Below, one piece after another: positions 1 to 64,000 of a stretch of DNA of 64,000 nt. The stretch is from an uncultured Sandaracinus sp. (GTDB lineage: Bacteria > Myxococcota_A > Polyangia > Polyangiales > Houyiibacteriaceae), in contig CAYXAP010000021.1 in the NCBI GenBank assembly GCA_964462035.1, positions 42,688-106,687 on the forward strand, read 5' to 3'. The stretch's first letter is position 1. The number at the start of each line of letters is the position of its first letter. A program made the translations under genes and the position numbers. Below the pieces are notes generated by a model that saw only the letters and a list, made by a program, of their open reading frames with translations, was not told the origin of the DNA and did no database searches.

Positions 1-615
1 ACCGTCGTTGGTGACGCAGACGGCGTAGGGGTTGCCGCCCAGCGTCACGGTCGCGGTGACCGAACGGCTGGCGGTGTCGATGACGCTCAGCGTCCCGTCG
101 ACCCAGTTGGTCACGTAGAGCGTCGCGCCCGTGGGGGAGAGCGCCGCGAGTCGCGGCTCGGAGCCCACGTCGATGGTGGTCGCCTCGCTCGGCGAGCTGC
201 CGTCGGCGCCGGTGATCACCGAGACCGTCTGGTCGGCCCGGTTCACCACGTAGGCCTCAGTCCCGTCGGGGGAGAAGGTCACCGAGGCGGGCTCGTCGCC
301 CACGTCCACGCGACCACGCTCGGTCAGGGTGCTGGCTTCGAAGAAGGTGACGCTGTCGGAGGCGAAGTTCGCGACCGCGAGGGTGTCCCCGACCTCGGCG
401 GCGGCGACGGTCGAGCCCTGGCTGGGCAGGCTGGCGACCGCGTCCACGCCCCCGTCCTCGACGGCTGCGTCCTCTTCGATGGCCGCGTCGTCGCCGCCAC
501 CGCCGCCGTCCTCGGCGCCGGCGTCCATGCCGTCGCCCGTATCGCCATCGTCATCGCCGCACGCAGCTACGCAAAGTAGCCCCACGCACATCCACCTAAG
601 CCAATTCAAACGCAT
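1..615 (-). CDS. YVTN/YncE-type beta-propeller lipoprotein (3' end outside window)
   Basis: Own translation from ATG 615 (GGAGG upstream): MRLNWLRWMCVGLLCVAAC-GDDD lipobox, then repeats such as VGDEPASVTFSPDGTEAYVVN and VGSEPRLAALSPTGATLYVTN. Confidence 0.8.
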   Translation of the reverse strand, partial: MRLNWLRWMCVGLLCVAACGDDDGDTGDGMDAGAEDGGGGGDDAAIEEDAAVEDGGVDAVASLPSQGSTVAAAEVGDTLAVANFASDSVTFFEASTLTERGRVDVGDEPASVTFSPDGTEAYVVNRADQTVSVITGADGSSPSEATTIDVGSEPRLAALSPTGATLYVTNWVDGTLSVIDTASRSVTATVTLGGNPYAVCVTNDG

Positions 616-709
616 CGCGTCGCCTCCGGAGTTCGTTTCCAACTCCTGGCAATGTGGTCCGCGAGCGCGTTCAGGCGGAGTTAAACCGGGTAAAACCCCC
701 GGCGGGTGG

Positions 710-976
710 CTACATCAGCTCGGGGATCGCTCGCCAGAGCCGGTCGGTGAAGCGCAGCAGCTGGCCGCCCATCCAGCCCCCGGCGACCACCAGCACGGTC
801 GCGACCGCGACGAGCTTGGGCACGAAGGAGAGCGTCTGCTCCTGCACCTGCGTGACCGCCTGGAGCAGGCCTACGACGAGACCGATGGCCAGCGCGACCA
901 AGAGCGGCGGACCCGACACCAGGAGCACCAGGTAGAGGGTCTCGGCGGTCAAACGGGTCAGCTCGGCCGGGTCCAT
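710..976 (-). CDS. FliQ/SctS (EscS/YscS) family type III export apparatus subunit
   Basis: 88 aa, two hydrophobic helices, signature GLLQAVTQVQEQTLSFVPKL; flagellar vs injectisome type not resolvable. Confidence 0.9.
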   Translation of the reverse strand: MDPAELTRLTAETLYLVLLVSGPPLLVALAIGLVVGLLQAVTQVQEQTLSFVPKLVAVATVLVVAGGWMGGQLLRFTDRLWRAIPELM

Positions 977-1059
977 GCTCCGACCCTAAACGATCCGTCT
1001 GGGTGCAGTCGCGCACAACTTTGCCGTTTCTGCTCCAAATCTGGCACGATCACCCCTGC

Positions 1060-1365
1060 ATGTCGGACGACGAAGACGACGACGACTTCATGAGCCACGC
1101 GGCCGACGAGCCGACGGCGATGTGGGGAGGCGACATGCTGGAGCAGCTGGGGCTCGACCGTGCGCCGAGCGAGCCACCCAAGGCACCCGCGCAGCCGTCG
1201 AGCTCGAGCGGGTCTTCCGTGCAGGTCTCGCTGAGCTCCGATGCCTCCACGCCGGCGCCGAAGAAAGCCGCTCCGAAGAGTCAGGCGGTCCAGTGGGCCG
1301 TGCTGATCGTCGGTGCGCTCGCGCTCGCCGCGGTCGCGTTCTTCGTCGTTCGCGCGCTGCGCTGA
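1060..1365 (+). CDS. Small tail-anchored hypothetical membrane protein
   Basis: Acidic N-terminus (MSDDEDDDDF..DEPTAMW), Pro/Ser linker, single C-terminal TM helix; ATG 1060 preferred over 1003. Confidence 0.6.
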   Translation: MSDDEDDDDFMSHAADEPTAMWGGDMLEQLGLDRAPSEPPKAPAQPSSSSGSSVQVSLSSDASTPAPKKAAPKSQAVQWAVLIVGALALAAVAFFVVRALR

Positions 1366-1367
1366 GC

Positions 1368-2936
1368 TCAGCCGCTCGGCGAGAACACGACCGGGAAGCG
1401 GGTCTCGCCGCCGCCAGACGAGGGCGGGAAGCGCCACCGGCGCACGGTTCGCTCGAGGCAGGCCTTTAGCCCGTTGAAGTCGTTGCCGCTCGCGGAGACT
1501 CGGGTGACCGTGCCGGACGCACCGACCCGGACGTCGATGTCCATTCGAACGCTCGGCGCGTCCGGCGCTCCGCGGATCGCCGTCTCGTAGCAGCGCTGGA
1601 GCGCGCGACGGTTGGTTGCCGCACCGACTACTCGGCGAACGGCGCTCGCGTCGAGCTGCTCGCGGCTGCTCGAACCGCCCGAGCCGACGTTCACGCTCAT
1701 GAGCGAGGGACCTCCGGAGGTGTCGCTCCCGCCGTAGCGGTCGAGGAGCGCTTGCTGAGCAGCCGTGAGCATCTCGCTGCTCCCGCTCATCGTCGTGGTG
1801 GCCATCGCGGTCGTCGTGCCCGCGCGACGCATGGTCGTCGGGGGCGCGTCGTCGGTCTCTTCGGGCTCTTCGCCTTCTTCGGGCTCCTCGCCCTCTGCGG
1901 GCTCTTCACCCTCTTCCGGCATCTCGAGGTCGCCCTCGTCGAACTCGAGGTCCGGGCCGAGCGGCTCTTCCTCGGCCAAGGGGTCGTTGGACGCCACCTC
2001 GGCGGGCGGATCGTCCGGGAACAGCTTCTTGCCGGCGACGATCGCCAGGGCGACACCGAACGCGCCGACGCCCACGAGCGCGAGGAGCAGGCCCGGCGGT
2101 AGCCCACGTGAGGTGGGCTGAGCCGGCTGGCTCGGGGCGGGCGTCAGCGACGGCGACGAGTGATCGGCGGTCGGAGGCGCGGCGAAGGCTCCGGCGGCAG
2201 CGACCTCGGGCTCCCCGATCGGCAGCGGCGTGAGATCGGGGGCGGAGCCCTCTGCCGTCGCGGCCGAGGGAGGCGGCGCCATCACGGTCTTCTCGTCGTC
2301 GTCGTCGAAGCCCGGCGTGGCCCCTGCGCCCATCCGCCCGCCGATCGGGACGACGTTCGAGCGCCCGGAGGCTTCCTTCTTGGCGGGCGGCCGTGGGGCC
2401 GTGCGCGCGCCGGTCGCCGGACGGGGCGGTGGTGCCGGGACGCGGCGCGACGCCAACAGGCTCACCAGCTCGGGCACCTGCTCGAGCGGCTTCCAATCGT
2501 CCATGCCCTCGCGCCAGCAGAGGCTCTTGGCGTGGACGGCGCCGGTGCCGATCTTCCGCGCGAGCTCGTCGCGCTTGATCGGTCCGACGGGGACGTCGTT
2601 GATCGCGGCGTACCACTCGACCTTGGCGGCCTGCGGGGCCGGTTCGGGGGCCAACGAGCCGCCTCGGCGGAACTCGGCCCCCAGGGCGCTCGCAGCGGCG
2701 GGGGCCGGTCGGCTCACCGGCCGCGGGCCCACGCTGGAGCCACCACGTCGCTTCGGAGCCGGCTTCACGCTGGAGCCACCGCGCCGGGAGGGAGCCTTGG
2801 GGGCTGCCGCCTCCTGTGGACCCTGGATGAGGATGGGGTGCTCGCACTTGCGGCACTTCATCTTCAGGGTCCGACCCCGGATCTTCTCATCCGGGATCTG
2901 GTACTTGGCCTTGCAGTTGTCGCAGAGGAACTTCAT
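1368..2936 (-). CDS. GltJ/AgmX-like protein: zinc ribbon + GYF_2 + TM + AgmX/PglI (TonB_C-like) C-terminal domain
   Basis: CDNC...CRKC zinc ribbon, WYAAINDVPVGP...CWREGMDDW GYF_2, TM helix, C-terminal LQRCYE...CLERTVRRWRFP. Confidence 0.8.
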   Translation of the reverse strand: MKFLCDNCKAKYQIPDEKIRGRTLKMKCRKCEHPILIQGPQEAAAPKAPSRRGGSSVKPAPKRRGGSSVGPRPVSRPAPAAASALGAEFRRGGSLAPEPAPQAAKVEWYAAINDVPVGPIKRDELARKIGTGAVHAKSLCWREGMDDWKPLEQVPELVSLLASRRVPAPPPRPATGARTAPRPPAKKEASGRSNVVPIGGRMGAGATPGFDDDDEKTVMAPPPSAATAEGSAPDLTPLPIGEPEVAAAGAFAAPPTADHSSPSLTPAPSQPAQPTSRGLPPGLLLALVGVGAFGVALAIVAGKKLFPDDPPAEVASNDPLAEEEPLGPDLEFDEGDLEMPEEGEEPAEGEEPEEGEEPEETDDAPPTTMRRAGTTTAMATTTMSGSSEMLTAAQQALLDRYGGSDTSGGPSLMSVNVGSGGSSSREQLDASAVRRVVGAATNRRALQRCYETAIRGAPDAPSVRMDIDVRVGASGTVTRVSASGNDFNGLKACLERTVRRWRFPPSSGGGETRFPVVFSPSG

Positions 2937-3067
2937 CGGGGACAGGTTCGCGGGGGACTATAGACCATCGGGGGTGTGGCGATCGAACGCCCTGGTCGCG
3001 GATGGCCCACCGAGCTCTTCCGAAACGCCGCGGCCATGAGTTCTTGGGCCCGGAAGCGGGATGCGGC

Positions 3068-4534
3068 TCAAAGCAGGCCCATCAGGTGTTCTTTGATTCC
3101 CTCGCGCGTGTCGTCGTCCGGCGCGGCGCCCAGGCTCCGCTCCCACATCTCGACCGCTTTGTGTTTGAAGCCGGCCCGCTGGTAGAGGATCGCGAGGTTT
3201 TTCAGGGCGCTGAAGTTGCGCGGCTGTAGGTCGACCGCGGTCTCCAGCTCGTGGATCGCGGCGAAGACGTCGTCCCGTCGACCGCAGAGCAGGCCCAGGT
3301 GGTAGTGGAGCTGGAAGCTCAGCGGGTCGATCGAGAGCCCGGACCGGAGCTTCTCGATCGCGCCATCGAGGTCGCCCTTCCGGTAGAGGTCCATCCCCTT
3401 CTCGAGCGCGTCGCTCGCCTCCCGACTGAGCATGTCGTCCATCGGAAGCTCGGAAGCGCGCCCCTCGAGCACGCGCTCCACGTGAGCGACGACCTCCGAG
3501 ATCTTGAAGGGCTTCTCCAGGAAGGCATCGACGCCGTAGGAGTTCCGCAGGTCCTCTGCGACGCGCCAGCCCCGGTAGACGGCGCTCACCATGATGATCG
3601 GGATGTGGCCGTAGCGCTTGGACCCCTTGATGCGTCGGCAGATGTCGAAGCCGTGGACCTCGGGGAGCATGGCGTCGAGGAGGATCACGTCGGGCGTGTT
3701 CTCCCGCACCAACTGGAGCGCGGCGAGGCCCTTGCTGGCTTCGAGGACTTCGAAGCCCTTCTTCTGCAGGACCCGGCTCAGCATCTTCCGAATGTCGTCC
3801 TCGTCGTCGACGATGAGGATCTTCGGGTTGATGGGCCGCTCCTTGCGGATGTGGTCCGTGGGCAGTGGGGCGACCTGTGACGCGAAGGGATCGTGGGGTG
3901 ACGCGGCCTTCTTGGTGAGCTCCGCCAGCCCGAGGTCGTCGTCATGGTCGAGCCCGTCGTCTTCGATGTCGCGGTCGACGACCACACCGGCGGGGGCCTT
4001 CGGAGGCTCCGACCGGATCTGCGTGGGCGCGAGCCCCAGCGACTCCAGATAGTCCTTGGGAACCGTGGGGCCGATGTAGTGCTCCTCGCCGGTGCCTCGC
4101 AGACCGTACGCCTTGGTGATGACCTCCTGGAGCGAGTCGTGGAGGGCGACGTAGGGGAAGACCCGGCGACCGGTGACGAACTCGATCTCCTCGATGACCC
4201 GCTTGTCCGCGGGGTCCGACATCGCCAGGAAGACGCGGTCGGCCTTGACGAGGATCGGGAGGATCAGGTGCTGCTTGGCGACGTCTTCCGGGACCAGCTC
4301 CAGGTTCTGGAGCGGGACCACGACCTGATCGAGATCGATACCCGGGACGCCGTGCTGCTCGCTCAGCGCCTTCAGCAGGCTCTTCGGTGAGACGGAGCCA
4401 GACCGCTGCGCGACGGACGCCAGCCGGTGGCCTGGTTCGGACTTCTGCCGTTCCAACAGCCTGTCGAGCTCGTCCGGGGTGACGGCACGTTGCTTCAGCA
4501 GGATCTTGCCGAGCTTCTTCTTGTCGCCACTCAT
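3068..4534 (-). CDS. MshEN/T2SSE_N + receiver + TPR response regulator
   Basis: KLGKILLKQ..LERQ MshEN-like start, LAMSDP, receiver ILIVDD..LLDAMLP..KPF, C-terminal TPR helices. Confidence 0.85.
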   Translation of the reverse strand: MSGDKKKLGKILLKQRAVTPDELDRLLERQKSEPGHRLASVAQRSGSVSPKSLLKALSEQHGVPGIDLDQVVVPLQNLELVPEDVAKQHLILPILVKADRVFLAMSDPADKRVIEEIEFVTGRRVFPYVALHDSLQEVITKAYGLRGTGEEHYIGPTVPKDYLESLGLAPTQIRSEPPKAPAGVVVDRDIEDDGLDHDDDLGLAELTKKAASPHDPFASQVAPLPTDHIRKERPINPKILIVDDEDDIRKMLSRVLQKKGFEVLEASKGLAALQLVRENTPDVILLDAMLPEVHGFDICRRIKGSKRYGHIPIIMVSAVYRGWRVAEDLRNSYGVDAFLEKPFKISEVVAHVERVLEGRASELPMDDMLSREASDALEKGMDLYRKGDLDGAIEKLRSGLSIDPLSFQLHYHLGLLCGRRDDVFAAIHELETAVDLQPRNFSALKNLAILYQRAGFKHKAVEMWERSLGAAPDDDTREGIKEHLMGLL

Positions 4535-4592
4535 GCGGGGCGACGGAACCCTAGCCGACTCGGAGGGCGGGGTTCAACGAGATCCGGAATTC

Positions 4593-5084
4593 CTACATGC
4601 CGGAGAGGATGCGGAACTCGTCCTCACCCTCGGGGTCGGCCAGCTTCTGGAGTACCAACCGGTGGTTGGCCAGGCGGCGCGACCACTGCTCGTCCTCGGT
4701 CGCGGGTCGCTGGATGTGGAACGAGCCACCGTAGCGAATCTCCACATAGACCCGGTCGTTGGGCGCGTAGCTGACGCGGCGATAGCTGATGTCATAGCGG
4801 ACATCGTCCACGCGCCGAGCCCAGAGCGTGAGGTTCTCTCGAAGGGTGTCGTAGTCGATGTCGTCCGCCCCGCCGGGGGTGCCGTTGTCATCGAGGTAGT
4901 GAGGCGACGCCAGCTCGAGCAGCCGACGGACGTCGCGCTCCTCCATGGCCTTCCGATACTCCTCCATGAACGCCACCACGGACCGGTTCTCCGCCGTGTC
5001 TTCGACGGTGGTGTTCGGGATGGTCTGGGCGCAGCCAGCGGTGAGAGCCAGTGCGAGGGCGAGGATGGCGGGTCGGATGAGCAT
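4593..5084 (-). CDS. Lipoprotein, probable NTF2/SnoaL-like fold
   Basis: MLIRPAILALALALTAGC lipobox; YRKAMEERDV..LLELASPHY pattern typical of NTF2-like domains. Confidence 0.6.
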   Translation of the reverse strand: MLIRPAILALALALTAGCAQTIPNTTVEDTAENRSVVAFMEEYRKAMEERDVRRLLELASPHYLDDNGTPGGADDIDYDTLRENLTLWARRVDDVRYDISYRRVSYAPNDRVYVEIRYGGSFHIQRPATEDEQWSRRLANHRLVLQKLADPEGEDEFRILSGM

Positions 5085-5150
5085 GGGGCGCTGTCGAACG
5101 CGAGGCGGGGGAGAAGTCATTCCCTCGGTCGCGAATTTCGTTGGCAACGT

Positions 5151-6632
5151 TTAGCGCGTTGGCCGGTCTTGGCAAAGGAAGCGGCGCCGCCGGACCCAGA
5201 AGACGGCGATCCCGATGCCCAGAATGGCACCAAATGGGGGTGGATCCTTGCTGACGCTGCAGCTGTTGGGTCGTTCCGTGACCACGACGGTGGCGCTGGC
5301 GGTCCGTTTCGCCGCCCCACGGGGCCCGATGGCGAGCGCGTGGAGCTCGTGGTGCTCGAGCCAGCGGAAGCGCACCGGGACCTCTCGGATTCCGGCTTCC
5401 TCGACGAAGGCGGAGCCGTCCTCTTCCCAGGCCATGGCTACCCGGCCGTCACTCCGGACCCGAACGGGCGTGGGCGCGTGGGTCGTGGGCTCGCCCAGGA
5501 CGGTCACCTCAAGGGTGGGCTCGCTGGGCTCCAGTCGTCGGGGAGTCACGTGGGCCCGCGGGGCGACGGTCCAGAGCCCGACCACGCTCGCGCGGTGGCC
5601 GACCGGCCGCACCGGCGTGCCCGGCCAGAACCCGACGCGCTCGCGGGCGCCTTCGAGGGTCAGCCCGCGCGGTCCTTCCGGGAAGACCACGCGCACCTGG
5701 AGGGGAACCCCCGCTCGGTTCTCCCAGCGGTCGTCGCCGATTCGTTCCAGCCCGGCGCTGGGGATGGCGGCTTCGTCACCGTCCGCGTCGCGGTAGTGGC
5801 CGGGGGGCGGTGCCGCGGGGGCGTCGAGGGGCTCGGCGCCGACCCGCTCCACGGCGACCCGAAAGGGAACGTGGGGGTCGTCGCAGCCCCCGGAGACCAG
5901 CAGTCGGTCACCGACGCGGACCGCGAAAGTGTGCGCGAGGTCGAGCCAGGGAAGGGCGATGCGTGACGCCGACGCCGACTCCGACTCCGACTCCGACTCC
6001 GACTCCGACTCCGACTCCGAGCTCCGAGCACCGACCTCCGACTCCCACTCCCGCGAGTCCAACAGCCACACGTCGACCGGCAGCCGGGCGAGCGCCGCGG
6101 CCTCCGCCGGCGTCGGTCGGGTCGCCAGCCGGGCGATGCGTGCGCCGCCGACCCCGACCCGCAGTGACGAGGGGGCGTGGACTTCTTCGCTGCCGGGCGA
6201 GCGCACCTTCAGGTCGTAGGTCCCGGGCGCGAGCCAGGGCGGGAGCTCGACGGTCGCCCGATAGACCAACGTGGAGTGGCCGTCCGGGCGCACGTCGGCG
6301 ACGCGCAGCCGATAGTGGTGGCGCGCGTCGGCGACCGAGAGCGTGTCGGTCCCCACCAGCTCGACGTACCACCCGGCCAGCGCTCGCTCCTGCTGCACGC
6401 CGGGCGGCGGTGTGAGCGCCGTCGGGACCCGGACCCGCATCGTCAGCGACTCGCCCGCTTCGGCGAAGGCCGGCAGGCCGGGCCGCGGGTAGAGCAGCTC
6501 GCTGGGACCCGAGCGCCGCGGAGCGTCGCCCATCGCGCACGTGGGGTGCACGGCGAGCCAGTCCGCGCGCGCCGTCGGGACGACGGCGAAGCCGACCAGC
6601 GTCAGCGCCGCGATGCGTGAGTGCGAGAGCAA
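5151..6632 (-). CDS. Secreted protein with MYXO-CTERM-like C-terminal anchor
   Basis: Signal peptide (ARA-D), internal (SE)n tract, C-terminal SCSV + hydrophobic helix + RRRR. Confidence 0.65.
   Translation of the reverse strand: MLSHSRIAALTLVGFAVVPTARADWLAVHPTCAMGDAPRRSGPSELLYPRPGLPAFAEAGESLTMRVRVPTALTPPPGVQQERALAGWYVELVGTDTLSVADARHHYRLRVADVRPDGHSTLVYRATVELPPWLAPGTYDLKVRSPGSEEVHAPSSLRVGVGGARIARLATRPTPAEAAALARLPVDVWLLDSREWESEVGARSSESESESESESESESASASRIALPWLDLAHTFAVRVGDRLLVSGGCDDPHVPFRVAVERVGAEPLDAPAAPPPGHYRDADGDEAAIPSAGLERIGDDRWENRAGVPLQVRVVFPEGPRGLTLEGARERVGFWPGTPVRPVGHRASVVGLWTVAPRAHVTPRRLEPSEPTLEVTVLGEPTTHAPTPVRVRSDGRVAMAWEEDGSAFVEEAGIREVPVRFRWLEHHELHALAIGPRGAAKRTASATVVVTERPNSCSVSKDPPPFGAILGIGIAVFWVRRRRFLCQDRPTR
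5977..6018. repeat. (GACTCC)x7 hexamer microsatellite encoding an SE tract
   Basis: Seven perfect copies read directly, in frame within CDS 5151-6632. Confidence 0.9.
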
Positions 6633-6633
6633 A

Positions 6634-7392
6634 CTACTGCAGCAGGAAGAGGACGATCACGTCGTAGATGGCGTGAGAGTAGACCGCGACCGCGAATCCG
6701 CGGAAGCGGAAGACGAGCGTGAGGAAGACGCCCGCCAGGAAGCGGAAGACGAAGCTCGCGATGGTGAACTCGTCACCGAGCGCGCCGATGTAGTGGATGC
6801 CCGAGAAGATCGCGGAGCTGACCACCAGCGCCGTCACCCATGACCACGTCGCGCGCACGTTCAGCACCCGGCGAAGGAAGAACGCGAGGCCTCCGAAGAG
6901 GATGACCCGGAAGACCAGCTCCTCGTGGAAGCCGGCGCCCGCGCTCATCACGAGCTTGTCGATCGGACCCATCGGCTCCGCCGCGAGCTGCAGCGTCTCG
7001 ATCATCCCGGGGATGAGCTTGGCGGTGGCCCAGCCCACGGTGACCGAGAGCCCGATCGCCCAGAGCGTGCTCTCCGCCAGCACCGGCACGAAGGCGAAGA
7101 CCCGCGCCTTGCCCTTCTTCCGGAGGTAGAAGCCCGCGCCGATGAGCGCCGCCGCGATGGCGACCGTGACCCCCACGTAGACCCCCACGCTCTGCTTCAG
7201 GATCCCGAAGAAGACCGTGCTCGCCATGTCGACGCCGTTGCGGCGGTCCATGAAGAGGATGCCGAGGTGGTAGATCAGGAAGACCGGCACCACGAGCACC
7301 AGGCTGGTCAACGGGTCGTAGCGCTTCAGCCACGGCCGCCCCTTCTTGGGCTCCGCGCCGGCGCTCTTCGTGCTCGGTCCGGCCTCGCTCAT
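6634..7392 (-). CDS. CPBP (Abi/CAAX Rce1-like) intramembrane glutamic protease
   Basis: Multi-TM; motifs HEELVFR, FSGIH, HAIYD. Confidence 0.9.
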   Translation of the reverse strand: MSEAGPSTKSAGAEPKKGRPWLKRYDPLTSLVLVVPVFLIYHLGILFMDRRNGVDMASTVFFGILKQSVGVYVGVTVAIAAALIGAGFYLRKKGKARVFAFVPVLAESTLWAIGLSVTVGWATAKLIPGMIETLQLAAEPMGPIDKLVMSAGAGFHEELVFRVILFGGLAFFLRRVLNVRATWSWVTALVVSSAIFSGIHYIGALGDEFTIASFVFRFLAGVFLTLVFRFRGFAVAVYSHAIYDVIVLFLLQ

Positions 7393-7459
7393 GATCCCGT
7401 TGTAACCAACAACACCACGCGTGGCTCGGAAGTTCCGTGCCAGACCGCGGGTGGCGGGA

Positions 7460-7954
7460 TCACTCGAGCTTGAGCAGGAGGGCGCCGCCCTCGACCGCCT
7501 GGCCCTCGTCGACCTCGATGGCGGCGATCTTCCCGGCGATCTCGGTGCGGAGCTCGTTCTCCATCTTCATGGCCTCGACCACGATCACCGGCGTTCCGGC
7601 CTCGACCTCGTCGCCCGTGGCCACCAGGATCTTCACCACGCGGCCGGGCATCGGGGACCGAACCTCGGTGGAGTCTCCCGCGGCGGCGCCCTTCTTCTTG
7701 CGGGAGCGGTTCCGCTCCGACTCGACCTTCGCGGTCGCTCGCAGCGGACCGGCGGCGACGTCCATCGCCTCGGCGGGGCCACCGACCATCACGTCGTAGA
7801 CCTTGCCGCCCAGGGTGAGGCTCACGCCGCCCGGAATGCGCCGGATGTCGGCGTCGACGGGCTCACCGTCCATGGTGACGGCGACCGAGCCGCCGGGGGC
7901 GATCTGGACGTCGATGTCTCGCTCGGATCCTTCGAGGGTCACGCGGTAGCGCAT
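7460..7954 (-). CDS. Biotin carboxyl carrier (biotinyl domain) protein
   Basis: SPMPGRVVK...EAMKMENE biotinylation motif; ATG 7954. Confidence 0.9.
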   Translation of the reverse strand: MRYRVTLEGSERDIDVQIAPGGSVAVTMDGEPVDADIRRIPGGVSLTLGGKVYDVMVGGPAEAMDVAAGPLRATAKVESERNRSRKKKGAAAGDSTEVRSPMPGRVVKILVATGDEVEAGTPVIVVEAMKMENELRTEIAGKIAAIEVDEGQAVEGGALLLKLE

Positions 7955-8047
7955 TACGCGCCGCGTCATAGTGGATGGCGGGCCCGGGGGCAACGGGGCG
8001 GGCGGATCATGGCGTCCGCCCGCACTTGTTCCATACTGGCGGGCTCC

Positions 8048-9298
8048 GTGTCCTCGTCGAACGTCAGCCGGATGCTCTGCCTGCTCGCCGCCCTCGTGGT
8101 GGCCGCGCTGCTCCTGCCGTCGTCGACGGCGCTCGCCGAGCGACACCACACCGTCCGCTCCGGCCAGACCCTCGCCGCCATCGCACGTCGCTACCGGGTC
8201 TCGGTCCAGGACCTGCGCGCGGCCAACCAGCTGCGCTCCGCTCGGCTACGGCCGGGACAGTCGCTGAAGATCCCCGACCGCCACACCACCTACGTGCGCC
8301 GCGGCGAGACCCTCAGCCACATCGCGCATCGGATGCACGTCAGCGTGAGCGAGCTGCGCCGCGCCAACCGGCTGCGACGCAACGCGCGCATCCGCCCTGG
8401 CCAGCGCCTGGTGATGCCCGGCTACACGCCGGCCGAGCAGATGAACCGCGACTACGGCGACCCCGACCACCCCGGTCGCGTGACGCTGCTTCGTCGCGAC
8501 GAGCGGCGAGAGGTGCAGCTCCTCGATTCCGAAGGGCGCGTGCTCGAAGAAGGGCTGCGAGTCCTGAGCGAGCTCCTGCAGCGGAGCGAGGACGACACCC
8601 GGGCCGTCGACGCCAACCCGCGCCTGGCCGTGCTGCTGGCGCGCATCAGCGATCACTTCGGCGGTCGGCCCATCCGCATCGTGAGCGGCTTCCGGTCGGC
8701 GGGCGGACGCACGCGCGAGTCGAGCCGGCACACCAAGGGCCGCGCGACCGACATCCGTGTGCACGGGGTCCCGCACCGCGTGGTCTGGGAGTACTGCCGC
8801 CGCATCGACCACGCCGGCTGCGGCTACTACCCGCGCAGCACCTTCGTCCACGTCGATGCCCGGCGCCTTCGCACGCAGTGGGTCGACTGGAGCCGCCCGG
8901 GACGGCGTGCGCGCTACGGGACCCTGAACGGGCCGGCCAATCGCCGCCGCCGTCGCCGGATGCCGCGGCCCCGCGTCGACCAAGATCTCGAGCTCGAGGT
9001 ACGCATCGTCGACGCGAGCGGCGTGGAGCGTCCCTTCGTGGATCGGCCGGGGGTCGAGGCGCATGACATGGACGGCGCCGAGGGTGACCTCGGGCCGGTG
9101 GGCGAGCTGCTCGCCGAGCTCTCCAGCCAGCCGGCGGCGGTCCGTTCGATCGCCCTGCGCTTCGGCGGACCGAGTCTGATGCCGCTCGCCGGGCTGGCCG
9201 AGGAACCGGATCCGGAAGAGGTGGACGAGGTCGACGACGAAGCGCTGGCCGAAGAGACCGAGGTCGAGGGCGACGACTCCGACCGCGACGACGCCTGA
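8048..9298 (+). CDS. LysM x2 + peptidase M15A/YcbK(MepK)-like peptidoglycan endopeptidase
   Basis: Signal peptide, HTVRSGQTLAAIARRY and YVRRGETLSHIA LysM domains, SGFRS, SRHTKGRATD, FVHVD; start uncertain (8009/8048/8072). Confidence 0.85.
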   Translation: MSSSNVSRMLCLLAALVVAALLLPSSTALAERHHTVRSGQTLAAIARRYRVSVQDLRAANQLRSARLRPGQSLKIPDRHTTYVRRGETLSHIAHRMHVSVSELRRANRLRRNARIRPGQRLVMPGYTPAEQMNRDYGDPDHPGRVTLLRRDERREVQLLDSEGRVLEEGLRVLSELLQRSEDDTRAVDANPRLAVLLARISDHFGGRPIRIVSGFRSAGGRTRESSRHTKGRATDIRVHGVPHRVVWEYCRRIDHAGCGYYPRSTFVHVDARRLRTQWVDWSRPGRRARYGTLNGPANRRRRRRMPRPRVDQDLELEVRIVDASGVERPFVDRPGVEAHDMDGAEGDLGPVGELLAELSSQPAAVRSIALRFGGPSLMPLAGLAEEPDPEEVDEVDDEALAEETEVEGDDSDRDDA

Positions 9299-9353
9299 CC
9301 TCGGTGCCGGGTCGAGCCCACTCGCTCAGCGACGGTGACCGACGTCGCGACCG

Positions 9354-10406
9354 TCAGCGGAGCGCGTGACGAAGATGCGCGCCCATCGCTGCGCGGCTGG
9401 CGGCGGCCTGGCGGATGAGAGCCATGTTGACGAAGCCGTGCACCAGCCCCGGCTCTCGCAGCTCGGTGACGGCGACCCCTGCGTCGCGAAGCGCGGCCGC
9501 GTAGGCTTCGCCCTCGTCGCGAAGTGGGTCGAAGCCGGCGGTCACGACCAACGCCGGCGGCAGACCCTCGAGCGTTTCGGCGAAGAGCGGCGATGCGCGC
9601 CACTGCTCCAGATCGGTGCCGGGCGGTAGGTACTGATCGAGGAACCAATCGATGGTCTCGCTCTCCAAGAAGAAGCCCCGCCCCAGCGAGCGATGCGAGG
9701 GCTGGGCGCGCGTCATGTCCGTCGCCGGATAGATCAGCAGCTGGAAGCAGGGGAGGCGACCTCCGGCCTCGCGCTCGGCGATGCACACGACCGCGGCCAG
9801 ATTGCCACCGGCGCTGTCGCCGCCGACGGCGATGCGCGCGGGGTCGATTCCCAGCGAATCGGCGTGCTCGCGCAGCCACCGAAAGCCGGCGATGCAGTCG
9901 TCGACGGCCGCCGGGAAGGGGTGCTCGGGGGCCAGGCGGTAGTCGACCGAGATCACCGCGCATCCGCCTTCCACGGCGAGCGACCGGCACGTGCCGTCGT
10001 GGGTGGCGAAGCTCCCGATCACGAACCCACCGCCGTGGAAGTAGACCAGCGCCGGGAGCGGCGCGGTGGTGCGCGGTCGGTAGATCCGGACCGGCACCGG
10101 GCCATCGGCCCCTTCGAAGGTCGCGTCTTCGACCGAGGCGACCGGTGTCGGCCACGGATCCACGAGCGCGGCGTTCCGGTCCTGCGAGGCGCGACCCTCG
10201 CCCGGCTCCAGCTCGTGCATCTTCGGGATCCGAGCGACGTCGGCCAGCTTCAGGAGCACCTGGGTCTGGAGGTCGAGCCGTTCGCCACGGTCGTTGCGCA
10301 GCGGGCGACCGGCGATCCGCCGGAGCACGGACCTGGGGAGCTCGAGCGTGTGCCGAACGATGGGGCCGAGGACGCGGTCGAGCATGGCCGGGAGCATACC
10401 CTCCAC
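9354..10406 (-). CDS. Alpha/beta hydrolase, HSL family esterase/lipase
   Basis: HGGG oxyanion motif, GDSAG nucleophile, DPLRDEG, HGF; start may be slightly downstream. Confidence 0.92.
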
Positions 10407-10494
10407 GCGGCCCGCCTGCGCGACGCCTGACTTCGCTCACAGCGCGACCCCGGAGCGAGCGAACGGGCCTCCCCCATCCACTAAGCTCTCGCCC

Positions 10495-11688
10495 ATGCAT
10501 GCCCCCCTGCTCGAGCACCTCGCCTCCGAGACCGCCAAGCTGAAGGAAGAAGGCCTCTTCAAGGAAGAGCGCGTGATCGTCACTCCGCAGGAGGCGGCGA
10601 TCGAGGTCTCCACCGGCCAGGAGGTCATCAACTTCTGCGCGAACAACTACCTGGGCCTCGCCAACCACCCGAAGCTGGTGGAGGCGGCGCAGAAGTCGTT
10701 GCCCGAGCACGGCTTCGGCATGGCGTCGGTGCGCTTCATCTGCGGCACCCAGGACGTGCACAAGGAGCTCGAGGGGCGCATCAGCCAGTTCCTCGGCACC
10801 GAGGACACCATCCTCTACGCCGCGTGCTTCGACGCGAACGGCGGCTTCTTCGAGACCTGCTTCGGGCCGGAAGACGCGATCATCAGCGACTCGCTGAACC
10901 ACGCCTCGATCATCGACGGCATCCGGCTCTGCAAGGCCAAGCGCTACCGCTACGCGAACAACGACATGGACGACCTGCGCGCGAAGCTCGAGGAAGCGAA
11001 GGACGCGCGCTTCAAGGTCATCGCCACCGACGCGGTCTTCTCGATGGACGGCTACTACGCGAACCTGCCCGCCATCTGCGACCTCGCCGACGAGTACGGC
11101 GCCATCACCTTCATGGACGACTGCCATGGGGTCGGCTTCGTCGGCGACGGCGGGCGCGGCACCCACGAGAAGCTCGGTGTCATGGATCGCATCGACGTGA
11201 TCACCGGCACCCTCGGCAAGGCGCTCGGCGGCGCGTCCGGCGGCTACACCTCGGGTCGCAAGGAGATCGTCGCGTGGCTGCGTCAGCGTTCGCGGCCCTA
11301 CCTCTTCTCGAACACGCTCGCGCCGGTCATCGCGGCGACTTCGATCGCCGTCTTCGACCTGCTCGAGAGCGAGGGCGAGAAGCTGCGCGCGAAGCTCTGG
11401 CGGAACGCCGAGCGCTTCCGCGCCGGCATGGCGAAGGCCGGCTTCGAGCTCCTGCCCGGTGACCACGCCATCATCCCGGTCATGCTGGGCGACGCGAAGC
11501 TCGCCAGCACCATGGCCGACAAGCTGCTCGAGAGGGGCATCTACGTCATCGGCTTCAGCTTCCCGGTCGTGCCGCGCGGTCAGGCGCGCATCCGGGCGCA
11601 GATGTCCGCTGGCCACGACGACGAGCACATCGACCGTGCCGTCGAGGCGTTCACCGAGGTCGGCCGCGAGCTCGGGGTGATCTCGTGA
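10495..11688 (+). CDS. kbl: Glycine C-acetyltransferase (2-amino-3-ketobutyrate CoA ligase)
   Basis: [40 protein letters not shown]; overlaps tdh. Confidence 0.97.
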
Positions 11689-12725
11689 CCGACACCATGC
11701 GCGCGCTGGTCAAGCGGGAGCGCGCCGAAGGCCTGTGGATGGAAGAGGTCCCGGTCCCGTCCGTGGGCCCGAACGACATCCTCGTGAAGATGCGGAAGAC
11801 CGCCATCTGCGGCACCGACATCCACATCTTCAACTGGGACGAGTGGGCGCAGCGCACGATCCCCGTGCCCATGACCGTGGGTCACGAGTTCTGCGGCGAG
11901 GTCGCGGCCATCGGCTCGCACGTGAAGGGGTTCGTGGTCGGCGACCGCGTCAGCGGCGAGGGCCACATCACCTGCGGCCACTGCCGGAACTGCCGTGCCG
12001 GCAAGCGGCACCTCTGCCGGAACACGGTCGGGGTCGGCGTGAACCGGGCGGGCGCGTTCGCGGACTACCTGGTCATCCCCGCGGTCAACGCCTTCAAGAT
12101 CCCCAAGGGCATCAGCGACGAGGTCGCCTCGTTCCTGGACCCGCTCGGCAACGCGACCCACACCGCGCTCAGCTTCGACCTCGTCGGCGAGGACGTGCTC
12201 ATCACCGGCGCGGGACCGATCGGCGTGATGGCCGTCGCCATCGCCAAGCACGTCGGTGCGCGCCACGTCGTCATCACCGACGTGAACGAGTACCGCCTCG
12301 AGCTCGCCCGGAAGATGGGCGCGAGCCTCGCCATCAACGTGAAGGAGCGCACGCCGCGCGACGCGATGAAGGAGCTCGGCATGACCGAGGGCTTCGACGT
12401 CGGCATGGAGATGAGCGGCAACGGCAGCGCCTTCCAGTCCTTGCTGGAGGCGATGAACCACGGCGGCCGAGTGGCCATCCTGGGGATCCCGCCCTCCGAC
12501 GTGACCATCGACTGGGATCAGGTGATCTTCAAGGGGCTGGTGCTCAAGGGCGTCTACGGCCGAGAGATGTTCGAGACCTGGTACAAGATGGCCGCGATGC
12601 TCCAGTCGGGCCTCGACGTGACTCCGGTGTTGACCCATCGCTTCTCCGTCACGGACTTCGGCGAAGCTTTCGAGATCATGCGCTCGGGTCAGTCGGGTAA
12701 GATCGTCCTCGATTGGGCGAGCTGA
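11685..12725 (+). CDS. tdh: L-threonine 3-dehydrogenase
   Basis: [37 protein letters not shown]. Confidence 0.97.
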
Positions 12726-12872
12726 ACGGCATCAGAGCGAGCGCAAGAAGGCGGTCAGCTGCGGTCTCCGGAGCACCGTGACCAAGAGCGTGCCGCCATC
12801 GATCGCGGGATGTCCGCCCGGGCCACCGGCTCGGTCGGGTAGGGATCGTCGCTCCGCGCTAGGAATCACCCC

Positions 12873-14219
12873 TCACTCGGTGGGCTCGGCGGCTTCCGGT
12901 GCCTCGGGTGCCTCGGGTGCCTCGGGTGCCTCGGGTTCAGCCGTCGCCACCTCTTCCAAGTTGCGGGCTCGAATCCAGCCTCCGACGCACACCATGGTTC
13001 CCTCGGTGGTCTCGCAGGAGAAGCCGTAGCACCAACCGCGATCGGGCGAGGAGCGGCGGTCGCCCAAGATCCCTTCGACCGTGTAGAGGCGCGCACCCGC
13101 GCTGATGACGAAATCCTCCTCGTCGTTCGGGGCAGCCGGGTTCGCGCGCAGGTCGTCGTCCTCCTTCACCTGCCTCATGCCGAAGGTCATGAGGGGACCG
13201 ACCCACAGCGCGCGCTCCCACTCCCCCACGTCCAGATCGGGGAGAGCGGAGCGTTCGTGTCCCGGGGCGATGATGAGTCCGGGAGGATCGACGAGCCGCG
13301 CGTCCGCCTGGAGCTCCGGCGAGAGCGCCAGGAGTGCGTTCGCCGCCTCGTACCGCTCCGACACGCGGACCATCCAGGCCCCCGACGACGGCTCGGGCAT
13401 CAGGGTGCCGGCCGGTGCCAGCGTCAGCTCCTGCGCAGCGAGCTGTCGACCGAGCGCCGAGTCCGCGCGGAGGTAGGGAGCCACCACCCGCCAGCCGACG
13501 AGCACGCGGTCGTCGTCTTCGCTGCGCGGGATGATCTGTAGGCCCGTGCGGAGGAAGACGACGTCCGAGTCGCTGGGCGCGGCTCCCCGATAGAGCAGCT
13601 GGAGAAGCCTGGTGTCGCCGCCGGGTGCCTCGCCCTCCGCCGGCGGGTGCAGCAACGCTCCCGTCGACACCGGAGCGAAGCGCCCGTCGTCGCCGATCTG
13701 GAAATGGCGGACGAGGACGCTCCGCATGCCGTTGAGGATGTCCATCTCGTCCTCGTAGCCGCACTCGACCGAGACGAAGGTCTCGGTCGCCAGCTTGATC
13801 TGGCAACGGTTCCCGCGCGCGAACTGCGCGAGCAAGGTGTCGAGCGAAGCCTTCGCGTCGGCGTCGCTGATGGCGGCGGTCGGGACTCGGTGACCGTCCA
13901 CGCGCTGATGAGAGGTGGCGACCACGTCCAGGCGCACGCGCCCACCGGGCTCCACGGCCGGGAGGCCGGCCATCGTGCCGTCGTACGCACCCTCGCTCGG
14001 AGCCGGCGGCGTCGTGAGCGGCTCCGGCGTGGGCGTCTCGGGTTCCGCTGTCTCGGGCTGTGGTGTCTCCGCGACCTCTGGAGCGGTTTCGGGGTCGGCT
14101 ACCGGTGCTTCGGGCGCCGGTGTCGGCGGGGGCGACACGGGAGCTGGAGGGGCGGCGTTTCCATCGTCGCCGCAGGCGGAAGAAGCGAGCAGGAGGAGCA
14201 CGAGCAGGGTCCGACGCAT
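12873..14219 (-). CDS. Hypothetical lipoprotein with Pro/Glu-rich linker
   Basis: MRRTLLVLLLLASSAC-GDD lipobox; C-terminal (PEA)n repeat from a 9-bp tandem. Confidence 0.7.
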   Translation of the reverse strand: MRRTLLVLLLLASSACGDDGNAAPPAPVSPPPTPAPEAPVADPETAPEVAETPQPETAEPETPTPEPLTTPPAPSEGAYDGTMAGLPAVEPGGRVRLDVVATSHQRVDGHRVPTAAISDADAKASLDTLLAQFARGNRCQIKLATETFVSVECGYEDEMDILNGMRSVLVRHFQIGDDGRFAPVSTGALLHPPAEGEAPGGDTRLLQLLYRGAAPSDSDVVFLRTGLQIIPRSEDDDRVLVGWRVVAPYLRADSALGRQLAAQELTLAPAGTLMPEPSSGAWMVRVSERYEAANALLALSPELQADARLVDPPGLIIAPGHERSALPDLDVGEWERALWVGPLMTFGMRQVKEDDDLRANPAAPNDEEDFVISAGARLYTVEGILGDRRSSPDRGWCYGFSCETTEGTMVCVGGWIRARNLEEVATAEPEAPEAPEAPEAPEAAEPTE

Positions 14220-14303
14220 GGCGCATCCTCTCCGGCCGCTCACGCTAGGACAAGGTGGATCCTGCGAGTTCGAGTCGTGCGCCAGCCGTCCCCGTGGACG
14301 GGG

Positions 14304-15017
14304 TCAGTCGGTCCCGAGTCGATCGACCAGCGCGGGGATCGCCGCGAGCTTCTCCGCCGAGAGCACGGCCCGATCCACGCCCGCCGGTCGTGGGTACGTT
14401 CGATCGCACCTGACGAGCTCCGACTCCGTGCCGAAGGCGTCGAGGGAGATGTCGTGCGCCGCCATCGGGATCGCACCGACCGCGAGCACCTGTGACGAGT
14501 GCACCGTGGTGACGATGGGCGTGTCGGCGTCGACGAGGCCGAGCTCCCGGAGCACCGCGTACTCGAGGTCGCTGTAGCCGCCCCCTTTGCCGAGGCGCGC
14601 GCCGTCCTCGGCGACGGCGACGCAGCCGGTCACGATGAGGTCGATGGCGCCGACCGCGTCTTCACGGACCGGCTCGGCGATCGCCGCGGCGCCCTTGATG
14701 CTGCTGGCCTTCCAGAGGTCGTCGATGACGGCCGGGTCCAGTCGCCAGAAGCACTCGCGCTCCGCGAGCTTCGGGACCGCCATGATCACGGTCTTGCCCG
14801 CCTTCAGCGCCGCGTGTCGGACCGGCCGCTGGGGGGAGTCCGGGTTGCACTTGATCGTGCGCGCCCGCTGGAAGAGCTCGGTGGCCGCCAGGCGCTCGGC
14901 GGCCCTCTCCGCACCCACGAAGTTCGGGATGCGGCCCTTGGTGCCGGGGAAGCGAGCCGCCCCGGCGGCCTTCAGAGCGTCCCAGCGAGCGACTCGCAGC
15001 GATTGCTTGTCGCTCAC
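14304..15017 (-). CDS. 5-formyltetrahydrofolate cyclo-ligase family (MTHFSD-like)
   Basis: GRIPNFVGA, NPDSPQ, GARLGKGGGYSDLEY. Confidence 0.9.
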   Translation of the reverse strand: MSDKQSLRVARWDALKAAGAARFPGTKGRIPNFVGAERAAERLAATELFQRARTIKCNPDSPQRPVRHAALKAGKTVIMAVPKLAERECFWRLDPAVIDDLWKASSIKGAAAIAEPVREDAVGAIDLIVTGCVAVAEDGARLGKGGGYSDLEYAVLRELGLVDADTPIVTTVHSSQVLAVGAIPMAAHDISLDAFGTESELVRCDRTYPRPAGVDRAVLSAEKLAAIPALVDRLGTD

Positions 15018-15030
15018 TGGGGGCGGTGGC

Positions 15031-18000
15031 TCAGGGGCAGGTGTAGCTGCCGAGGTCGGCGACCGTGAGCGCCATTCCGCTGTCGGTCTGCTCCCACTCG
15101 TCGGCAGGGCAGAAGCCGGTGTTGGCCGTGCGGCCGGTCGTGACGGTGCAGAGTCGGCTGATGGTGATGCTCTCGGTGCCGGGAGTCGTAGAGCAGCCGG
15201 GAGCGGTGGTGGCGTCCGGCCAGCTGCTGCCGGGGTCGATTCCGACGTCGCCGAACCGGTCCATCAGCTCCAGCCCCGTGCCGAGGTCGCACCAGAGCTC
15301 GACCACGTCGTCGCCGTTGAACGAGAGGACGCTAGCGATCTCGTCGCAGCTGGCGCCGATCGTGGGCGGCGAGCTGCCGCAGAAGACGTAGCTCGCGCCG
15401 GTGGCGAGTGTCGGCGCGCTGGTCAGGTCGCCCGAGGACGCGAGGGTGGTGCCACCGTTGCTGTAGCGGTGGAGCTGGCAAGTGGCGAGGTCGGCGGTAC
15501 CACCGATGTTCGTGACCTCGACCGCCTTGTCGTTGCCGTTCTCGTAGTACTCGGTGAAGAGCAGCACGGGGGCGCCGGCGAAGCCGCTGAACATCGCGGT
15601 GTTGGGCGTGCCCACGCCGGTGCCGAAGTCGTCGGTCACCGAGCTGGCCACGGTCACCGTGTAGGTGGTGCCGCCAGCCTGAGCCGACGTGGTGAGGGTC
15701 ACCTGGTTGCCGCTGGCGCTCGCGGCGCTGGCGGTGAGGCCGTTGTCGAAGGTGAACTGCGAGCCATCGCCCATCACGCTCGCCGCGTCGACGGGCACGT
15801 CGAAGGTCACCACGACGGTATTGGCGTTCGTCGCAACCGCGCTGGCGACGACCGGGGCCGGACAGCTGTTGATGGTCAGGTCGGCCTCGACCCATCCGCT
15901 CGGCTGAGCGGTCGTGTCGAAGCGCCACATGGCACCTTCGACCGTGACGTTGCAGCCCTGTCGAACGCCGGTCGAGGCGACGACGGTGTCCGGCAGGCGG
16001 AGCCGAAGGTCCGTGTCCCCAGTGACGCCCGTCGTCTCCATCACCGCGCCCGAGTGGTCGGTGCCGGCGAAGGTGAAGGCACCGGTGAGGTCACCGGTGA
16101 TGGCGAGCAGCTCGCTCTCGTAGTCGCCGAGGGCGCTGACCAGGTCGGTGGCAGAGCTCAGGTCCTGACGGATGGCGTCGACGTCGAACCCGGTGGTGAC
16201 CGTGGTCAGCCCGGTGATCGCCGTGACCCGCTGATGAGCGTCGACGGTAGTCAGCTCGGTGGCCGTGAAGGTGATGCCGTCACCGACCGAGAGGCCGCTC
16301 GGGTCGACCTCCACGAAGATGGCCGGACCGGCGGTCTCCGCCTGGACGAAGAAGCCCGCGGGGTCCCCGCCGACGGCCGGCTTGATGTAGGTCACGTAGA
16401 CGAGGTCCACGTCGACGTCGATGGTGCCCGGCGACGCGCCGCGGATGGTGGTGATGTCATCGGTGCCGAAGGGCGCGATGGTGAGCATGCCGTTGTTGCC
16501 GGGGGCGTAGGGCGTGGCGTCGCTCGTACCGGGGCCACCGGTGTTGCAGTAGAGGAAGCTCGAGCCACCATCGACGCTGAAGCGGTAGACGTAGTCCCAA
16601 TCCCCCGGCGTCGGCGGAGCCACGAGGTCGGACTGGTACTCGTCGTTGTTCGGCTCGCCGGCCGCGGTGCCGTCGTAGCCGGTGTTGGCGGTGGCGGCCT
16701 GCCAGGTCCAGCCGGCGGCGCTCGAGGCGTCGGTGCCGCGGGGGCCGTAGCCGAGCTCGGCGACCAGGTCGGGGTCCACGTCGGTGCCGGTGGTCGCGTC
16801 GGTGATGCCCATCGCGTAGACGCGGCCGTAGACCGTGTCGGACTCACCGGGCACGAGGCTCAGCGTGTCCGGGAACTGGGTCCGGCAGAAGCCGGGGAGG
16901 GTGGCCGGGCAGCCCGGGTTGGCGCTGCCGGGCGTGCCGAGGTGCTCGCCGGCGCCGCCCGCGTCGAAGTACGCGGTGCTGCCGAAGCACCAGTTGGCGG
17001 GATCGTTCGAGTCGGCCATCGCCGTGGCCGAGGGGTCGCGGGACACCGAAGCGGCGTTCGCGTCGGGCCAGGTCGGGCCGCCATCGTACATGAGCATGTC
17101 GATCGGCGTGCCGCCGCAGGTGAGCGTCAGGGTGTCGCCGCCATTGTTCAGGGCGCGCTCGAGGAGTGCGTCCGGCATCGTCGGCAGCCCGTTGCTGGCC
17201 ATGTCGAGGGAGCTGGCCAGGACGATGAAGCCGTTGGCGGGGATCACGAGCCCGGTCAGCGTCTGGCTGCCGGCGGCGTCCGCCAGGATGCAACCGTCGA
17301 GGTTCAACGGCATCGCCGTGGCGTTGACCAGCTCGAGCCACTCGGCGTCGGCGTCGGTCAGCGGCGTCCCCGGGTCGTACATGAACTCGTTGAAGAGCAC
17401 CTGGCCCGCGGTGGGCGCCGGCGCGGTCACCTCGCAGGTGAAGGTCGTGCCGTTGCAGGCCTCGCCGAGGCCGGTGCAGGTGCCGCAGTCGAGCGCGGTG
17501 CCACAGCCGTCGTCGGGCATGCCACAGCTGGCCGCGGCGCAGACGTCGGGGGTGCACTCGCACATGTTCGTCGTCGTGTTGCAGGTGCCATTGGCGCCGA
17601 GCCCGGAGCAGTCGGTGCCGCAGTCCACGGTGCCGCCGCAGCCATCGTCGATGGTGCCGCAGTCGCCCGCGCCGCAGGTGTTCGCGACGCACTCGCAGAG
17701 GTTGGTGCCGGTGTTGCAAGTGCCGTTGGCGCCCTCGGCCGCCACGCAGGTCGCGTCGCCGCCGCAGTCGAGCGTCGTGCCGCAGCCGTCGTCGACCGAG
17801 CCACACTCGGCGCCGAGGCCCTCACAGGTGTTGGCGGTGCACTCGCACATGTTCGTGGCGGTGTTGCAGGTCGCGGCGCTGCCGACGGCCGAACAGTCGG
17901 TGCCGCAGTCCACGGTGCCACCGCAGCCATCGTCGATCGTGCCGCAGTCACTGGCGCCGCAGGTGTTGACGGTGCACTCGCACTCGTTCGTGCCGGTGTT

Positions 18001-18387
18001 GCAGATGCCGTTCGCACCTTCGGTGGCGACGCAGGTCAGGTCGCCACCGCAGTCGAGCGTCGTGCCGCAGCCGTCGTCGATGGCGCCGCACTCGGCGCCG
18101 AGGTCCTCGCAGGTCATGGGCACGCAGGCGTCACTCGTTCCCATGTCCTCGGCCATCCCCATGTCCGGGTCGACCATCCCCATGTCCTCGACGGGGCCCA
18201 TGTCCTCTTCGGGGCCCATGTCTTCGTCCGGCATGGCCGCGTCTTCCGGCATGGTGGCGTCCTCCATCGGCACGGTGGCGTCCTCCATCGGCGTGGAGCC
18301 GTCGGGGTCGGTGCCGCCATCGTCGCCGCAGGCGAGCGCGAAGACGCAGAGGGAGAGGGAAGCGAATCGAAGGGTGCGTGTGTTCAT
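15031..18387 (-). CDS. Large surface lipoprotein: Cys-rich repeats, two lamin-tail-like domains, OB-fold-like and Ig-like domains
   Basis: ALAC-GDD lipobox; CGxIDDGCG repeats; VLFNEFMYDP..EWLEL and LLFTEYYE..KAVEVTN LTD starts; GFFVQ motif; VVVTFDVPVD Ig-like. Confidence 0.8.
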   Translation of the reverse strand: MNTRTLRFASLSLCVFALACGDDGGTDPDGSTPMEDATVPMEDATMPEDAAMPDEDMGPEEDMGPVEDMGMVDPDMGMAEDMGTSDACVPMTCEDLGAECGAIDDGCGTTLDCGGDLTCVATEGANGICNTGTNECECTVNTCGASDCGTIDDGCGGTVDCGTDCSAVGSAATCNTATNMCECTANTCEGLGAECGSVDDGCGTTLDCGGDATCVAAEGANGTCNTGTNLCECVANTCGAGDCGTIDDGCGGTVDCGTDCSGLGANGTCNTTTNMCECTPDVCAAASCGMPDDGCGTALDCGTCTGLGEACNGTTFTCEVTAPAPTAGQVLFNEFMYDPGTPLTDADAEWLELVNATAMPLNLDGCILADAAGSQTLTGLVIPANGFIVLASSLDMASNGLPTMPDALLERALNNGGDTLTLTCGGTPIDMLMYDGGPTWPDANAASVSRDPSATAMADSNDPANWCFGSTAYFDAGGAGEHLGTPGSANPGCPATLPGFCRTQFPDTLSLVPGESDTVYGRVYAMGITDATTGTDVDPDLVAELGYGPRGTDASSAAGWTWQAATANTGYDGTAAGEPNNDEYQSDLVAPPTPGDWDYVYRFSVDGGSSFLYCNTGGPGTSDATPYAPGNNGMLTIAPFGTDDITTIRGASPGTIDVDVDLVYVTYIKPAVGGDPAGFFVQAETAGPAIFVEVDPSGLSVGDGITFTATELTTVDAHQRVTAITGLTTVTTGFDVDAIRQDLSSATDLVSALGDYESELLAITGDLTGAFTFAGTDHSGAVMETTGVTGDTDLRLRLPDTVVASTGVRQGCNVTVEGAMWRFDTTAQPSGWVEADLTINSCPAPVVASAVATNANTVVVTFDVPVDAASVMGDGSQFTFDNGLTASAASASGNQVTLTTSAQAGGTTYTVTVASSVTDDFGTGVGTPNTAMFSGFAGAPVLLFTEYYENGNDKAVEVTNIGGTADLATCQLHRYSNGGTTLASSGDLTSAPTLATGASYVFCGSSPPTIGASCDEIASVLSFNGDDVVELWCDLGTGLELMDRFGDVGIDPGSSWPDATTAPGCSTTPGTESITISRLCTVTTGRTANTGFCPADEWEQTDSGMALTVADLGSYTCP

Positions 18388-18532
18388 CAGGGAAAGATCT
18401 CCGGCCGGTTCACGAGAGCCTATTGCTCGCGGACTCCGGGCCGTGCAGCGTTTCAGTGACACGCGAGCACCGGAGGATCCAGCCGGCGGGTGGCGCTTGA
18501 CCGAGGTCGGGCCTCCGTTCGAGCCTCTGCGC

Positions 18533-18793
18533 ATGGCTCGCGTCGACGTCGCTCCGATCCTCGCGCGGCACCTCACGGTGCCCGAATGCGAGGTCCCTGG
18601 GGAGACCGTGTCGCAGGTGCTCGAAGGGCTCTTCGCGAGCCACGAGCGGCTCCGTGGCTATGTGCTGGACGACCAGGGCGGCCTTCGGCGGCACGTGGTG
18701 ATCTTCGTGGACGGGGAAGCCGTTCGCGACCTCTCGCGTGCGGTGGGGCCTTCGAGCGAGCTGGTGATCATGCAGGCCCTGTCCGGGGGCTGA
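18533..18793 (+). CDS. MoaD/ThiS family ubiquitin-like protein
   Basis: 86 aa beta-grasp pattern (RHVVIFVDGE) ending QALSGG. Confidence 0.9.
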   Translation: MARVDVAPILARHLTVPECEVPGETVSQVLEGLFASHERLRGYVLDDQGGLRRHVVIFVDGEAVRDLSRAVGPSSELVIMQALSGG

Positions 18794-18802
18794 GGGGGAA
18801 TT

Positions 18803-19861
18803 GTGGACCGACTCTACGTATCGACGCGAAAGGGGCTCTTCACCCTCGAGCGACAGGGCGCCGGCTGGACCATCGCGTCCGTGGACTTCCTCGGCGACCC
18901 GGTGACATTGGTGCTCCCGACGGGAGACGCGCTCTACGCTGCGCTGAACCTGGGGCACTTCGGGACGAAGCTCCGCCGGAGGCGAGGAGAGGGCGAGTGG
19001 GAGGAGGTCGCGGTCCCCGTGTACCCGGAGCAGCCAGAGGGCGTGGACGACGTGAAGTGGTCCCTCGAGCTCATCTGGGCGCTCGAGGCGGCGGGCGAGC
19101 GACTCTGGGCGGGGACCATCCCCGGCGGCCTCTTCTTCAGTGACGACCACGGCGACAGCTGGTCGCTGGTGCGTTCGCTCTGGGACCGCGAGGAGCGGAA
19201 GCAGGCGTTCGGCGGCGGCTACGACGCGCCAGGGATCCACAGCATCGCGATCCACCCGAGCGATCCGAAGGAGGTCCTGCTCGCGGTCTCCTGCGGCGGC
19301 GTGTGGCGCAGCCAGGACGATGGTGGCTCGTGGGACCTCGTGGGCGACGGGCTGGTGGCCGACTACATGCCCGAGGGGAGGCGGGACGCGAAGGCGATCC
19401 AGGACCCGCACCAGATCCGGCGCTGCCCCGCGGCTCCGGAGGTCGTCTGGATGCAGCACCACAACGGTGCCTTCCGTTCGACGGACGGCGGCGTCAGCTG
19501 GAGCCCGCTCGAGGTGCCGCCGAGCTCGTTCGGCTTCGCGGTGGCGGCGCACCCGACCGACCCGAAGACCGCTTGGTTCGTGCCGGCGGTCAAGGACGAG
19601 TGCCGGGTCCCCGTCGATGGGAAGGTCGTCGTCGCGCGGACCCGTGACGGCGGGGAGAGCTTCGAGGTGCTCCGCAGAGGGCTGCCCCAGGAGCACGCCT
19701 ACGACCTGGTGTTTCGTCACGCGCTCGACGTCGACGAGACCGGCGAGACCCTCGCGTTCGGCAGCACCACCGGGTCGCTCTGGCTGAGCTCGGACGGCGG
19801 GGACTCCTGGGAGACGCTCAGCGCGAACTTGCCGCCGATCTACGCGGTCCGCTTCGGCTGA
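18803..19861 (+). CDS. BNR/Asp-box beta-propeller protein (sialidase-like fold), no signal peptide
   Basis: Repeated SxDxGxxW-type boxes (SDDHGDSW, SQDDGGSW, STDGGVSW, TRDGGESF, SSDGGDSW). Confidence 0.88.
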   Translation: MDRLYVSTRKGLFTLERQGAGWTIASVDFLGDPVTLVLPTGDALYAALNLGHFGTKLRRRRGEGEWEEVAVPVYPEQPEGVDDVKWSLELIWALEAAGERLWAGTIPGGLFFSDDHGDSWSLVRSLWDREERKQAFGGGYDAPGIHSIAIHPSDPKEVLLAVSCGGVWRSQDDGGSWDLVGDGLVADYMPEGRRDAKAIQDPHQIRRCPAAPEVVWMQHHNGAFRSTDGGVSWSPLEVPPSSFGFAVAAHPTDPKTAWFVPAVKDECRVPVDGKVVVARTRDGGESFEVLRRGLPQEHAYDLVFRHALDVDETGETLAFGSTTGSLWLSSDGGDSWETLSANLPPIYAVRFG

Positions 19862-19933
19862 GGGGCGGTCCCAGAGCTCGTTCGCCTCGAGTGTCTCGGA
19901 CGGGCTGGAGGTGAGGGATCGCACGGGCGGCAT

Positions 19934-19962
19934 TTGTAATCAAACGTTTGATTAGTTAGTGT
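19934..19962 (+). promoter_or_regulatory. Probable tetR promoter with overlapping palindromic operator
   Basis: TTGTAA-17bp-TAGTGT; perfect 18-bp palindrome TAATCAAACGTTTGATTA at 19937-19954. Confidence 0.75.
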
Positions 19963-19968
19963 CCGGAC

Positions 19969-20580
19969 ATGGCGAGACCGGTGAACGCGGACGCTGCGGC
20001 GACGAAGCAGCGCATCCTCGAGAGCGCGACGCTCTTCTTCTCGGAGAAGGGCGCCAAGAGCTCCGTTCGGGACATCGCCAAAGGGGCCGGTGTCAGCCTG
20101 GCGATGGTCCACCACTACTTCGGCTCGAAGGACGACCTCTACGGCGCCTGCGTCGACGCGATGTACGAGGAGCTCGCCCAGCTTCGTGCCCATCTGGTGG
20201 AGGCGCTCGGTCGCTCGGGGGTCGACACGATCCTCGAGGACGCGGTTCGCGCCGCGTTTCGCTTCGCCCGCGAGCGGCGGACCACCATGCGCCTGATGAT
20301 GCGCCGGGTGGTCGCGCGCGGTGCGCTCGACACCGGCCGCGTCGACGACTTCCTCCTGCCCTTCCTCGAGCAGGCCTCGACCTTGGTCGCCGCCGCGACC
20401 GGTCGCGACCCGGCGTCGCTGCGCTTGCCGCTCCAGAGCCTCGTCTTCCTCAACGGCCGTTACGCGATCGCCGAGGAGAGCGAGCTGATGCTCGTGACCG
20501 GCACGGCGACCGCCGAAGCCGCCCTCCAAGCCGTCGAGGATCACCTCGTCGACCACGCTCACCAGATGCTCGGCATCTGA
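19969..20580 (+). CDS. TetR/AcrR family regulator
   Basis: RILESATLFF..SVRDIAKGAGVSLAMVHHYFGSKDDL HTH. Confidence 0.93.
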   Translation: MARPVNADAAATKQRILESATLFFSEKGAKSSVRDIAKGAGVSLAMVHHYFGSKDDLYGACVDAMYEELAQLRAHLVEALGRSGVDTILEDAVRAAFRFARERRTTMRLMMRRVVARGALDTGRVDDFLLPFLEQASTLVAAATGRDPASLRLPLQSLVFLNGRYAIAEESELMLVTGTATAEAALQAVEDHLVDHAHQMLGI

Positions 20581-20614
20581 GACCCGACCCAGAGAACGCC
20601 CACAGGAGCACGCC

Positions 20615-21547
20615 ATGTACGCCGTCCAGCCCAGCTTCACGCCCGAGATGGTCCTCTCGCCGCCCCGCGCCGAGGTGACCGAGGCCGACCGCCGCGAGGC
20701 CCGCGCCCTCCCGCTCACCACTCGCTTCGAGCTCGGCGAGCTCATCACGCCGGTGCAGCAGGCGTTCCTGGACGAGCACGGCTATCTGGTCTTCGCGCAG
20801 GTGCTCAGCCGGGCCGAGGTCGCCAAGACCCTCGCGGAGATCGACGCCATCCAGGAGCGCTGGCTCGCCGAGAAGCGCACCGAGGTGCACGGCATCCCGC
20901 TCTTCGTCGGCAAGGGCATCGACGGCGAGCCCTTCATCCAGCGCTTCGCGTTCAGCTCGCTCTTCAGCGAGCACCTCTACCAGCTGGTCCGCGACGAGCG
21001 CTTCGCGCCGGTCCGCAGCCTGGTCGGCAAGGAGACCCGAGTCGGCGACCACGAGAAGGACGGCCTCGTCTTCAACCGGAACCTCAACGTCCCCGGCAGC
21101 GCCTACAAGCGGCTGGGCTGGCACACCGACGGGCTCCGCGACCTCTTCATGAACCGCGAGATCCCCGGGCCGATGCTCAACGTCGGCCTGCACTTCGACC
21201 GGATCCGCCGTGAGGACGGGGGGCTCCGGATCATCCCCGGCAGCCACCGCCAGGGGTTCTGGGACATGCTCACCCGCAAGCCCTACTTCGTCTCCCACGA
21301 CGTCGACCCGGACGAGATCGCCGTCGAGACCGAGCCGGGCGACCTGACCGTCCACGACGGTCGCACCTGGCATCGGGTCGAGCGCAGCCCCCACGTCGGC
21401 CTCCGCAGCCTCCGACGGACCTGCTACGTGCCCTACCTCACGGACGCCTACAGCCCGAAGGACGAGCGCAGCAAGACGCCCTTCTACCACCACATCGCTC
21501 GCTGGGGCCGCGATCTGAAGTCCCGCCTCGACGGGGTCCGGAGCTGA
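20615..21547 (+). CDS. Phytanoyl-CoA dioxygenase (PhyH) family Fe(II)/2OG enzyme
   Basis: FLDEHGYLV, WHTD, GGLRIIPGSH, PGDLTVHDGRTWH. Confidence 0.88.
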   Translation: MYAVQPSFTPEMVLSPPRAEVTEADRREARALPLTTRFELGELITPVQQAFLDEHGYLVFAQVLSRAEVAKTLAEIDAIQERWLAEKRTEVHGIPLFVGKGIDGEPFIQRFAFSSLFSEHLYQLVRDERFAPVRSLVGKETRVGDHEKDGLVFNRNLNVPGSAYKRLGWHTDGLRDLFMNREIPGPMLNVGLHFDRIRREDGGLRIIPGSHRQGFWDMLTRKPYFVSHDVDPDEIAVETEPGDLTVHDGRTWHRVERSPHVGLRSLRRTCYVPYLTDAYSPKDERSKTPFYHHIARWGRDLKSRLDGVRS

Positions 21548-21627
21548 CGACCGGGGGGCCTCGCCGAAAGGCCGCCGCCACCTCCCGCCGGGCCGCTCCT
21601 ACTGGCGCGGCGAGTCATGACGACTTA

Positions 21628-21696
21628 GGGTGTGCCGCCCCAACGGGGCAGAAAACGCCGCCGGTCCACCGGCGGACACGAAACCACACCCAGGAG
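21628..21696 (+). promoter_or_regulatory. Structured 5' leader of infA (predicted three-way junction) abutting the Shine-Dalgarno
   Basis: GGGTGTG(21628-34)/CACACCC(21685-91) outer stem enclosing two hairpins; AGGAG at 21692-96. Confidence 0.4.
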
Positions 21697-21703
21697 AACC
21701 AGT

Positions 21704-22003
21704 TTGGCAAAACGACCCAGGAGAGGCGGAGGCGGCCGTCGCAAGAAAGGCGGACGTCGTCGGCGTTTCGACGAGCAAGACGACCAAGGACGTGACGATC
21801 ACATCAAGCTCAACGGCGTGGTCACCAACGTCTTCGCCGGCGGGCAGTTCGAGGTGGAGACCGAGGCGGGCAACACCGTTCGCGCTCAGCTCTGCGGCCG
21901 GATGCGCAAGTTCCGCATTCGCGTGATCCTCGGCGACCACGTCACCGTCGCCCTCTCGCCCTACGACCTCACCCACGGAATGATCGTCTTTCGAGCGAAG
22001 TGA
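21704..22003 (+). CDS. infA: Translation initiation factor IF-1 with basic N-terminal extension
   Basis: GRMRKFRIRVILGDHVTVALSPYDLTHGMIVFR; TTG start 7 nt after AGGAG. Confidence 0.9.
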   Translation: MAKRPRRGGGGRRKKGGRRRRFDEQDDQGRDDHIKLNGVVTNVFAGGQFEVETEAGNTVRAQLCGRMRKFRIRVILGDHVTVALSPYDLTHGMIVFRAK

Positions 22004-22017
22004 CGGCTCTTTTCCCA

Positions 22018-22040
22018 GGGGGATTTTGAGAGAATCCCCC
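22018..22040. terminator. Hairpin between convergent infA and tetR
   Basis: GGGGGATT/AATCCCCC stem; no clear U-tract, so function uncertain. Confidence 0.35.
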
Positions 22041-22149
22041 GACTCGTCGCGGTGAATCGCTCCTCGTCTCCCCGAAAACCTGAAGGTCTCGCGGCGTGGC
22101 CGCTCGGTGCGTCCTCGCGCTTCGCGCCACGTCCTCCAGGCGCGTCACT

Positions 22150-22761
22150 TCAGATCGAGACGCCCTCTTCCAAGACCCGGAAGGCCTCCTCACCGAGGCC
22201 GGCCAGGTCCGCCTTGCCCCCTCCGTCGAGCCACTCGCGGAGGGAAGCGCGGATCACGCCCATGACGGCGGCCCCGAGCACGCGCGCTCGGCGGGCCGCC
22301 GCGCGTGATCGTCCACCGTCGCGCAGGCGTTCGACCATCGCCTCTTCGAAGTCGCGGTCCATTCGCAGCTCGAGCCCGGCGAGCTCGGGGGTCGCCTGCA
22401 CGAGCGCGTCCTGCGCGACCAGGTAGCCCCGCTCCTCCTGGTACTCGACCGCCAGCGAGAGCACCGCGTGCCGTAGCGCCTCGTAGGGGCGGAGGCTCGG
22501 GTCGTCGTGGAGCAGCTCCTTGAAGCGCGCGAGTCGGTTCTCCCGTTCCGGGAAGACCAGCGAGTGCTTGGTCGGGAAGTAGCGGAAGGCCGTTCGGCGC
22601 GAGACGCCGGCGGCGTCGGCGATCTCGTCGACCGTGGTCTCGTGGTAGCCGCGCTCGGCGAAGAGGGCGAAGGCCGCATCCAGCAGGGCCTCCCGGGTGG
22701 CGCGCTTGCGCCGCTCCCGTCGGCCCAGCGGAGCCTCGGTCGCGTCGGTCTCGGTGTTCAC
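22150..22761 (-). CDS. TetR family regulator
   Basis: RRERRKRATREALLDAA..TTVDEIADAAGVSRRTAFRYFPTK. Confidence 0.93.
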   Translation of the reverse strand: MNTETDATEAPLGRRERRKRATREALLDAAFALFAERGYHETTVDEIADAAGVSRRTAFRYFPTKHSLVFPERENRLARFKELLHDDPSLRPYEALRHAVLSLAVEYQEERGYLVAQDALVQATPELAGLELRMDRDFEEAMVERLRDGGRSRAAARRARVLGAAVMGVIRASLREWLDGGGKADLAGLGEEAFRVLEEGVSI

Positions 22762-22830
22762 GTTCGGAGCATCCGAGAAGCAGGGCGGGGCGTCAACCGG
22801 ACTGTCACCCAGTGCCTGTCTGTAGCTTCG

Positions 22831-23778
22831 TCAGTACTTCGAATCCGTCGTCCACTTCGACGGCGCGTTCTTCGGTCCGCGGCGCTCTGCGTGGATCCCC
22901 GAGGTCATGAGCAGGCGGATCACACGAAAGCGCTGGCCCTTCCAGGGCTTCAGCAGCTCGAGCATCCGGCGATCGTCGGCGCGCGGCTCGCCGGCGAAGA
23001 ACGTGCTGACGACGTTCGGGAGGTGGAAGTCGCCGACCGGTACCGCGTCCGGGTCCCCGAGGCCGAAGCCGGCGATCATCCCCACGGACCAGCCGCCGAT
23101 CCCCGGCAGCGCGAAGAGGGCGGCTTTCGCCTCTTCGGGAGGCAGTTGGTCGATGTCGTCGATGGCCGCCGCGCGCTTCGCCAGGAGGCGCAGCGTCTTC
23201 GCGCGGCTGCGCTCGATGCCCGCGGGGTGCAGGTCGTAGTAGGGCGCGTTCGCCAGCTTTCGTGGGTCCGCCGGGAGTCGCAGACCGGGCAAGGGTGCCG
23301 GCTCGCCGTACTCGCGGGTCAGCACCCGCTGGGCGCGGGTCGCCTCGATCCAGGTCACCCGTTGCTGCAGCACCGTGCGGACGAGCATGTCGAAGAGCGA
23401 GAGGCAGCGGCCGAGTCGCGCGCTCTCCTGCTCGCGCATCATCCGCGTCAGCTGGCGAGCGATCCGCGGCTCGACCGCGCCACCCGCGCTCGGGTCGAAG
23501 GTGCTCGGGTCGTCGTCCAGGCCGAGGAGCCACTCGCCCCGTTCGGCGGCGTAGTCCGCCGCCGGTCCCCACGCCGAGAGCTTCACGCGGTGGGGGTCCA
23601 TGGCCTCGAGCCGGACCGCGACGGCGCCGGCTCGCGTGCGCGTGGCGATCGTCAGCGCGCCGGGCTCGACGCGCATCGACTCGTCCTTCCGACCGAGCCG
23701 TTGCAGTCGAAGTGTGCGGACGGGGTCGGTCGGGCGCTCGCATTCGATCACCCGCTCCGCATCCGGCGTGCGGGTCAT
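22831..23778 (-). CDS. AlkA-like HhH-GPD DNA glycosylase
   Basis: RTVLQQRV, LFALPGIGGWS (HhH), GDPDAVPVGD; ATG overlaps upstream stop. Confidence 0.88.
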   Translation of the reverse strand: MTRTPDAERVIECERPTDPVRTLRLQRLGRKDESMRVEPGALTIATRTRAGAVAVRLEAMDPHRVKLSAWGPAADYAAERGEWLLGLDDDPSTFDPSAGGAVEPRIARQLTRMMREQESARLGRCLSLFDMLVRTVLQQRVTWIEATRAQRVLTREYGEPAPLPGLRLPADPRKLANAPYYDLHPAGIERSRAKTLRLLAKRAAAIDDIDQLPPEEAKAALFALPGIGGWSVGMIAGFGLGDPDAVPVGDFHLPNVVSTFFAGEPRADDRRMLELLKPWKGQRFRVIRLLMTSGIHAERRGPKNAPSKWTTDSKY

Positions 23779-24842
23779 TCCTCGGCGGCAGGTTCGGGGA
23801 CGTCGACGAGCGAGAGATGCGCCGGAGCCATGGCGCCGCAGACCGCGTGCACCTCGACGCCCCGCGTCTCTCTCGGGCGCGTCAACGTCAGCGCGGTGAT
23901 TCCGTCGTCCATCAGCAGCGGGGTCGGGGCGCGGGCGCCTTCGACGGTCGAGAGGATGCCGATCTCGAGCTCGTGCCGATCCCACGAGGTGAGGTCGTCG
24001 GTCGCAGCCAGGGTGATGATGCGGAGGTCTTCGGCGCCGACGGCTTCGAAGTAGACCCGCAGCACCGAGCGTCCGGTCGGTGTCGTCGCGACCACCGCTC
24101 CGGGCCGCGCGAGCGCCGTCTCGCCCGCGAGCTCCAAGGCGAGCGCGCGGGTGTCCTCGGCAAAGGCGCGTCCGTCGCTCGAACGCGCGAGGCCGATCGT
24201 CCCGGTGTCGGTCGCCTCGAAGAGCAGCACGAGCTGGCCGTCGAAGCGGACGACCGTCGGCGAGCGTGCGTCGGTGACGATCGGCCCGGCGACCTTGGTG
24301 AAGGCGCCGCCGACGCTGCTCGCCTCGGCCACGCCGATGCCGCCCTCGGCGGCGTAGTAGAGGCGCGCGGTCCCGTCGTCGTCGACGTGGACCCACGGGT
24401 CGAAGACCGACTCGCCCTCCCACGCTTCGCTGGCCTCGAGGACCATGGGCCCACCGTTGAAGCTCAGCGCACCCTCGAAGACGTCGGTGCCGTCGACGGG
24501 TCGGGCCTCACTGCGGAAGATCCGGCTGGGCCCCAGCTGCGCGAAGTCGAGCTCGCCCTCGGCCAGGTCGGGGTTCCGGTCGGGCGGCTCGTCGACCTGG
24601 TCCGCACCGTCGTAGAAGAGCATCTCGTCGGCGACCATCGACCGCTGCACCGCCTGCCGGTTGAAGTAGATGCGGCCGTTCGGCGCCGCCAGACCACCGG
24701 TCTCCTCGGCGGTCAGCAGCCGGAAGGGACCGGCGCCACTGGACTGGATGATGTCTGGGAAGTCGGTCTCCGCGCCGAGCGTCGCGCAGGCGACGAAGGC
24801 GAGCGTCATGGCCGCGAGGCCGAGGCTGCGTTGCCGCATCAT
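23775..24842 (-). CDS. Lipoprotein, glycoside-hydrolase-like (GH43/32/130-type) beta-propeller
   Basis: AFVAC lipobox; WE..SVFDPWV, RLYYA, IGVAEA, SPTVV, IGLARSSDG blade motifs. Confidence 0.6.
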   Translation of the reverse strand: MMRQRSLGLAAMTLAFVACATLGAETDFPDIIQSSGAGPFRLLTAEETGGLAAPNGRIYFNRQAVQRSMVADEMLFYDGADQVDEPPDRNPDLAEGELDFAQLGPSRIFRSEARPVDGTDVFEGALSFNGGPMVLEASEAWEGESVFDPWVHVDDDGTARLYYAAEGGIGVAEASSVGGAFTKVAGPIVTDARSPTVVRFDGQLVLLFEATDTGTIGLARSSDGRAFAEDTRALALELAGETALARPGAVVATTPTGRSVLRVYFEAVGAEDLRIITLAATDDLTSWDRHELEIGILSTVEGARAPTPLLMDDGITALTLTRPRETRGVEVHAVCGAMAPAHLSLVDVPEPAAEE

Positions 24843-26185
24843 TCGAACGCGACCTCCAGCGTGGCGCCCACGCCGAAGAGGTGGCCGCTCGAGCGGTAGT
24901 CGCCGACCGCGTCGACGAGCGACTCCTTGATGTGCTCGCGCTCGGGTAGGTAGCTGTAGAGCGCGTGCACGTCGATGTTGAGTGACCCGGGCAGGGTCGG
25001 CTCGAGATCGGTGAGCTGCAGCCCGATGCCAGCGCTGATCGTGTGCTTGTCGTTGTCGACGAAGTTCAGCGTCCCGGTCTGGGCGGGGAAGGGCGAGTTC
25101 TCGTAGACGTACCCGAGCCGGGTCCGCAGCGTGTAGGCCTCGGTCTGGGCCGCGGTGATCTCGATGCCGACGCGCGGCACGAAGGTGTCGTGCAGGTTCA
25201 GCGGGAGGGGCGGGAGCGAGGTGATCTCGTCCGGGATGTTGATGCCGAGACCTGGGGGCGGGTCGGCCGAGAGCAGGATCTCCTGATCGGCGATCAGGCT
25301 CGGGTGCTTCGAGTAGTCGTACCAGGTGAGCTCGAAGGCGAGGTGCAACCACGACGTCGGGTCGAAGACGGCGCCGACCGAGACCTGCTGCGGCCCGAAC
25401 ATGCTGGTGGTGTCCGCGATGAGCGAGAACTGGAGGGGGATCGGGTCGGCGCCGATGCCGATGATGTTCGCGTCGGCGAGCGCGACGATGCGGTTTCGCA
25501 GCTCGAACTCGCCGCGGTAGGCGATGCCGAACGAGAACTTCTCGTGCGGGTGGATCTGGATGCCGGCCTGCGGGTAGCGGATCGACGTCAGGTCGCCGGC
25601 GAACTGATGCTCCAGCCGCGACATCGACTCGGGGTTCGTGGCGTGGGCGTCGCCACGCAGATCCAGGGTCAGGTCGGAGGGCGACTGGAAGGTGATGCCG
25701 GCGCCGATGGTCAGCCAGGGCGCGGGGCTGACCGCGATGTTGGTCGCCAGGTAGATGCGGCCGGGGCGGGTGTCGTACATCTCCCAGCGCGGCCGGGTCA
25801 CCACCGCCGAGCGCGTTCGTGCGAGCCGCTGGTCGGGCAGGTGGAGCGCGAGGCCGAAGGCGAGGCGCGCGTTGCCGAAGGTCGCTGGCGCGACCAGGCC
25901 GACCAGCATCGCGCCGTGCCGCTCCACCGACGATCGCTCGTCGTTGATGTTCAGGTAGGGGCTGACGCTGAGGTAACCGACGGTGAGGCGGAGCTCGCCG
26001 CTGCGGACCAGGCCGGCCGGGTTGTAGTAGTTGGCGCTCGAGTCCTCGACGTCGGCCGTGACCGCACCGCCGAGGCTGATCGAACGGGAGAAGAGGCCGT
26101 GCGTATCGGGCGGCGTCGCCTCGGCGCGGCTCGCAGCGAAGACGACGACGAGCGCGAGGAGCGCGGCAGCGAAGCGGTTCACCAT
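24839..26185 (-). CDS. FadL/OmpP1/TodX family outer membrane transporter
   Basis: Signal peptide, SRSISLGGAVTA, YYNPAGL, RLGYVYE, terminal aromatic beta-strand. Confidence 0.85.
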   Translation of the reverse strand: MVNRFAAALLALVVVFAASRAEATPPDTHGLFSRSISLGGAVTADVEDSSANYYNPAGLVRSGELRLTVGYLSVSPYLNINDERSSVERHGAMLVGLVAPATFGNARLAFGLALHLPDQRLARTRSAVVTRPRWEMYDTRPGRIYLATNIAVSPAPWLTIGAGITFQSPSDLTLDLRGDAHATNPESMSRLEHQFAGDLTSIRYPQAGIQIHPHEKFSFGIAYRGEFELRNRIVALADANIIGIGADPIPLQFSLIADTTSMFGPQQVSVGAVFDPTSWLHLAFELTWYDYSKHPSLIADQEILLSADPPPGLGINIPDEITSLPPLPLNLHDTFVPRVGIEITAAQTEAYTLRTRLGYVYENSPFPAQTGTLNFVDNDKHTISAGIGLQLTDLEPTLPGSLNIDVHALYSYLPEREHIKESLVDAVGDYRSSGHLFGVGATLEVAFE

Positions 26186-27477
26186 TCGATCGCTCCCGTC
26201 CAACCACCGGCGACGATCCAGCCGCTGGTGACCATGTTCGAGGCGCCGCCGTCGACCGCGGGGATGTCGTGGGTCCGTTCGACCACGCGGTGCAGCTGGC
26301 CGAAGGCGTCGAGCCGGATGACCGCCGGGCTGTCCGGCACGTGATAGGCCATGCCGAAGCCGCCGGTCAGGACGTGGCGGTCGGAGTCGAGCAGGCGACG
26401 CGGGAGCATCACTCCGTCGCGCGGCTCACCCTGCGAGTCGCGACCGGGCACGATCGCCGCGGGCGGCGAGGGGGTCATCTCGTAGGCGTAGCCGAAGCGG
26501 AGCGCGCCCTCGGTGTTGCGGCGGCGCCCCACGTACTCGAGCGCGAGCCGCGGCGAGATCGTGTCGCGGAGGTCCGGGGCCACCGGGAAGAAGGAGCTCT
26601 CGGTCGACTTGCCCACCAGACCGGGCCACGCGGACCAGCGGCGGTAGGTGACGTGGAGCGCCGCCATGAGGTTCGGCGTCGCCTGCCACGCGACCTCGGC
26701 GGCGAGGGTGTGCGGGTCGTACTGCGGGGTGGCGGTGATGTTGATCCGTGGCAGCTCGACCGGGAGCCCCTCGACGATGATGTCGAGGTCGATGTCCGAG
26801 CGGACCTCTTCGCGATAGACGAGACCGAGCTTCCAGTCGCCGGTGTCGTAGGTCATGCCGACGATCGGGTTGTAGCTGACCAGCAGCTGCGTCTCGGTGA
26901 GCGAGTTGAAGGAGTTGGCTTCATCGAGGGTGACGATCAGCCGACCGGTGATGGTCGCGAGCGCCGACACGCCGATGCCGAGCTTGAGCCCCGGCACCAG
27001 TCGGCCGAGATCGATGCCGAGACCGATCGCCAGGTTCACCGACTGCGTTCGCGCCAAGAGCGCCCACTGGGGTGTCTCCGCGAAGATGATGTCGGTCCGC
27101 AGCACCGTGTTCGCGGGCGTGTAGAAGCCCGCGCCCAGCGTGAAGACGTCCTCGAGCACGCCGCCGAAGGGCAGCGGCAGGTGGAAGCCGATGGTGCTGC
27201 CGCGGTAGGCCTCGAGGTCGAAGTCGTCGCCGTCGAGCGTGAGCTCGAACGACGCGGCCTGCAGACCCAGGCTGATGCCGCTGCGTTCGGCACGCGCCAA
27301 GCCCGCGGGGTTGGCGAAGACCGCCTCGTAGTCGTTGGAGAACGACACGCCGGTCATCCCCAGGGCCTGATGGCGAGCGCCATAGCCGAAGACGTCGGGA
27401 GGCGTGGCCTCCACGGCGGAAGGCGCGAACACGACGGCGACACCCAGCACCGTCAGGTGAACGAAGAAAGCACGCAT
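26179..27477 (-). CDS. FadL/OmpP1/TodX family outer membrane transporter (paralog)
   Basis: Signal peptide, GARHQALG, FANPAGL, RFGYAYE, terminal W. Confidence 0.85.
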   Translation of the reverse strand: MRAFFVHLTVLGVAVVFAPSAVEATPPDVFGYGARHQALGMTGVSFSNDYEAVFANPAGLARAERSGISLGLQAASFELTLDGDDFDLEAYRGSTIGFHLPLPFGGVLEDVFTLGAGFYTPANTVLRTDIIFAETPQWALLARTQSVNLAIGLGIDLGRLVPGLKLGIGVSALATITGRLIVTLDEANSFNSLTETQLLVSYNPIVGMTYDTGDWKLGLVYREEVRSDIDLDIIVEGLPVELPRINITATPQYDPHTLAAEVAWQATPNLMAALHVTYRRWSAWPGLVGKSTESSFFPVAPDLRDTISPRLALEYVGRRRNTEGALRFGYAYEMTPSPPAAIVPGRDSQGEPRDGVMLPRRLLDSDRHVLTGGFGMAYHVPDSPAVIRLDAFGQLHRVVERTHDIPAVDGGASNMVTSGWIVAGGWTGAIEW

Positions 27478-27579
27478 GGCGAGCGCCGGGACGGTACCAC
27501 AAGCGGGGGGAAGTGAAGCGCGTTCTCGTTTCGGATTCGTTTCGCCGGCGCGCGGCGCGCCGAGTGCTAGCGTCCGCCG

Positions 27580-28458
27580 ATGGACTCTGGAGAGTTTCGA
27601 GTGCTCGACGCGGTCGCCGACGCGACCCTCGCCCGCACCGAGGTCGTGCGGCGATCCGGCGAGCCGCACTCGGTGCTCAAGGCGCTCGGGAAGGCGCACC
27701 CGGATTGGTTCGCGCAGAGCTCGGACCGCTTCCAGCTCTCGCCCGCTGGGCTCGAGGCGCTCGCCGCCGCTCGCCGCGCCCGCGCCCTCGGATCCGAGCG
27801 CACCAACGACGAGCTCGCCGAAGCCGTCCGCGCCCTCGGTGCCAGCCGCACCATTCGCCGCGACCTCGACCAGGTCTACGCGACGCCCGAGAGCGTGGTC
27901 CGACGCGCCCGCTTCCTCGTCGCCGAGGGCTGCGCGGAGGGCTCGCTCCTCTTCCTCGGCGACGACGATCTGACCTCGGTCGCCACGCGCGCGCTCGCCC
28001 CGGCGATGGCCCTCTCGGTGCTCGAGGTCGACCCCGAGCTGGTCGCACTCCTGAAGGGCGCCGAGGTCGACGTCCGCGAGCACGACCTCCGCGAGCCCGT
28101 CCCGAACGAGCTCACGAAGCGCGACGCGGTCTTCATGGACCCGCCCTACGCCATCGAGGGCTTCGCCCTCTTCGTCGCGCGCGCCATCGAGGCGCTCCGC
28201 GAAGGAGGCACGCTCTACCTCGCGTTCGGGGCGAGCCGGCGGGCGCCCGACCGGACCCTCGCCAAGCAGCGCCTACTGGCGGAGTGCGGCCTCGTGGTCT
28301 GCGAGGTGCGCCGCGACTTCACCGAGTACGACGGCGCCGAGTCGATCGGCTCGCGCTCCGACCTGTGGGTCCTGCGCACCGCACCCCAGACCAAGGCACC
28401 GAGCATCGGCCCCGGCGGTGAGCTCTACACCCGCCGCAAGCCCAAGCGCCGCAGCTGA
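27580..28458 (+). CDS. BpsA-like (DUF43) branched-chain polyamine synthase family
   Basis: DLDQVYATPES, LFLGDDDLTSVA, HDLREP, FMDPPY. Confidence 0.8.
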   Translation: MDSGEFRVLDAVADATLARTEVVRRSGEPHSVLKALGKAHPDWFAQSSDRFQLSPAGLEALAAARRARALGSERTNDELAEAVRALGASRTIRRDLDQVYATPESVVRRARFLVAEGCAEGSLLFLGDDDLTSVATRALAPAMALSVLEVDPELVALLKGAEVDVREHDLREPVPNELTKRDAVFMDPPYAIEGFALFVARAIEALREGGTLYLAFGASRRAPDRTLAKQRLLAECGLVVCEVRRDFTEYDGAESIGSRSDLWVLRTAPQTKAPSIGPGGELYTRRKPKRRS

Positions 28459-29091
28459 TCAGCTGGCGACGGCGGCGGGGGCGATGTCGTTGGCCGCGAG
28501 CGCCTCCGCGAGCCTGCCCAGGGTCTCGATGACCACCTCGCGCGCTTCGTGGGGATCGTCGATGCCGACGATGACGCCCCGCTCGTGCTCGGAGAGGGCG
28601 GCGTAGCGCTGCGCGGCCCAGACCAGACCCTGGATGATCACGCGCTTCTCGGTGTTGGACCAGCGGCTCATCCACGGTGAGCTCGAGATGAGCGTCAGGA
28701 AGCGGTCGACCTCGGCGAGACGCTCTTCCGGTAGGCCCCAGGCTTCGACCCAGGCCGCGAGGCGCAGGCGGACGTCGTCCTCGTTGCGGAAGAGGTGACG
28801 CATCATCCGCCGGGACATGTGACCGGGGTTCGGGCCGCGGAGCCGAAGCCAGGGCCTCAGGATGTCCGCGATGCCGACGTGGAAACGCTCGAGCGCCGCT
28901 TCGAGCAGCGCCGCCTTCGAGGTGAAGTAGTAGGAGACCGTGCCGCTGCTCAGCCCCGCTCGTTTCGCAATGGTGCGATAGGAGAGGTTCGCGTCGCCCG
29001 TGCCCGCTCGCATGGAGCGGACGGCATCGAGGATGCGGTCGACCGGGTGCTTGTCGTCAGGAGCCGGATGGGATGAAAGGGTGCGGGCCAT
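28459..29091 (-). CDS. TetR family regulator
   Basis: RILDAV..SYRTIAKRAGLSSGTVSYYFTSKAALL; start 29091 or 29139. Confidence 0.85.
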   Translation of the reverse strand: MARTLSSHPAPDDKHPVDRILDAVRSMRAGTGDANLSYRTIAKRAGLSSGTVSYYFTSKAALLEAALERFHVGIADILRPWLRLRGPNPGHMSRRMMRHLFRNEDDVRLRLAAWVEAWGLPEERLAEVDRFLTLISSSPWMSRWSNTEKRVIIQGLVWAAQRYAALSEHERGVIVGIDDPHEAREVVIETLGRLAEALAANDIAPAAVAS

Positions 29092-29241
29092 GTCGCACCT
29101 TTCTGCACATAGCTTGCCAGCCCGATCCGCGAACACCATTCCACGAAACTACGAGGCTTTTCGGAATCGTCCGCGCCGGACGACCCCTGACGGGCGGGGT
29201 TCGTCGTCCCCAGCGCCTGCTGGAGTGGTCACTGAAAGATT

Positions 29242-29778
29242 TCAGCGGCGGCGGACGAGGGCGGCCACGCCCCGGGCGATGTCGTCCCGCTCGGCGAGCG
29301 TGAAGCCCTCGCGCTCGTGGACGATTCGCCCACTGCGGTCGACCCAAACGGTGAAGGGCGCGCCGCGGCGAGGGTTCAGGCGGCTGGTCACGGCCGTGTC
29401 CAGGTCGCTGACCACGGGGAACTCGAGACCCAGGCGGTTCACGGTCGGGGCTGCTCGGGCGATGGTCTCGGCGCCGTCCATGCTGACGGCCACGACCTGC
29501 AGGCCGCGCTCTTTGTAGCGCTCGTAGAGCTGCTGGTAGAGGGGCAGCTGCTGCTTGCAGGGCTCGCACCAGGTCGCCCAGAAGATGATGACCACGGGGT
29601 GCTCGCCCAGGTGGTCGCTCATCTCGAAGTTCCCGCTGACCGGCCCACCGGGGATGGCCGGCAGGGTGAACGCCGGCGGACGGCTACCGACCCGGGCCTC
29701 GGCCTGGGGTGGGGCCATCAGGCCCAAGAGTATGGCCGCGGCGAGGAAGGGGACGGAGAGGGTCGAGATCAGGCGCAT
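29242..29778 (-). CDS. TlpA/ResA family exported thiol-disulfide oxidoreductase
   Basis: Signal peptide, FWATWCEPC. Confidence 0.92.
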   Translation of the reverse strand: MRLISTLSVPFLAAAILLGLMAPPQAEARVGSRPPAFTLPAIPGGPVSGNFEMSDHLGEHPVVIIFWATWCEPCKQQLPLYQQLYERYKERGLQVVAVSMDGAETIARAAPTVNRLGLEFPVVSDLDTAVTSRLNPRRGAPFTVWVDRSGRIVHEREGFTLAERDDIARGVAALVRRR

Positions 29779-29821
29779 CGGGTAGGTCCTAGCAGACGGA
29801 GGAGGGGAGGGCCGGATTCAC

Positions 29822-31876
29822 TCAGAGCCGGAGCACCAGCTCGCCGAGGAATCCTTGGAAGAGCGGGACGTCGCGGCAGACGCCGCCCGAGCAGATGCGA
29901 CCACCAGGTTGGGCGCCGCCGAAGATCCGCAGGAAGCTCCCTTCCATGAAGTCGAAGCGGGCCTCGACGCCGGGGTAGAGAACCGGGGCGTCGGATCCCC
30001 GCTTCTCGTTGTTCCAGGCGAGTACGGGAGAGACTCGGATGCGGCCCTGCCACGAGTAGGTGATGGAGAGCGAGCCACGGACGTAGTCGTCGAAGTCGAG
30101 CGCCGAGGCGTTCCACTTGCTCTCCTGCCGGTGGATGAGGCTCAGCTCCACGCTGTGGGGACCGGTGACGATGCCGGCCTCGAGCTGGCCATGGATCACC
30201 CGCCAGTGCAGGTCACCGCCTTCGCGGGCGTCCCGCGCCCCGAGATAGCGGTCATCGCGGTAGCCGCCGTTGAGATCGAAGGTCCACCCGAGGCCGGTCG
30301 GTTGTCCGCGGATGACCCTCTGGACCTTGAGGGTGAGGTGGTTGAGCCAGAAGCCGTCGCTGGACCAGGGGTCGCCCTGGTCATTGGGGTCGCTGTTTCG
30401 GTGCTCGGCGTGGCCGTAGCTGAGCAGAGCGGCCGACAGGCCCCAGCCGCCCGGGGGGAAGCCGTAGTCGAGCTGCAACCGACCGCCGCGGGCGTTGCTC
30501 TGGTTCTCCGGCCGTTCGTAGTCGCCCTCGAGATCGGGCACGGCGCTGTAGATGCGATGGGCCGGTGCGGCGACGTCGTCGGCGACGTAGAACCGGCGGT
30601 AGTCCTTCCACTCGAACGCCAGCGTGGCTCGCTCCGAGGCTTCGACCTGGAGCGACGCATAGACCGCTCGCCCGGAGTTGCTGCTGACCCCGCGGAGCTG
30701 GTCGTCGAGCTCGCGCCGGGAGAGGTTGGCCTCGCCGTAGAGGCTGACCTTGCCGCACGCGAGGCGTGGGAGCTCGAGGTGCCAGCCGACGATGTCGAGA
30801 TTCGTCTGTCGGTCGAAGCCGGTCGAGTCGTCGGTCGCGAACATGTAGCGCGCGCCGTGCGCAGCGAGCTCGAAGCCGGGCAGCCGGTAGCCGAGCTCCG
30901 CGCCCATGATCCAGTCGCGGGTGTCGGGGGACTCCCAGAGCGAGCGGCGCGGTCGGTCCGCAGGTTCTCGGATGATCGCCAGAGTGTTGGGATCCAAGTT
31001 CTGCGGGTTGGCCGCGCCGCCCAGCGCCTTGAAGAAGATCTTCCCGTTGTCGTAGGCGAGCTGACCGCCTCGAAGCGCGGTGTCGGTGCCCAGGATGTCC
31101 AGGCGCCGGAAGCTCAGCGCGATGCCTCGGCCGAGCACTGCGTAGCTGTCGAGGGCGTCGAGCTTCCAGGGGCCGCGCTCCCAGTGGACCGAGAAGCGCT
31201 CGAGTCGGGCGTCGCCTTCGACGCAGCTGCCGGTCGCGACCTCCGGGCAGTCGGACTGGGCGAGGGGCAGGAAGAAGTCGAGGCGCGCTCCGATGCGGAG
31301 CTCCTCGCCCTGCATCGCGCCCTCCAGTCGCTCCCAGGCGCTGAAGAAGTGGTCGTTGAGCTCGTTCGAGTCGAAGTTCTCGAAGCGATACTGCGCACGG
31401 GTGGTGCTGGTGAGGGTGAAGGTGGTCTCGCCGAAGACCGGCAGCACCGGCGGACCGTTCTCGTCGGCCTCGGCGAGCACGGCGTCGAAGTCCCACTCGT
31501 CGCCGCCCTCGGCGTCTCCCTCATCATCCTCGTCGAGGTCGTCGGGGAGCTCCCAGTCGTCGCCGCCGTCGATCTCGTCGAGGTCGTCGGGGAGCTGGTA
31601 GTCGTCCGCCGGCTCTGACTCCGAGCCAGAGTCCGACTCGGAGCCTGACTCCGACTCCGACTCCGACGGACGATCGCCGGTCTCCGACTCCGACGGACGA
31701 TCGCCGGTCTCCGACTCCGACGGCCGATCACCGACGTCCGATTCCGACGGCTGATCGCCGGCGTCCGACTCCGATTCCGCATCTGCTCCCGCCCCCGTCT
31801 GTGCGAAAGCGGGCCCCCCAAAGAGGAGAGCCCGCCCTAGCAGAAGGAGCGCGAGCGCTGTGACCCTCGCGCGCAC
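29822..31876 (-). CDS. Outer membrane beta-barrel-like protein with C-terminal CxxxxC (DUF6029-like)
   Basis: Signal peptide, acidic repeat N-terminus, LGRGIALSF..DTALRG, amphipathic strands, GGRICSGGVCR near C-terminus. Confidence 0.7.
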   Translation of the reverse strand: MRARVTALALLLLGRALLFGGPAFAQTGAGADAESESDAGDQPSESDVGDRPSESETGDRPSESETGDRPSESESESGSESDSGSESEPADDYQLPDDLDEIDGGDDWELPDDLDEDDEGDAEGGDEWDFDAVLAEADENGPPVLPVFGETTFTLTSTTRAQYRFENFDSNELNDHFFSAWERLEGAMQGEELRIGARLDFFLPLAQSDCPEVATGSCVEGDARLERFSVHWERGPWKLDALDSYAVLGRGIALSFRRLDILGTDTALRGGQLAYDNGKIFFKALGGAANPQNLDPNTLAIIREPADRPRRSLWESPDTRDWIMGAELGYRLPGFELAAHGARYMFATDDSTGFDRQTNLDIVGWHLELPRLACGKVSLYGEANLSRRELDDQLRGVSSNSGRAVYASLQVEASERATLAFEWKDYRRFYVADDVAAPAHRIYSAVPDLEGDYERPENQSNARGGRLQLDYGFPPGGWGLSAALLSYGHAEHRNSDPNDQGDPWSSDGFWLNHLTLKVQRVIRGQPTGLGWTFDLNGGYRDDRYLGARDAREGGDLHWRVIHGQLEAGIVTGPHSVELSLIHRQESKWNASALDFDDYVRGSLSITYSWQGRIRVSPVLAWNNEKRGSDAPVLYPGVEARFDFMEGSFLRIFGGAQPGGRICSGGVCRDVPLFQGFLGELVLRL
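31655..31770. repeat. About four 27-bp tandem repeats encoding GDRPSESET
   Basis: GACTCCGACGGACGATCGCCGGTCTCC-like units seen directly; boundaries approximate. Confidence 0.75.
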
Positions 31877-31886
31877 CGAGCCGGAT

Positions 31887-32528
31887 TCAGTCGCCCAGGA
31901 CCTCGTCGATCGCGCTCTTGAGCGAGGTCAGGCCATCGCTGGCCCCGTTCTCGCGGAAGCGAATCACGCCCTGGCTGTCGACGATGATCGTCGAGGGAAG
32001 CGCGTTGTCCGGGAAGAAGATCCCGGTGAGCTGCGCGGGGTCGATGAGCTCGACGTTCGAGAGCCCGAAGCGGTCGACCCAGCCCTGGCAGTACGCGAGG
32101 TCCGGAGCCGAGTAGTCCGCGGTCTGGGTGAGGATCTGGATGACCCGCACGCCCTGACCGGCGTAGAAGTCGTTGATCTCCGCCTCGAGCTGCATGCTCT
32201 CGGCGATGCAGGGCGGGCACCAGCCCGCCGCGATGCTGATGACGGTCAGCTGGTTCTCGCAGAACGACTCGTTGTAGAAGGAGTAGTCCGCGCCGCTGCA
32301 GTCCTGCAGGGTGAACCCACTGAGGTTGCGGCCCGGGATGGCACCGAAGCCACTCGTCGGGACCCGGTCCTGGCAGGAGAGGGCGTCGGGTGTCCCGAGG
32401 TCCTCGTCCATGGGCGTGCCCATGTCCATGCCGGGCACGTCGGAGACATCGGTCCCGTCCGTCGCGTCGTCATCACCACAGCCAGCGAGCGCCACCAGCG
32501 CACCCACGATCAAGCTCAGCTTCTTCAT
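31887..32528 (-). CDS. Thioredoxin-fold (TlpA-like) lipoprotein
   Basis: ALAGC-GDDD lipobox, AGWCPPC, LPSTIIVD. Confidence 0.88.
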   Translation of the reverse strand: MKKLSLIVGALVALAGCGDDDATDGTDVSDVPGMDMGTPMDEDLGTPDALSCQDRVPTSGFGAIPGRNLSGFTLQDCSGADYSFYNESFCENQLTVISIAAGWCPPCIAESMQLEAEINDFYAGQGVRVIQILTQTADYSAPDLAYCQGWVDRFGLSNVELIDPAQLTGIFFPDNALPSTIIVDSQGVIRFRENGASDGLTSLKSAIDEVLGD

Positions 32529-32557
32529 CACAATCCTCGTTCCACCTAGTCCCCGGG

Positions 32558-33547
32558 TCACATCGGGGCGCAGACCGACCGGGTACCACCACCCGACGCC
32601 GGCACACTCGTACACTCGAACCCTGCCGGGCAGGGCGTCTCCGCGCAATCCACCGGGAAGCAAATCCCGTTGGTGAAGGTCTTCGGCCCGCTCGAGAGCT
32701 GGACCGTCTTGGAGCACTCGTAGCCCTCCGCCTCGCGGCAGTCGGCGTTGGTGTCGCAGACCTTCAGGCACACGCCCGGGCTCCCCTGGACCAGCTCGCC
32801 GGTCGGGTAGCAGACGTTTGCGTCCGGGCAGACTCCGGTCGGGTAGGCGTCGCCGAAGTACAGGTCGTTGCTGTTCCAGCCGGGCTCGAGCGCGCAGTTG
32901 CCGATGCAGGTGCCGCCGTTCCAGCCGGTCGGCGTCCCGCCCTCGTTGCGCTCCGTGATGCAGTTGCCGCTCAGGCAGGCGTCGTCGGTCGCGCAGGCTT
33001 CGCCGGTCCGGCCGCCCTCGGTCGGGACCTCGCCCTGGGGGAGGCACTCGGCCGCGTAGGGGTTGCAGTCCGATCGATACCCGCAGTCGTCGCTGTCCAT
33101 GCAGAGCCCGACGCACAGGCCGAAGCTGGGGCGAGTCGGGTCGATCTGGCCCTTGCCGGCGCAGACGTAGTTCTCGCGGCAGTCGGTCGAGTTGGAGCAG
33201 GCCTGCTCGCAGATGTTCTGGCCGCCCTCGCCGGTCGGGATGCAGTGGTTGAAGACCACGCCGTCGTCGCAGGGGCCGCGGTCGGCGCAGGGGAGGGTGC
33301 AGTGACCCTCCGGCCAGCCCTCGGGGCCGGTCCGGCAGAACGCCGTCGGGCCCATCGTCGCCTGGCACTGCTCGTCGATGATGCAGGGCCCGAAGAGCGA
33401 GCTGGGCGGGGGCGGGCCCATGTCCGTCTCCGGCTCGCTCATGTCGATGCCCTGGTCCGGGATGCCCGTGATGTCGCCGTCGTCGTCGCCACAGGCGGCG
33501 AGGAGGAGGAGCGCCGAGGCGCCGAGAGTAAGGTAAGTGCGTGCCAT
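32558..33547 (-). CDS. Cysteine-rich lipoprotein
   Basis: LLAAC-GDDD lipobox; repeated CxxxCxxxxDC and WxGGxC motifs. Confidence 0.78.
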   Translation of the reverse strand: MARTYLTLGASALLLLAACGDDDGDITGIPDQGIDMSEPETDMGPPPPSSLFGPCIIDEQCQATMGPTAFCRTGPEGWPEGHCTLPCADRGPCDDGVVFNHCIPTGEGGQNICEQACSNSTDCRENYVCAGKGQIDPTRPSFGLCVGLCMDSDDCGYRSDCNPYAAECLPQGEVPTEGGRTGEACATDDACLSGNCITERNEGGTPTGWNGGTCIGNCALEPGWNSNDLYFGDAYPTGVCPDANVCYPTGELVQGSPGVCLKVCDTNADCREAEGYECSKTVQLSSGPKTFTNGICFPVDCAETPCPAGFECTSVPASGGGTRSVCAPM

Positions 33548-33612
33548 GGAGAACCCGTTCCACCTAGCAGGGGGCGGTACCCACGGCAAGGCACGCAGGA
33601 GGTGAAAGGCCT

Positions 33613-34551
33613 TCAGTTTCCGAGTTTCAGGGCCCGGACGACCCAGGCGACGAGATCCGCGATCACCTCGTCCCGATTGGTCTCGTTGACCACCTCGTGC
33701 CGGCCGCCCGGCCAGAGCTGGAGGGTCACGTCCTTCAGCCCGTCGCCGCGATAGGCCTCCACGAGGTTCCGGGCTCCCTGGGCTCGGCCGATCGAGGTGT
33801 CGTCGCTCCCGGCGACCACGTAGATCGGCTTCTCGCGAGGAATCGACGCCAGGTGGGCGGGCTTCGTCAGGCTGGGGATCACGTCGAGCAGCTGGATCCA
33901 GGTCTCGATCGAGACGTCGAAGCCGCAGAGCGGGTCGGCGGCGTAGGCGTCGACCGCGGCCGGGTCCCGCGAGAGCCAGTCGAAAGCGGTTCGACCCTCG
34001 AAGGGCCCGTTGAAGTCCTCGAAGGTCAGCTTGCGGATGAGGGCCGAGACACCGCGCTTGCCGAGCCGCAGCCGCTCGGCCCGAGCGACGAGCCGACCGA
34101 TCGCCGCGATGAAGGGGGGCTTGCCGCCGTTGCCGCTGATCGCCCAGGCGTCGGCGTCGTCCGGGTTCTGGCCCAGCAGCGTCTGGGCCACGTAGCCGCC
34201 CATCGAGTGCGCGAAGATCGCCCTTGGCAGCCCGGGGTGCTCCGCTTGCAGGGCCTGAGCCCGCTCGTGCAGATCGCCGACCAGCTTCTGCCAGCCGTCC
34301 TCGTCGCCGATGTGACCCGGCGCCTCGCCCGTCGGCACCGAGAGGCCATGGCCCCGGTGGTCGTGGGCCGACACCAGGAAGCCCTCGGCGGTGAACGCGC
34401 GGGCCACGTGGTCGTAGCGAGCGGCGTGCTCCGCCATCCCGTGGACGATCTGGAGCAGGGCCGTCGGCTCGCCCTCGGGCGCCCACGTGTAGGTCGCCAG
34501 CTCGGTGCCGTCGTGGGTGCGGTGGGTACCGCGCTCGAATCCCTCGGTCAT
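33613..34551 (-). CDS. Alpha/beta hydrolase (lysophospholipase/monoacylglycerol lipase-like)
   Basis: VHGMAEH..RY, DHRGHG, AHSMG, WLSRD, RHEVVNE. Confidence 0.92.
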   Translation of the reverse strand: MTEGFERGTHRTHDGTELATYTWAPEGEPTALLQIVHGMAEHAARYDHVARAFTAEGFLVSAHDHRGHGLSVPTGEAPGHIGDEDGWQKLVGDLHERAQALQAEHPGLPRAIFAHSMGGYVAQTLLGQNPDDADAWAISGNGGKPPFIAAIGRLVARAERLRLGKRGVSALIRKLTFEDFNGPFEGRTAFDWLSRDPAAVDAYAADPLCGFDVSIETWIQLLDVIPSLTKPAHLASIPREKPIYVVAGSDDTSIGRAQGARNLVEAYRGDGLKDVTLQLWPGGRHEVVNETNRDEVIADLVAWVVRALKLGN

Positions 34552-34623
34552 GGCGGGAGCGTAGCGCACCCGTCCCCGAGCGAGGGTCGCCTTCGCGATC
34601 GGCTCCGCTAGACTGCGCGGCCG

Positions 34624-36726
34624 ATGATCCGGGGAAGCTGGTTCGCGGCGCTGCTCGTGGCGTCGTCGCTCGGGGGCTGCGGTGACGACGGCGGATCGCC
34701 CGACGGCTCGCTGCTCTGCACGGCGGACTCGCAGTGCGACGACGGCGTCTACTGCAACGGCATGGAGCGCTGCGTGCCGGGGGCGGGCGCCAGTCCGCTC
34801 GGCTGCGTCGCGGGCGTTCGCCCCTGCGAAGGGGTCGGCGCGTGCCTGGAGATCGAGGACCGGTGCGACGCCGACTGCGAGACCCCGGACGGCGACGGCG
34901 ACGGGGTCGAGCGCGTCGGCTGTGGTGGCGCCGACTGCGACGACGAGGACGACAGCCGCTTCCCGGGCAACCCGGAGATCTGCGACGCGGAGGGCGTCGA
35001 CGAGGACTGCGACCCGGCGACGACGGGCGCGCGCGATCGCGATCGCGACGGCTACCTCGACGCGAGCTGTTCCGACGGCATCGGGCTCGATTGCAACGAC
35101 CTCGACGCGTCCATCTCGCCAGCGAGCACCGAGGCCTGCAACGGCGTCGACGACGACTGTGATGGCGACGTCGACGAAGGGGTGGCGGTCGACGGCTTCG
35201 TCGACGCCGACGCCGACGGCCGCGGCGACGGAGAGCGAGCGATGCGGGCGTGCCCCGGGAGCGTTCGCTTCTCGCTCTACGGCGACGACTGTGACGACAC
35301 CGACCCCTCCGTGCACCCGACGCAGAACGAGATCTGCGACGGCCTCGACAACGATTGCGACGAGGCGATGGACGAGGACGCCCGCGCGGTGGTCTGGTAC
35401 GAGGACGCGGACGGCGACGGCTACGGCCTCGTCTACGGCGAGCGGCGGATCAGCTGCGACCCGATCGAGGGCTTCTCGCTCCTCCCGACGGACTGTGACG
35501 ACACGCTGGCGGCCGTGAGCCCGGTCGGTGTCGAGGCCTGCAACGGGCGCGACGACGACTGCAACGGCAGCGCCGACTTCGCCGTGGCGGGCGACGGGGA
35601 GGACGACGACCGCGACGGAGTCGCCGACGTGAGCTGTGGTGGCACGGACTGCAACGACACCCGCGCGGAGATCGCGGAGGGCTCGGCCGAGCTCTGCAAC
35701 GGGCAGGACGACGACTGTGACTCGATGGTCGACGAGGGCGTGGACGCGACCGATTGGTACGTCGACGGCGATGGCGATGGCTACGGCGCTGGACCGGCGA
35801 TGAGCCTCTGCGTGGACTCGAGCGTGCTCGTCGCGCGGAGCGGCGACTGCGACGACGCGCAGCCCGCGGTCTTCCCGTCGGCGCCGGAGCGCTGCGACGG
35901 ACTGGACCAGGACTGCGACGGAGACACCGACGAAGGCGCGTCCTGCTCGCTCCCCAACGCTCGCGCCGTCTGTTCGGCCGGTCGCTGCGAGGTGAGCGAG
36001 TGCGTGGGGGTCTTCGGTGACTGCAACCTCCGTGCGGTCGACGGATGCGAGACGTCGCTCGACTCGATGGCGAGCTGCGGGCTCTGCGCCGCGAGCTGCA
36101 ACGTCGCCTGCGATGGCGGCTTCTGCAGCAACATCCCCTCGGAGCTCACCTTCCAGGTGACCACGCTCGAGCCGGGGGGCGCCGGGCCGCTGGTCGGCGC
36201 GGGTGTGTACCTGCCCCTCACTCGGCCGCTCCGGACCTTCGTGACGGACGACGCGGGGCAGGTCGACATCGCGATGCCCATCCCCACGTGGGTCGCCGTG
36301 AGCCAGGCTGGCTATTGGCCGACGACCTTCCCCTACGACGGCGGCAGCATCCCGATCATCCCCGGGTACTCGTTGGGTGGGGCTCAGGTGATGCCCGTAC
36401 AGCGGTCGGAGCTCACGACCGCCGGCATCGCTCAGGATCCGAGTCTCGGCATGTTGGTCTTGGTCGACACCTCGGGTGGCGTCGGTCCGCAGGTGGACGC
36501 GTCGCTCAGCCTCCCCTTCGACGAGAAGATCGCCGTGGACCGCGCGCCCACCCTGACCCGAACCGGAGCCGCCACGCTGGGCATGGACAATCCCATGCTC
36601 GTCTTCACGAACGTGGTGCCCGGCCGGGTGGAGGTCGACGTGCTCCCTTGTCGCATCAGCGACACGAACGTCCGGGTCTATCCCGGTGCGATCACCGTCA
36701 TGCGAGTGACCTGTTTCTCCGGCTGA
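34624..36726 (+). CDS. Lipoprotein with MopE-like putative metal-binding repeats
   Basis: LGGC-GDD lipobox; repeated DCDD..P.A.E.C.G.DDDCDG..DEG and DxDGDG. Confidence 0.85.
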   Translation: MIRGSWFAALLVASSLGGCGDDGGSPDGSLLCTADSQCDDGVYCNGMERCVPGAGASPLGCVAGVRPCEGVGACLEIEDRCDADCETPDGDGDGVERVGCGGADCDDEDDSRFPGNPEICDAEGVDEDCDPATTGARDRDRDGYLDASCSDGIGLDCNDLDASISPASTEACNGVDDDCDGDVDEGVAVDGFVDADADGRGDGERAMRACPGSVRFSLYGDDCDDTDPSVHPTQNEICDGLDNDCDEAMDEDARAVVWYEDADGDGYGLVYGERRISCDPIEGFSLLPTDCDDTLAAVSPVGVEACNGRDDDCNGSADFAVAGDGEDDDRDGVADVSCGGTDCNDTRAEIAEGSAELCNGQDDDCDSMVDEGVDATDWYVDGDGDGYGAGPAMSLCVDSSVLVARSGDCDDAQPAVFPSAPERCDGLDQDCDGDTDEGASCSLPNARAVCSAGRCEVSECVGVFGDCNLRAVDGCETSLDSMASCGLCAASCNVACDGGFCSNIPSELTFQVTTLEPGGAGPLVGAGVYLPLTRPLRTFVTDDAGQVDIAMPIPTWVAVSQAGYWPTTFPYDGGSIPIIPGYSLGGAQVMPVQRSELTTAGIAQDPSLGMLVLVDTSGGVGPQVDASLSLPFDEKIAVDRAPTLTRTGAATLGMDNPMLVFTNVVPGRVEVDVLPCRISDTNVRVYPGAITVMRVTCFSG

Positions 36727-36732
36727 CGACGA

Positions 36733-38058
36733 TCAGGACGTCGTGGCCATCTCGGCGGTGGACTCGAGGCCGAGGATCTCGCGCTCGACGGCGGCGTAGT
36801 CGACCGGCACGTCGAAGCGCGCGAGCACCGAGTAGAAGCCGAACTGCAGCCGGTTCAGGAACATCATCCCCTCCGGCATGGTGATCATCTCGTCGGCCTT
36901 GGTGCGGATCGCCTTCTTGGCCATGGTCATGCAGTCGTCGACCAGGCTCGCCGCCCACTCGTGACTCACCCGGTAGGGCGAGTCCCAGATCGGATCGAAG
37001 AGACGCCGGCAGAACTTCAGCACGAGCTGATGGAAGAGCGGCTCGTCCTCACGCGGCGGGCCCTGGTCTTCGGGCATCTCCATCATCTGGCGGGAGGCGG
37101 TGTAGAAGCCGGCGAGGTCGCCGGTGAGCGCCGCGGTGTGGAGCGCCCGTGAGATGGCGCGCCTTCGAGCAGGAATCTCGATCACGCAGCCGAAGTCGAG
37201 CGCGGTGACCGAGCCGTCGTCGTGGAAGATGAAGTTGCCCGGATGCGGGTCGCCGTTGAAGACCCCGCCGACGATGGTGGAGTGAATCACGAAGCGCCAG
37301 AGCACCTCGGCCCATCGGATCTTGAGCGCGTCGTCGCTCGCGCAGGCTTCCTCGAAGGTCTTGCCGTGCACCATCACCGTGGTGAGCACCCGCTTGCTGC
37401 AGCGCTCCCGCACGACGGCAGGGATCCGGATGTGCTCACCGTCGGCGTAGAGCTCGGCGAAGCGCTCCTGGCGGTCGGCCTCGAGCGCGTAGTCGAGCTC
37501 CTGGCGGAAGACCTCCGCCATCTCGTCCACGCCCTCCTTGATGCCCATCTTCGCGCCGAAGGCGAAGGCCTTCATGTTGGCCATCAGCCCGGCGTTCTTC
37601 AGGTCGCTCTCGACCGCGCGGTCGATGCCCGGGTGCTGCACCTTCACGGCGACCTCGGTGCCGTCGGTCAGCGTCGCGCGGTGGACCTGGCCGATCGACG
37701 CGCTGGCGAAGGGCTCCGCCTCCCAGGTCGCGAAGAGCTCTTCGATGGGCGCGCCGAGGTCTTCCTCGACCACCGCGCGAATCTCGAGCGGGTCCGAGGA
37801 GGGCGTCGCCGCACGCAGGGCCCCGAGCGCGATCTCGAAGGCCTCGCGCTTGTCGGCCGGCACCAACCCATCGACGTAGCTCGCCATCTGGCCGGCCTTC
37901 GCGGCGAGGCCCCGCATCTGTCCGAGCACCCCCGCCGCTGCCTTGGCGGTCTTCTTCCCATCACCGTCGAAGACCCACCCCGCGCCGGTGCGTGCGCCGA
38001 GCAGCGCCATCCGCGCCGCGCGCCCGAAGCGCGATGCGGGCAGGTCCTTCTTCGCCAT
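36733..38058 (-). CDS. ABC1/AarF/UbiB atypical kinase family
   Basis: AKAGQ, PFASASIGQVHRA, VAVKVQHPG, DPHPGN, DFG. Confidence 0.93.
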   Translation of the reverse strand: MAKKDLPASRFGRAARMALLGARTGAGWVFDGDGKKTAKAAAGVLGQMRGLAAKAGQMASYVDGLVPADKREAFEIALGALRAATPSSDPLEIRAVVEEDLGAPIEELFATWEAEPFASASIGQVHRATLTDGTEVAVKVQHPGIDRAVESDLKNAGLMANMKAFAFGAKMGIKEGVDEMAEVFRQELDYALEADRQERFAELYADGEHIRIPAVVRERCSKRVLTTVMVHGKTFEEACASDDALKIRWAEVLWRFVIHSTIVGGVFNGDPHPGNFIFHDDGSVTALDFGCVIEIPARRRAISRALHTAALTGDLAGFYTASRQMMEMPEDQGPPREDEPLFHQLVLKFCRRLFDPIWDSPYRVSHEWAASLVDDCMTMAKKAIRTKADEMITMPEGMMFLNRLQFGFYSVLARFDVPVDYAAVEREILGLESTAEMATTS

Positions 38059-38188
38059 GGGCGCATTGTGGGGCCCGCGAGATTCTGCGTCGAGCGCCGC
38101 TGGGAGGCACGGTCCACCAGCCACGACACACACACGCATCGTTTCGGACACCCGGGGAGAGCGAGCGTCCGACCCCGTACGTCACGCC

Positions 38189-38707
38189 ATGAACGTCACC
38201 TATCGCGACATCGGCCCCGGCGTCGCCGAGGCCGTCCGCCGCTCGGCCCGACGCGAGGCCATGCTCATCGGTCTCCTGATCGCCCTACTCGCGATCCTGC
38301 TCGCGCTGGCCCTCGGGATGCTCTTGGGCGCAGGCGAGAACGGGCGATGGGCCGGGATCCTCTGCTCGGTGGTCCCGTTCCTCGGGATCGTCCCGTGCGT
38401 GGTGTACATCGTCGACCGACTGCGGGTCGCCCGACAGCCGGAGGCGACCGCCTTCGCTCGGCTCCTCGCGGATCCGGAGCGCATCGAGCGCATCGTCGCG
38501 AACCACGTGACCTACCGAGCCAGCGGAGCGCGGATGGGTTCGGAGCACATCCTGCATCTCGAGGCCCCGGGCGAGGCCGGCTACTGCCGTCTGGACGAAC
38601 GGTCCTTCACGATGGTCATGGCCTACCTCTCCAGCGCGATCCCGGAGGTGATGGCTCGATGGAAGCAGGAGCTCGAGGACGCGCGCCTGGAGGCATCCCT
38701 TCGCTGA
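38189..38707 (+). CDS. Hypothetical membrane protein (2 TM)
   Basis: Two hydrophobic helices; fills the gap between neighbours; ATG 38189. Confidence 0.6.
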   Translation: MNVTYRDIGPGVAEAVRRSARREAMLIGLLIALLAILLALALGMLLGAGENGRWAGILCSVVPFLGIVPCVVYIVDRLRVARQPEATAFARLLADPERIERIVANHVTYRASGARMGSEHILHLEAPGEAGYCRLDERSFTMVMAYLSSAIPEVMARWKQELEDARLEASLR

Positions 38708-38755
38708 TGCCTTCCGGCGGGCGCGCAGGCCGTGGCCTGCGCGCCGACGGACGGA

Positions 38756-39163
38756 CTAGCGGTTGATGGGTAGGTAGCTCTTCACGTAGTCGCCGCCCTG
38801 CGTGCCGGCGGCGATGAACGCGAGCGCCGGGGCGCCGACGAAGCAGAACATGATGTCGAACATCGTCGTGTGATAGGCGACCCAGTCCCCACCTTCGCCG
38901 GGCTGGATCAGCAGCTTGCCGACGATCATCCCGATCAGGGTGAAGACGGCAGCCGCGACACCCAGCGGGATCGAGTACTTCTTCCCGAACGTGACCCCAG
39001 CGACGCCGGAGGCGGCGCCGGTGGCCAACGCCAGCCACTTGAACTCGTTCACGAACATCCCGACGACGCCATAGATCAGGCCGACGACGATGGCGGCGCC
39101 AGCGGCGGCCAGGATGCCCTTCATCAGATCCTGCTGGACCTCGGGTGCGGTCTCTTCGGTCAT
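38756..39163 (-). CDS. Hypothetical membrane protein (about 4 TM)
   Basis: Hydrophobic 135 aa ORF with GGAGAG RBS. Confidence 0.75.
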   Translation of the reverse strand: MTEETAPEVQQDLMKGILAAAGAAIVVGLIYGVVGMFVNEFKWLALATGAASGVAGVTFGKKYSIPLGVAAAVFTLIGMIVGKLLIQPGEGGDWVAYHTTMFDIMFCFVGAPALAFIAAGTQGGDYVKSYLPINR

Positions 39164-39272
39164 CTCTCCCCCTTGTTCCGTCGTCGAGGACGCCCCGACG
39201 ATCGAGGGAGACTAGCCCGCTCCAAACCCGCTGGTCACCCGAATTGGGTGTGCCCCTAGAACGGGGACGAGC

Positions 39273-39914
39273 TCAATCGAGCGGGTAGCCCATCGCGCGA
39301 GCCTCGCCGCGCACCCGCTCGACGGCTTCGTCTCCGGCGAGCGTTCCCACCAACGCGTCGGTCAGAGGCTCGGCGGCGTAGATCGCTTGCACCGGTGCGA
39401 GGTCCAGCTCCCGCTCGTAGTAGTCGGTCGCGAAGGCGACGTAGGTCTCCGGGCGACCGTCGAGAATGGCCAGGAGCTCCGCGGAGCCGTCGGGGTCTCG
39501 CGGCCCTTCCGGCAGGGCGAGCGAGCCGCGCCGCCAGCGATCGTCCACGGCCAGCCGCCACACGCAGAAGGTGCTGTTCGGGGCGTCGAAGGCAGGCTCG
39601 CTTCGGAGCTCGGAGAGCTCCGCCGGGAGCCCATCGAAGAGTCCCGGCAGCTCCTTCCCGTACTCGTAGACCGTGGCCTCGTGCGCCAGGCCGATCAGCC
39701 CCGCGCCCGCCGGCGTGAAGAGGGCGAACCAGTCGTCCCCGGAGCCGTTGCGCATCGATGCCATCGACTGCTCGGGGGCCCACGCAGGGTCGAACGAGTA
39801 GTAGCGGTACTCCCACTCGGCACAGAGGATGGCGTCCAGCACCGCCAGCGAGCGCGTCAGCCTCCGCAGGTCCTCGATGCCCGGCAGCTCGCTCAGGTCC
39901 TGCGTCGAGATCAT
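39273..39914 (-). CDS. Hypothetical protein
   Basis: Protein-like composition (EWEYRYYSF, MRNGSGD); directly downstream of hslU. Confidence 0.75.
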   Translation of the reverse strand: MISTQDLSELPGIEDLRRLTRSLAVLDAILCAEWEYRYYSFDPAWAPEQSMASMRNGSGDDWFALFTPAGAGLIGLAHEATVYEYGKELPGLFDGLPAELSELRSEPAFDAPNSTFCVWRLAVDDRWRRGSLALPEGPRDPDGSAELLAILDGRPETYVAFATDYYERELDLAPVQAIYAAEPLTDALVGTLAGDEAVERVRGEARAMGYPLD

Positions 39915-39942
39915 GGGCCTGCCTTCCGGGAACGTCGCGGCG

Positions 39943-41355
39943 TCAGAGGATGAACTTGCTGAGCTCGGCGTCGCCCAGGATCGGCTCGAGCCGCTCCTTC
40001 ACGTAGGCGCCGTTGACGACGACCTTCTGACCGCCGATCTCACAGGCCGCGAAGCTGAGCTCCTCGAGGAGCGCCTCCATCACGGTGTGCAGACGGCGGG
40101 CACCGATGTTCTCGCTGCGCTCGTTGGCGGTCGCCGCGTAGCTGGCGATGGCCTCGATCGCGTCCGGCTCGAAGGTGAGATCGACCTTCTCGGTGGCCAT
40201 CAGCGCCGTGTACTGCTTGGTGAGCGCGTTCCGCGGCTCGGTGAGAATGCGGACGAAGTCTTCCTTCTTCAGCGGCTCGAGCTCGACCCGGATCGGGAAG
40301 CGGCCCTGCAGCTCCGGGATGAGGTCGGAGACCTGCGCGACGTGGAACGCGCCGGCAGCGATGAAGAGGATGTGGTCGGTCTTCACCGAGCCGTGCTTGG
40401 TGGACACCGTGCTGCCCTCGACCAGCGGCAGTAGATCGCGCTGCACGCCCTCGCGCGACACGTCGGGGCCGCCGCTCGCGCTCTGGCGGCTGGCGACCTT
40501 GTCGATCTCGTCGAGGAACACGATGCCGCTCTGCTCGGTGCGCTCGATGGCGCGGCGCTGCACGCCGTCCATGTCGATGAGCTTCTTCGCCTCTTCGTCC
40601 TCGATGTGGCGGCGGACGTCCTTGACCTTCGCGCGGCGGAGCTTGGTCTTGCCCTGGAACCCGGGGATCTGACCCAGCATGTCCTTGAGGTTCATCTCCT
40701 CCATGCCGCTCTGTCCGAAGATCTTCATGAAGGGCGCGCCGGTGTCCTGGACGCTGACCTCGACCTCTTCGTCCTCGAGCTCGCCGCCGCGGAGCTTGCG
40801 GCGGATCTCGTCGAGCCGGCTCTCCGGGTGGGCTGGCCGCTGTGGCGGCTGGTTCATCACGAAGGGGCCGAACATCCGGCTCTGCGGTGTCTGCGGCTGG
40901 GGCTGCGGCTCCGGGGGCGGCGCCATCTCGTCCGCGAGGAGCTGCACGAGGCGCTCTTCGGCGTTCTCCTCGGCGCGGGCGCGCACCCGCTCCATCTCTT
41001 CGGACTGCACCAGGTCGATGGCGATCTCGACCAGGTCGCGGATCATCGCTTCGACGTCGCGACCGACGTAGCCGACCTCGGTGAACTTGCTGGCTTCGAC
41101 CTTCACGAAGGGCGCCTTGGCGAGCTTGGCGAGGCGGCGAGCGATCTCGGTCTTACCGCAGCCGGTCGGCCCGACCATCACGATGTTCTTCGGCGAGATC
41201 TCTTCCTGGAGGTCGCCTTCGACCTGTTGCCGGCGCCAGCGGTTGCGCAGCGCGATGGCCACCGCCCGCTTCGCGTCGCCCTGACCGATGATGTAGCGGT
41301 CGAGCTCCGAGACGGTCTCGCGCGGGGTGAACGTCCGGTCCTTCTTCTTGCTCAC
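39943..41355 (-). CDS. hslU: ATP-dependent protease ATPase subunit HslU
   Basis: [46 protein letters not shown]. Confidence 0.98.
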
Positions 41356-41930
41356 GAGCTCTTCTTCCCGATGGTCTCCACGACCACGTTGCCGTTCGTG
41401 TACACGCAGATCTCACCGGCGATTCCGATCGCGGTCGTCGCGATGGTCTCCGCGTCCATGTCGCTGTGACGGTAGAGCGCGCGGGCCGCGGCGCTCGCGT
41501 AGGAGCCGCCGGACCCGATGGCGATGACGCCCTCGTCGGGCTCGACGACGTCGCCGGTGCCGCTCAGCAGGAGGGTCTGCTCGGCGTCCATGACGATCAT
41601 CATCGCCTCGAGCCGGCGCAGGTAGCGGTCGGTCCGCCAGTCCTTCGCCAGCTCCACCGCGGCCCGCTGCAAGGTCCCGCGGTGTTCGCGGAGCTTGGCC
41701 TCGAAGCGCTCGAGGAGCGTGAAGGCGTCGGCGGTCGCGCCCGCGAAGCCGGCCACCACCTTGCCCTCCGCGATGCGGCGCACCTTCTTGGCGCTCCCCT
41801 TCAGGATGGTCTGGCCGTGGGAGACCTGTCCGTCGCCCGCCATCGCGGCGAGCCCGTCGCGCCGAACGGCGACGATGGTGGTGGCGTGGAAGGGCGGGCT
41901 GGCCGCGGCTCGGGGGTCTTGGGAGTGCAA
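41352..41930 (-). CDS. hslV: ATP-dependent protease subunit HslV
   Basis: [42 protein letters not shown]; start uncertain. Confidence 0.97.
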
Positions 41931-41998
41931 GGCCGGTGGAGCGTAAGGATTTGGCCTGCCGGGTCAACGGCTGGGGCTCCTCGTGCTATGGGCGGCGG

Positions 41999-42910
41999 AT
42001 GAGCCTTCGCCACTTCCGTACCCTCGACGACCTCTCGCCGGAGGAGCTCACCTCGATCCTCGACCGCGCAGATGCGCTCAAGGCGTCCCGCGGAACCATG
42101 CAGTTCCCGGCGCCGCTGCAGGGAAAGACGGTCGCCATCGTGCTCGAGAAGGCGTCGACCCGGACCCGGCTCAGCTTCGAGGTCGGCATTCACGAGCTCG
42201 GCGCCATGCCGACCACGCTCATCGCCAAGGACACCCAGATGGGCCGCGGCGAGCCGCTCGCGGACACCGCCCGGATGCTCTCGGGGTACGTCCATGGCGT
42301 GGTCTATCGGACGTTCGGCCACGAGAAGGTCGAGACGCTCTGCGAGTACGCCTCGGTCCCGATCATCAATGGGCTGAGCGACGACTATCACCCCTGCCAG
42401 CTGCTGGCGGACATGCAGACCATGCGCGAGGCCAAGGGGCGGCTCGAGGGGCTGACGGTCGCGTGGATCGGCGATGGGAACAACATGGCTCACTCCTGGA
42501 TGCTCGCCGCCGGCCTCGCGGGCTTCTCGCTCCGGGTCGCGAGCCCCGAGGGCTACCAGGTGAAGCCCTCCATCGTGAAGGAGGCCGAGCGCCTCGGAGC
42601 GAACCTCACCTTCACGACCGACCCGAAGGAAGCCGCCGCGGGTGCGGACGTCGTGACCACCGACGTCTGGGCGAGCATGGGCCAGGAAGAAGAGCAGAAG
42701 GCCCGCGAGGCGGCCTTCGCCGATTTCCAGGTCGACGGGGCGTTGATGGCCCGAGCCGCGGACGACGCCATCTTCCTCCACTGCCTGCCCGCCCACCGCG
42801 GCGAAGAGGTCAGCGCCGAGGTGATGGACAGCGAGGCCTCCTGGGTCTGGGCCGAGGCGGAGAACCGACTCCACGCCCAGAAGTCCCTGCTCGTTCACCT
42901 ACTGGGGTGA
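41999..42910 (+). CDS. argF: Ornithine carbamoyltransferase
   Basis: STRTR, HPCQ, WASMG, FLHCLPAHRGEEV, AENRLH. Confidence 0.97.
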   Translation: MSLRHFRTLDDLSPEELTSILDRADALKASRGTMQFPAPLQGKTVAIVLEKASTRTRLSFEVGIHELGAMPTTLIAKDTQMGRGEPLADTARMLSGYVHGVVYRTFGHEKVETLCEYASVPIINGLSDDYHPCQLLADMQTMREAKGRLEGLTVAWIGDGNNMAHSWMLAAGLAGFSLRVASPEGYQVKPSIVKEAERLGANLTFTTDPKEAAAGADVVTTDVWASMGQEEEQKAREAAFADFQVDGALMARAADDAIFLHCLPAHRGEEVSAEVMDSEASWVWAEAENRLHAQKSLLVHLLG

Positions 42911-43026
42911 GGTCGCCCGGAGCGCGACGACGCGTCCCCGAATGAGGGCGCGTCGCGTCCTCGTACCGCCCGGAACGGCCAATTTTTCCATGCCTTTCGT
43001 GAGGAGCGGTGCGCTAAGGTGGGCCC

Positions 43027-44541
43027 GTGGCCGAGAAAGGGCGGACGGACTGGGTGCCGCGGCTGAGGGAGGACTTGGTCGTCACCGATCTGCCGATCAC
43101 CGATCCCTTCGATGGGTTCATCCTGTCGCGGATCGACGGGGACACCTCCGTCAAAGACATCGCCGACATCACCGGCGCGACCATCGACCGGGTCCAGGAG
43201 CTGCTGAGCCGCCTCGAGGGCCTCGGCGCCCTCGGGCGGCCGCCGGGACCGCCGACCATCGCCTCGCGCCCTCCACCACCACCACCGCCGAAGGAGCCCG
43301 AGCCGGAGCCCGAGGAGCGACCCTCGGCGATGTCCCCGCCGCTCTACGACCCGCGGGAGCTCGACGAGGTCGCGGACCTGGAGCCGGAGCGGAAGCACGA
43401 GATCCTCCACGCCTACTACCGGCTCTCCGAGGTCGATTTCTACCAGCTCCTCGGCATCTCTCGGTCCGCGGACAAGGCGGAGATCCGAGCCGCCTACTTC
43501 CGACTCTCGAAGCGCTTCCACCCCGACACCCTCTATGGAAAGCAGCTCGGGAGCTTCAAGTCGAAGATGGAGAAGGTCTTCGAGCACCTGACCCGCGCCT
43601 ACGAGACGCTCGGCAAGAAGAAGCGACGCCGCTCCTACGACGACTACCTGCTGGTTCAGGACGAGACCCGCGCCATGGAGAGCGGTCTCGAGAGCGGCGA
43701 GGCCGAGGCCGAGGCGGTCGCCGAGTCGGTGCACCCCGACCCCGACCGCCAGCTCCTCGAGACGGCCAAGACCGACCGCCCGCCGGGCGAGAACCCCGAC
43801 ATCGCGGCCCCGAAGGTCGACGCGCCCGAGATTCCGAAGGCGCCACGACCGCCCCGGCTCTCGGACGACGAGCGCAAGGCGATGGCGAAGCGCCTCCTCG
43901 AGAAGCGCATGGGCAAGTCGTCGCGGCCACCCACCCCGCGGCCACCCTCCGACGAGGTCTCCCGCGAGTCGCTCCGGGAGGGGCTGCGGAGCTCGCTCCG
44001 AGCGACCGCCGGGCTGACCGGCGGTCCCGACCTCGCGCAGGCGGAGCGCCTCGCAAAAGAAGCCGAGACGGCGGCGGAGAAGGGCGACAACCTCGCCGCC
44101 GTCAACGCGCTGAAGATGGCCCTGGCCATCAACCCGGACCGGAAGGACTGGGAGGCTCGCCACGACGAGCTCCGCGCAGCCCTGGCGGCTCAGATGGCGG
44201 ATACCTATCTCAAGCAGGCTCGCTACGAGGAGCACCACGAGAACTGGGAGGCCGCTGCGCGCTCATGGCAGAAGGTCGCCGAGGGCCGTCCGTCGGACGC
44301 GCGGGCCTGGCGACAAGCAGCGCTGGCGCTCCTCGAGGGGAAGGGTGACCTCAAGCTCGCCCGGGACCTCGCTCAGAAGGCGGTCACCATTCAGCCGGGG
44401 CTCGCCTCCAACCGTGCCGCACTGGCGCGGATCTATGCGGCTGCAGGCATGAAAGCCAGCGCTCGCAAGGAGCTGGACGAGGTCGTGAAGCTGGACCCCG
44501 ACGCCGAGATCGTGAAGACTCTGCAGCGGGAGCTGAAGTAG
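43027..44541 (+). CDS. J-domain protein: N-terminal wHTH-like domain + J domain + TPRs
   Basis: GFILSRIDG domain; FYQLLGI..IRAAYFRLSKRFHPD; C-terminal TPR helices. Confidence 0.88.
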   Translation: MAEKGRTDWVPRLREDLVVTDLPITDPFDGFILSRIDGDTSVKDIADITGATIDRVQELLSRLEGLGALGRPPGPPTIASRPPPPPPPKEPEPEPEERPSAMSPPLYDPRELDEVADLEPERKHEILHAYYRLSEVDFYQLLGISRSADKAEIRAAYFRLSKRFHPDTLYGKQLGSFKSKMEKVFEHLTRAYETLGKKKRRRSYDDYLLVQDETRAMESGLESGEAEAEAVAESVHPDPDRQLLETAKTDRPPGENPDIAAPKVDAPEIPKAPRPPRLSDDERKAMAKRLLEKRMGKSSRPPTPRPPSDEVSRESLREGLRSSLRATAGLTGGPDLAQAERLAKEAETAAEKGDNLAAVNALKMALAINPDRKDWEARHDELRAALAAQMADTYLKQARYEEHHENWEAAARSWQKVAEGRPSDARAWRQAALALLEGKGDLKLARDLAQKAVTIQPGLASNRAALARIYAAAGMKASARKELDEVVKLDPDAEIVKTLQRELK

Positions 44542-44593
44542 GATCCTCCAGTACTTTCGGCGGTGTGTCGGGAGAAGGGTCCTGGGAGCCTGA

Positions 44594-46426
<1,833 letters not shown>

Positions 46427-46429
46427 CCG

Positions 46430-47122
46430 ATGAGCATGGCGGGCGAGCGCGACTCCGATCCGCCCGACAGCCGGCGCCGACGGCGCTCGTCGTCGGATTC
46501 CATTCCCCTGCCGGCGAGCAGCGGGCGGATCACGACCGAGCTCGTCGGTCCTCCGCTGCGTCTACCGGACGAGAGCGTGGACTCGCTCTCCATCGACCTG
46601 GACGCCGAAGAGAACACCGAGAGCCTGCGACTGGACGAAGAGCCCAGGGAACCGGGCGAGCGCTCCAGCGTCGACCTGGCGTCGATCCCCCCCAGAGCGA
46701 ACCAGGGAGCGCTCGGCCTGGTGGAGCGCTCCCGCTCGACGAGCTCGGGTCTGGACCTGGTCGCCGAGATGCGTGAGCGCTTCGAGCTCGACGACTTCAC
46801 GGGCGCACTGCGGGCCTCGGAGCTCGTGCTGGGTCGAACCCCGGACCACGAGGAGGCGCAACGCATCAGCGAGGCCAGCCGGATGCGGCTCGAGCAGCAC
46901 TACCTCACTCGGCTGGGCAGCCTGGAGGCCCGACCGCGGGTGGTGGTGAAGCCCGCCGAGATCCGCTGGCTCGGCCTGGACCATCGCGCGGGCTTCCTCC
47001 TGAGCCGAATCGACGGGAGCGCCAGCATCGACGAGCTGCTGGCCGTGTCCGGGATGCCCCGCCTCGAGACCCTCAAGACCCTCGTCGACCTGCTGGTCTC
47101 CGAAGCCATCGACATGGCTTGA
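46430..47122 (+). CDS. Hypothetical protein with C-terminal wHTH-like domain
   Basis: Disordered N-terminus; LDHRAGFLLSRIDG..SGMPRLETLKTL; starts 3 nt after dnaK stop. Confidence 0.8.
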   Translation: MSMAGERDSDPPDSRRRRRSSSDSIPLPASSGRITTELVGPPLRLPDESVDSLSIDLDAEENTESLRLDEEPREPGERSSVDLASIPPRANQGALGLVERSRSTSSGLDLVAEMRERFELDDFTGALRASELVLGRTPDHEEAQRISEASRMRLEQHYLTRLGSLEARPRVVVKPAEIRWLGLDHRAGFLLSRIDGSASIDELLAVSGMPRLETLKTLVDLLVSEAIDMA

Positions 47123-47172
47123 GACAGCCGCGGCGTTGACGCGCTGGCCCGGCTGAGCCAGGCTGCCGCGCG

Positions 47173-48384
47173 ATGTCCGATACGCCCAAGAAGATCGTGC
47201 TCGCCTACTCCGGTGGGCTCGACACCTCCGTCATCCTCACCTGGCTCAAGGAGACTTACGAGGGTTGCCAGGTCGTCGCCTTCTGCGCCGACGTCGGCCA
47301 GGGGGAAGAGCTCGATGGGCTCGACGAGAAGGCGCGTGCCACCGGCGCCGAGAAGTGCGTCGTCGCGGACGTCCGCGAGGAGTTCGTTCGGGACTTCTGC
47401 TTCCCGATGCTCCGCGCCAACGCGGTCTACGAAGGCTCCTACCTCCTCGGCACCTCGATCGCGCGTCCCGTCATCGCCAAGGCGATGATGGACGTCGCCC
47501 ACGCCGAAGGCTGTGACGCCATCGCGCACGGCGCGACGGGCAAGGGCAACGACCAGGTCCGCTTCGAGCTCAGCGCCATGGCCATCGACCCGAAGGTGAA
47601 GGTCATCGCCCCGTGGCGGGAGTGGGATCTGAAGTCGCGCACCGACTGCATCGAGTACTGCAAGCAGCGCAACATCCCGGTCGAGGCGACCGCGGAGAAG
47701 CCCTACTCGATGGACGCCAACGCGTTCCACATCAGCTACGAGGGCGGCATCCTCGAGGACCCGTGGGCTGCGCCCCCCGAAGAGATCTTCCGCTGGACGA
47801 CCAGCCCTGCCGAGGCGCCGGACGAGGCGCAGGAAGTCGTCATCAGCTACGAGAACGGGAACCCCGTCGCCATCGACGGCGACCGGATGACGCCCTACGC
47901 GCTCCTCGAGCGGCTCAACCAGATCGGTTCGAAGCACGGCGTCGGCCGGGTCGACATCGTCGAGAACCGCTTCGTGGGAATGAAGTCGCGCGGCGTCTAC
48001 GAGACCCCGGGGGGGACCATCCTCCAGCTCGCCCACCGCGCCGTGGAGTCGCTGGCGCTCGACCGCGAGGTCATGCGCATTCGTGACGGGCTGATCCCGG
48101 AGTACGCCTCCCTGGTGTACCGGGGCTTCTGGTTCGCGCCCGAGCGCGAGGCGCTCCAGGCCCTCATCGACGAGGCCCAGAAGGACGTCTGGGGCGAGGC
48201 CCGGATCCGGCTCTACAAGGGCAGCGCCCAGGTCGTCGGCCGGCGCTCCGAGCGCTCGCTCTACGACCCGGAGGTCGCCACCTTCGAGGCCGACGAGGTC
48301 TACGATCAGTCCGACGCGACCGGGTTCATCCGGCTCAACGCGCTCCGGCTCCGGCTCCGAGCGACCCGCGATGCCTCCAAGTAG
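47173..48384 (+). CDS. argG: Argininosuccinate synthase
   Basis: [37 protein letters not shown]. Confidence 0.98.
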
Positions 48385-48491
48385 CGACGACGCCGGGCGA
48401 CGCGACCTCCCTTGCGAGGTCGGGAGCCCGCGTCTAATCTCGAAAAGCGGGTCGGGGGCGCCGCGCGCCCTCACCTCGACTGAGGAAGGCC

Positions 48492-49814
48492 TTGGACGAA
48501 CCAGGTAGTATCGGGCTCGGCGTGGGAGTGGGTCTCGGCCTCTTCTTCGCGGTGCTCTACTCTGCTACCAACGCCGGCCTCTCGGCCCTGGGCGATGCGC
48601 GGATCCGTGCCATCGCCGACGACGAGACCGGTCCGTTGGCAAAGGAGGCGCGACGATGCGTGGCGCTGGGGCGGCGAGTTCGCACCCGGCTGCTCGTCGG
48701 GCGGGTGCTCTGCGTCTGCGCGGCCGCCGGTTGCGCCGCCATGCTGGGCGCTCGCTACCAGGGCTGGTGGTCGCTGGCCGCCGCCGTGTCGGTCGGGCTC
48801 GCCTACGCGTTGCTCTCGGAGGTGTTCAGCGCGATCACTCGCCGCCGGGCGTCGCGCGCGGCGCTGCGGATGCTCCGCCTGCTGCGCCCCTTGGAGCTGC
48901 TCGCCTGGCCGGTGGGCGCCCCCATCGCGGCGCTCGGTCGGCTCACGGCTCGGATGATCCCGACCGCTCCCGCCGAGGTCGAGGTCGGCCACCGGACGGT
49001 GGAGAAGATGATCGAGAAGAGCGAGCAGCGAGGTGACCTGGGGCAGGACCAAGCCAAGCTGCTTCGCAGCGTGCTCGAGTTCCGGGCCACCGTGGCCCGC
49101 GAGGTCATGGTCCCGCGCACCCAGGTGGTCGCCTTCGAGATCGACACCCCGCTTCAGGAGGTCCTGCTGGCCATCGAGGAGAACGGCCACAGCCGTTACC
49201 CGATCTACCGAGGCTCCATGGACCAGGTGGAGGGCATCCTCTACGCGAAGGACGTCTTCGGCGCCCTCCGTCAGGGGCTCGAGCATCAGACCCTCGGCGA
49301 CCTGGCGCGCACTCCGGTCTTCTTCGCGCCCGAGACCCAGAAGGTCAGCGTCCTGCTCCAGGAGATGCAGTCGCGTCGGATCCACCTCTCGGTCGTCGTC
49401 GACGAGTTCGGCGGAGCCGCGGGAGTCGTGACCCTCGAGGACATCCTCGAGGAGATCGTCGGTGAGATCGAAGACGAGCACGACGACGACGAGGCTCCCG
49501 TCCGACAGGAGGGGCCGGGTCATTTCGTCGCCGACGCGACCATCAGCATCTACGACCTCGAGGAATACCTCGGTGAGTCGCTCGAGGGCGCGACGGAAGG
49601 TGACTTCGACTCCCTCGGCGGGTTGCTCGTGCACCTCAGCGGCCGGGTGCCGCCGGTCGGCTCCGAGGTCACCGTGGGCGAGTACGATCTCCGCGTGCTC
49701 GTGAGCGACGACCGGCACGTCGAGCGAGTCGAGATCATCCGCCGCACCCCGGCACCCGAGGCGCCGGACGATGGGGAGCGTTCGTCGGACGCTCCCTCGG
49801 CGCAGGCCTCCTGA
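48492..49814 (+). CDS. HlyC/CorC (CNNM-CBS-CorC) family membrane protein
   Basis: N-terminal TM segment, REVMVPR, HSRYPIY, VVDEFGG..TLEDILEEIVGEIEDEHD. Confidence 0.92.
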   Translation: MDEPGSIGLGVGVGLGLFFAVLYSATNAGLSALGDARIRAIADDETGPLAKEARRCVALGRRVRTRLLVGRVLCVCAAAGCAAMLGARYQGWWSLAAAVSVGLAYALLSEVFSAITRRRASRAALRMLRLLRPLELLAWPVGAPIAALGRLTARMIPTAPAEVEVGHRTVEKMIEKSEQRGDLGQDQAKLLRSVLEFRATVAREVMVPRTQVVAFEIDTPLQEVLLAIEENGHSRYPIYRGSMDQVEGILYAKDVFGALRQGLEHQTLGDLARTPVFFAPETQKVSVLLQEMQSRRIHLSVVVDEFGGAAGVVTLEDILEEIVGEIEDEHDDDEAPVRQEGPGHFVADATISIYDLEEYLGESLEGATEGDFDSLGGLLVHLSGRVPPVGSEVTVGEYDLRVLVSDDRHVERVEIIRRTPAPEAPDDGERSSDAPSAQAS

Positions 49815-49923
49815 GCCCCACTGGGGTCCGCCGTTCGCGCCACGCTGTCGCGGTCCGGTGTCCGCATCGGCGGCAAACGCCCGCCTTCCGAGGTGGAACG
49901 ATGGCTGCATTCTAGACCCGCCG

Positions 49924-52287
49924 ATGCTCAAGACGTTCCTGATGGGGTGGGCCTGTCTCGCGTTGGTCGCCTGCGACGGCACCATCGAAGGCCTCCCGGA
50001 GGGTCGCGACGACGACGAGCCGGATCCGGTGGCCGAGGCACCGCCCCCGCGGCTCCACCGGTTGAATCGGCTCGAGTACGACAACAGCGTCCGCGATCTG
50101 CTCGGGACGGGGTTGCGACCCGCGAGCGCGTTCCCGCCGGATGGTTCGTCTTCCGGGCTGGACAACATCGCCGAGAGCCTGACCCTCACGCCAGCGCTGA
50201 TGAGCGCGTACTACGCCGCCTCCGCCCAGGTAGTGGACGACGCGCTCGACACCGCCCCCAGCCATCTCGTTCGTCGCAGCGCCGAGGACCTCCCGCCGGT
50301 CGGCGAAGCGGTGGGGCCGGTGCGGTCTCTGCTCGGTGGAGAGCTGCGGCTGACGGAGCGGGTCCCGGGCGGCCCGCTGGAGTTGGTCCTGAACGCCGTC
50401 GGCGTGTCCTACGGTGCCGATCTCTCGCCCGTTCCTCTGACCCCCAACTTGGAGATCGCGGTGGACGGCGCGGTGGTTCGCACGGTCGCCATGCGTGAGG
50501 GCGCTGCACACCACGTCGTGCCGCTCGACCTGGCCGAAGGTGAGCACAGCTTCGTCTTCCGGCCGACGAACTTCGTCCGCCAGCCCGCCGAGGGTTACGG
50601 CAACGACGTCCACGTCGCGGCGGTCGAGCTGCGTGGGCCCAACGTGCCCGGCCCGGGCGTGGCGCGGGTCTTCGTGTGCTCGCCAGAGCCACCGGTCGTG
50701 GAGCCGGTCGAGGTCCGGCGCCACGTGCTGAACCCGGCGTCGTTCCAAGCGTGGCGCTTCGGCGCGGTCGAGCGGGCGGACACGGAGAGCTGGGCGGATG
50801 GGCCACCGATGCCGGCCGTGCCACGGGTGGTCGTGTCCCCCGGGGACCCACGGGTGTTCGTGCAGGACGTCGACGCGAGCGGCCCGGTGCTCAGGCACGT
50901 GCTCGACCCCACCTCGCTCGTCGCATGGCGACTGAACGAGCAGCCCTTCGACGAGCTCCCGCGGAGCGAGCTCGAGACGACGCCCATCGGACTCCCGTGG
51001 AGTCGGACGCCGCGGCTCGTTCAGGGCGACACGCCACACGTCTACATCATCGACTCGATCGCACCCGTGGGCGCCGACGACCTCGACCAGGAGTGCTACA
51101 GACGCATCACCACCACGTTCGCGCGACGCGCCTGGCGCCGGACCCTCGAGACCGACGAGCAGGCGGAGCTCCACCGGTTCTGGCGCGGCCTGGTCGACGG
51201 AGGCGAGAGCGCGGACCAAGCGCTGCGGCTCACCCTTCGCCGCATCCTGATGGCGCCGGACTTCATCTATCGGCGGCGACGCAGCGACACCGACCTCGAA
51301 TGGCTGGCCGGTCGGCTCTCCTACTTCTTGTGGAGCAGCACCCCGGACGACGCGCTCATGCAGGCCGCTGCCGACGGAACGCTCGACGACGACGAGGTCT
51401 TGCGGACGCAGGTGCGGCGCATGCTCGCCGACGAGCGGGCCCAGGCCATCGTGGACGGGTTCGGGGAGCAGTGGCTCTCCACGCGGCGGCTGGATCAGCT
51501 TCGTCCATCCGAGGAGACCTTCCCCGAGGCGGACGAGGACCTCCTCGCGTCGATGGAGGCGGAGTCCAAGGGGTTCTTCCGCGGCTTCTTGCGGAGCGAC
51601 CGCCCCGTCGCCTCCATGCTCGGCGCGGACTTCGCCGTCACCAACGACCGGTTGGCCTCGCACTACGGCCGGCCGCTTCCCGGAGGCGCGGAGGCTCGTG
51701 AGGTCACGGCCGCCGACGGGCGCGCGAGCGTGCTCGGCCTGAGCGCCTGGCTCGCGCTCCACGTCCAGGGCGACCATCCGTCGCCAATCCAGCGGGGACG
51801 ATGGGTCTCGGACCACGTGCTCTGTGAGCCCGTCCCGCCGCCACCCGCCGGTCTCGAGGTGCCCAGCATCGAGTTCGAAGGCGAGCTGACCGTACGCGAG
51901 CAGCTCGAGGAGCACCGCGCGAACGAGGTCTGCGCGTCGTGCCACGTGCGCCTCGACATCCTCGGCATGGGCTTCCAGCGCTACGACGCTCTGGGCCGCG
52001 TTCGCGACGAACCGGGCCTCGATTCGCTCGGTGAGCTCCCCGACGGCGGCGGCACCTTCGATGGCGCCGAAGAGATGGCTGCGCTGATGGACCGCGAAGC
52101 CTTCGTGGCCTGCATCACCCGGTGGCTCATGACCTACGCCCTCGGGCGCAGCCCGGTTGGCGCGGAGAACGCCGACATCGACGCCATCGCCGAAGAGGCC
52201 ACCGCCGGAGGTTGGAGCCTGGGCCAGGTCCTCGAGGCCATCGCGCTCACCGACGGCTTCCGAGCCCACAAGGGAGACGCACCGTGA
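49924..52287 (+). CDS. DUF1592-family lipoprotein (DUF1587/1595/1592/1588/1585) with CxxCH
   Basis: LVAC lipobox, RLNRLEYDNSVRDL, FARRAWRR, RLSYFLWSSTPD, SPIQRG, CASCH. Confidence 0.92.
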   Translation: MLKTFLMGWACLALVACDGTIEGLPEGRDDDEPDPVAEAPPPRLHRLNRLEYDNSVRDLLGTGLRPASAFPPDGSSSGLDNIAESLTLTPALMSAYYAASAQVVDDALDTAPSHLVRRSAEDLPPVGEAVGPVRSLLGGELRLTERVPGGPLELVLNAVGVSYGADLSPVPLTPNLEIAVDGAVVRTVAMREGAAHHVVPLDLAEGEHSFVFRPTNFVRQPAEGYGNDVHVAAVELRGPNVPGPGVARVFVCSPEPPVVEPVEVRRHVLNPASFQAWRFGAVERADTESWADGPPMPAVPRVVVSPGDPRVFVQDVDASGPVLRHVLDPTSLVAWRLNEQPFDELPRSELETTPIGLPWSRTPRLVQGDTPHVYIIDSIAPVGADDLDQECYRRITTTFARRAWRRTLETDEQAELHRFWRGLVDGGESADQALRLTLRRILMAPDFIYRRRRSDTDLEWLAGRLSYFLWSSTPDDALMQAAADGTLDDDEVLRTQVRRMLADERAQAIVDGFGEQWLSTRRLDQLRPSEETFPEADEDLLASMEAESKGFFRGFLRSDRPVASMLGADFAVTNDRLASHYGRPLPGGAEAREVTAADGRASVLGLSAWLALHVQGDHPSPIQRGRWVSDHVLCEPVPPPPAGLEVPSIEFEGELTVREQLEEHRANEVCASCHVRLDILGMGFQRYDALGRVRDEPGLDSLGELPDGGGTFDGAEEMAALMDREAFVACITRWLMTYALGRSPVGAENADIDAIAEEATAGGWSLGQVLEAIALTDGFRAHKGDAP

Positions 52288-53588
52288 CGACCCGTCGACA
52301 GTTCCTTCGAGCCGCGGGCGGTGCGGCGCTCGCGCTGCCCTTCCTCCCTTCGCTGGCCCGCGCGGCCGACACCCCCTCGCTGCTGATCTACTACCTGCCG
52401 AACGGGCGTCGCCGGGAGTGGTGGGTGCCGACCGTTTCGGGCAGCGGCCTGTCATTCCCGGCACCGGCCGCGGCGCTGCAGCCTTTCGCCCACCGAGCGC
52501 TCTCGCTGGTCGACTTGAACAACACCGCTGCCGTGGCGAGCCCCGGAGCGGCGCACGCGATGGGTACCGGGACCATCCTCACCGGCAAGTCCATCCCCGC
52601 GGTGGGCGGTGGCCAGGTCCACAACGACATCTCCGTCGACCAGCTCATCGCGCGTGAGGTGGACTTCGGCACGCGCTTCGCGTCGCTCCAATGGAGCGCG
52701 GGCGAGCCCGGTGTGTGCGACGTGGGCGGCTCGGCATGTGCCTACACCCAGAGCATCTCTTGGAGCGGGCCGCGCCAGCCCTTGCTGCCGACCATCGATC
52801 CGCACACGGCGTTCGCCCGGCTCTTCGGCGACGGCGCGGTCGACGGGCGAACGGGCCGCGCCGCAGAGATCCGGCGAGACTCCGTCGGCTCGGTGCTCGA
52901 CGCGCTCCGCTCCGACGCCGTGCGCTTCGCGAGCTCGCTCTCGGCCGAAGACCGCGAGACCTTCCAGCAGTACGAGGATTCGCTCCGCGAGCTCGAGGCC
53001 GGCCTGGCGCCGCCCGCGACCAGCTGCGGTAGCGGGTCGGTCCTGCCTCCGTCGCAGAGCTACCCGGACCGGGTCGTCGCCTTCCACGAGCTCATCCGTT
53101 TGGCGCTCCAATGCGGTCAGAGCCGAGTGATCACCTTCATGATCGAGTTCGGTCTCAGCCTCCGCTCCCATGGCTTCCTGAGCGCGCCCGGTGGCCACCA
53201 CGTGCTCTCCCACGACCTGAGCCCGTCGGGGCTCGACCGCCTGCAGCGCGTCGAGAGCTGGCACGCCACCATGGTCGCCGACCTCCTCGGCCGGCTCGAC
53301 GCCACCCCTTCAGGCGGCGGCGGCTCACTGCTCGACGACACGCTCGTGCTGGTCCTCCCCAGCATGGGCGACGGGTACAACCACGACCATCAGCGGGTCT
53401 GCCCGCTCATGTTCGGCGCTCAGCGCTTCGTCGGGACGACCGGTCGAAGAATCGAGGCCGGAGGCACCCCACTGTCGAACCTGCACGTCACCCTGATGAG
53501 CCTCTTCGGCGTCGGTGGCAGCTTCGGCGCCTCGGGCGCCGTCTTCGGAGACGACGGCGACCGCGTTCTCAGCGGTGTGCTCGCCTAG
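52284..53588 (+). CDS. DUF1552 (HXXSHH) family Tat-exported protein
   Basis: TRRQFLR Tat motif, ALPFLPS, ISVDQLIA, SISW, HHVLSH; overlaps DUF1592 gene. Confidence 0.9.
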   Translation: MTTRRQFLRAAGGAALALPFLPSLARAADTPSLLIYYLPNGRRREWWVPTVSGSGLSFPAPAAALQPFAHRALSLVDLNNTAAVASPGAAHAMGTGTILTGKSIPAVGGGQVHNDISVDQLIAREVDFGTRFASLQWSAGEPGVCDVGGSACAYTQSISWSGPRQPLLPTIDPHTAFARLFGDGAVDGRTGRAAEIRRDSVGSVLDALRSDAVRFASSLSAEDRETFQQYEDSLRELEAGLAPPATSCGSGSVLPPSQSYPDRVVAFHELIRLALQCGQSRVITFMIEFGLSLRSHGFLSAPGGHHVLSHDLSPSGLDRLQRVESWHATMVADLLGRLDATPSGGGGSLLDDTLVLVLPSMGDGYNHDHQRVCPLMFGAQRFVGTTGRRIEAGGTPLSNLHVTLMSLFGVGGSFGASGAVFGDDGDRVLSGVLA

Positions 53589-53589
53589 C

Positions 53590-53955
53590 TCAGTCGACCC
53601 AGGCTTCGGTGTCGAGCCAGTCGAGGAGCTTCTGCTCGGTGACCGTGATCGTGTCGGCGATCGCGATGCTCTCGAGCACGTAGCGGATGAGCTCGCGTGC
53701 ACCGGTGCGGTCGACCATGGCCGCCTTGCGCCGAATGGCGTCGTCGTCCGCGAGCTCCTGAGCCGACCGCGAGATGATGCTCCAGAGCGTCTCTCGGTCG
53801 CCGACTTCGGCAGCCACGGCGTCCATGTGCTCCTCTTCCTCTTCCGAGAAAGAGCCGTCCAAACGGATGAGGACTCGGATGAGTCCGCCGAGGGCGAGCG
53901 CCTCGTCGTCGTCCAGATCCTTCAGCTTCAGCCCGTCTTCGCGATAGGTGGTCAC
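53590..53955 (-). CDS. TerB-like small helical protein
   Basis: LIRLDGSFSEEE and IAIADTITVTEQ duplicated (A/L)D(G)-type motifs; GTG 53955 with TAGCGT 7 nt upstream. Confidence 0.65.
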   Translation of the reverse strand: MTTYREDGLKLKDLDDDEALALGGLIRVLIRLDGSFSEEEEEHMDAVAAEVGDRETLWSIISRSAQELADDDAIRRKAAMVDRTGARELIRYVLESIAIADTITVTEQKLLDWLDTEAWVD

Positions 53956-54021
53956 GAGCCGAACGCTACCACGGCGTGACCCGGTCCGGATCCGCTCTTG
54001 GCGCCCGGCGCTCATCACCGT

Positions 54022-54150
54022 GGGAGCGATGGGAAGCGAGCGAAAGCAGCCACCCGCGGGAGCGATGCGAAGCGAGCAGCCACCGCCGGAGCGACGCGAC
54101 CCACAGCCCGCATCCCCGAAGCGATGCGAAGCGAGCGGGCCACCGCCCCC
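54022..54150. repeat. Degenerate ~30-bp direct repeats (G(G/A)AGCGATGCGAAGCGAGC..GCCACC)
   Basis: Three to four imperfect copies seen directly. Confidence 0.55.
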
Positions 54151-54469
54151 CAGGCGCGGAGCGCCGAGCAACGCGAGGCAGCTCCCCGCCAACGACGGCA
54201 CCCAGCGATCGAGCAAGGCCGGCCTGGCAAGGGGCCCCGCCCGCTGAGCGCAACGCACCGAGCAGAGCGAGGCGCACGCGCGACCACCCGGCGACCGAGG
54301 CGGCGCAGCCGCCGAGCGAGCCGAACGGGCTCAGAGCGTGAGTGCCGGCCGCGCAGCGGCTGGCACGAGCGCGAGCCCACCCGGGCGACGCGGAGGGACG
54401 CGAAGCGTTCCTTCAAGTCGCCTCAGCCCAGCCCCCAGCGCTGCCGTGGCCAGCTGCACTGCCTGAACA

Positions 54470-54625
54470 GGCCTGGGTGGGGGACACGCCGCCCAGGTGC
54501 GTCCGTCTCGCCGGAGGCGTTGGCGCAGCCAACGCCGAGGCGACCGACGGAAGCGCAGGCCGGGACGCCGTCAGGCGGACCCGGCCGGAGCGGCAAACCT
54601 GGGCGGCGTGTCCCCCACCCAGGCC
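54470..54625. mobile_element. 156-bp MITE/REP-like element with perfect 29-bp terminal inverted repeats
   Basis: GGCCTGGGTGGGGGACACGCCGCCCAGGT at 54470-98 and exact reverse complement at 54597-625; internal hairpins; no target-site duplication evident. Confidence 0.55.
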
Positions 54626-54739
54626 GTGGACGCCCAAAGACCGTGGAAGCCCGGAGACCGTGGAAGCCCGGAGACCGTGGACACCCGGAGACCGTGGCCG
54701 CCCGGAGACCGTGGCCGCCCGGAGACCGTGGCCGCCCGG
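54621..54739. repeat. 17-bp tandem repeat x7 (AGACCGTGGnnnCCCGG)
   Basis: Six near-perfect copies 54638-54739 plus one degenerate copy, no spacers. Confidence 0.9.
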
Positions 54740-54758
54740 AAGCGCGAAGCCCGAAGGC

Positions 54759-57700
54759 CTAACGCCGCCGCCGCCGAAGCAACAGCCCGACCGCCACCAA
54801 CCAGAACAGCCCGGCGCCCACGTCCCGCGGCCGCGCCACCCGGCAGCCGCAGCCACCGTCGCCACCGTCGTCGGTGTCGACGCCGAGGTCCGGCTCCTCG
54901 ACCACTCCGAGGTCACCCGCGCAGGCCTCCGCACCGCAGGCGCCGTCCGGCAGCGCCTCTCCGGTGCCCTCGTCGCAGCTCTCGCCGCTATCCACGACTC
55001 CGTCGCCGCAGAACGCGGGCTCGCAGCTCGTCCGGCAGGCGTCTGCCGACTCGTCGCTGTTGTCGTCGCCGTCGTCACAGGTCTCGCCAGTGTCGATCAC
55101 TCCGTCGCCGCAGAAGGGCAGCACGCAGTTCGTTCGGCAGGTGTCGGGTTCGGTGTCCGAGTTCCCGTCGGGGCCGAGGTCGCACTCCTCGTTCAGCTGG
55201 ACCAAGTCGTCCGGGCAGGTGTCGTCGCACTCCGAGAGGCGGCCGTCGGGCTCGTAGCAGGCCCAGCCAGGTTCGACGTCACAGGTCGCGCTGCAGCCGT
55301 CGCCTTCGTCGGTGTTGCCGTCGTCACACTCTTCGCCCTCGACGCGCACTCCGTTGCCGCAGCCCGAGACGCACACGCCGGTCTCCTCGTCGCGGGTGAA
55401 GCCGCGCTCGCAGACACACTCGGGCTCGGTCATCCCGATGAGGTTCACGCAGCGCTCGCCCTCGTCACACGGGTCGGCGACCGCGCACTCGTCGATGTCG
55501 AAGCAGTCGACGCCGGAGCCCTCATAGCCCTCACGACACGTACAGACGTAGCTCCCGTCGTTGTCGGTGCACAGCGCGTTCGGGCTGCACTCGTTGAGCG
55601 TCGGGTCGGCGCACTCGTCGACGTTGGCGCAGGTCATGCCGTCGCCGGCCCAACCCTCGTCGCAGGTGCAGGTCCAGGAGCCTACCGAGTTGGCACAGCT
55701 GGCGTTCGCGTCGCACATGCTCAGCGCCGGGTCGGCACACTCGTCGACGTCGACGCAGGTCCCGTCGATCGCCGCCGTGTTCTCGTAGCCCTCGTTGCAG
55801 TCGCAGAGGTAGGTGCCGGGATCACCCTCCGAGCACGCCCCCTGACCGCAGGGCATCGGCTCGCACTCGTCGATGTCGACGCAGCCGCCGTCTTCGGCGA
55901 GGTAGCCGGTCGGGCAGGTGCAGGTGTAGGAGCCGGTCGAGTTGGTGCAGGAGCCGGGGTCACACGGAGACTCGAGCGCACACTCGTCGATGTCCGTGCA
56001 GCTGCCACCGGTCGCGGGGGCTTCGTAGCCGTCCATGCAGACGCACTCGTAGGTGCCATCGACGTTGTTGCAGCCGCTGCCGCCAGAGCCGCAGAGGCCG
56101 GCGTCCGCGGCGCACTCGTCGACGTCCGTGCAGGTGCCACCCATCGCCGGCGCCTCGTAGCCGGCGTCGCAGGTGCAGACGTAGGACCCGTCGTTGTCGG
56201 CGCAGGTGCCGTTGCCGCAGAGACCCGGGGTCTCGGCGCATTCGTCGACGTTCTCGCAAGTGCCGCCGTTGGCCGGCGCGCGGTACCCACCGTTGCAGGT
56301 GCAGACGTACGAACCGTCGGTGTCGGTGCAGCCGGCGCGCTCGGCCCCGCAGGTGGCGGGGTTCGCGCACTCGTCGATGTCCGTGCAGGTGCCGCCGTTC
56401 GCCGGAGCCTCGTAGCCGGCGGCGCAGGTGCATTGATAGCTGCCGGCCGTGTTGTTACAGGCCGTGCCGTTCGGACCGCAGGGCGAGCCGTCGCACTCGT
56501 CGATGTCCACGCAGGTACCGCCGAGCTCCTCGTAGCCGGAGGGGCAGGTGCAAGAGTAGGTGCCGACCTCGTTCATGCAGGTGCCCACCCCGCAGATGCC
56601 CGGGGTGTCGGTGCACTCGTTGGTGTCGACGCAGCTCTCCGAGAGCGTGCCGCCGTTCACCTCGTCGAAGCCGTCGGCGCAGGTGCAGTCGTAGGAGCCG
56701 GCCGAGTCGACGCAGAGGTTGCTGACGCTGAGGTTCCGGCCGCAACGGCTCGGGGTCGCGCACTCGTTGATGTTCACGCAGCTGGTGCCGTTGAACGTGT
56801 AGCCAGCGTTGCAGGTGCAGCTGTAGTCCCCGTTGCCGTTGGCGCAGGTGCCGGGTCCGCAGATGCCGGGTGTCTCGACGCACTCGTTCACGTCGACGCA
56901 CGTCGCGGTCAGGCCGCTGCCCTGGATCTGGTACCCGTCGGCGCACATGCAGAGGTAGCCACCCGGGTTGTTGGTGCAGGTGTTCATCGCGCTGAGGTTC
57001 CGGCCGCAACGGCTCGGGGTCGCGCACTCGTCGACGTCCGTGCAGCCGGTGCCAGTCGTGAAGCCGTCGCCGACGTAGCCAGGCTCGCACTCGCAGTCGT
57101 AGGCCATCGCCGTGTCGGTGCAGATGGCGTCCGCGTGGCACTCGTTCATGCCGGTGGTGCACTCGTTTTCGACGACACAGGTCGTGCCGTCGAAGCCATA
57201 GCCCGGGTCGCAGTTGCAGGTGTAGCCGCCGGTCTGTTCGACACAGGTGCCATAGCCGAGGTTCTCGTTGCAGGTCGACGGGTCGTCACACTCCGGAACG
57301 TCGGTGCAGGAGCCGGTGCCAGTCCCGGCGAAGCCATCGCCGCAGGTACAGCTGTAGCTACCCGTGCTGTTGGAGCACGAGTTGATGCCCATGAACGTGT
57401 CTTCGAGGCAGGGGTTGCCGTCGGCGCACTCGTTCTCGTCGGTGCAGGAGCCGGTGCCCGTGCCGCTGAAGCCCGCGCCACAGCTGCAGGTGTAGCCGCC
57501 GCCCGTGTTGTTGCAGCCGTTGACCCCGTAGGTGTCCTCGAGGCAGGGGTTGCCGTCACACTCGTTGTCATCGGTGCAGGAGCCGGTGCCGGTGCCGCTG
57601 AAGCCGGCACCGCAGGTGCAGGAGTAGCCGCCGGTGGTGTTGTTGCAGCTGTTGACCCCGTAGGTGTCCTCGAGGCACGGGTTGCCGGAGCACTCGTTGA

Positions 57701-58886
57701 TGTCCGTGCAGCTCTCGCTCAGGGTGCCGTTGTTGATGAGCGTGAAGCCGGTGCCGCAGCTGCAGTCGTAGGCGCCGTTGGTGTCCGTGCAGCCGTTGAC
57801 CCCATAGGTGTCCTCGAGGCAGGGATTGCCGCCCGCGCACTCGTCGATGTCCGCGCAGGTCTCGGAGAGGGTGCCGTTGTTCTGAAGGGTCCAGCCGGCT
57901 CCGCAGAAGCAGTTGTAGCCGCCGTTGAAGTCCGAGCAGGAGTTGGCGGCGTACTGCTCGTTGCAGGGGTTGCCGCTGGCACACTCGTCGATGTCCGCGC
58001 AGGTCTCGGAGAGGGTGCCGTTGTTCTGGAGGGTCCAGCCGGCCCCGCAGAAGCAGTTGTACCCACCCGTGTAGTCGGAGCAGGAGTTGGCGGCGTACTG
58101 CTCGTTGCAGGGGTTGCCGCCCGCACACTCGTCGATGTCGTAGCAGCGCTCGCTGAGCCCACTACCGCTCTCGTAGAACCCCGCCCCACAGACGCAGTTG
58201 AAGCCGCCCCCATAGTTGAAGCAGCTGTTGGCCGGATAGTTCTCGTAGCAATAGTTGTAGCTGGTGCACTCGTTGATGTCGGTGCACCCACTCGCGCCGG
58301 AGTCGTAGTAGCCGTCGCCGCTCACCTCGCGGCGACCGTTGCCCGAGTACCCTGCGTCGCAGGAGCAGCTGAACCCGAAGTAGCGGGGAATCTGAGAGGG
58401 GACGGCACCCGAGGTGTTGTTGGAGCAGTTCGTGGCGCCGTTGGTCGAGCAGTTGGTGTAGTTGTGCGGGCTGCCGGAGAACCCCCAGGCGGAGCCCTGC
58501 AGGTAGCACTCGTTGGTGTGGCGTGAGCTCGCGTAGCCCGGTCGCGTGGAGTAGGTGTTCGCGCCGACGTTCGAGTTGTCGGGAGCGGTGTAGCTGCTCC
58601 CGAAATAGACCAGCTCTTGGCCGTTCGTCCGCCCGTCGCCGTCCGAGTCCTGGTCGCGGAGCCACGATGTCCAAACGCGACCAGCGCTCACGAAGTCGGG
58701 CGCGAAGGAGTTCCAGCAGGGTGGGGTGCCACAACCGGCGCCACCGGAGCTGTTGTTGTGGCAGGTGTAGCACCCGTGGGCGTCGGAGTTCGGGATCCGA
58801 TCGAGGTAGGTCGAGTAGGCCTGCGCCACCGACGCGGACGCCACCCACAGGACCACCACGGACAGCAAGCTACGAATCACGACCAC
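54759..58886 (-). CDS. MYXO-CTERM surface protein: temptin-like CxxCH domain + ~23 Ca-binding EGF repeats + myxobacterial Cys-rich repeats
   Basis: Signal peptide, CYTCH, DSDGDGRTNGQEL, D(I/V)(D/N)EC repeats, CGNG..EECDDGN, GGCGC-TM-RRRRR. Confidence 0.9.
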   Translation of the reverse strand: MVVIRSLLSVVVLWVASASVAQAYSTYLDRIPNSDAHGCYTCHNNSSGGAGCGTPPCWNSFAPDFVSAGRVWTSWLRDQDSDGDGRTNGQELVYFGSSYTAPDNSNVGANTYSTRPGYASSRHTNECYLQGSAWGFSGSPHNYTNCSTNGATNCSNNTSGAVPSQIPRYFGFSCSCDAGYSGNGRREVSGDGYYDSGASGCTDINECTSYNYCYENYPANSCFNYGGGFNCVCGAGFYESGSGLSERCYDIDECAGGNPCNEQYAANSCSDYTGGYNCFCGAGWTLQNNGTLSETCADIDECASGNPCNEQYAANSCSDFNGGYNCFCGAGWTLQNNGTLSETCADIDECAGGNPCLEDTYGVNGCTDTNGAYDCSCGTGFTLINNGTLSESCTDINECSGNPCLEDTYGVNSCNNTTGGYSCTCGAGFSGTGTGSCTDDNECDGNPCLEDTYGVNGCNNTGGGYTCSCGAGFSGTGTGSCTDENECADGNPCLEDTFMGINSCSNSTGSYSCTCGDGFAGTGTGSCTDVPECDDPSTCNENLGYGTCVEQTGGYTCNCDPGYGFDGTTCVVENECTTGMNECHADAICTDTAMAYDCECEPGYVGDGFTTGTGCTDVDECATPSRCGRNLSAMNTCTNNPGGYLCMCADGYQIQGSGLTATCVDVNECVETPGICGPGTCANGNGDYSCTCNAGYTFNGTSCVNINECATPSRCGRNLSVSNLCVDSAGSYDCTCADGFDEVNGGTLSESCVDTNECTDTPGICGVGTCMNEVGTYSCTCPSGYEELGGTCVDIDECDGSPCGPNGTACNNTAGSYQCTCAAGYEAPANGGTCTDIDECANPATCGAERAGCTDTDGSYVCTCNGGYRAPANGGTCENVDECAETPGLCGNGTCADNDGSYVCTCDAGYEAPAMGGTCTDVDECAADAGLCGSGGSGCNNVDGTYECVCMDGYEAPATGGSCTDIDECALESPCDPGSCTNSTGSYTCTCPTGYLAEDGGCVDIDECEPMPCGQGACSEGDPGTYLCDCNEGYENTAAIDGTCVDVDECADPALSMCDANASCANSVGSWTCTCDEGWAGDGMTCANVDECADPTLNECSPNALCTDNDGSYVCTCREGYEGSGVDCFDIDECAVADPCDEGERCVNLIGMTEPECVCERGFTRDEETGVCVSGCGNGVRVEGEECDDGNTDEGDGCSATCDVEPGWACYEPDGRLSECDDTCPDDLVQLNEECDLGPDGNSDTEPDTCRTNCVLPFCGDGVIDTGETCDDGDDNSDESADACRTSCEPAFCGDGVVDSGESCDEGTGEALPDGACGAEACAGDLGVVEEPDLGVDTDDGGDGGCGCRVARPRDVGAGLFWLVAVGLLLRRRRR

Positions 58887-58901
58887 AACCCTCCCGAAGG
58901 A

Positions 58902-61274
58902 CTAACGGCGACGCCGTCGGACGATCCAGCCTACCAGACCGAGCACAAAAATCCCGTGCCACGGTGACCGTCCCGAGCCGGGGACGTGGCAGCTACAGCC
59001 CCCGCCGCCCCCGTCACCATCCATTCCGCCGTCACCAGCCATCCCACCATCGGGACCCGCCGTACACATGGGGATCGCGACGTTCTCGCAGCCCGTGCGC
59101 TCCTCGTTGCACCGATCCTCGGTGCAGGGGTCGCCGTCGTTGCAGCTCGCGTCGCTGGCGCAGCCGCCGCAGAGCGGGTCGACCGCGTCGATCCGGTCGT
59201 CGCAGTCGTTGTCGATGCCGTCGTCGCAGATCTCTTCGGCACCGGGGAAGGCCGTGCGCTCGGTGTCGTCGCAGTCGCCGACCATGCCGCCGCGCTCCTC
59301 GTCGACATCGAGGCAGTCGCCGTCGCCGTTGTCGTCCACGCCGACGCCGCAGTAGCCGTCGCCGTCGCGATCGAGCACGAAGAAGCACTCCGAATCGAAG
59401 AGGTCGACGTCGCCGTCGCAGTCGTCGTCGATGCGGTTGAAACAGCCACGCATGTCCTCGCCGGCGGTCGCCTCCATCACGCCCGGGTTCCGGTTCGGAT
59501 CGGACTCGTCGCAGTCGGAGGCGCCGATGTTCTCGCCCTCGTCCATGCAGTCGCCGTCGCCGTTGATGTCCTGGCCGATGGGACACCAGCCGTCGGAGTC
59601 CGCGTCCACGTCGTTCGTGCAGTACGGGTCGTCGGCGTCGACGAGCCCGTTCTGGTCGTTGTCCTTGCGGTCGAAGCAGTTCTCCGGCGCGCCGGGGAAG
59701 ATGGTCGAGTCGTTGGGCGCGGCGTCCGCCGGCCCGGCCTGCTCGCCTTCGTCGGAGCAGTCCCCGTCCATGTTCAGGTCGCTGCCGACCCCACACCAGT
59801 GGTCCCCGTCGAAGTCGAGGTAGTCCGGCGAGCAGAGCGGGTCGTAGGCGTCGAAGCTGCCGTCGCAGTCGTTGTCGAGACCGTCGATGCAGTCCTCGGT
59901 CGCCGTCGGGTTCACCTCCGGCAGGTCGTCACGGCAGTCCTCGCCGCCACCGAGCTCGCCCGGGTCGGCGCAGTCCCCGTCCTCGTTCATGTCGAAGCCG
60001 GCCGCGCAGTAGCGGTCGCCATCCATGTCGAGGAAGCCGACGCAGTCCTCGTCGCCGAGGCCTCCGACCCCATCGCAGTCCTGGTCCTCGCCGTTGGTGC
60101 AGACCTCCGGCGCGCCCGGGTTGGTGAGCGGGTCCGAGTCGTCGCAGTCGACGATGGGACCTTCCTCGCCCTCGCCGGTGCAGTTGCCGTCACCGTCGAT
60201 GTCCTGTCCCGCCGGGCACCAGCCGTCTTCGTCCTCGTCGAAGAAGCCCTCGCACTCCTCGTCCTCGAAGTTCGGGCGTCCATCGCAGTCGTTGTCGATG
60301 GTGTCGGTGCAGATTTCGGGTTGGTTCGGGTTCTGGTCGGGGTTGGTGTCGTCGCAGTCGAAGCCGGAGTCGAGCTCCATGGGGTCGAGGCAGTCGCCGT
60401 CGCCGTTCAGGTCGGTGCCGATCGGGCAGAAGCCATCCATGTCGTTGTCGACGTCGTTGCGGCACATGTCGTCGTCCATGTCGATCGCGCCGTTGCAGTC
60501 GTTGTCGAGCGTGTCGGTGCAGTTCTCGCGTGCGCCGGGGAAGACGGTGATGCGGGTGTCGTCGCAGTCGACGTCGGCCGTCATCTCGGACATGTTCGTC
60601 ACGCAGTTGCCGTCGCCGTTCAGGTCGCGGCCGGTGGGGCAGTAGCTGTCACCGTCGCGGTCGACCACGCTCATGCACGTCGGATCATCGAGGGTGTCGA
60701 GGCCGTCGCAGTTGTCGTCCTCGAGGTTCGTGCAGAGCTCGGGCGCGGCAGAGTTGATCGCCACGTCCATGTCGTCGCAGTCGAGCTGACCGTTGTTCTC
60801 GCCCGTGCCGGTGCAGCTGCCGTTCATGTCGAGGTCTTCGCCGAACCAGCAGTAGCCGTCGCCGTCGTCGTCGTGCATGCCCGGGCTGTCCGTCGGGAAG
60901 CCCGGGCGGGTCACGTAGTCCTCGTTGCCGGGGATCGGCGCGCCGAAGACCCAGGTGCCCGTGGGGTCCTGCAGCTCCTGGCCGTTGGTGAACCCGTCGC
61001 CGTCGGCGTCCATGGCGGCCAACGCGGCCGACCACATGAAGCCATTGGCGCGGAACTGGACGCCGAAGGGGTTCAGGCAGGGGCGCATCCCGCCGCCGGT
61101 CTCACACCCCGCGCCACCGTCGGGGTTGTTGTGGCAGGTGATGCAGGGCTTGGTCTCGCCCAGGCTGGTGGTCGCCGTCGCTCGGTTCGGCAGGTTCGCC
61201 GCGAACGATTCGAGCGCCAATGCCGCGGGCGCGTGCATCAGCACGAGCCCGAGTGCGAGCAGGAGAGAGCGCAT
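58902..61274 (-). CDS. MYXO-CTERM surface protein: temptin-like CxxCH domain + MopE-like metal-binding repeats
   Basis: Signal peptide, CITCH, NPFG..DADGDGFTNGQELQDP, DCDD..PGA.E.C..DNDCDG repeats, GGCSC-TM-RRRRR. Confidence 0.9.
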   Translation of the reverse strand: MRSLLLALGLVLMHAPAALALESFAANLPNRATATTSLGETKPCITCHNNPDGGAGCETGGGMRPCLNPFGVQFRANGFMWSAALAAMDADGDGFTNGQELQDPTGTWVFGAPIPGNEDYVTRPGFPTDSPGMHDDDGDGYCWFGEDLDMNGSCTGTGENNGQLDCDDMDVAINSAAPELCTNLEDDNCDGLDTLDDPTCMSVVDRDGDSYCPTGRDLNGDGNCVTNMSEMTADVDCDDTRITVFPGARENCTDTLDNDCNGAIDMDDDMCRNDVDNDMDGFCPIGTDLNGDGDCLDPMELDSGFDCDDTNPDQNPNQPEICTDTIDNDCDGRPNFEDEECEGFFDEDEDGWCPAGQDIDGDGNCTGEGEEGPIVDCDDSDPLTNPGAPEVCTNGEDQDCDGVGGLGDEDCVGFLDMDGDRYCAAGFDMNEDGDCADPGELGGGEDCRDDLPEVNPTATEDCIDGLDNDCDGSFDAYDPLCSPDYLDFDGDHWCGVGSDLNMDGDCSDEGEQAGPADAAPNDSTIFPGAPENCFDRKDNDQNGLVDADDPYCTNDVDADSDGWCPIGQDINGDGDCMDEGENIGASDCDESDPNRNPGVMEATAGEDMRGCFNRIDDDCDGDVDLFDSECFFVLDRDGDGYCGVGVDDNGDGDCLDVDEERGGMVGDCDDTERTAFPGAEEICDDGIDNDCDDRIDAVDPLCGGCASDASCNDGDPCTEDRCNEERTGCENVAIPMCTAGPDGGMAGDGGMDGDGGGGGCSCHVPGSGRSPWHGIFVLGLVGWIVRRRRR

Positions 61275-61294
61275 GGTCGACCCCCCCGAGCGGC

Positions 61295-62386
61295 TCACGG
61301 CGCGACCGTGACGTCGAGCTGGTAGGCCAGGGCCGAACGGTCGGTCGGGCGACCGTCGGCGACATGGATGAAGTAGCGCCCCGACGGCAGGTCTGCCGCC
61401 TGGATGATGGCGCAACCGTTGCCGTCACTGGCGGGGGGGCGCGCCTGCTGGCCCGAGCTCGTGAGCAGCGAGAGCTGGATCGGGAGGTCGTCGCCGCTGG
61501 CGCAGTCGGTGCCCGAAAAGTCGTTCAGCGTCACCGAGAGGTCTTCCTGGTCGTCGATCAGGATGGTGTAGACGTCGGGGTAGGTGCTCTGCTCGCAGGA
61601 GCCCGGTCCCGCGAGACCGCCGGTGATGGTGATCGAGTCGGTTCCCTCGAGATCGATCTGGTTCGCCTCGTAGAGGTTGTCGTTCGGGAACTTCTCGCCG
61701 GGGCTGCTCGGGCTCACGCGGCACCGGCAGTTCACGCAGCCGGCGCCGCCACAAGCCGAGGGCTCGTCGCTGTCGCAGGTCTCGCCATGCTCCTTCATCC
61801 CATCACCGCAGACCGGGCGATAGGCGTCGAGCTGGAAGACGCCGCCGCCCGACTCGGCGGAGTCGATGCCGAGGTACCAGCGGCCGGTGCTCGGCGCGAC
61901 GAAGGCGAAGTGCTCGTCGCCGGTGCCGAGGCACGCGTCGGAGTTCTGGATGCAGGCTCGGTCGTCGCAGTCGTCGCTCAGGAGGTAGAGCACTGGGTTC
62001 TTCGCCTCGGCGCCCGCGCTGGTCAGGTGGAAGTGCCAGACCTCACCGGCGACGACATCGAGGCCGAAGAAGGCGTCGTTGCCGTCGCTCGGCGCGCAGG
62101 GAACCGTGGTCTGGTTCGACAGCCCTCGGGTGTCGACGATGATGTCGAGCTGCCGCTGGCCAATGACGAAGGCCGAGCTGTCGCCGCACGAGTCGGCGCC
62201 CTGCCGGAGGTCGAGGTTCATGTCGACCTCGACCTGAGCGTCGTCACCGGGCGTGCCGCCATCGTCTTCCACGTCGTCCCGGAGCGGATCGAGCACGGAG
62301 GGGTCGGAGACGCTGCAGCCGAAGAGCAATGCGAGGAGAAGCGCGGGTCGAGTCATCGTCATCGTGTTCGAGAAGAGTGAAGACAT
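61295..62386 (-). CDS. Lipoprotein with two PPC-like jelly-roll domains
   Basis: LLFGC lipobox; NPVLYLL..GRWYLGID and DVYTI..GRYFIHV..YQLDV; CGDG..GETCD repeat; TGATG overlap with upstream gene. Confidence 0.7.
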   Translation of the reverse strand: MSSLFSNTMTMTRPALLLALLFGCSVSDPSVLDPLRDDVEDDGGTPGDDAQVEVDMNLDLRQGADSCGDSSAFVIGQRQLDIIVDTRGLSNQTTVPCAPSDGNDAFFGLDVVAGEVWHFHLTSAGAEAKNPVLYLLSDDCDDRACIQNSDACLGTGDEHFAFVAPSTGRWYLGIDSAESGGGVFQLDAYRPVCGDGMKEHGETCDSDEPSACGGAGCVNCRCRVSPSSPGEKFPNDNLYEANQIDLEGTDSITITGGLAGPGSCEQSTYPDVYTILIDDQEDLSVTLNDFSGTDCASGDDLPIQLSLLTSSGQQARPPASDGNGCAIIQAADLPSGRYFIHVADGRPTDRSALAYQLDVTVAP

Positions 62387-63327
62387 CAGAAGGTCCCCGA
62401 GAGGCCGACCATGCCGCCGTTCGGGCCGGCGGCGCCGCCGACGGTGATCGAGCCGTCGTCGGGCTCGTCCTCGTCGTCCGAGCCACCCCAGTCGGTGAAG
62501 ATGGCCAGTACGGCGGCGGTCGCGCCCAGGCCGATGGTCACACCCATGAGGATGTTGGTGCGGGTCTCGGCGCTCTCGACGTCGGCGAGCATCTGCTCAC
62601 CTTCGGCGAGCGTTGCGCCGGGCTCGGTGACGTAGTTCTGCAGATCGTCCCACTGGCTGTTCGTGTTCAGGCCGCTCCAGACGAGCAGGCCACCGACCAC
62701 GACGGTCGCGCCGGCGGCGGCGATCACGATCGCCGGGTGGAGGCCGCCGCCGTCGTCCGGCGGCGGGGTCTCGGTGATGCCACCTCCGGCGTCGCCTTCG
62801 CCTTCGCCTTCTCCCTCGCCTTCGCCTTCTCCCTCGCCTTCGCCTTCTCCCTCGCCTTCGCCGCCTCCGTCGGTCTCGTCCGGCTGGCGTTCCGCCTCAC
62901 GGCGGGCGATGGCCTCCTCGAGCACCCGGATGCGGGCCTCGATCTCGGTGCGATCCTCGGCATCGGGGACGGCCTCGAGATAGTTCCTCAACGCCACCAC
63001 GGCCTCTTCGTCACGGCGGAGCCGGTCGAGGGTCGCGGCGATGTTGTAGAGCAGGGTCGGGCGCGGGCTCAGGTTGTACGCCTGGCGAAAGCGCTCCAGG
63101 GCCACCTCGTAGTCGCCGGCCGCGAAGGCTTGTCGCGCGGAGAGGAAGACCCTACGTGCCGCTTGGTCGAGGTTCGCGTCATAGCGGGTCTCGGCCTCTT
63201 CGCGGTCGTCCTCTGCAGCCTCTTCGGGCTGTGCCAGCGAGCTGCTGGACAGAGGACCGGCGAAAGCGAGGAGAAGGAGAGCGAGACGAGCGAGTCGGAA
63301 CAGCGATCGACGAGATCGTTGGAGCAC
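62386..63327 (-). CDS. Exported TPR protein with (GE)n linker and hydrophobic C-terminal region
   Basis: GDYEVALERFRQAY..LLYNIA TPR; start uncertain (63327 or 63372). Confidence 0.8.
   Translation of the reverse strand: MLQRSRRSLFRLARLALLLLAFAGPLSSSSLAQPEEAAEDDREEAETRYDANLDQAARRVFLSARQAFAAGDYEVALERFRQAYNLSPRPTLLYNIAATLDRLRRDEEAVVALRNYLEAVPDAEDRTEIEARIRVLEEAIARREAERQPDETDGGGEGEGEGEGEGEGEGEGEGEGEGDAGGGITETPPPDDGGGLHPAIVIAAAGATVVVGGLLVWSGLNTNSQWDDLQNYVTEPGATLAEGEQMLADVESAETRTNILMGVTIGLGATAAVLAIFTDWGGSDDEDEPDDGSITVGGAAGPNGGMVGLSGTF
62792..62862. repeat. Hexamer/18-bp repeat encoding (GE)n
   Basis: TCGCCT/TCTCCC units seen directly. Confidence 0.8.
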
Positions 63328-63400
63328 AGGGGTCCCCCGTTTGAGAGCGTTGGATCTTCGACGCGACGACACACGCCGAGGGTGCTATTCCATAGCACCG

Positions 63401-64000
63401 ATGCGGCCTTTCGTCCTGTTCTGCCTCTGTACTTTTCTTCTTGGTGGCTTGCCCCTGGCAACGGGCTGCGGCGACGATGACTCCGCACCTGAGGACGCGG
63501 GAATCGACCAGTCCATGCCGATGGATGATGCGTCGACGACCGACGACATGGGGGACACCTTCGACGGTGCGGCCGACGACATGGGTGACGTCGTGGATCT
63601 GGGCACGCCCTGCAATGGTCCGCCCGGTCTCTACATCGACGCGCTCTGCACGGTGATCGCCGACGACGTCGAGCCCTTCGACCCCCGCTACTGGCTCTGG
63701 ACCGACGGCTTCGACAAGCAGCGCTTCATCTCGCTCCCGGCGGGGTCGCAGATCGACACGACCGATCCGGACAACTGGATCTACCCAGTCGGCACTCGGG
63801 TCTGGAAGAACTTCCTGACCCCCAGCGGCGCCACCAAGCTGGAGACTCGCTACTTCGAGAAGATGGCCGAGGGGAGCGGCCCGGACTTCTGGACCATGCA
63901 GACCTTCGTCTGGAACGTGGCCCAGACCGGCGTCGAGGAGGTCCTCGGCGGGATGGACAACGTGCTCGGCACCGACCACGACATCCCCTCTCAGGCGCAG
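63401..64000 (+). CDS. Lipoprotein, SO2930-like c-type cytochrome family (3' end outside window)
   Basis: Own translation: ATGC-GDDD lipobox, LWTDGFDKQRFISLP, WIYPVGTRVWKNF, LETR, TFVWN, HDIPSQAQ. Confidence 0.7.
   Translation, partial: MRPFVLFCLCTFLLGGLPLATGCGDDDSAPEDAGIDQSMPMDDASTTDDMGDTFDGAADDMGDVVDLGTPCNGPPGLYIDALCTVIADDVEPFDPRYWLWTDGFDKQRFISLPAGSQIDTTDPDNWIYPVGTRVWKNFLTPSGATKLETRYFEKMAEGSGPDFWTMQTFVWNVAQTGVEEVLGGMDNVLGTDHDIPSQAQ

Follow-up and report, generated by a model that had tools for sequence, protein, structure and literature searches.

The window, a stretch of 64,000 nucleotides from an uncultured Sandaracinus sp., contains four open reading frames on the minus strand between positions 29242 and 33547, separated by only 29, 10 and 43 nt. 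They encode, from the highest coordinates downwards, a cysteine-rich lipoprotein, a thioredoxin-fold lipoprotein, an outer-membrane barrel of the DUF6029 family and a Sec-exported thioredoxin resembling TlpA and ResA. All were found where the initial annotation had placed them, confirming the tight single-strand cluster it described. Between positions 28000 and 35500, no terminator or promoter signal exceeded that of shuffled sequence. None of the four proteins contains a C-x-x-C-H haem motif, and the set shows neither type IX secretion nor selenocysteine features; some TlpA matches in the genome search carried the flag "1 TGA", but these stops precede the start codons and the idea of a selenoprotein was rejected. 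Metatranscriptome contigs, about 90–93% alike, cover the TlpA-like, redoxin lipoprotein and cysteine-rich genes, although DNA may contaminate such libraries. One of 157 nt runs from one lipoprotein gene into the other across their junction; together the contigs are weak evidence for the operon proposed below. Coverage of the barrel body is almost nil and is not informative on its expression.

The cysteine-rich lipoprotein (32558..33547, minus strand) has 329 residues, 33 of which are cysteines, and an LAAC lipobox, with the lipid-bearing Cys19 encoded at 33491-33493. Twenty-nine of the cysteines are invariant in 36 orthologues. No Pfam or NCBIfam match was found, and a PDB profile search came back empty. 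The structure model is confident (pLDDT 89.6); its best Foldseek match has an E-value of 0.11, and none of 48,161 chains reached Z 2 in VIA-align. An Atlas feature search returned only scores of 0.84, to Myxococcota clusters without names.

The thioredoxin-fold lipoprotein (31887..32528, minus strand; 213 residues) has an LAGC lipobox with Cys17 at 32478-32480, followed by an acidic linker of about 35 residues, and carries its WCPPC active site at 32208-32222. Pfam assigns it to Redoxin (1e-10) and AhpC-TSA, and among PDB sequences it comes closest to CcmG/DsbE (2b1k, E 3e-6). With 33.5 bits it does not reach the cut-off of 123.15 of the DsbE model TIGR00385. Cys17, Cys77, Cys104, Cys107 and Cys147 are invariant in 37 orthologues. 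Pfam shows no Omp28 match at E-values up to 0.1 and no SCO1/SenC match, the site being C-x-x-C rather than the C-x3-C of Sco proteins. The protein is CcmG-like; no ccm genes were seen in the gene list of the window or among the ten of its reading frames scanned with Pfam.

The barrel gene (29822..31876, minus strand) starts with GTG and encodes 684 residues. A signal peptide ending in AFA (31802-31876) is followed by an acidic, disordered N-terminal region (31457-31801). The protein scores 26.3 bits against PF19494 (DUF6029), just short of the cut-off of 27, and the match is confined to 62 residues (619-680) at its C-terminal end; a six-frame search gave 24.3 bits, also under the gathering cut-off. 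Because 115 of the 120 barrel homologues listed carry PF19494, it is a divergent member of the family rather than an outsider. A profile search yielded 1211 representatives. As in the uncharacterised family at large, the C-terminal match spans a cysteine hairpin and the last strand; the protein here differs in its acidic N-terminal extension of 115 residues and in a second cysteine pair, C210-x7-C218 (31223..31249), in the loop joining strands 3 and 4. Cys210 is at least 90% conserved in the alignment of relatives (A1) and not invariant in the distant clade described below, and in the sequences compared the second pair is specific to the Polyangiales clade.

A beta-barrel had been suspected from the sequence, and structure prediction agrees: the model (pLDDT 80.5) has 24 strands over residues 152-684, and all its fold matches are outer-membrane barrels, in keeping with the signal peptide and with the large barrels of DUF6029. 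A PDB sequence search with the profile of the A1 alignment found no match. In fold it comes nearest to the ushers FimD (3ohn, Z 16.7) and PapC (2vqi, Z 16.3), both likewise with 24 strands; however, identity is 8-9%, the plug and the N- and C-terminal usher domains are missing and there are no pilus genes, so the likeness is confined to size and shape. MtrB ranks 17th, a generic match (Z 13.3). Wzi lies outside the best 50 fold matches obtained with VIA-align, which says neither yes nor no on a likeness to Wzi.

The cysteine hairpin of the barrel, GRICSGGVCRDV (29867..29902, minus strand), lies between strands 23 and 24 and contains Cys662, Cys667 and Arg668. It forms part of GGRICSGGVCRDVPLFQG (residues 658-675), which conforms to the DUF6029 C-terminal motif G-G-x-x-C-x4-C-R-x-x-P-x-F-x-G and precedes the last strand. 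The GGRICSGGVCR motif noted in the initial annotation is present (residues 658-668), although it does not end the protein as had been thought, the last strand, DVPLFQGFLGELVLRL, coming after it. DSSP assigns a short hairpin to residues 659-663 and 666-670 of the model, bracketed by Pro657 and Pro671. The pair is conserved, as the initial annotation required: Cys662, Gly665, Cys667 and Arg668 are invariant in all 44 aligned relatives, and C-x(2-6)-C occurs near the C-terminus of 133 of 137 distant family representatives, the remaining four being fragments. In many family members these are the sole cysteines. The pair had been expected within the lumen; judging by the strands and loops of the model, it sits instead at the predicted extracellular tip of the last hairpin. 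If so, TlpA in the periplasm would have access to it only prior to insertion of the barrel or by entering the lumen.

The last gene (29242..29778, minus strand) encodes a TlpA-like protein of 178 residues, with a signal peptide ending in AEA and a WCEPC active site at 29557-29571. It combines the thioredoxin fold, W-C-x-x-C motif and export signal of the TlpA/ResA type. Pfam matches are AhpC-TSA (1.1e-20), Redoxin and Thioredoxin_8, and PDB sequence matches include 3gl3, ResA (4nmu) and 2m72 (E 9e-13). The protein remains below the curated cut-offs for ResA (NF002854, 83.6 of 170 bits) and TlpA (NF047696, 42 of 230), and by these scores is a subfamily separate from both. Against a profile of this subfamily, the TlpA genes adjacent to barrels score 108-167 bits (two clipped by contig ends, 70-73), whereas other thioredoxin-fold reading frames at the loci reach at most 42, which identifies the reductase as a dedicated subfamily.

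The arrangement was followed in 71 loci of related genomes, three partial barrels being left out. Where at least 2500 nt of upstream sequence was available, both lipoprotein genes precede the barrel in 58 of 61 loci, a recurrence far beyond chance; the cysteine-rich gene does so in 59 of the 61. TlpA lies inside the flank in 39 of 52 related loci and is missing from the other 13. In a distant metagenomic DUF6029 clade, a TlpA orthologue is found directly upstream of the barrel at 67 of 69 loci, with a second thioredoxin-fold reading frame ahead of it at 40 of 46. Fifty-seven of the 58 such second frames contain C-x-x-C; 40 have a lipobox, eight are clipped by contig ends and ten have none. The usual order in the family is lipoprotein-TlpA-barrel, and TlpA comes last in the set described here. 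In a count over 301 genomes from the phylum, the barrel and the TlpA subfamily occur together in 122, the barrel alone in 14, TlpA alone in eight and neither in 157, figures that overstate independence, as the genomes are mutually related; with a match threshold of E 1e-25, 14 of the 136 barrel-bearing genomes lack a TlpA match. Barrel and TlpA genes are less than 1.5 kb apart in 105 of 117 genomes; in 99, TlpA lies upstream of the barrel in the same orientation. The association of barrel and thioredoxin is not due to chance, and the thioredoxin-fold lipoprotein usually completes the trio. The statement in the initial annotation that DUF6029 genes sit beside TlpA genes holds for this phylum and for the distant metagenomic clade.

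Other neighbours are not part of this arrangement. Of the 71 loci, 7 have the FadL-like pair, 6 the upstream hydrolase and 2 the TetR gene; these reflect lineage synteny and were rejected as module components. A service to other disulfide-rich proteins of the window, as first suggested, finds no support, the cysteine-rich neighbour of 700 residues recurring in 1 of 71 loci. Among 114 reading frames flanking the distant-clade loci, no redox, metal, polysaccharide or secretion function is recurrent. An aldolase/SDR fusion recurs there, confined to one sublineage.

Given which genes are present, their motifs and export signals, the predicted barrel, the invariant cysteines, and the co-occurrence and adjacency over hundreds of genomes, we lean, by a small measure, towards the four genes forming one operon for a dedicated outer-membrane module of thiol-disulfide chemistry. 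Its role would most likely be a dedicated reducing or isomerising thiol chemistry at that membrane. A simple disulfide between consecutive cysteines requires no reductase, as is known from the DsbA and DsbD pathways; since the partner of the barrel is of the reductase type, its cysteine pair should be more than a structural staple. For the direction of electron flow, the partners in reduction, the location of the lipoproteins and the identity of the client, we infer the following scheme. Reducing power would enter the periplasm through the single CcdA/DsbD-type membrane protein of the genome (one DsbD_TM gene, on contig C38, unlinked to the four-gene set) and pass to the TlpA-like protein, soluble in the periplasm, while the thioredoxin-fold lipoprotein would be anchored in the outer membrane. 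These two may hold the cysteine pair of the barrel reduced, or allow it to cycle, and may reduce or reshuffle client disulfides at the outer membrane, with the barrel as fixed partner or scaffold for the chemistry. In this Polyangiales clade the cysteine-rich lipoprotein would be the obvious client, and it is a candidate for that role. It is specific to the Polyangiales clade and absent from the distant one (one weak match in 80 loci), which rules it out as a client common to the whole DUF6029 family. Speaking against the module are the predicted extracellular position of the cysteine pair, away from a periplasmic reductase, the lack of TlpA at some loci and in some genomes, and the Pfam score of the barrel, marginally below its cut-off. 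Complex prediction for barrel residues 140-684 with residues 48-213 of the redoxin lipoprotein (score 0.01, mark 0.32) counts neither for nor against it.

The redoxins resemble those of the known routes from DsbD/CcdA to TlpA, ResA and CcmG/DsbE in being exported AhpC-TSA/Redoxin folds with reductase-like W-C-x-P-C sites, in their PDB sequence matches (ResA, DsbE/CcmG and TlpA), and in the presence of a DsbD_TM gene in the genome. In contrast to those pathways, they fall below the cut-offs of the ResA, TlpA and DsbE models, they are not linked to genes for cytochrome c maturation or oxidases, and they have a barrel of the outer membrane as their fixed partner, a component foreign to the known routes. 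The titles and abstract openings of the literature searched contain no description of a module of barrel, TlpA and lipoprotein.

The same components could serve the relay across the outer membrane proposed in the initial annotation, from TlpA to the barrel, through its cysteine hairpin or by contact in the wide lumen, then to a surface thioredoxin lipoprotein that would reduce or isomerise surface proteins; we consider this unlikely. Of the outcomes that the initial annotation listed as refuting its idea, none was observed. MtrCAB (6r2q) is built from the same three types of part, and its genes share the order usual in the family: redox lipoprotein, periplasmic redox carrier, large barrel. The modelled 24-strand barrel equals usher pores in width, and such a width can house a small domain, as in LptD-LptE and MtrAB. 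The cysteine pair and invariant arginine, on the predicted extracellular side, might be reached by a surface redoxin. The lipoprotein has a long, flexible linker and additional conserved disulfides. However, a lone cysteine pair at the outer rim cannot span the membrane unaided, the fold likeness to MtrB is generic, the surface position of the lipoprotein is only putative, and an insertion of TlpA or the lipoprotein into the barrel is only supposed. The resemblance to MtrCAB is one of analogy, as haem motifs are lacking here and thiol exchange requires direct contact. On a further reading, which we likewise think improbable, the trio would be a conduit that carries electrons through the outer membrane by way of thiols, doing by disulfide exchange what a porin-cytochrome complex does. 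In such a conduit TlpA would dock where the 24-strand barrel opens to the periplasm, the redoxin lipoprotein would sit at or in the outer mouth beside the invariant Cys-x4-Cys-Arg hairpin, and CcdA/DsbD reducing power would reach the surface and, in this clade, maintain a surface lipoprotein with 16 disulfides.

Were the barrel a transporter or porin for other cargo, such as polysaccharide, which seems quite unlikely to us, the cysteine pair would be a structural staple and the redoxins mere assembly helpers that prevent its mis-oxidation, or repair it, before the BAM machinery. The motif immediately precedes the C-terminal strand, which in outer-membrane proteins is the insertion signal, and LptD offers a precedent: a very large barrel likewise encoded with a lipoprotein (LptE), it has disulfides conserved near its C-terminus and its assembly depends on disulfide rearrangement. 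Here, though, Pfam finds no OstA/LptD or LptE match, and the lipoprotein has a thioredoxin fold. Adjacent cysteines five residues apart pair correctly without reductase or isomerase, and keeping two dedicated redoxins for one staple over hundreds of genomes would be costly. A part in polysaccharide secretion has been proposed for DUF6029, to which Wzi-like barrels show HHpred likeness, according to PMC9603273; yet no polysaccharide-export genes were found in the window, and none recurs among the 114 distant-clade flanking frames. Metal handling, with TlpA keeping the Cys-x4-Cys-Arg motif reduced and so able to bind Cu(I) or another thiophilic metal, is very unlikely. TlpA-family reductases do prepare cysteine-based copper sites, that of Bradyrhizobium reducing ScoI and CoxB for copper insertion, and both the cysteine pair and the adjoining arginine are invariant. 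Against this, the motif has no His or Met partner, the lipoprotein is not of the Sco type, and no Sco, CopA or cytochrome oxidase gene was found among the flanking and window reading frames scanned.

To our knowledge, bacterial disulfide pathways end in the periplasm; whether and how Gram-negative bacteria govern the chemistry of thiols at the outer membrane or outside it is the wider question. The conserved four-gene set probably handles disulfide chemistry at this membrane. In hundreds of genomes, the genes of one reductase subfamily go together with those of an outer-membrane barrel family that is uncharacterised and has an invariant pair of cysteines, and this three-protein system, usually including the redoxin lipoprotein, makes the question testable. 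The myxobacterial version offers a likely client in the 33-cysteine lipoprotein, for which a confident model without PDB match is available. If the conduit existed, CcdA/DsbD reducing power would extend to the cell surface; if the module merely assembles or services the barrel, it would still be a dedicated folding system, and a new one, serving a widespread family of uncharacterised proteins.

The four minus-strand genes that the initial annotation had proposed at 29242-33547 were all found there. From the highest coordinate downwards, they encode a Cys-rich lipoprotein (32558-33547; 329 residues, 33 of them cysteines, signal peptide with lipobox LAAC), a thioredoxin-fold lipoprotein (31887-32528; 213 residues), a barrel (29822-31876; 684 residues, GTG start, signal peptide ending in AFA) and a TlpA-like protein (29242-29778; 178 residues, signal peptide ending in AEA, WCEPC motif). 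In the thioredoxin-fold lipoprotein, the lipobox LAGC is followed by about 35 acidic low-complexity residues and then by the thioredoxin fold with its WCPPC motif. The genes are separated by 29, 10 and 43 nt, and the flanking genes, an alpha/beta hydrolase gene and a TetR gene, are 65 and 102 nt away respectively; the window has about 70% G+C. A metatranscriptome library, which may include DNA, contained contigs about 90-93% alike over the TlpA, redoxin lipoprotein and Cys-rich genes, and one contig spanning the junction between the two lipoprotein genes.

The barrel was modelled with AlphaFold2 from an alignment of 44 relatives (pLDDT 80.5, pTM 0.76). Residues 14-111 of the model are acidic and disordered, and 24 strands are formed over residues 152-683. 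Even-numbered strands are connected to the following odd-numbered ones by 2-4 residues, with a single nine-residue exception between strands 16 and 17; the odd-to-even connections are mostly long, with up to 34 residues. In outer-membrane barrels of this type both termini are usually periplasmic; as both ends of the barrel are taken to be so placed, the long loops, and with them the 23-24 connection carrying Cys662 and Cys667, are predicted to be on the extracellular side. This connection contains a short extra hairpin (659-663/666-670), bounded by Pro657 and Pro671, in which Cys662 is opposite Cys667 across a Gly-Gly turn. The surrounding motif, GGRICSGGVCR (residues 658-668), is present as first described, but does not end the protein: 16 further residues follow, forming the last strand. 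Foldseek gave generic barrel likeness only (TM about 0.4). The best VIA-align matches were FimD (Z 16.7) and PapC (Z 16.3), both usher pores of 24 strands; 18-strand porins came next, and MtrB, the barrel of the MtrCAB porin-cytochrome conduit, gave a Z of 13.3.

The acidic N-terminal extension is variable between barrel homologues. Residues 26-140 (31457-31801) are extremely acidic and disordered: the 115 positions include 26 Asp, 21 Glu and 17 Ser. A 27-nt tandem repeat in the extension (31655-31774, 4.4 copies) encodes SESETGDRP units.

The Pfam DUF6029 model matches residues 619-680 of the barrel with 26.3 bits, against a cut-off of 27. Word seeding yielded 8000 scored candidates, of which 127 were relatives; 115 of the 120 listed are annotated as PF19494, and their names indicate Polyangiales/Myxococcota. 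Cys662, Gly665, Cys667 and Arg668 are invariant in the 44-sequence alignment, and Cys210 is at least 90% conserved. An exhaustive profile search gave 1211 cluster representatives at E ≤ 1e-3. A C-x(2-6)-C motif is present in the final 40 residues of 133 of the 137 new representatives inspected, the other four being fragments with matches ending short of the profile end. Many members of the DUF6029 family have two cysteines in total. The barrel profile matched no PDB sequence. The one paper found that mentions DUF6029, PMC9603273, suggests a polysaccharide porin role for it from HHpred likeness to Wzi.

A metagenome scan with fourteen distant DUF6029 representatives as queries (33-51% identity to the lead sequence) returned 80 loci. 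Of these, 69 extend at least 700 nt upstream of the barrel, and 67 of them have, immediately before it, an ORF matching a profile built from Polyangiales TlpA orthologues. This ORF scores 108-167 bits, or 70-73 in two loci where a contig end truncates it; other thioredoxin-fold ORFs in these loci score 42 or below. Among the 46 loci that extend at least 1500 nt, 40 have a second thioredoxin-fold ORF, nearer to the lipoprotein profile, ahead of the TlpA gene. C-x-x-C is present in 57 of 58 such second ORFs; a lipobox was recognised in 40 of them, eight are cut by contig ends, and ten have none by pattern. The Cys-rich lipoprotein is absent from this distant clade, with one weak match in the 80 loci.

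Across 301 genomes of the phylum, the barrel profile was found in 136 (E ≤ 1e-10) and the TlpA-subfamily profile in 130 (E ≤ 1e-25). Both occur in 122 genomes, the barrel only in 14, TlpA only in eight and neither in 157, counts from which no p-value is to be drawn, the sampled genomes being related and not independent. Among the 117 genomes with both places listed, both genes are on one contig in 111 and at most 1.5 kb apart in 105; on the same strand, TlpA is upstream of the barrel in 99 and downstream in three, this genome included. The pattern of co-occurrence and adjacency is clear despite the kinship of the genomes. Literature found on the Porphyromonas locus, or on TlpA and the outer membrane, does not describe the module in its titles and abstract openings; the DUF6029-TlpA linkage is shown here for the phylum and for metagenomes.

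A scan of genome collections gave 71 loci, all Myxococcota MAGs according to their titles, from which three partial barrels were removed. Both lipoprotein genes are upstream of the barrel, in unchanged order, in 58 of 61 loci with at least 2500 nt upstream. In the 52 loci with both flanks, TlpA is downstream on the same strand in 29, upstream and divergent in ten, and not within the flank in 13. The window's clade has a rearranged and enlarged form of the family-wide trio. Two Sandaracinaceae loci (L021 and L024) have the Cys-rich lipoprotein gene in duplicate, the additional copy lying about 2.3 kb upstream of the other.

The neighbouring hydrolase, TetR and FadL-like genes are conserved in the nearest relatives only; the two tandem FadL/TodX-type outer-membrane transporter genes downstream of the TetR gene (24839-26203 and 26179-27477) are kept with the module in just the seven nearest loci. 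Very Cys-rich exported proteins are also encoded at 54759-58886, 58902-61415, 34624-36726 and 15031-18576. One has 1375 residues with 162 cysteines and 14 calcium-binding EGF domains, two have 6-7 'MopE' putative metal-binding motifs each, and one, of 1181 residues, has lamin-tail and Ig-like domains. EGF-like and 'MopE' metal-motif repeats characterise the other Cys-rich proteins of the window, which do not share the conservation of the module: the 700-residue one is present in one of 71 loci.

Pfam assigns the TlpA-like protein to AhpC-TSA, Redoxin and Thioredoxin_8, and the thioredoxin-fold lipoprotein to Redoxin and AhpC-TSA. Both fall below the curated NCBIfam cut-offs (ResA 83.6 against 170, TlpA 42 against 230, DsbE 33.5 against 123). 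The nearest PDB sequences are 3gl3, ResA (4nmu) and 2m72 for the TlpA-like protein, and CcmG/DsbE (2b1k, E 3e-6) for the lipoprotein, the orthologues of which keep the lipid cysteine, W-C-x-P-C and an extra pair, Cys77/Cys147. Elsewhere in the genome (locus L154, contig C11, 164180-164668), a second exported TlpA-like paralogue with WCAPC matches the TlpA-subfamily profile with E 2e-29; no barrel adjoins it, and the tail of the preceding ORF appears to resemble DsbA-type proteins. The DUF6029 module is self-contained: its dedicated TlpA subfamily is joined by a redoxin lipoprotein and by the barrel, in which Cys-x4-Cys-Arg is invariant.

The Cys-rich lipoprotein has no family in Pfam or NCBIfam, and a word-seeded search found only 23 relatives, all unnamed; 29 cysteines are invariant among its orthologues. 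Its model is confident (pLDDT 89.6, pTM 0.81). Against the PDB, Foldseek gave a best E of 0.11, VIA-align none of 48,161 chains at Z ≥ 2, and a profile search no match; the model may represent a new disulfide-rich fold.

The DUF6029 trio mirrors the parts of the porin-cytochrome trio MtrCAB, gene order included; none of the four proteins contains a haem motif. The parts list also fits the dithiol relay across the outer membrane proposed initially, from TlpA through the barrel cysteine pair to a surface thioredoxin, but such a relay presupposes a surface-exposed lipoprotein and contact via the barrel lumen, and we consider it unlikely. A consecutive cysteine pair forms its correct disulfide without a reductase; that the redoxins are assembly helpers appears somewhat less likely still. 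The 114 ORFs that flank the distant trios include no recurring partner with a redox, metal, polysaccharide or secretion role, and a metal site is highly improbable.

Reductase-type thioredoxins are constant companions of the barrel, even though a consecutive pair needs none, which argues that the barrel pair is held reduced or cycled, or that this happens to clients handled there. The genome has one DsbD_TM (CcdA/DsbD) gene, on a different contig, and CcdA/DsbD would supply the thiol module at the outer membrane. With 32 cysteines beyond its lipid anchor, the Cys-rich lipoprotein is the natural candidate for a protein whose disulfides need reshuffling. On balance, the module probably has a reducing or isomerising function at the outer membrane, and in this clade the Cys-rich lipoprotein would be its client.
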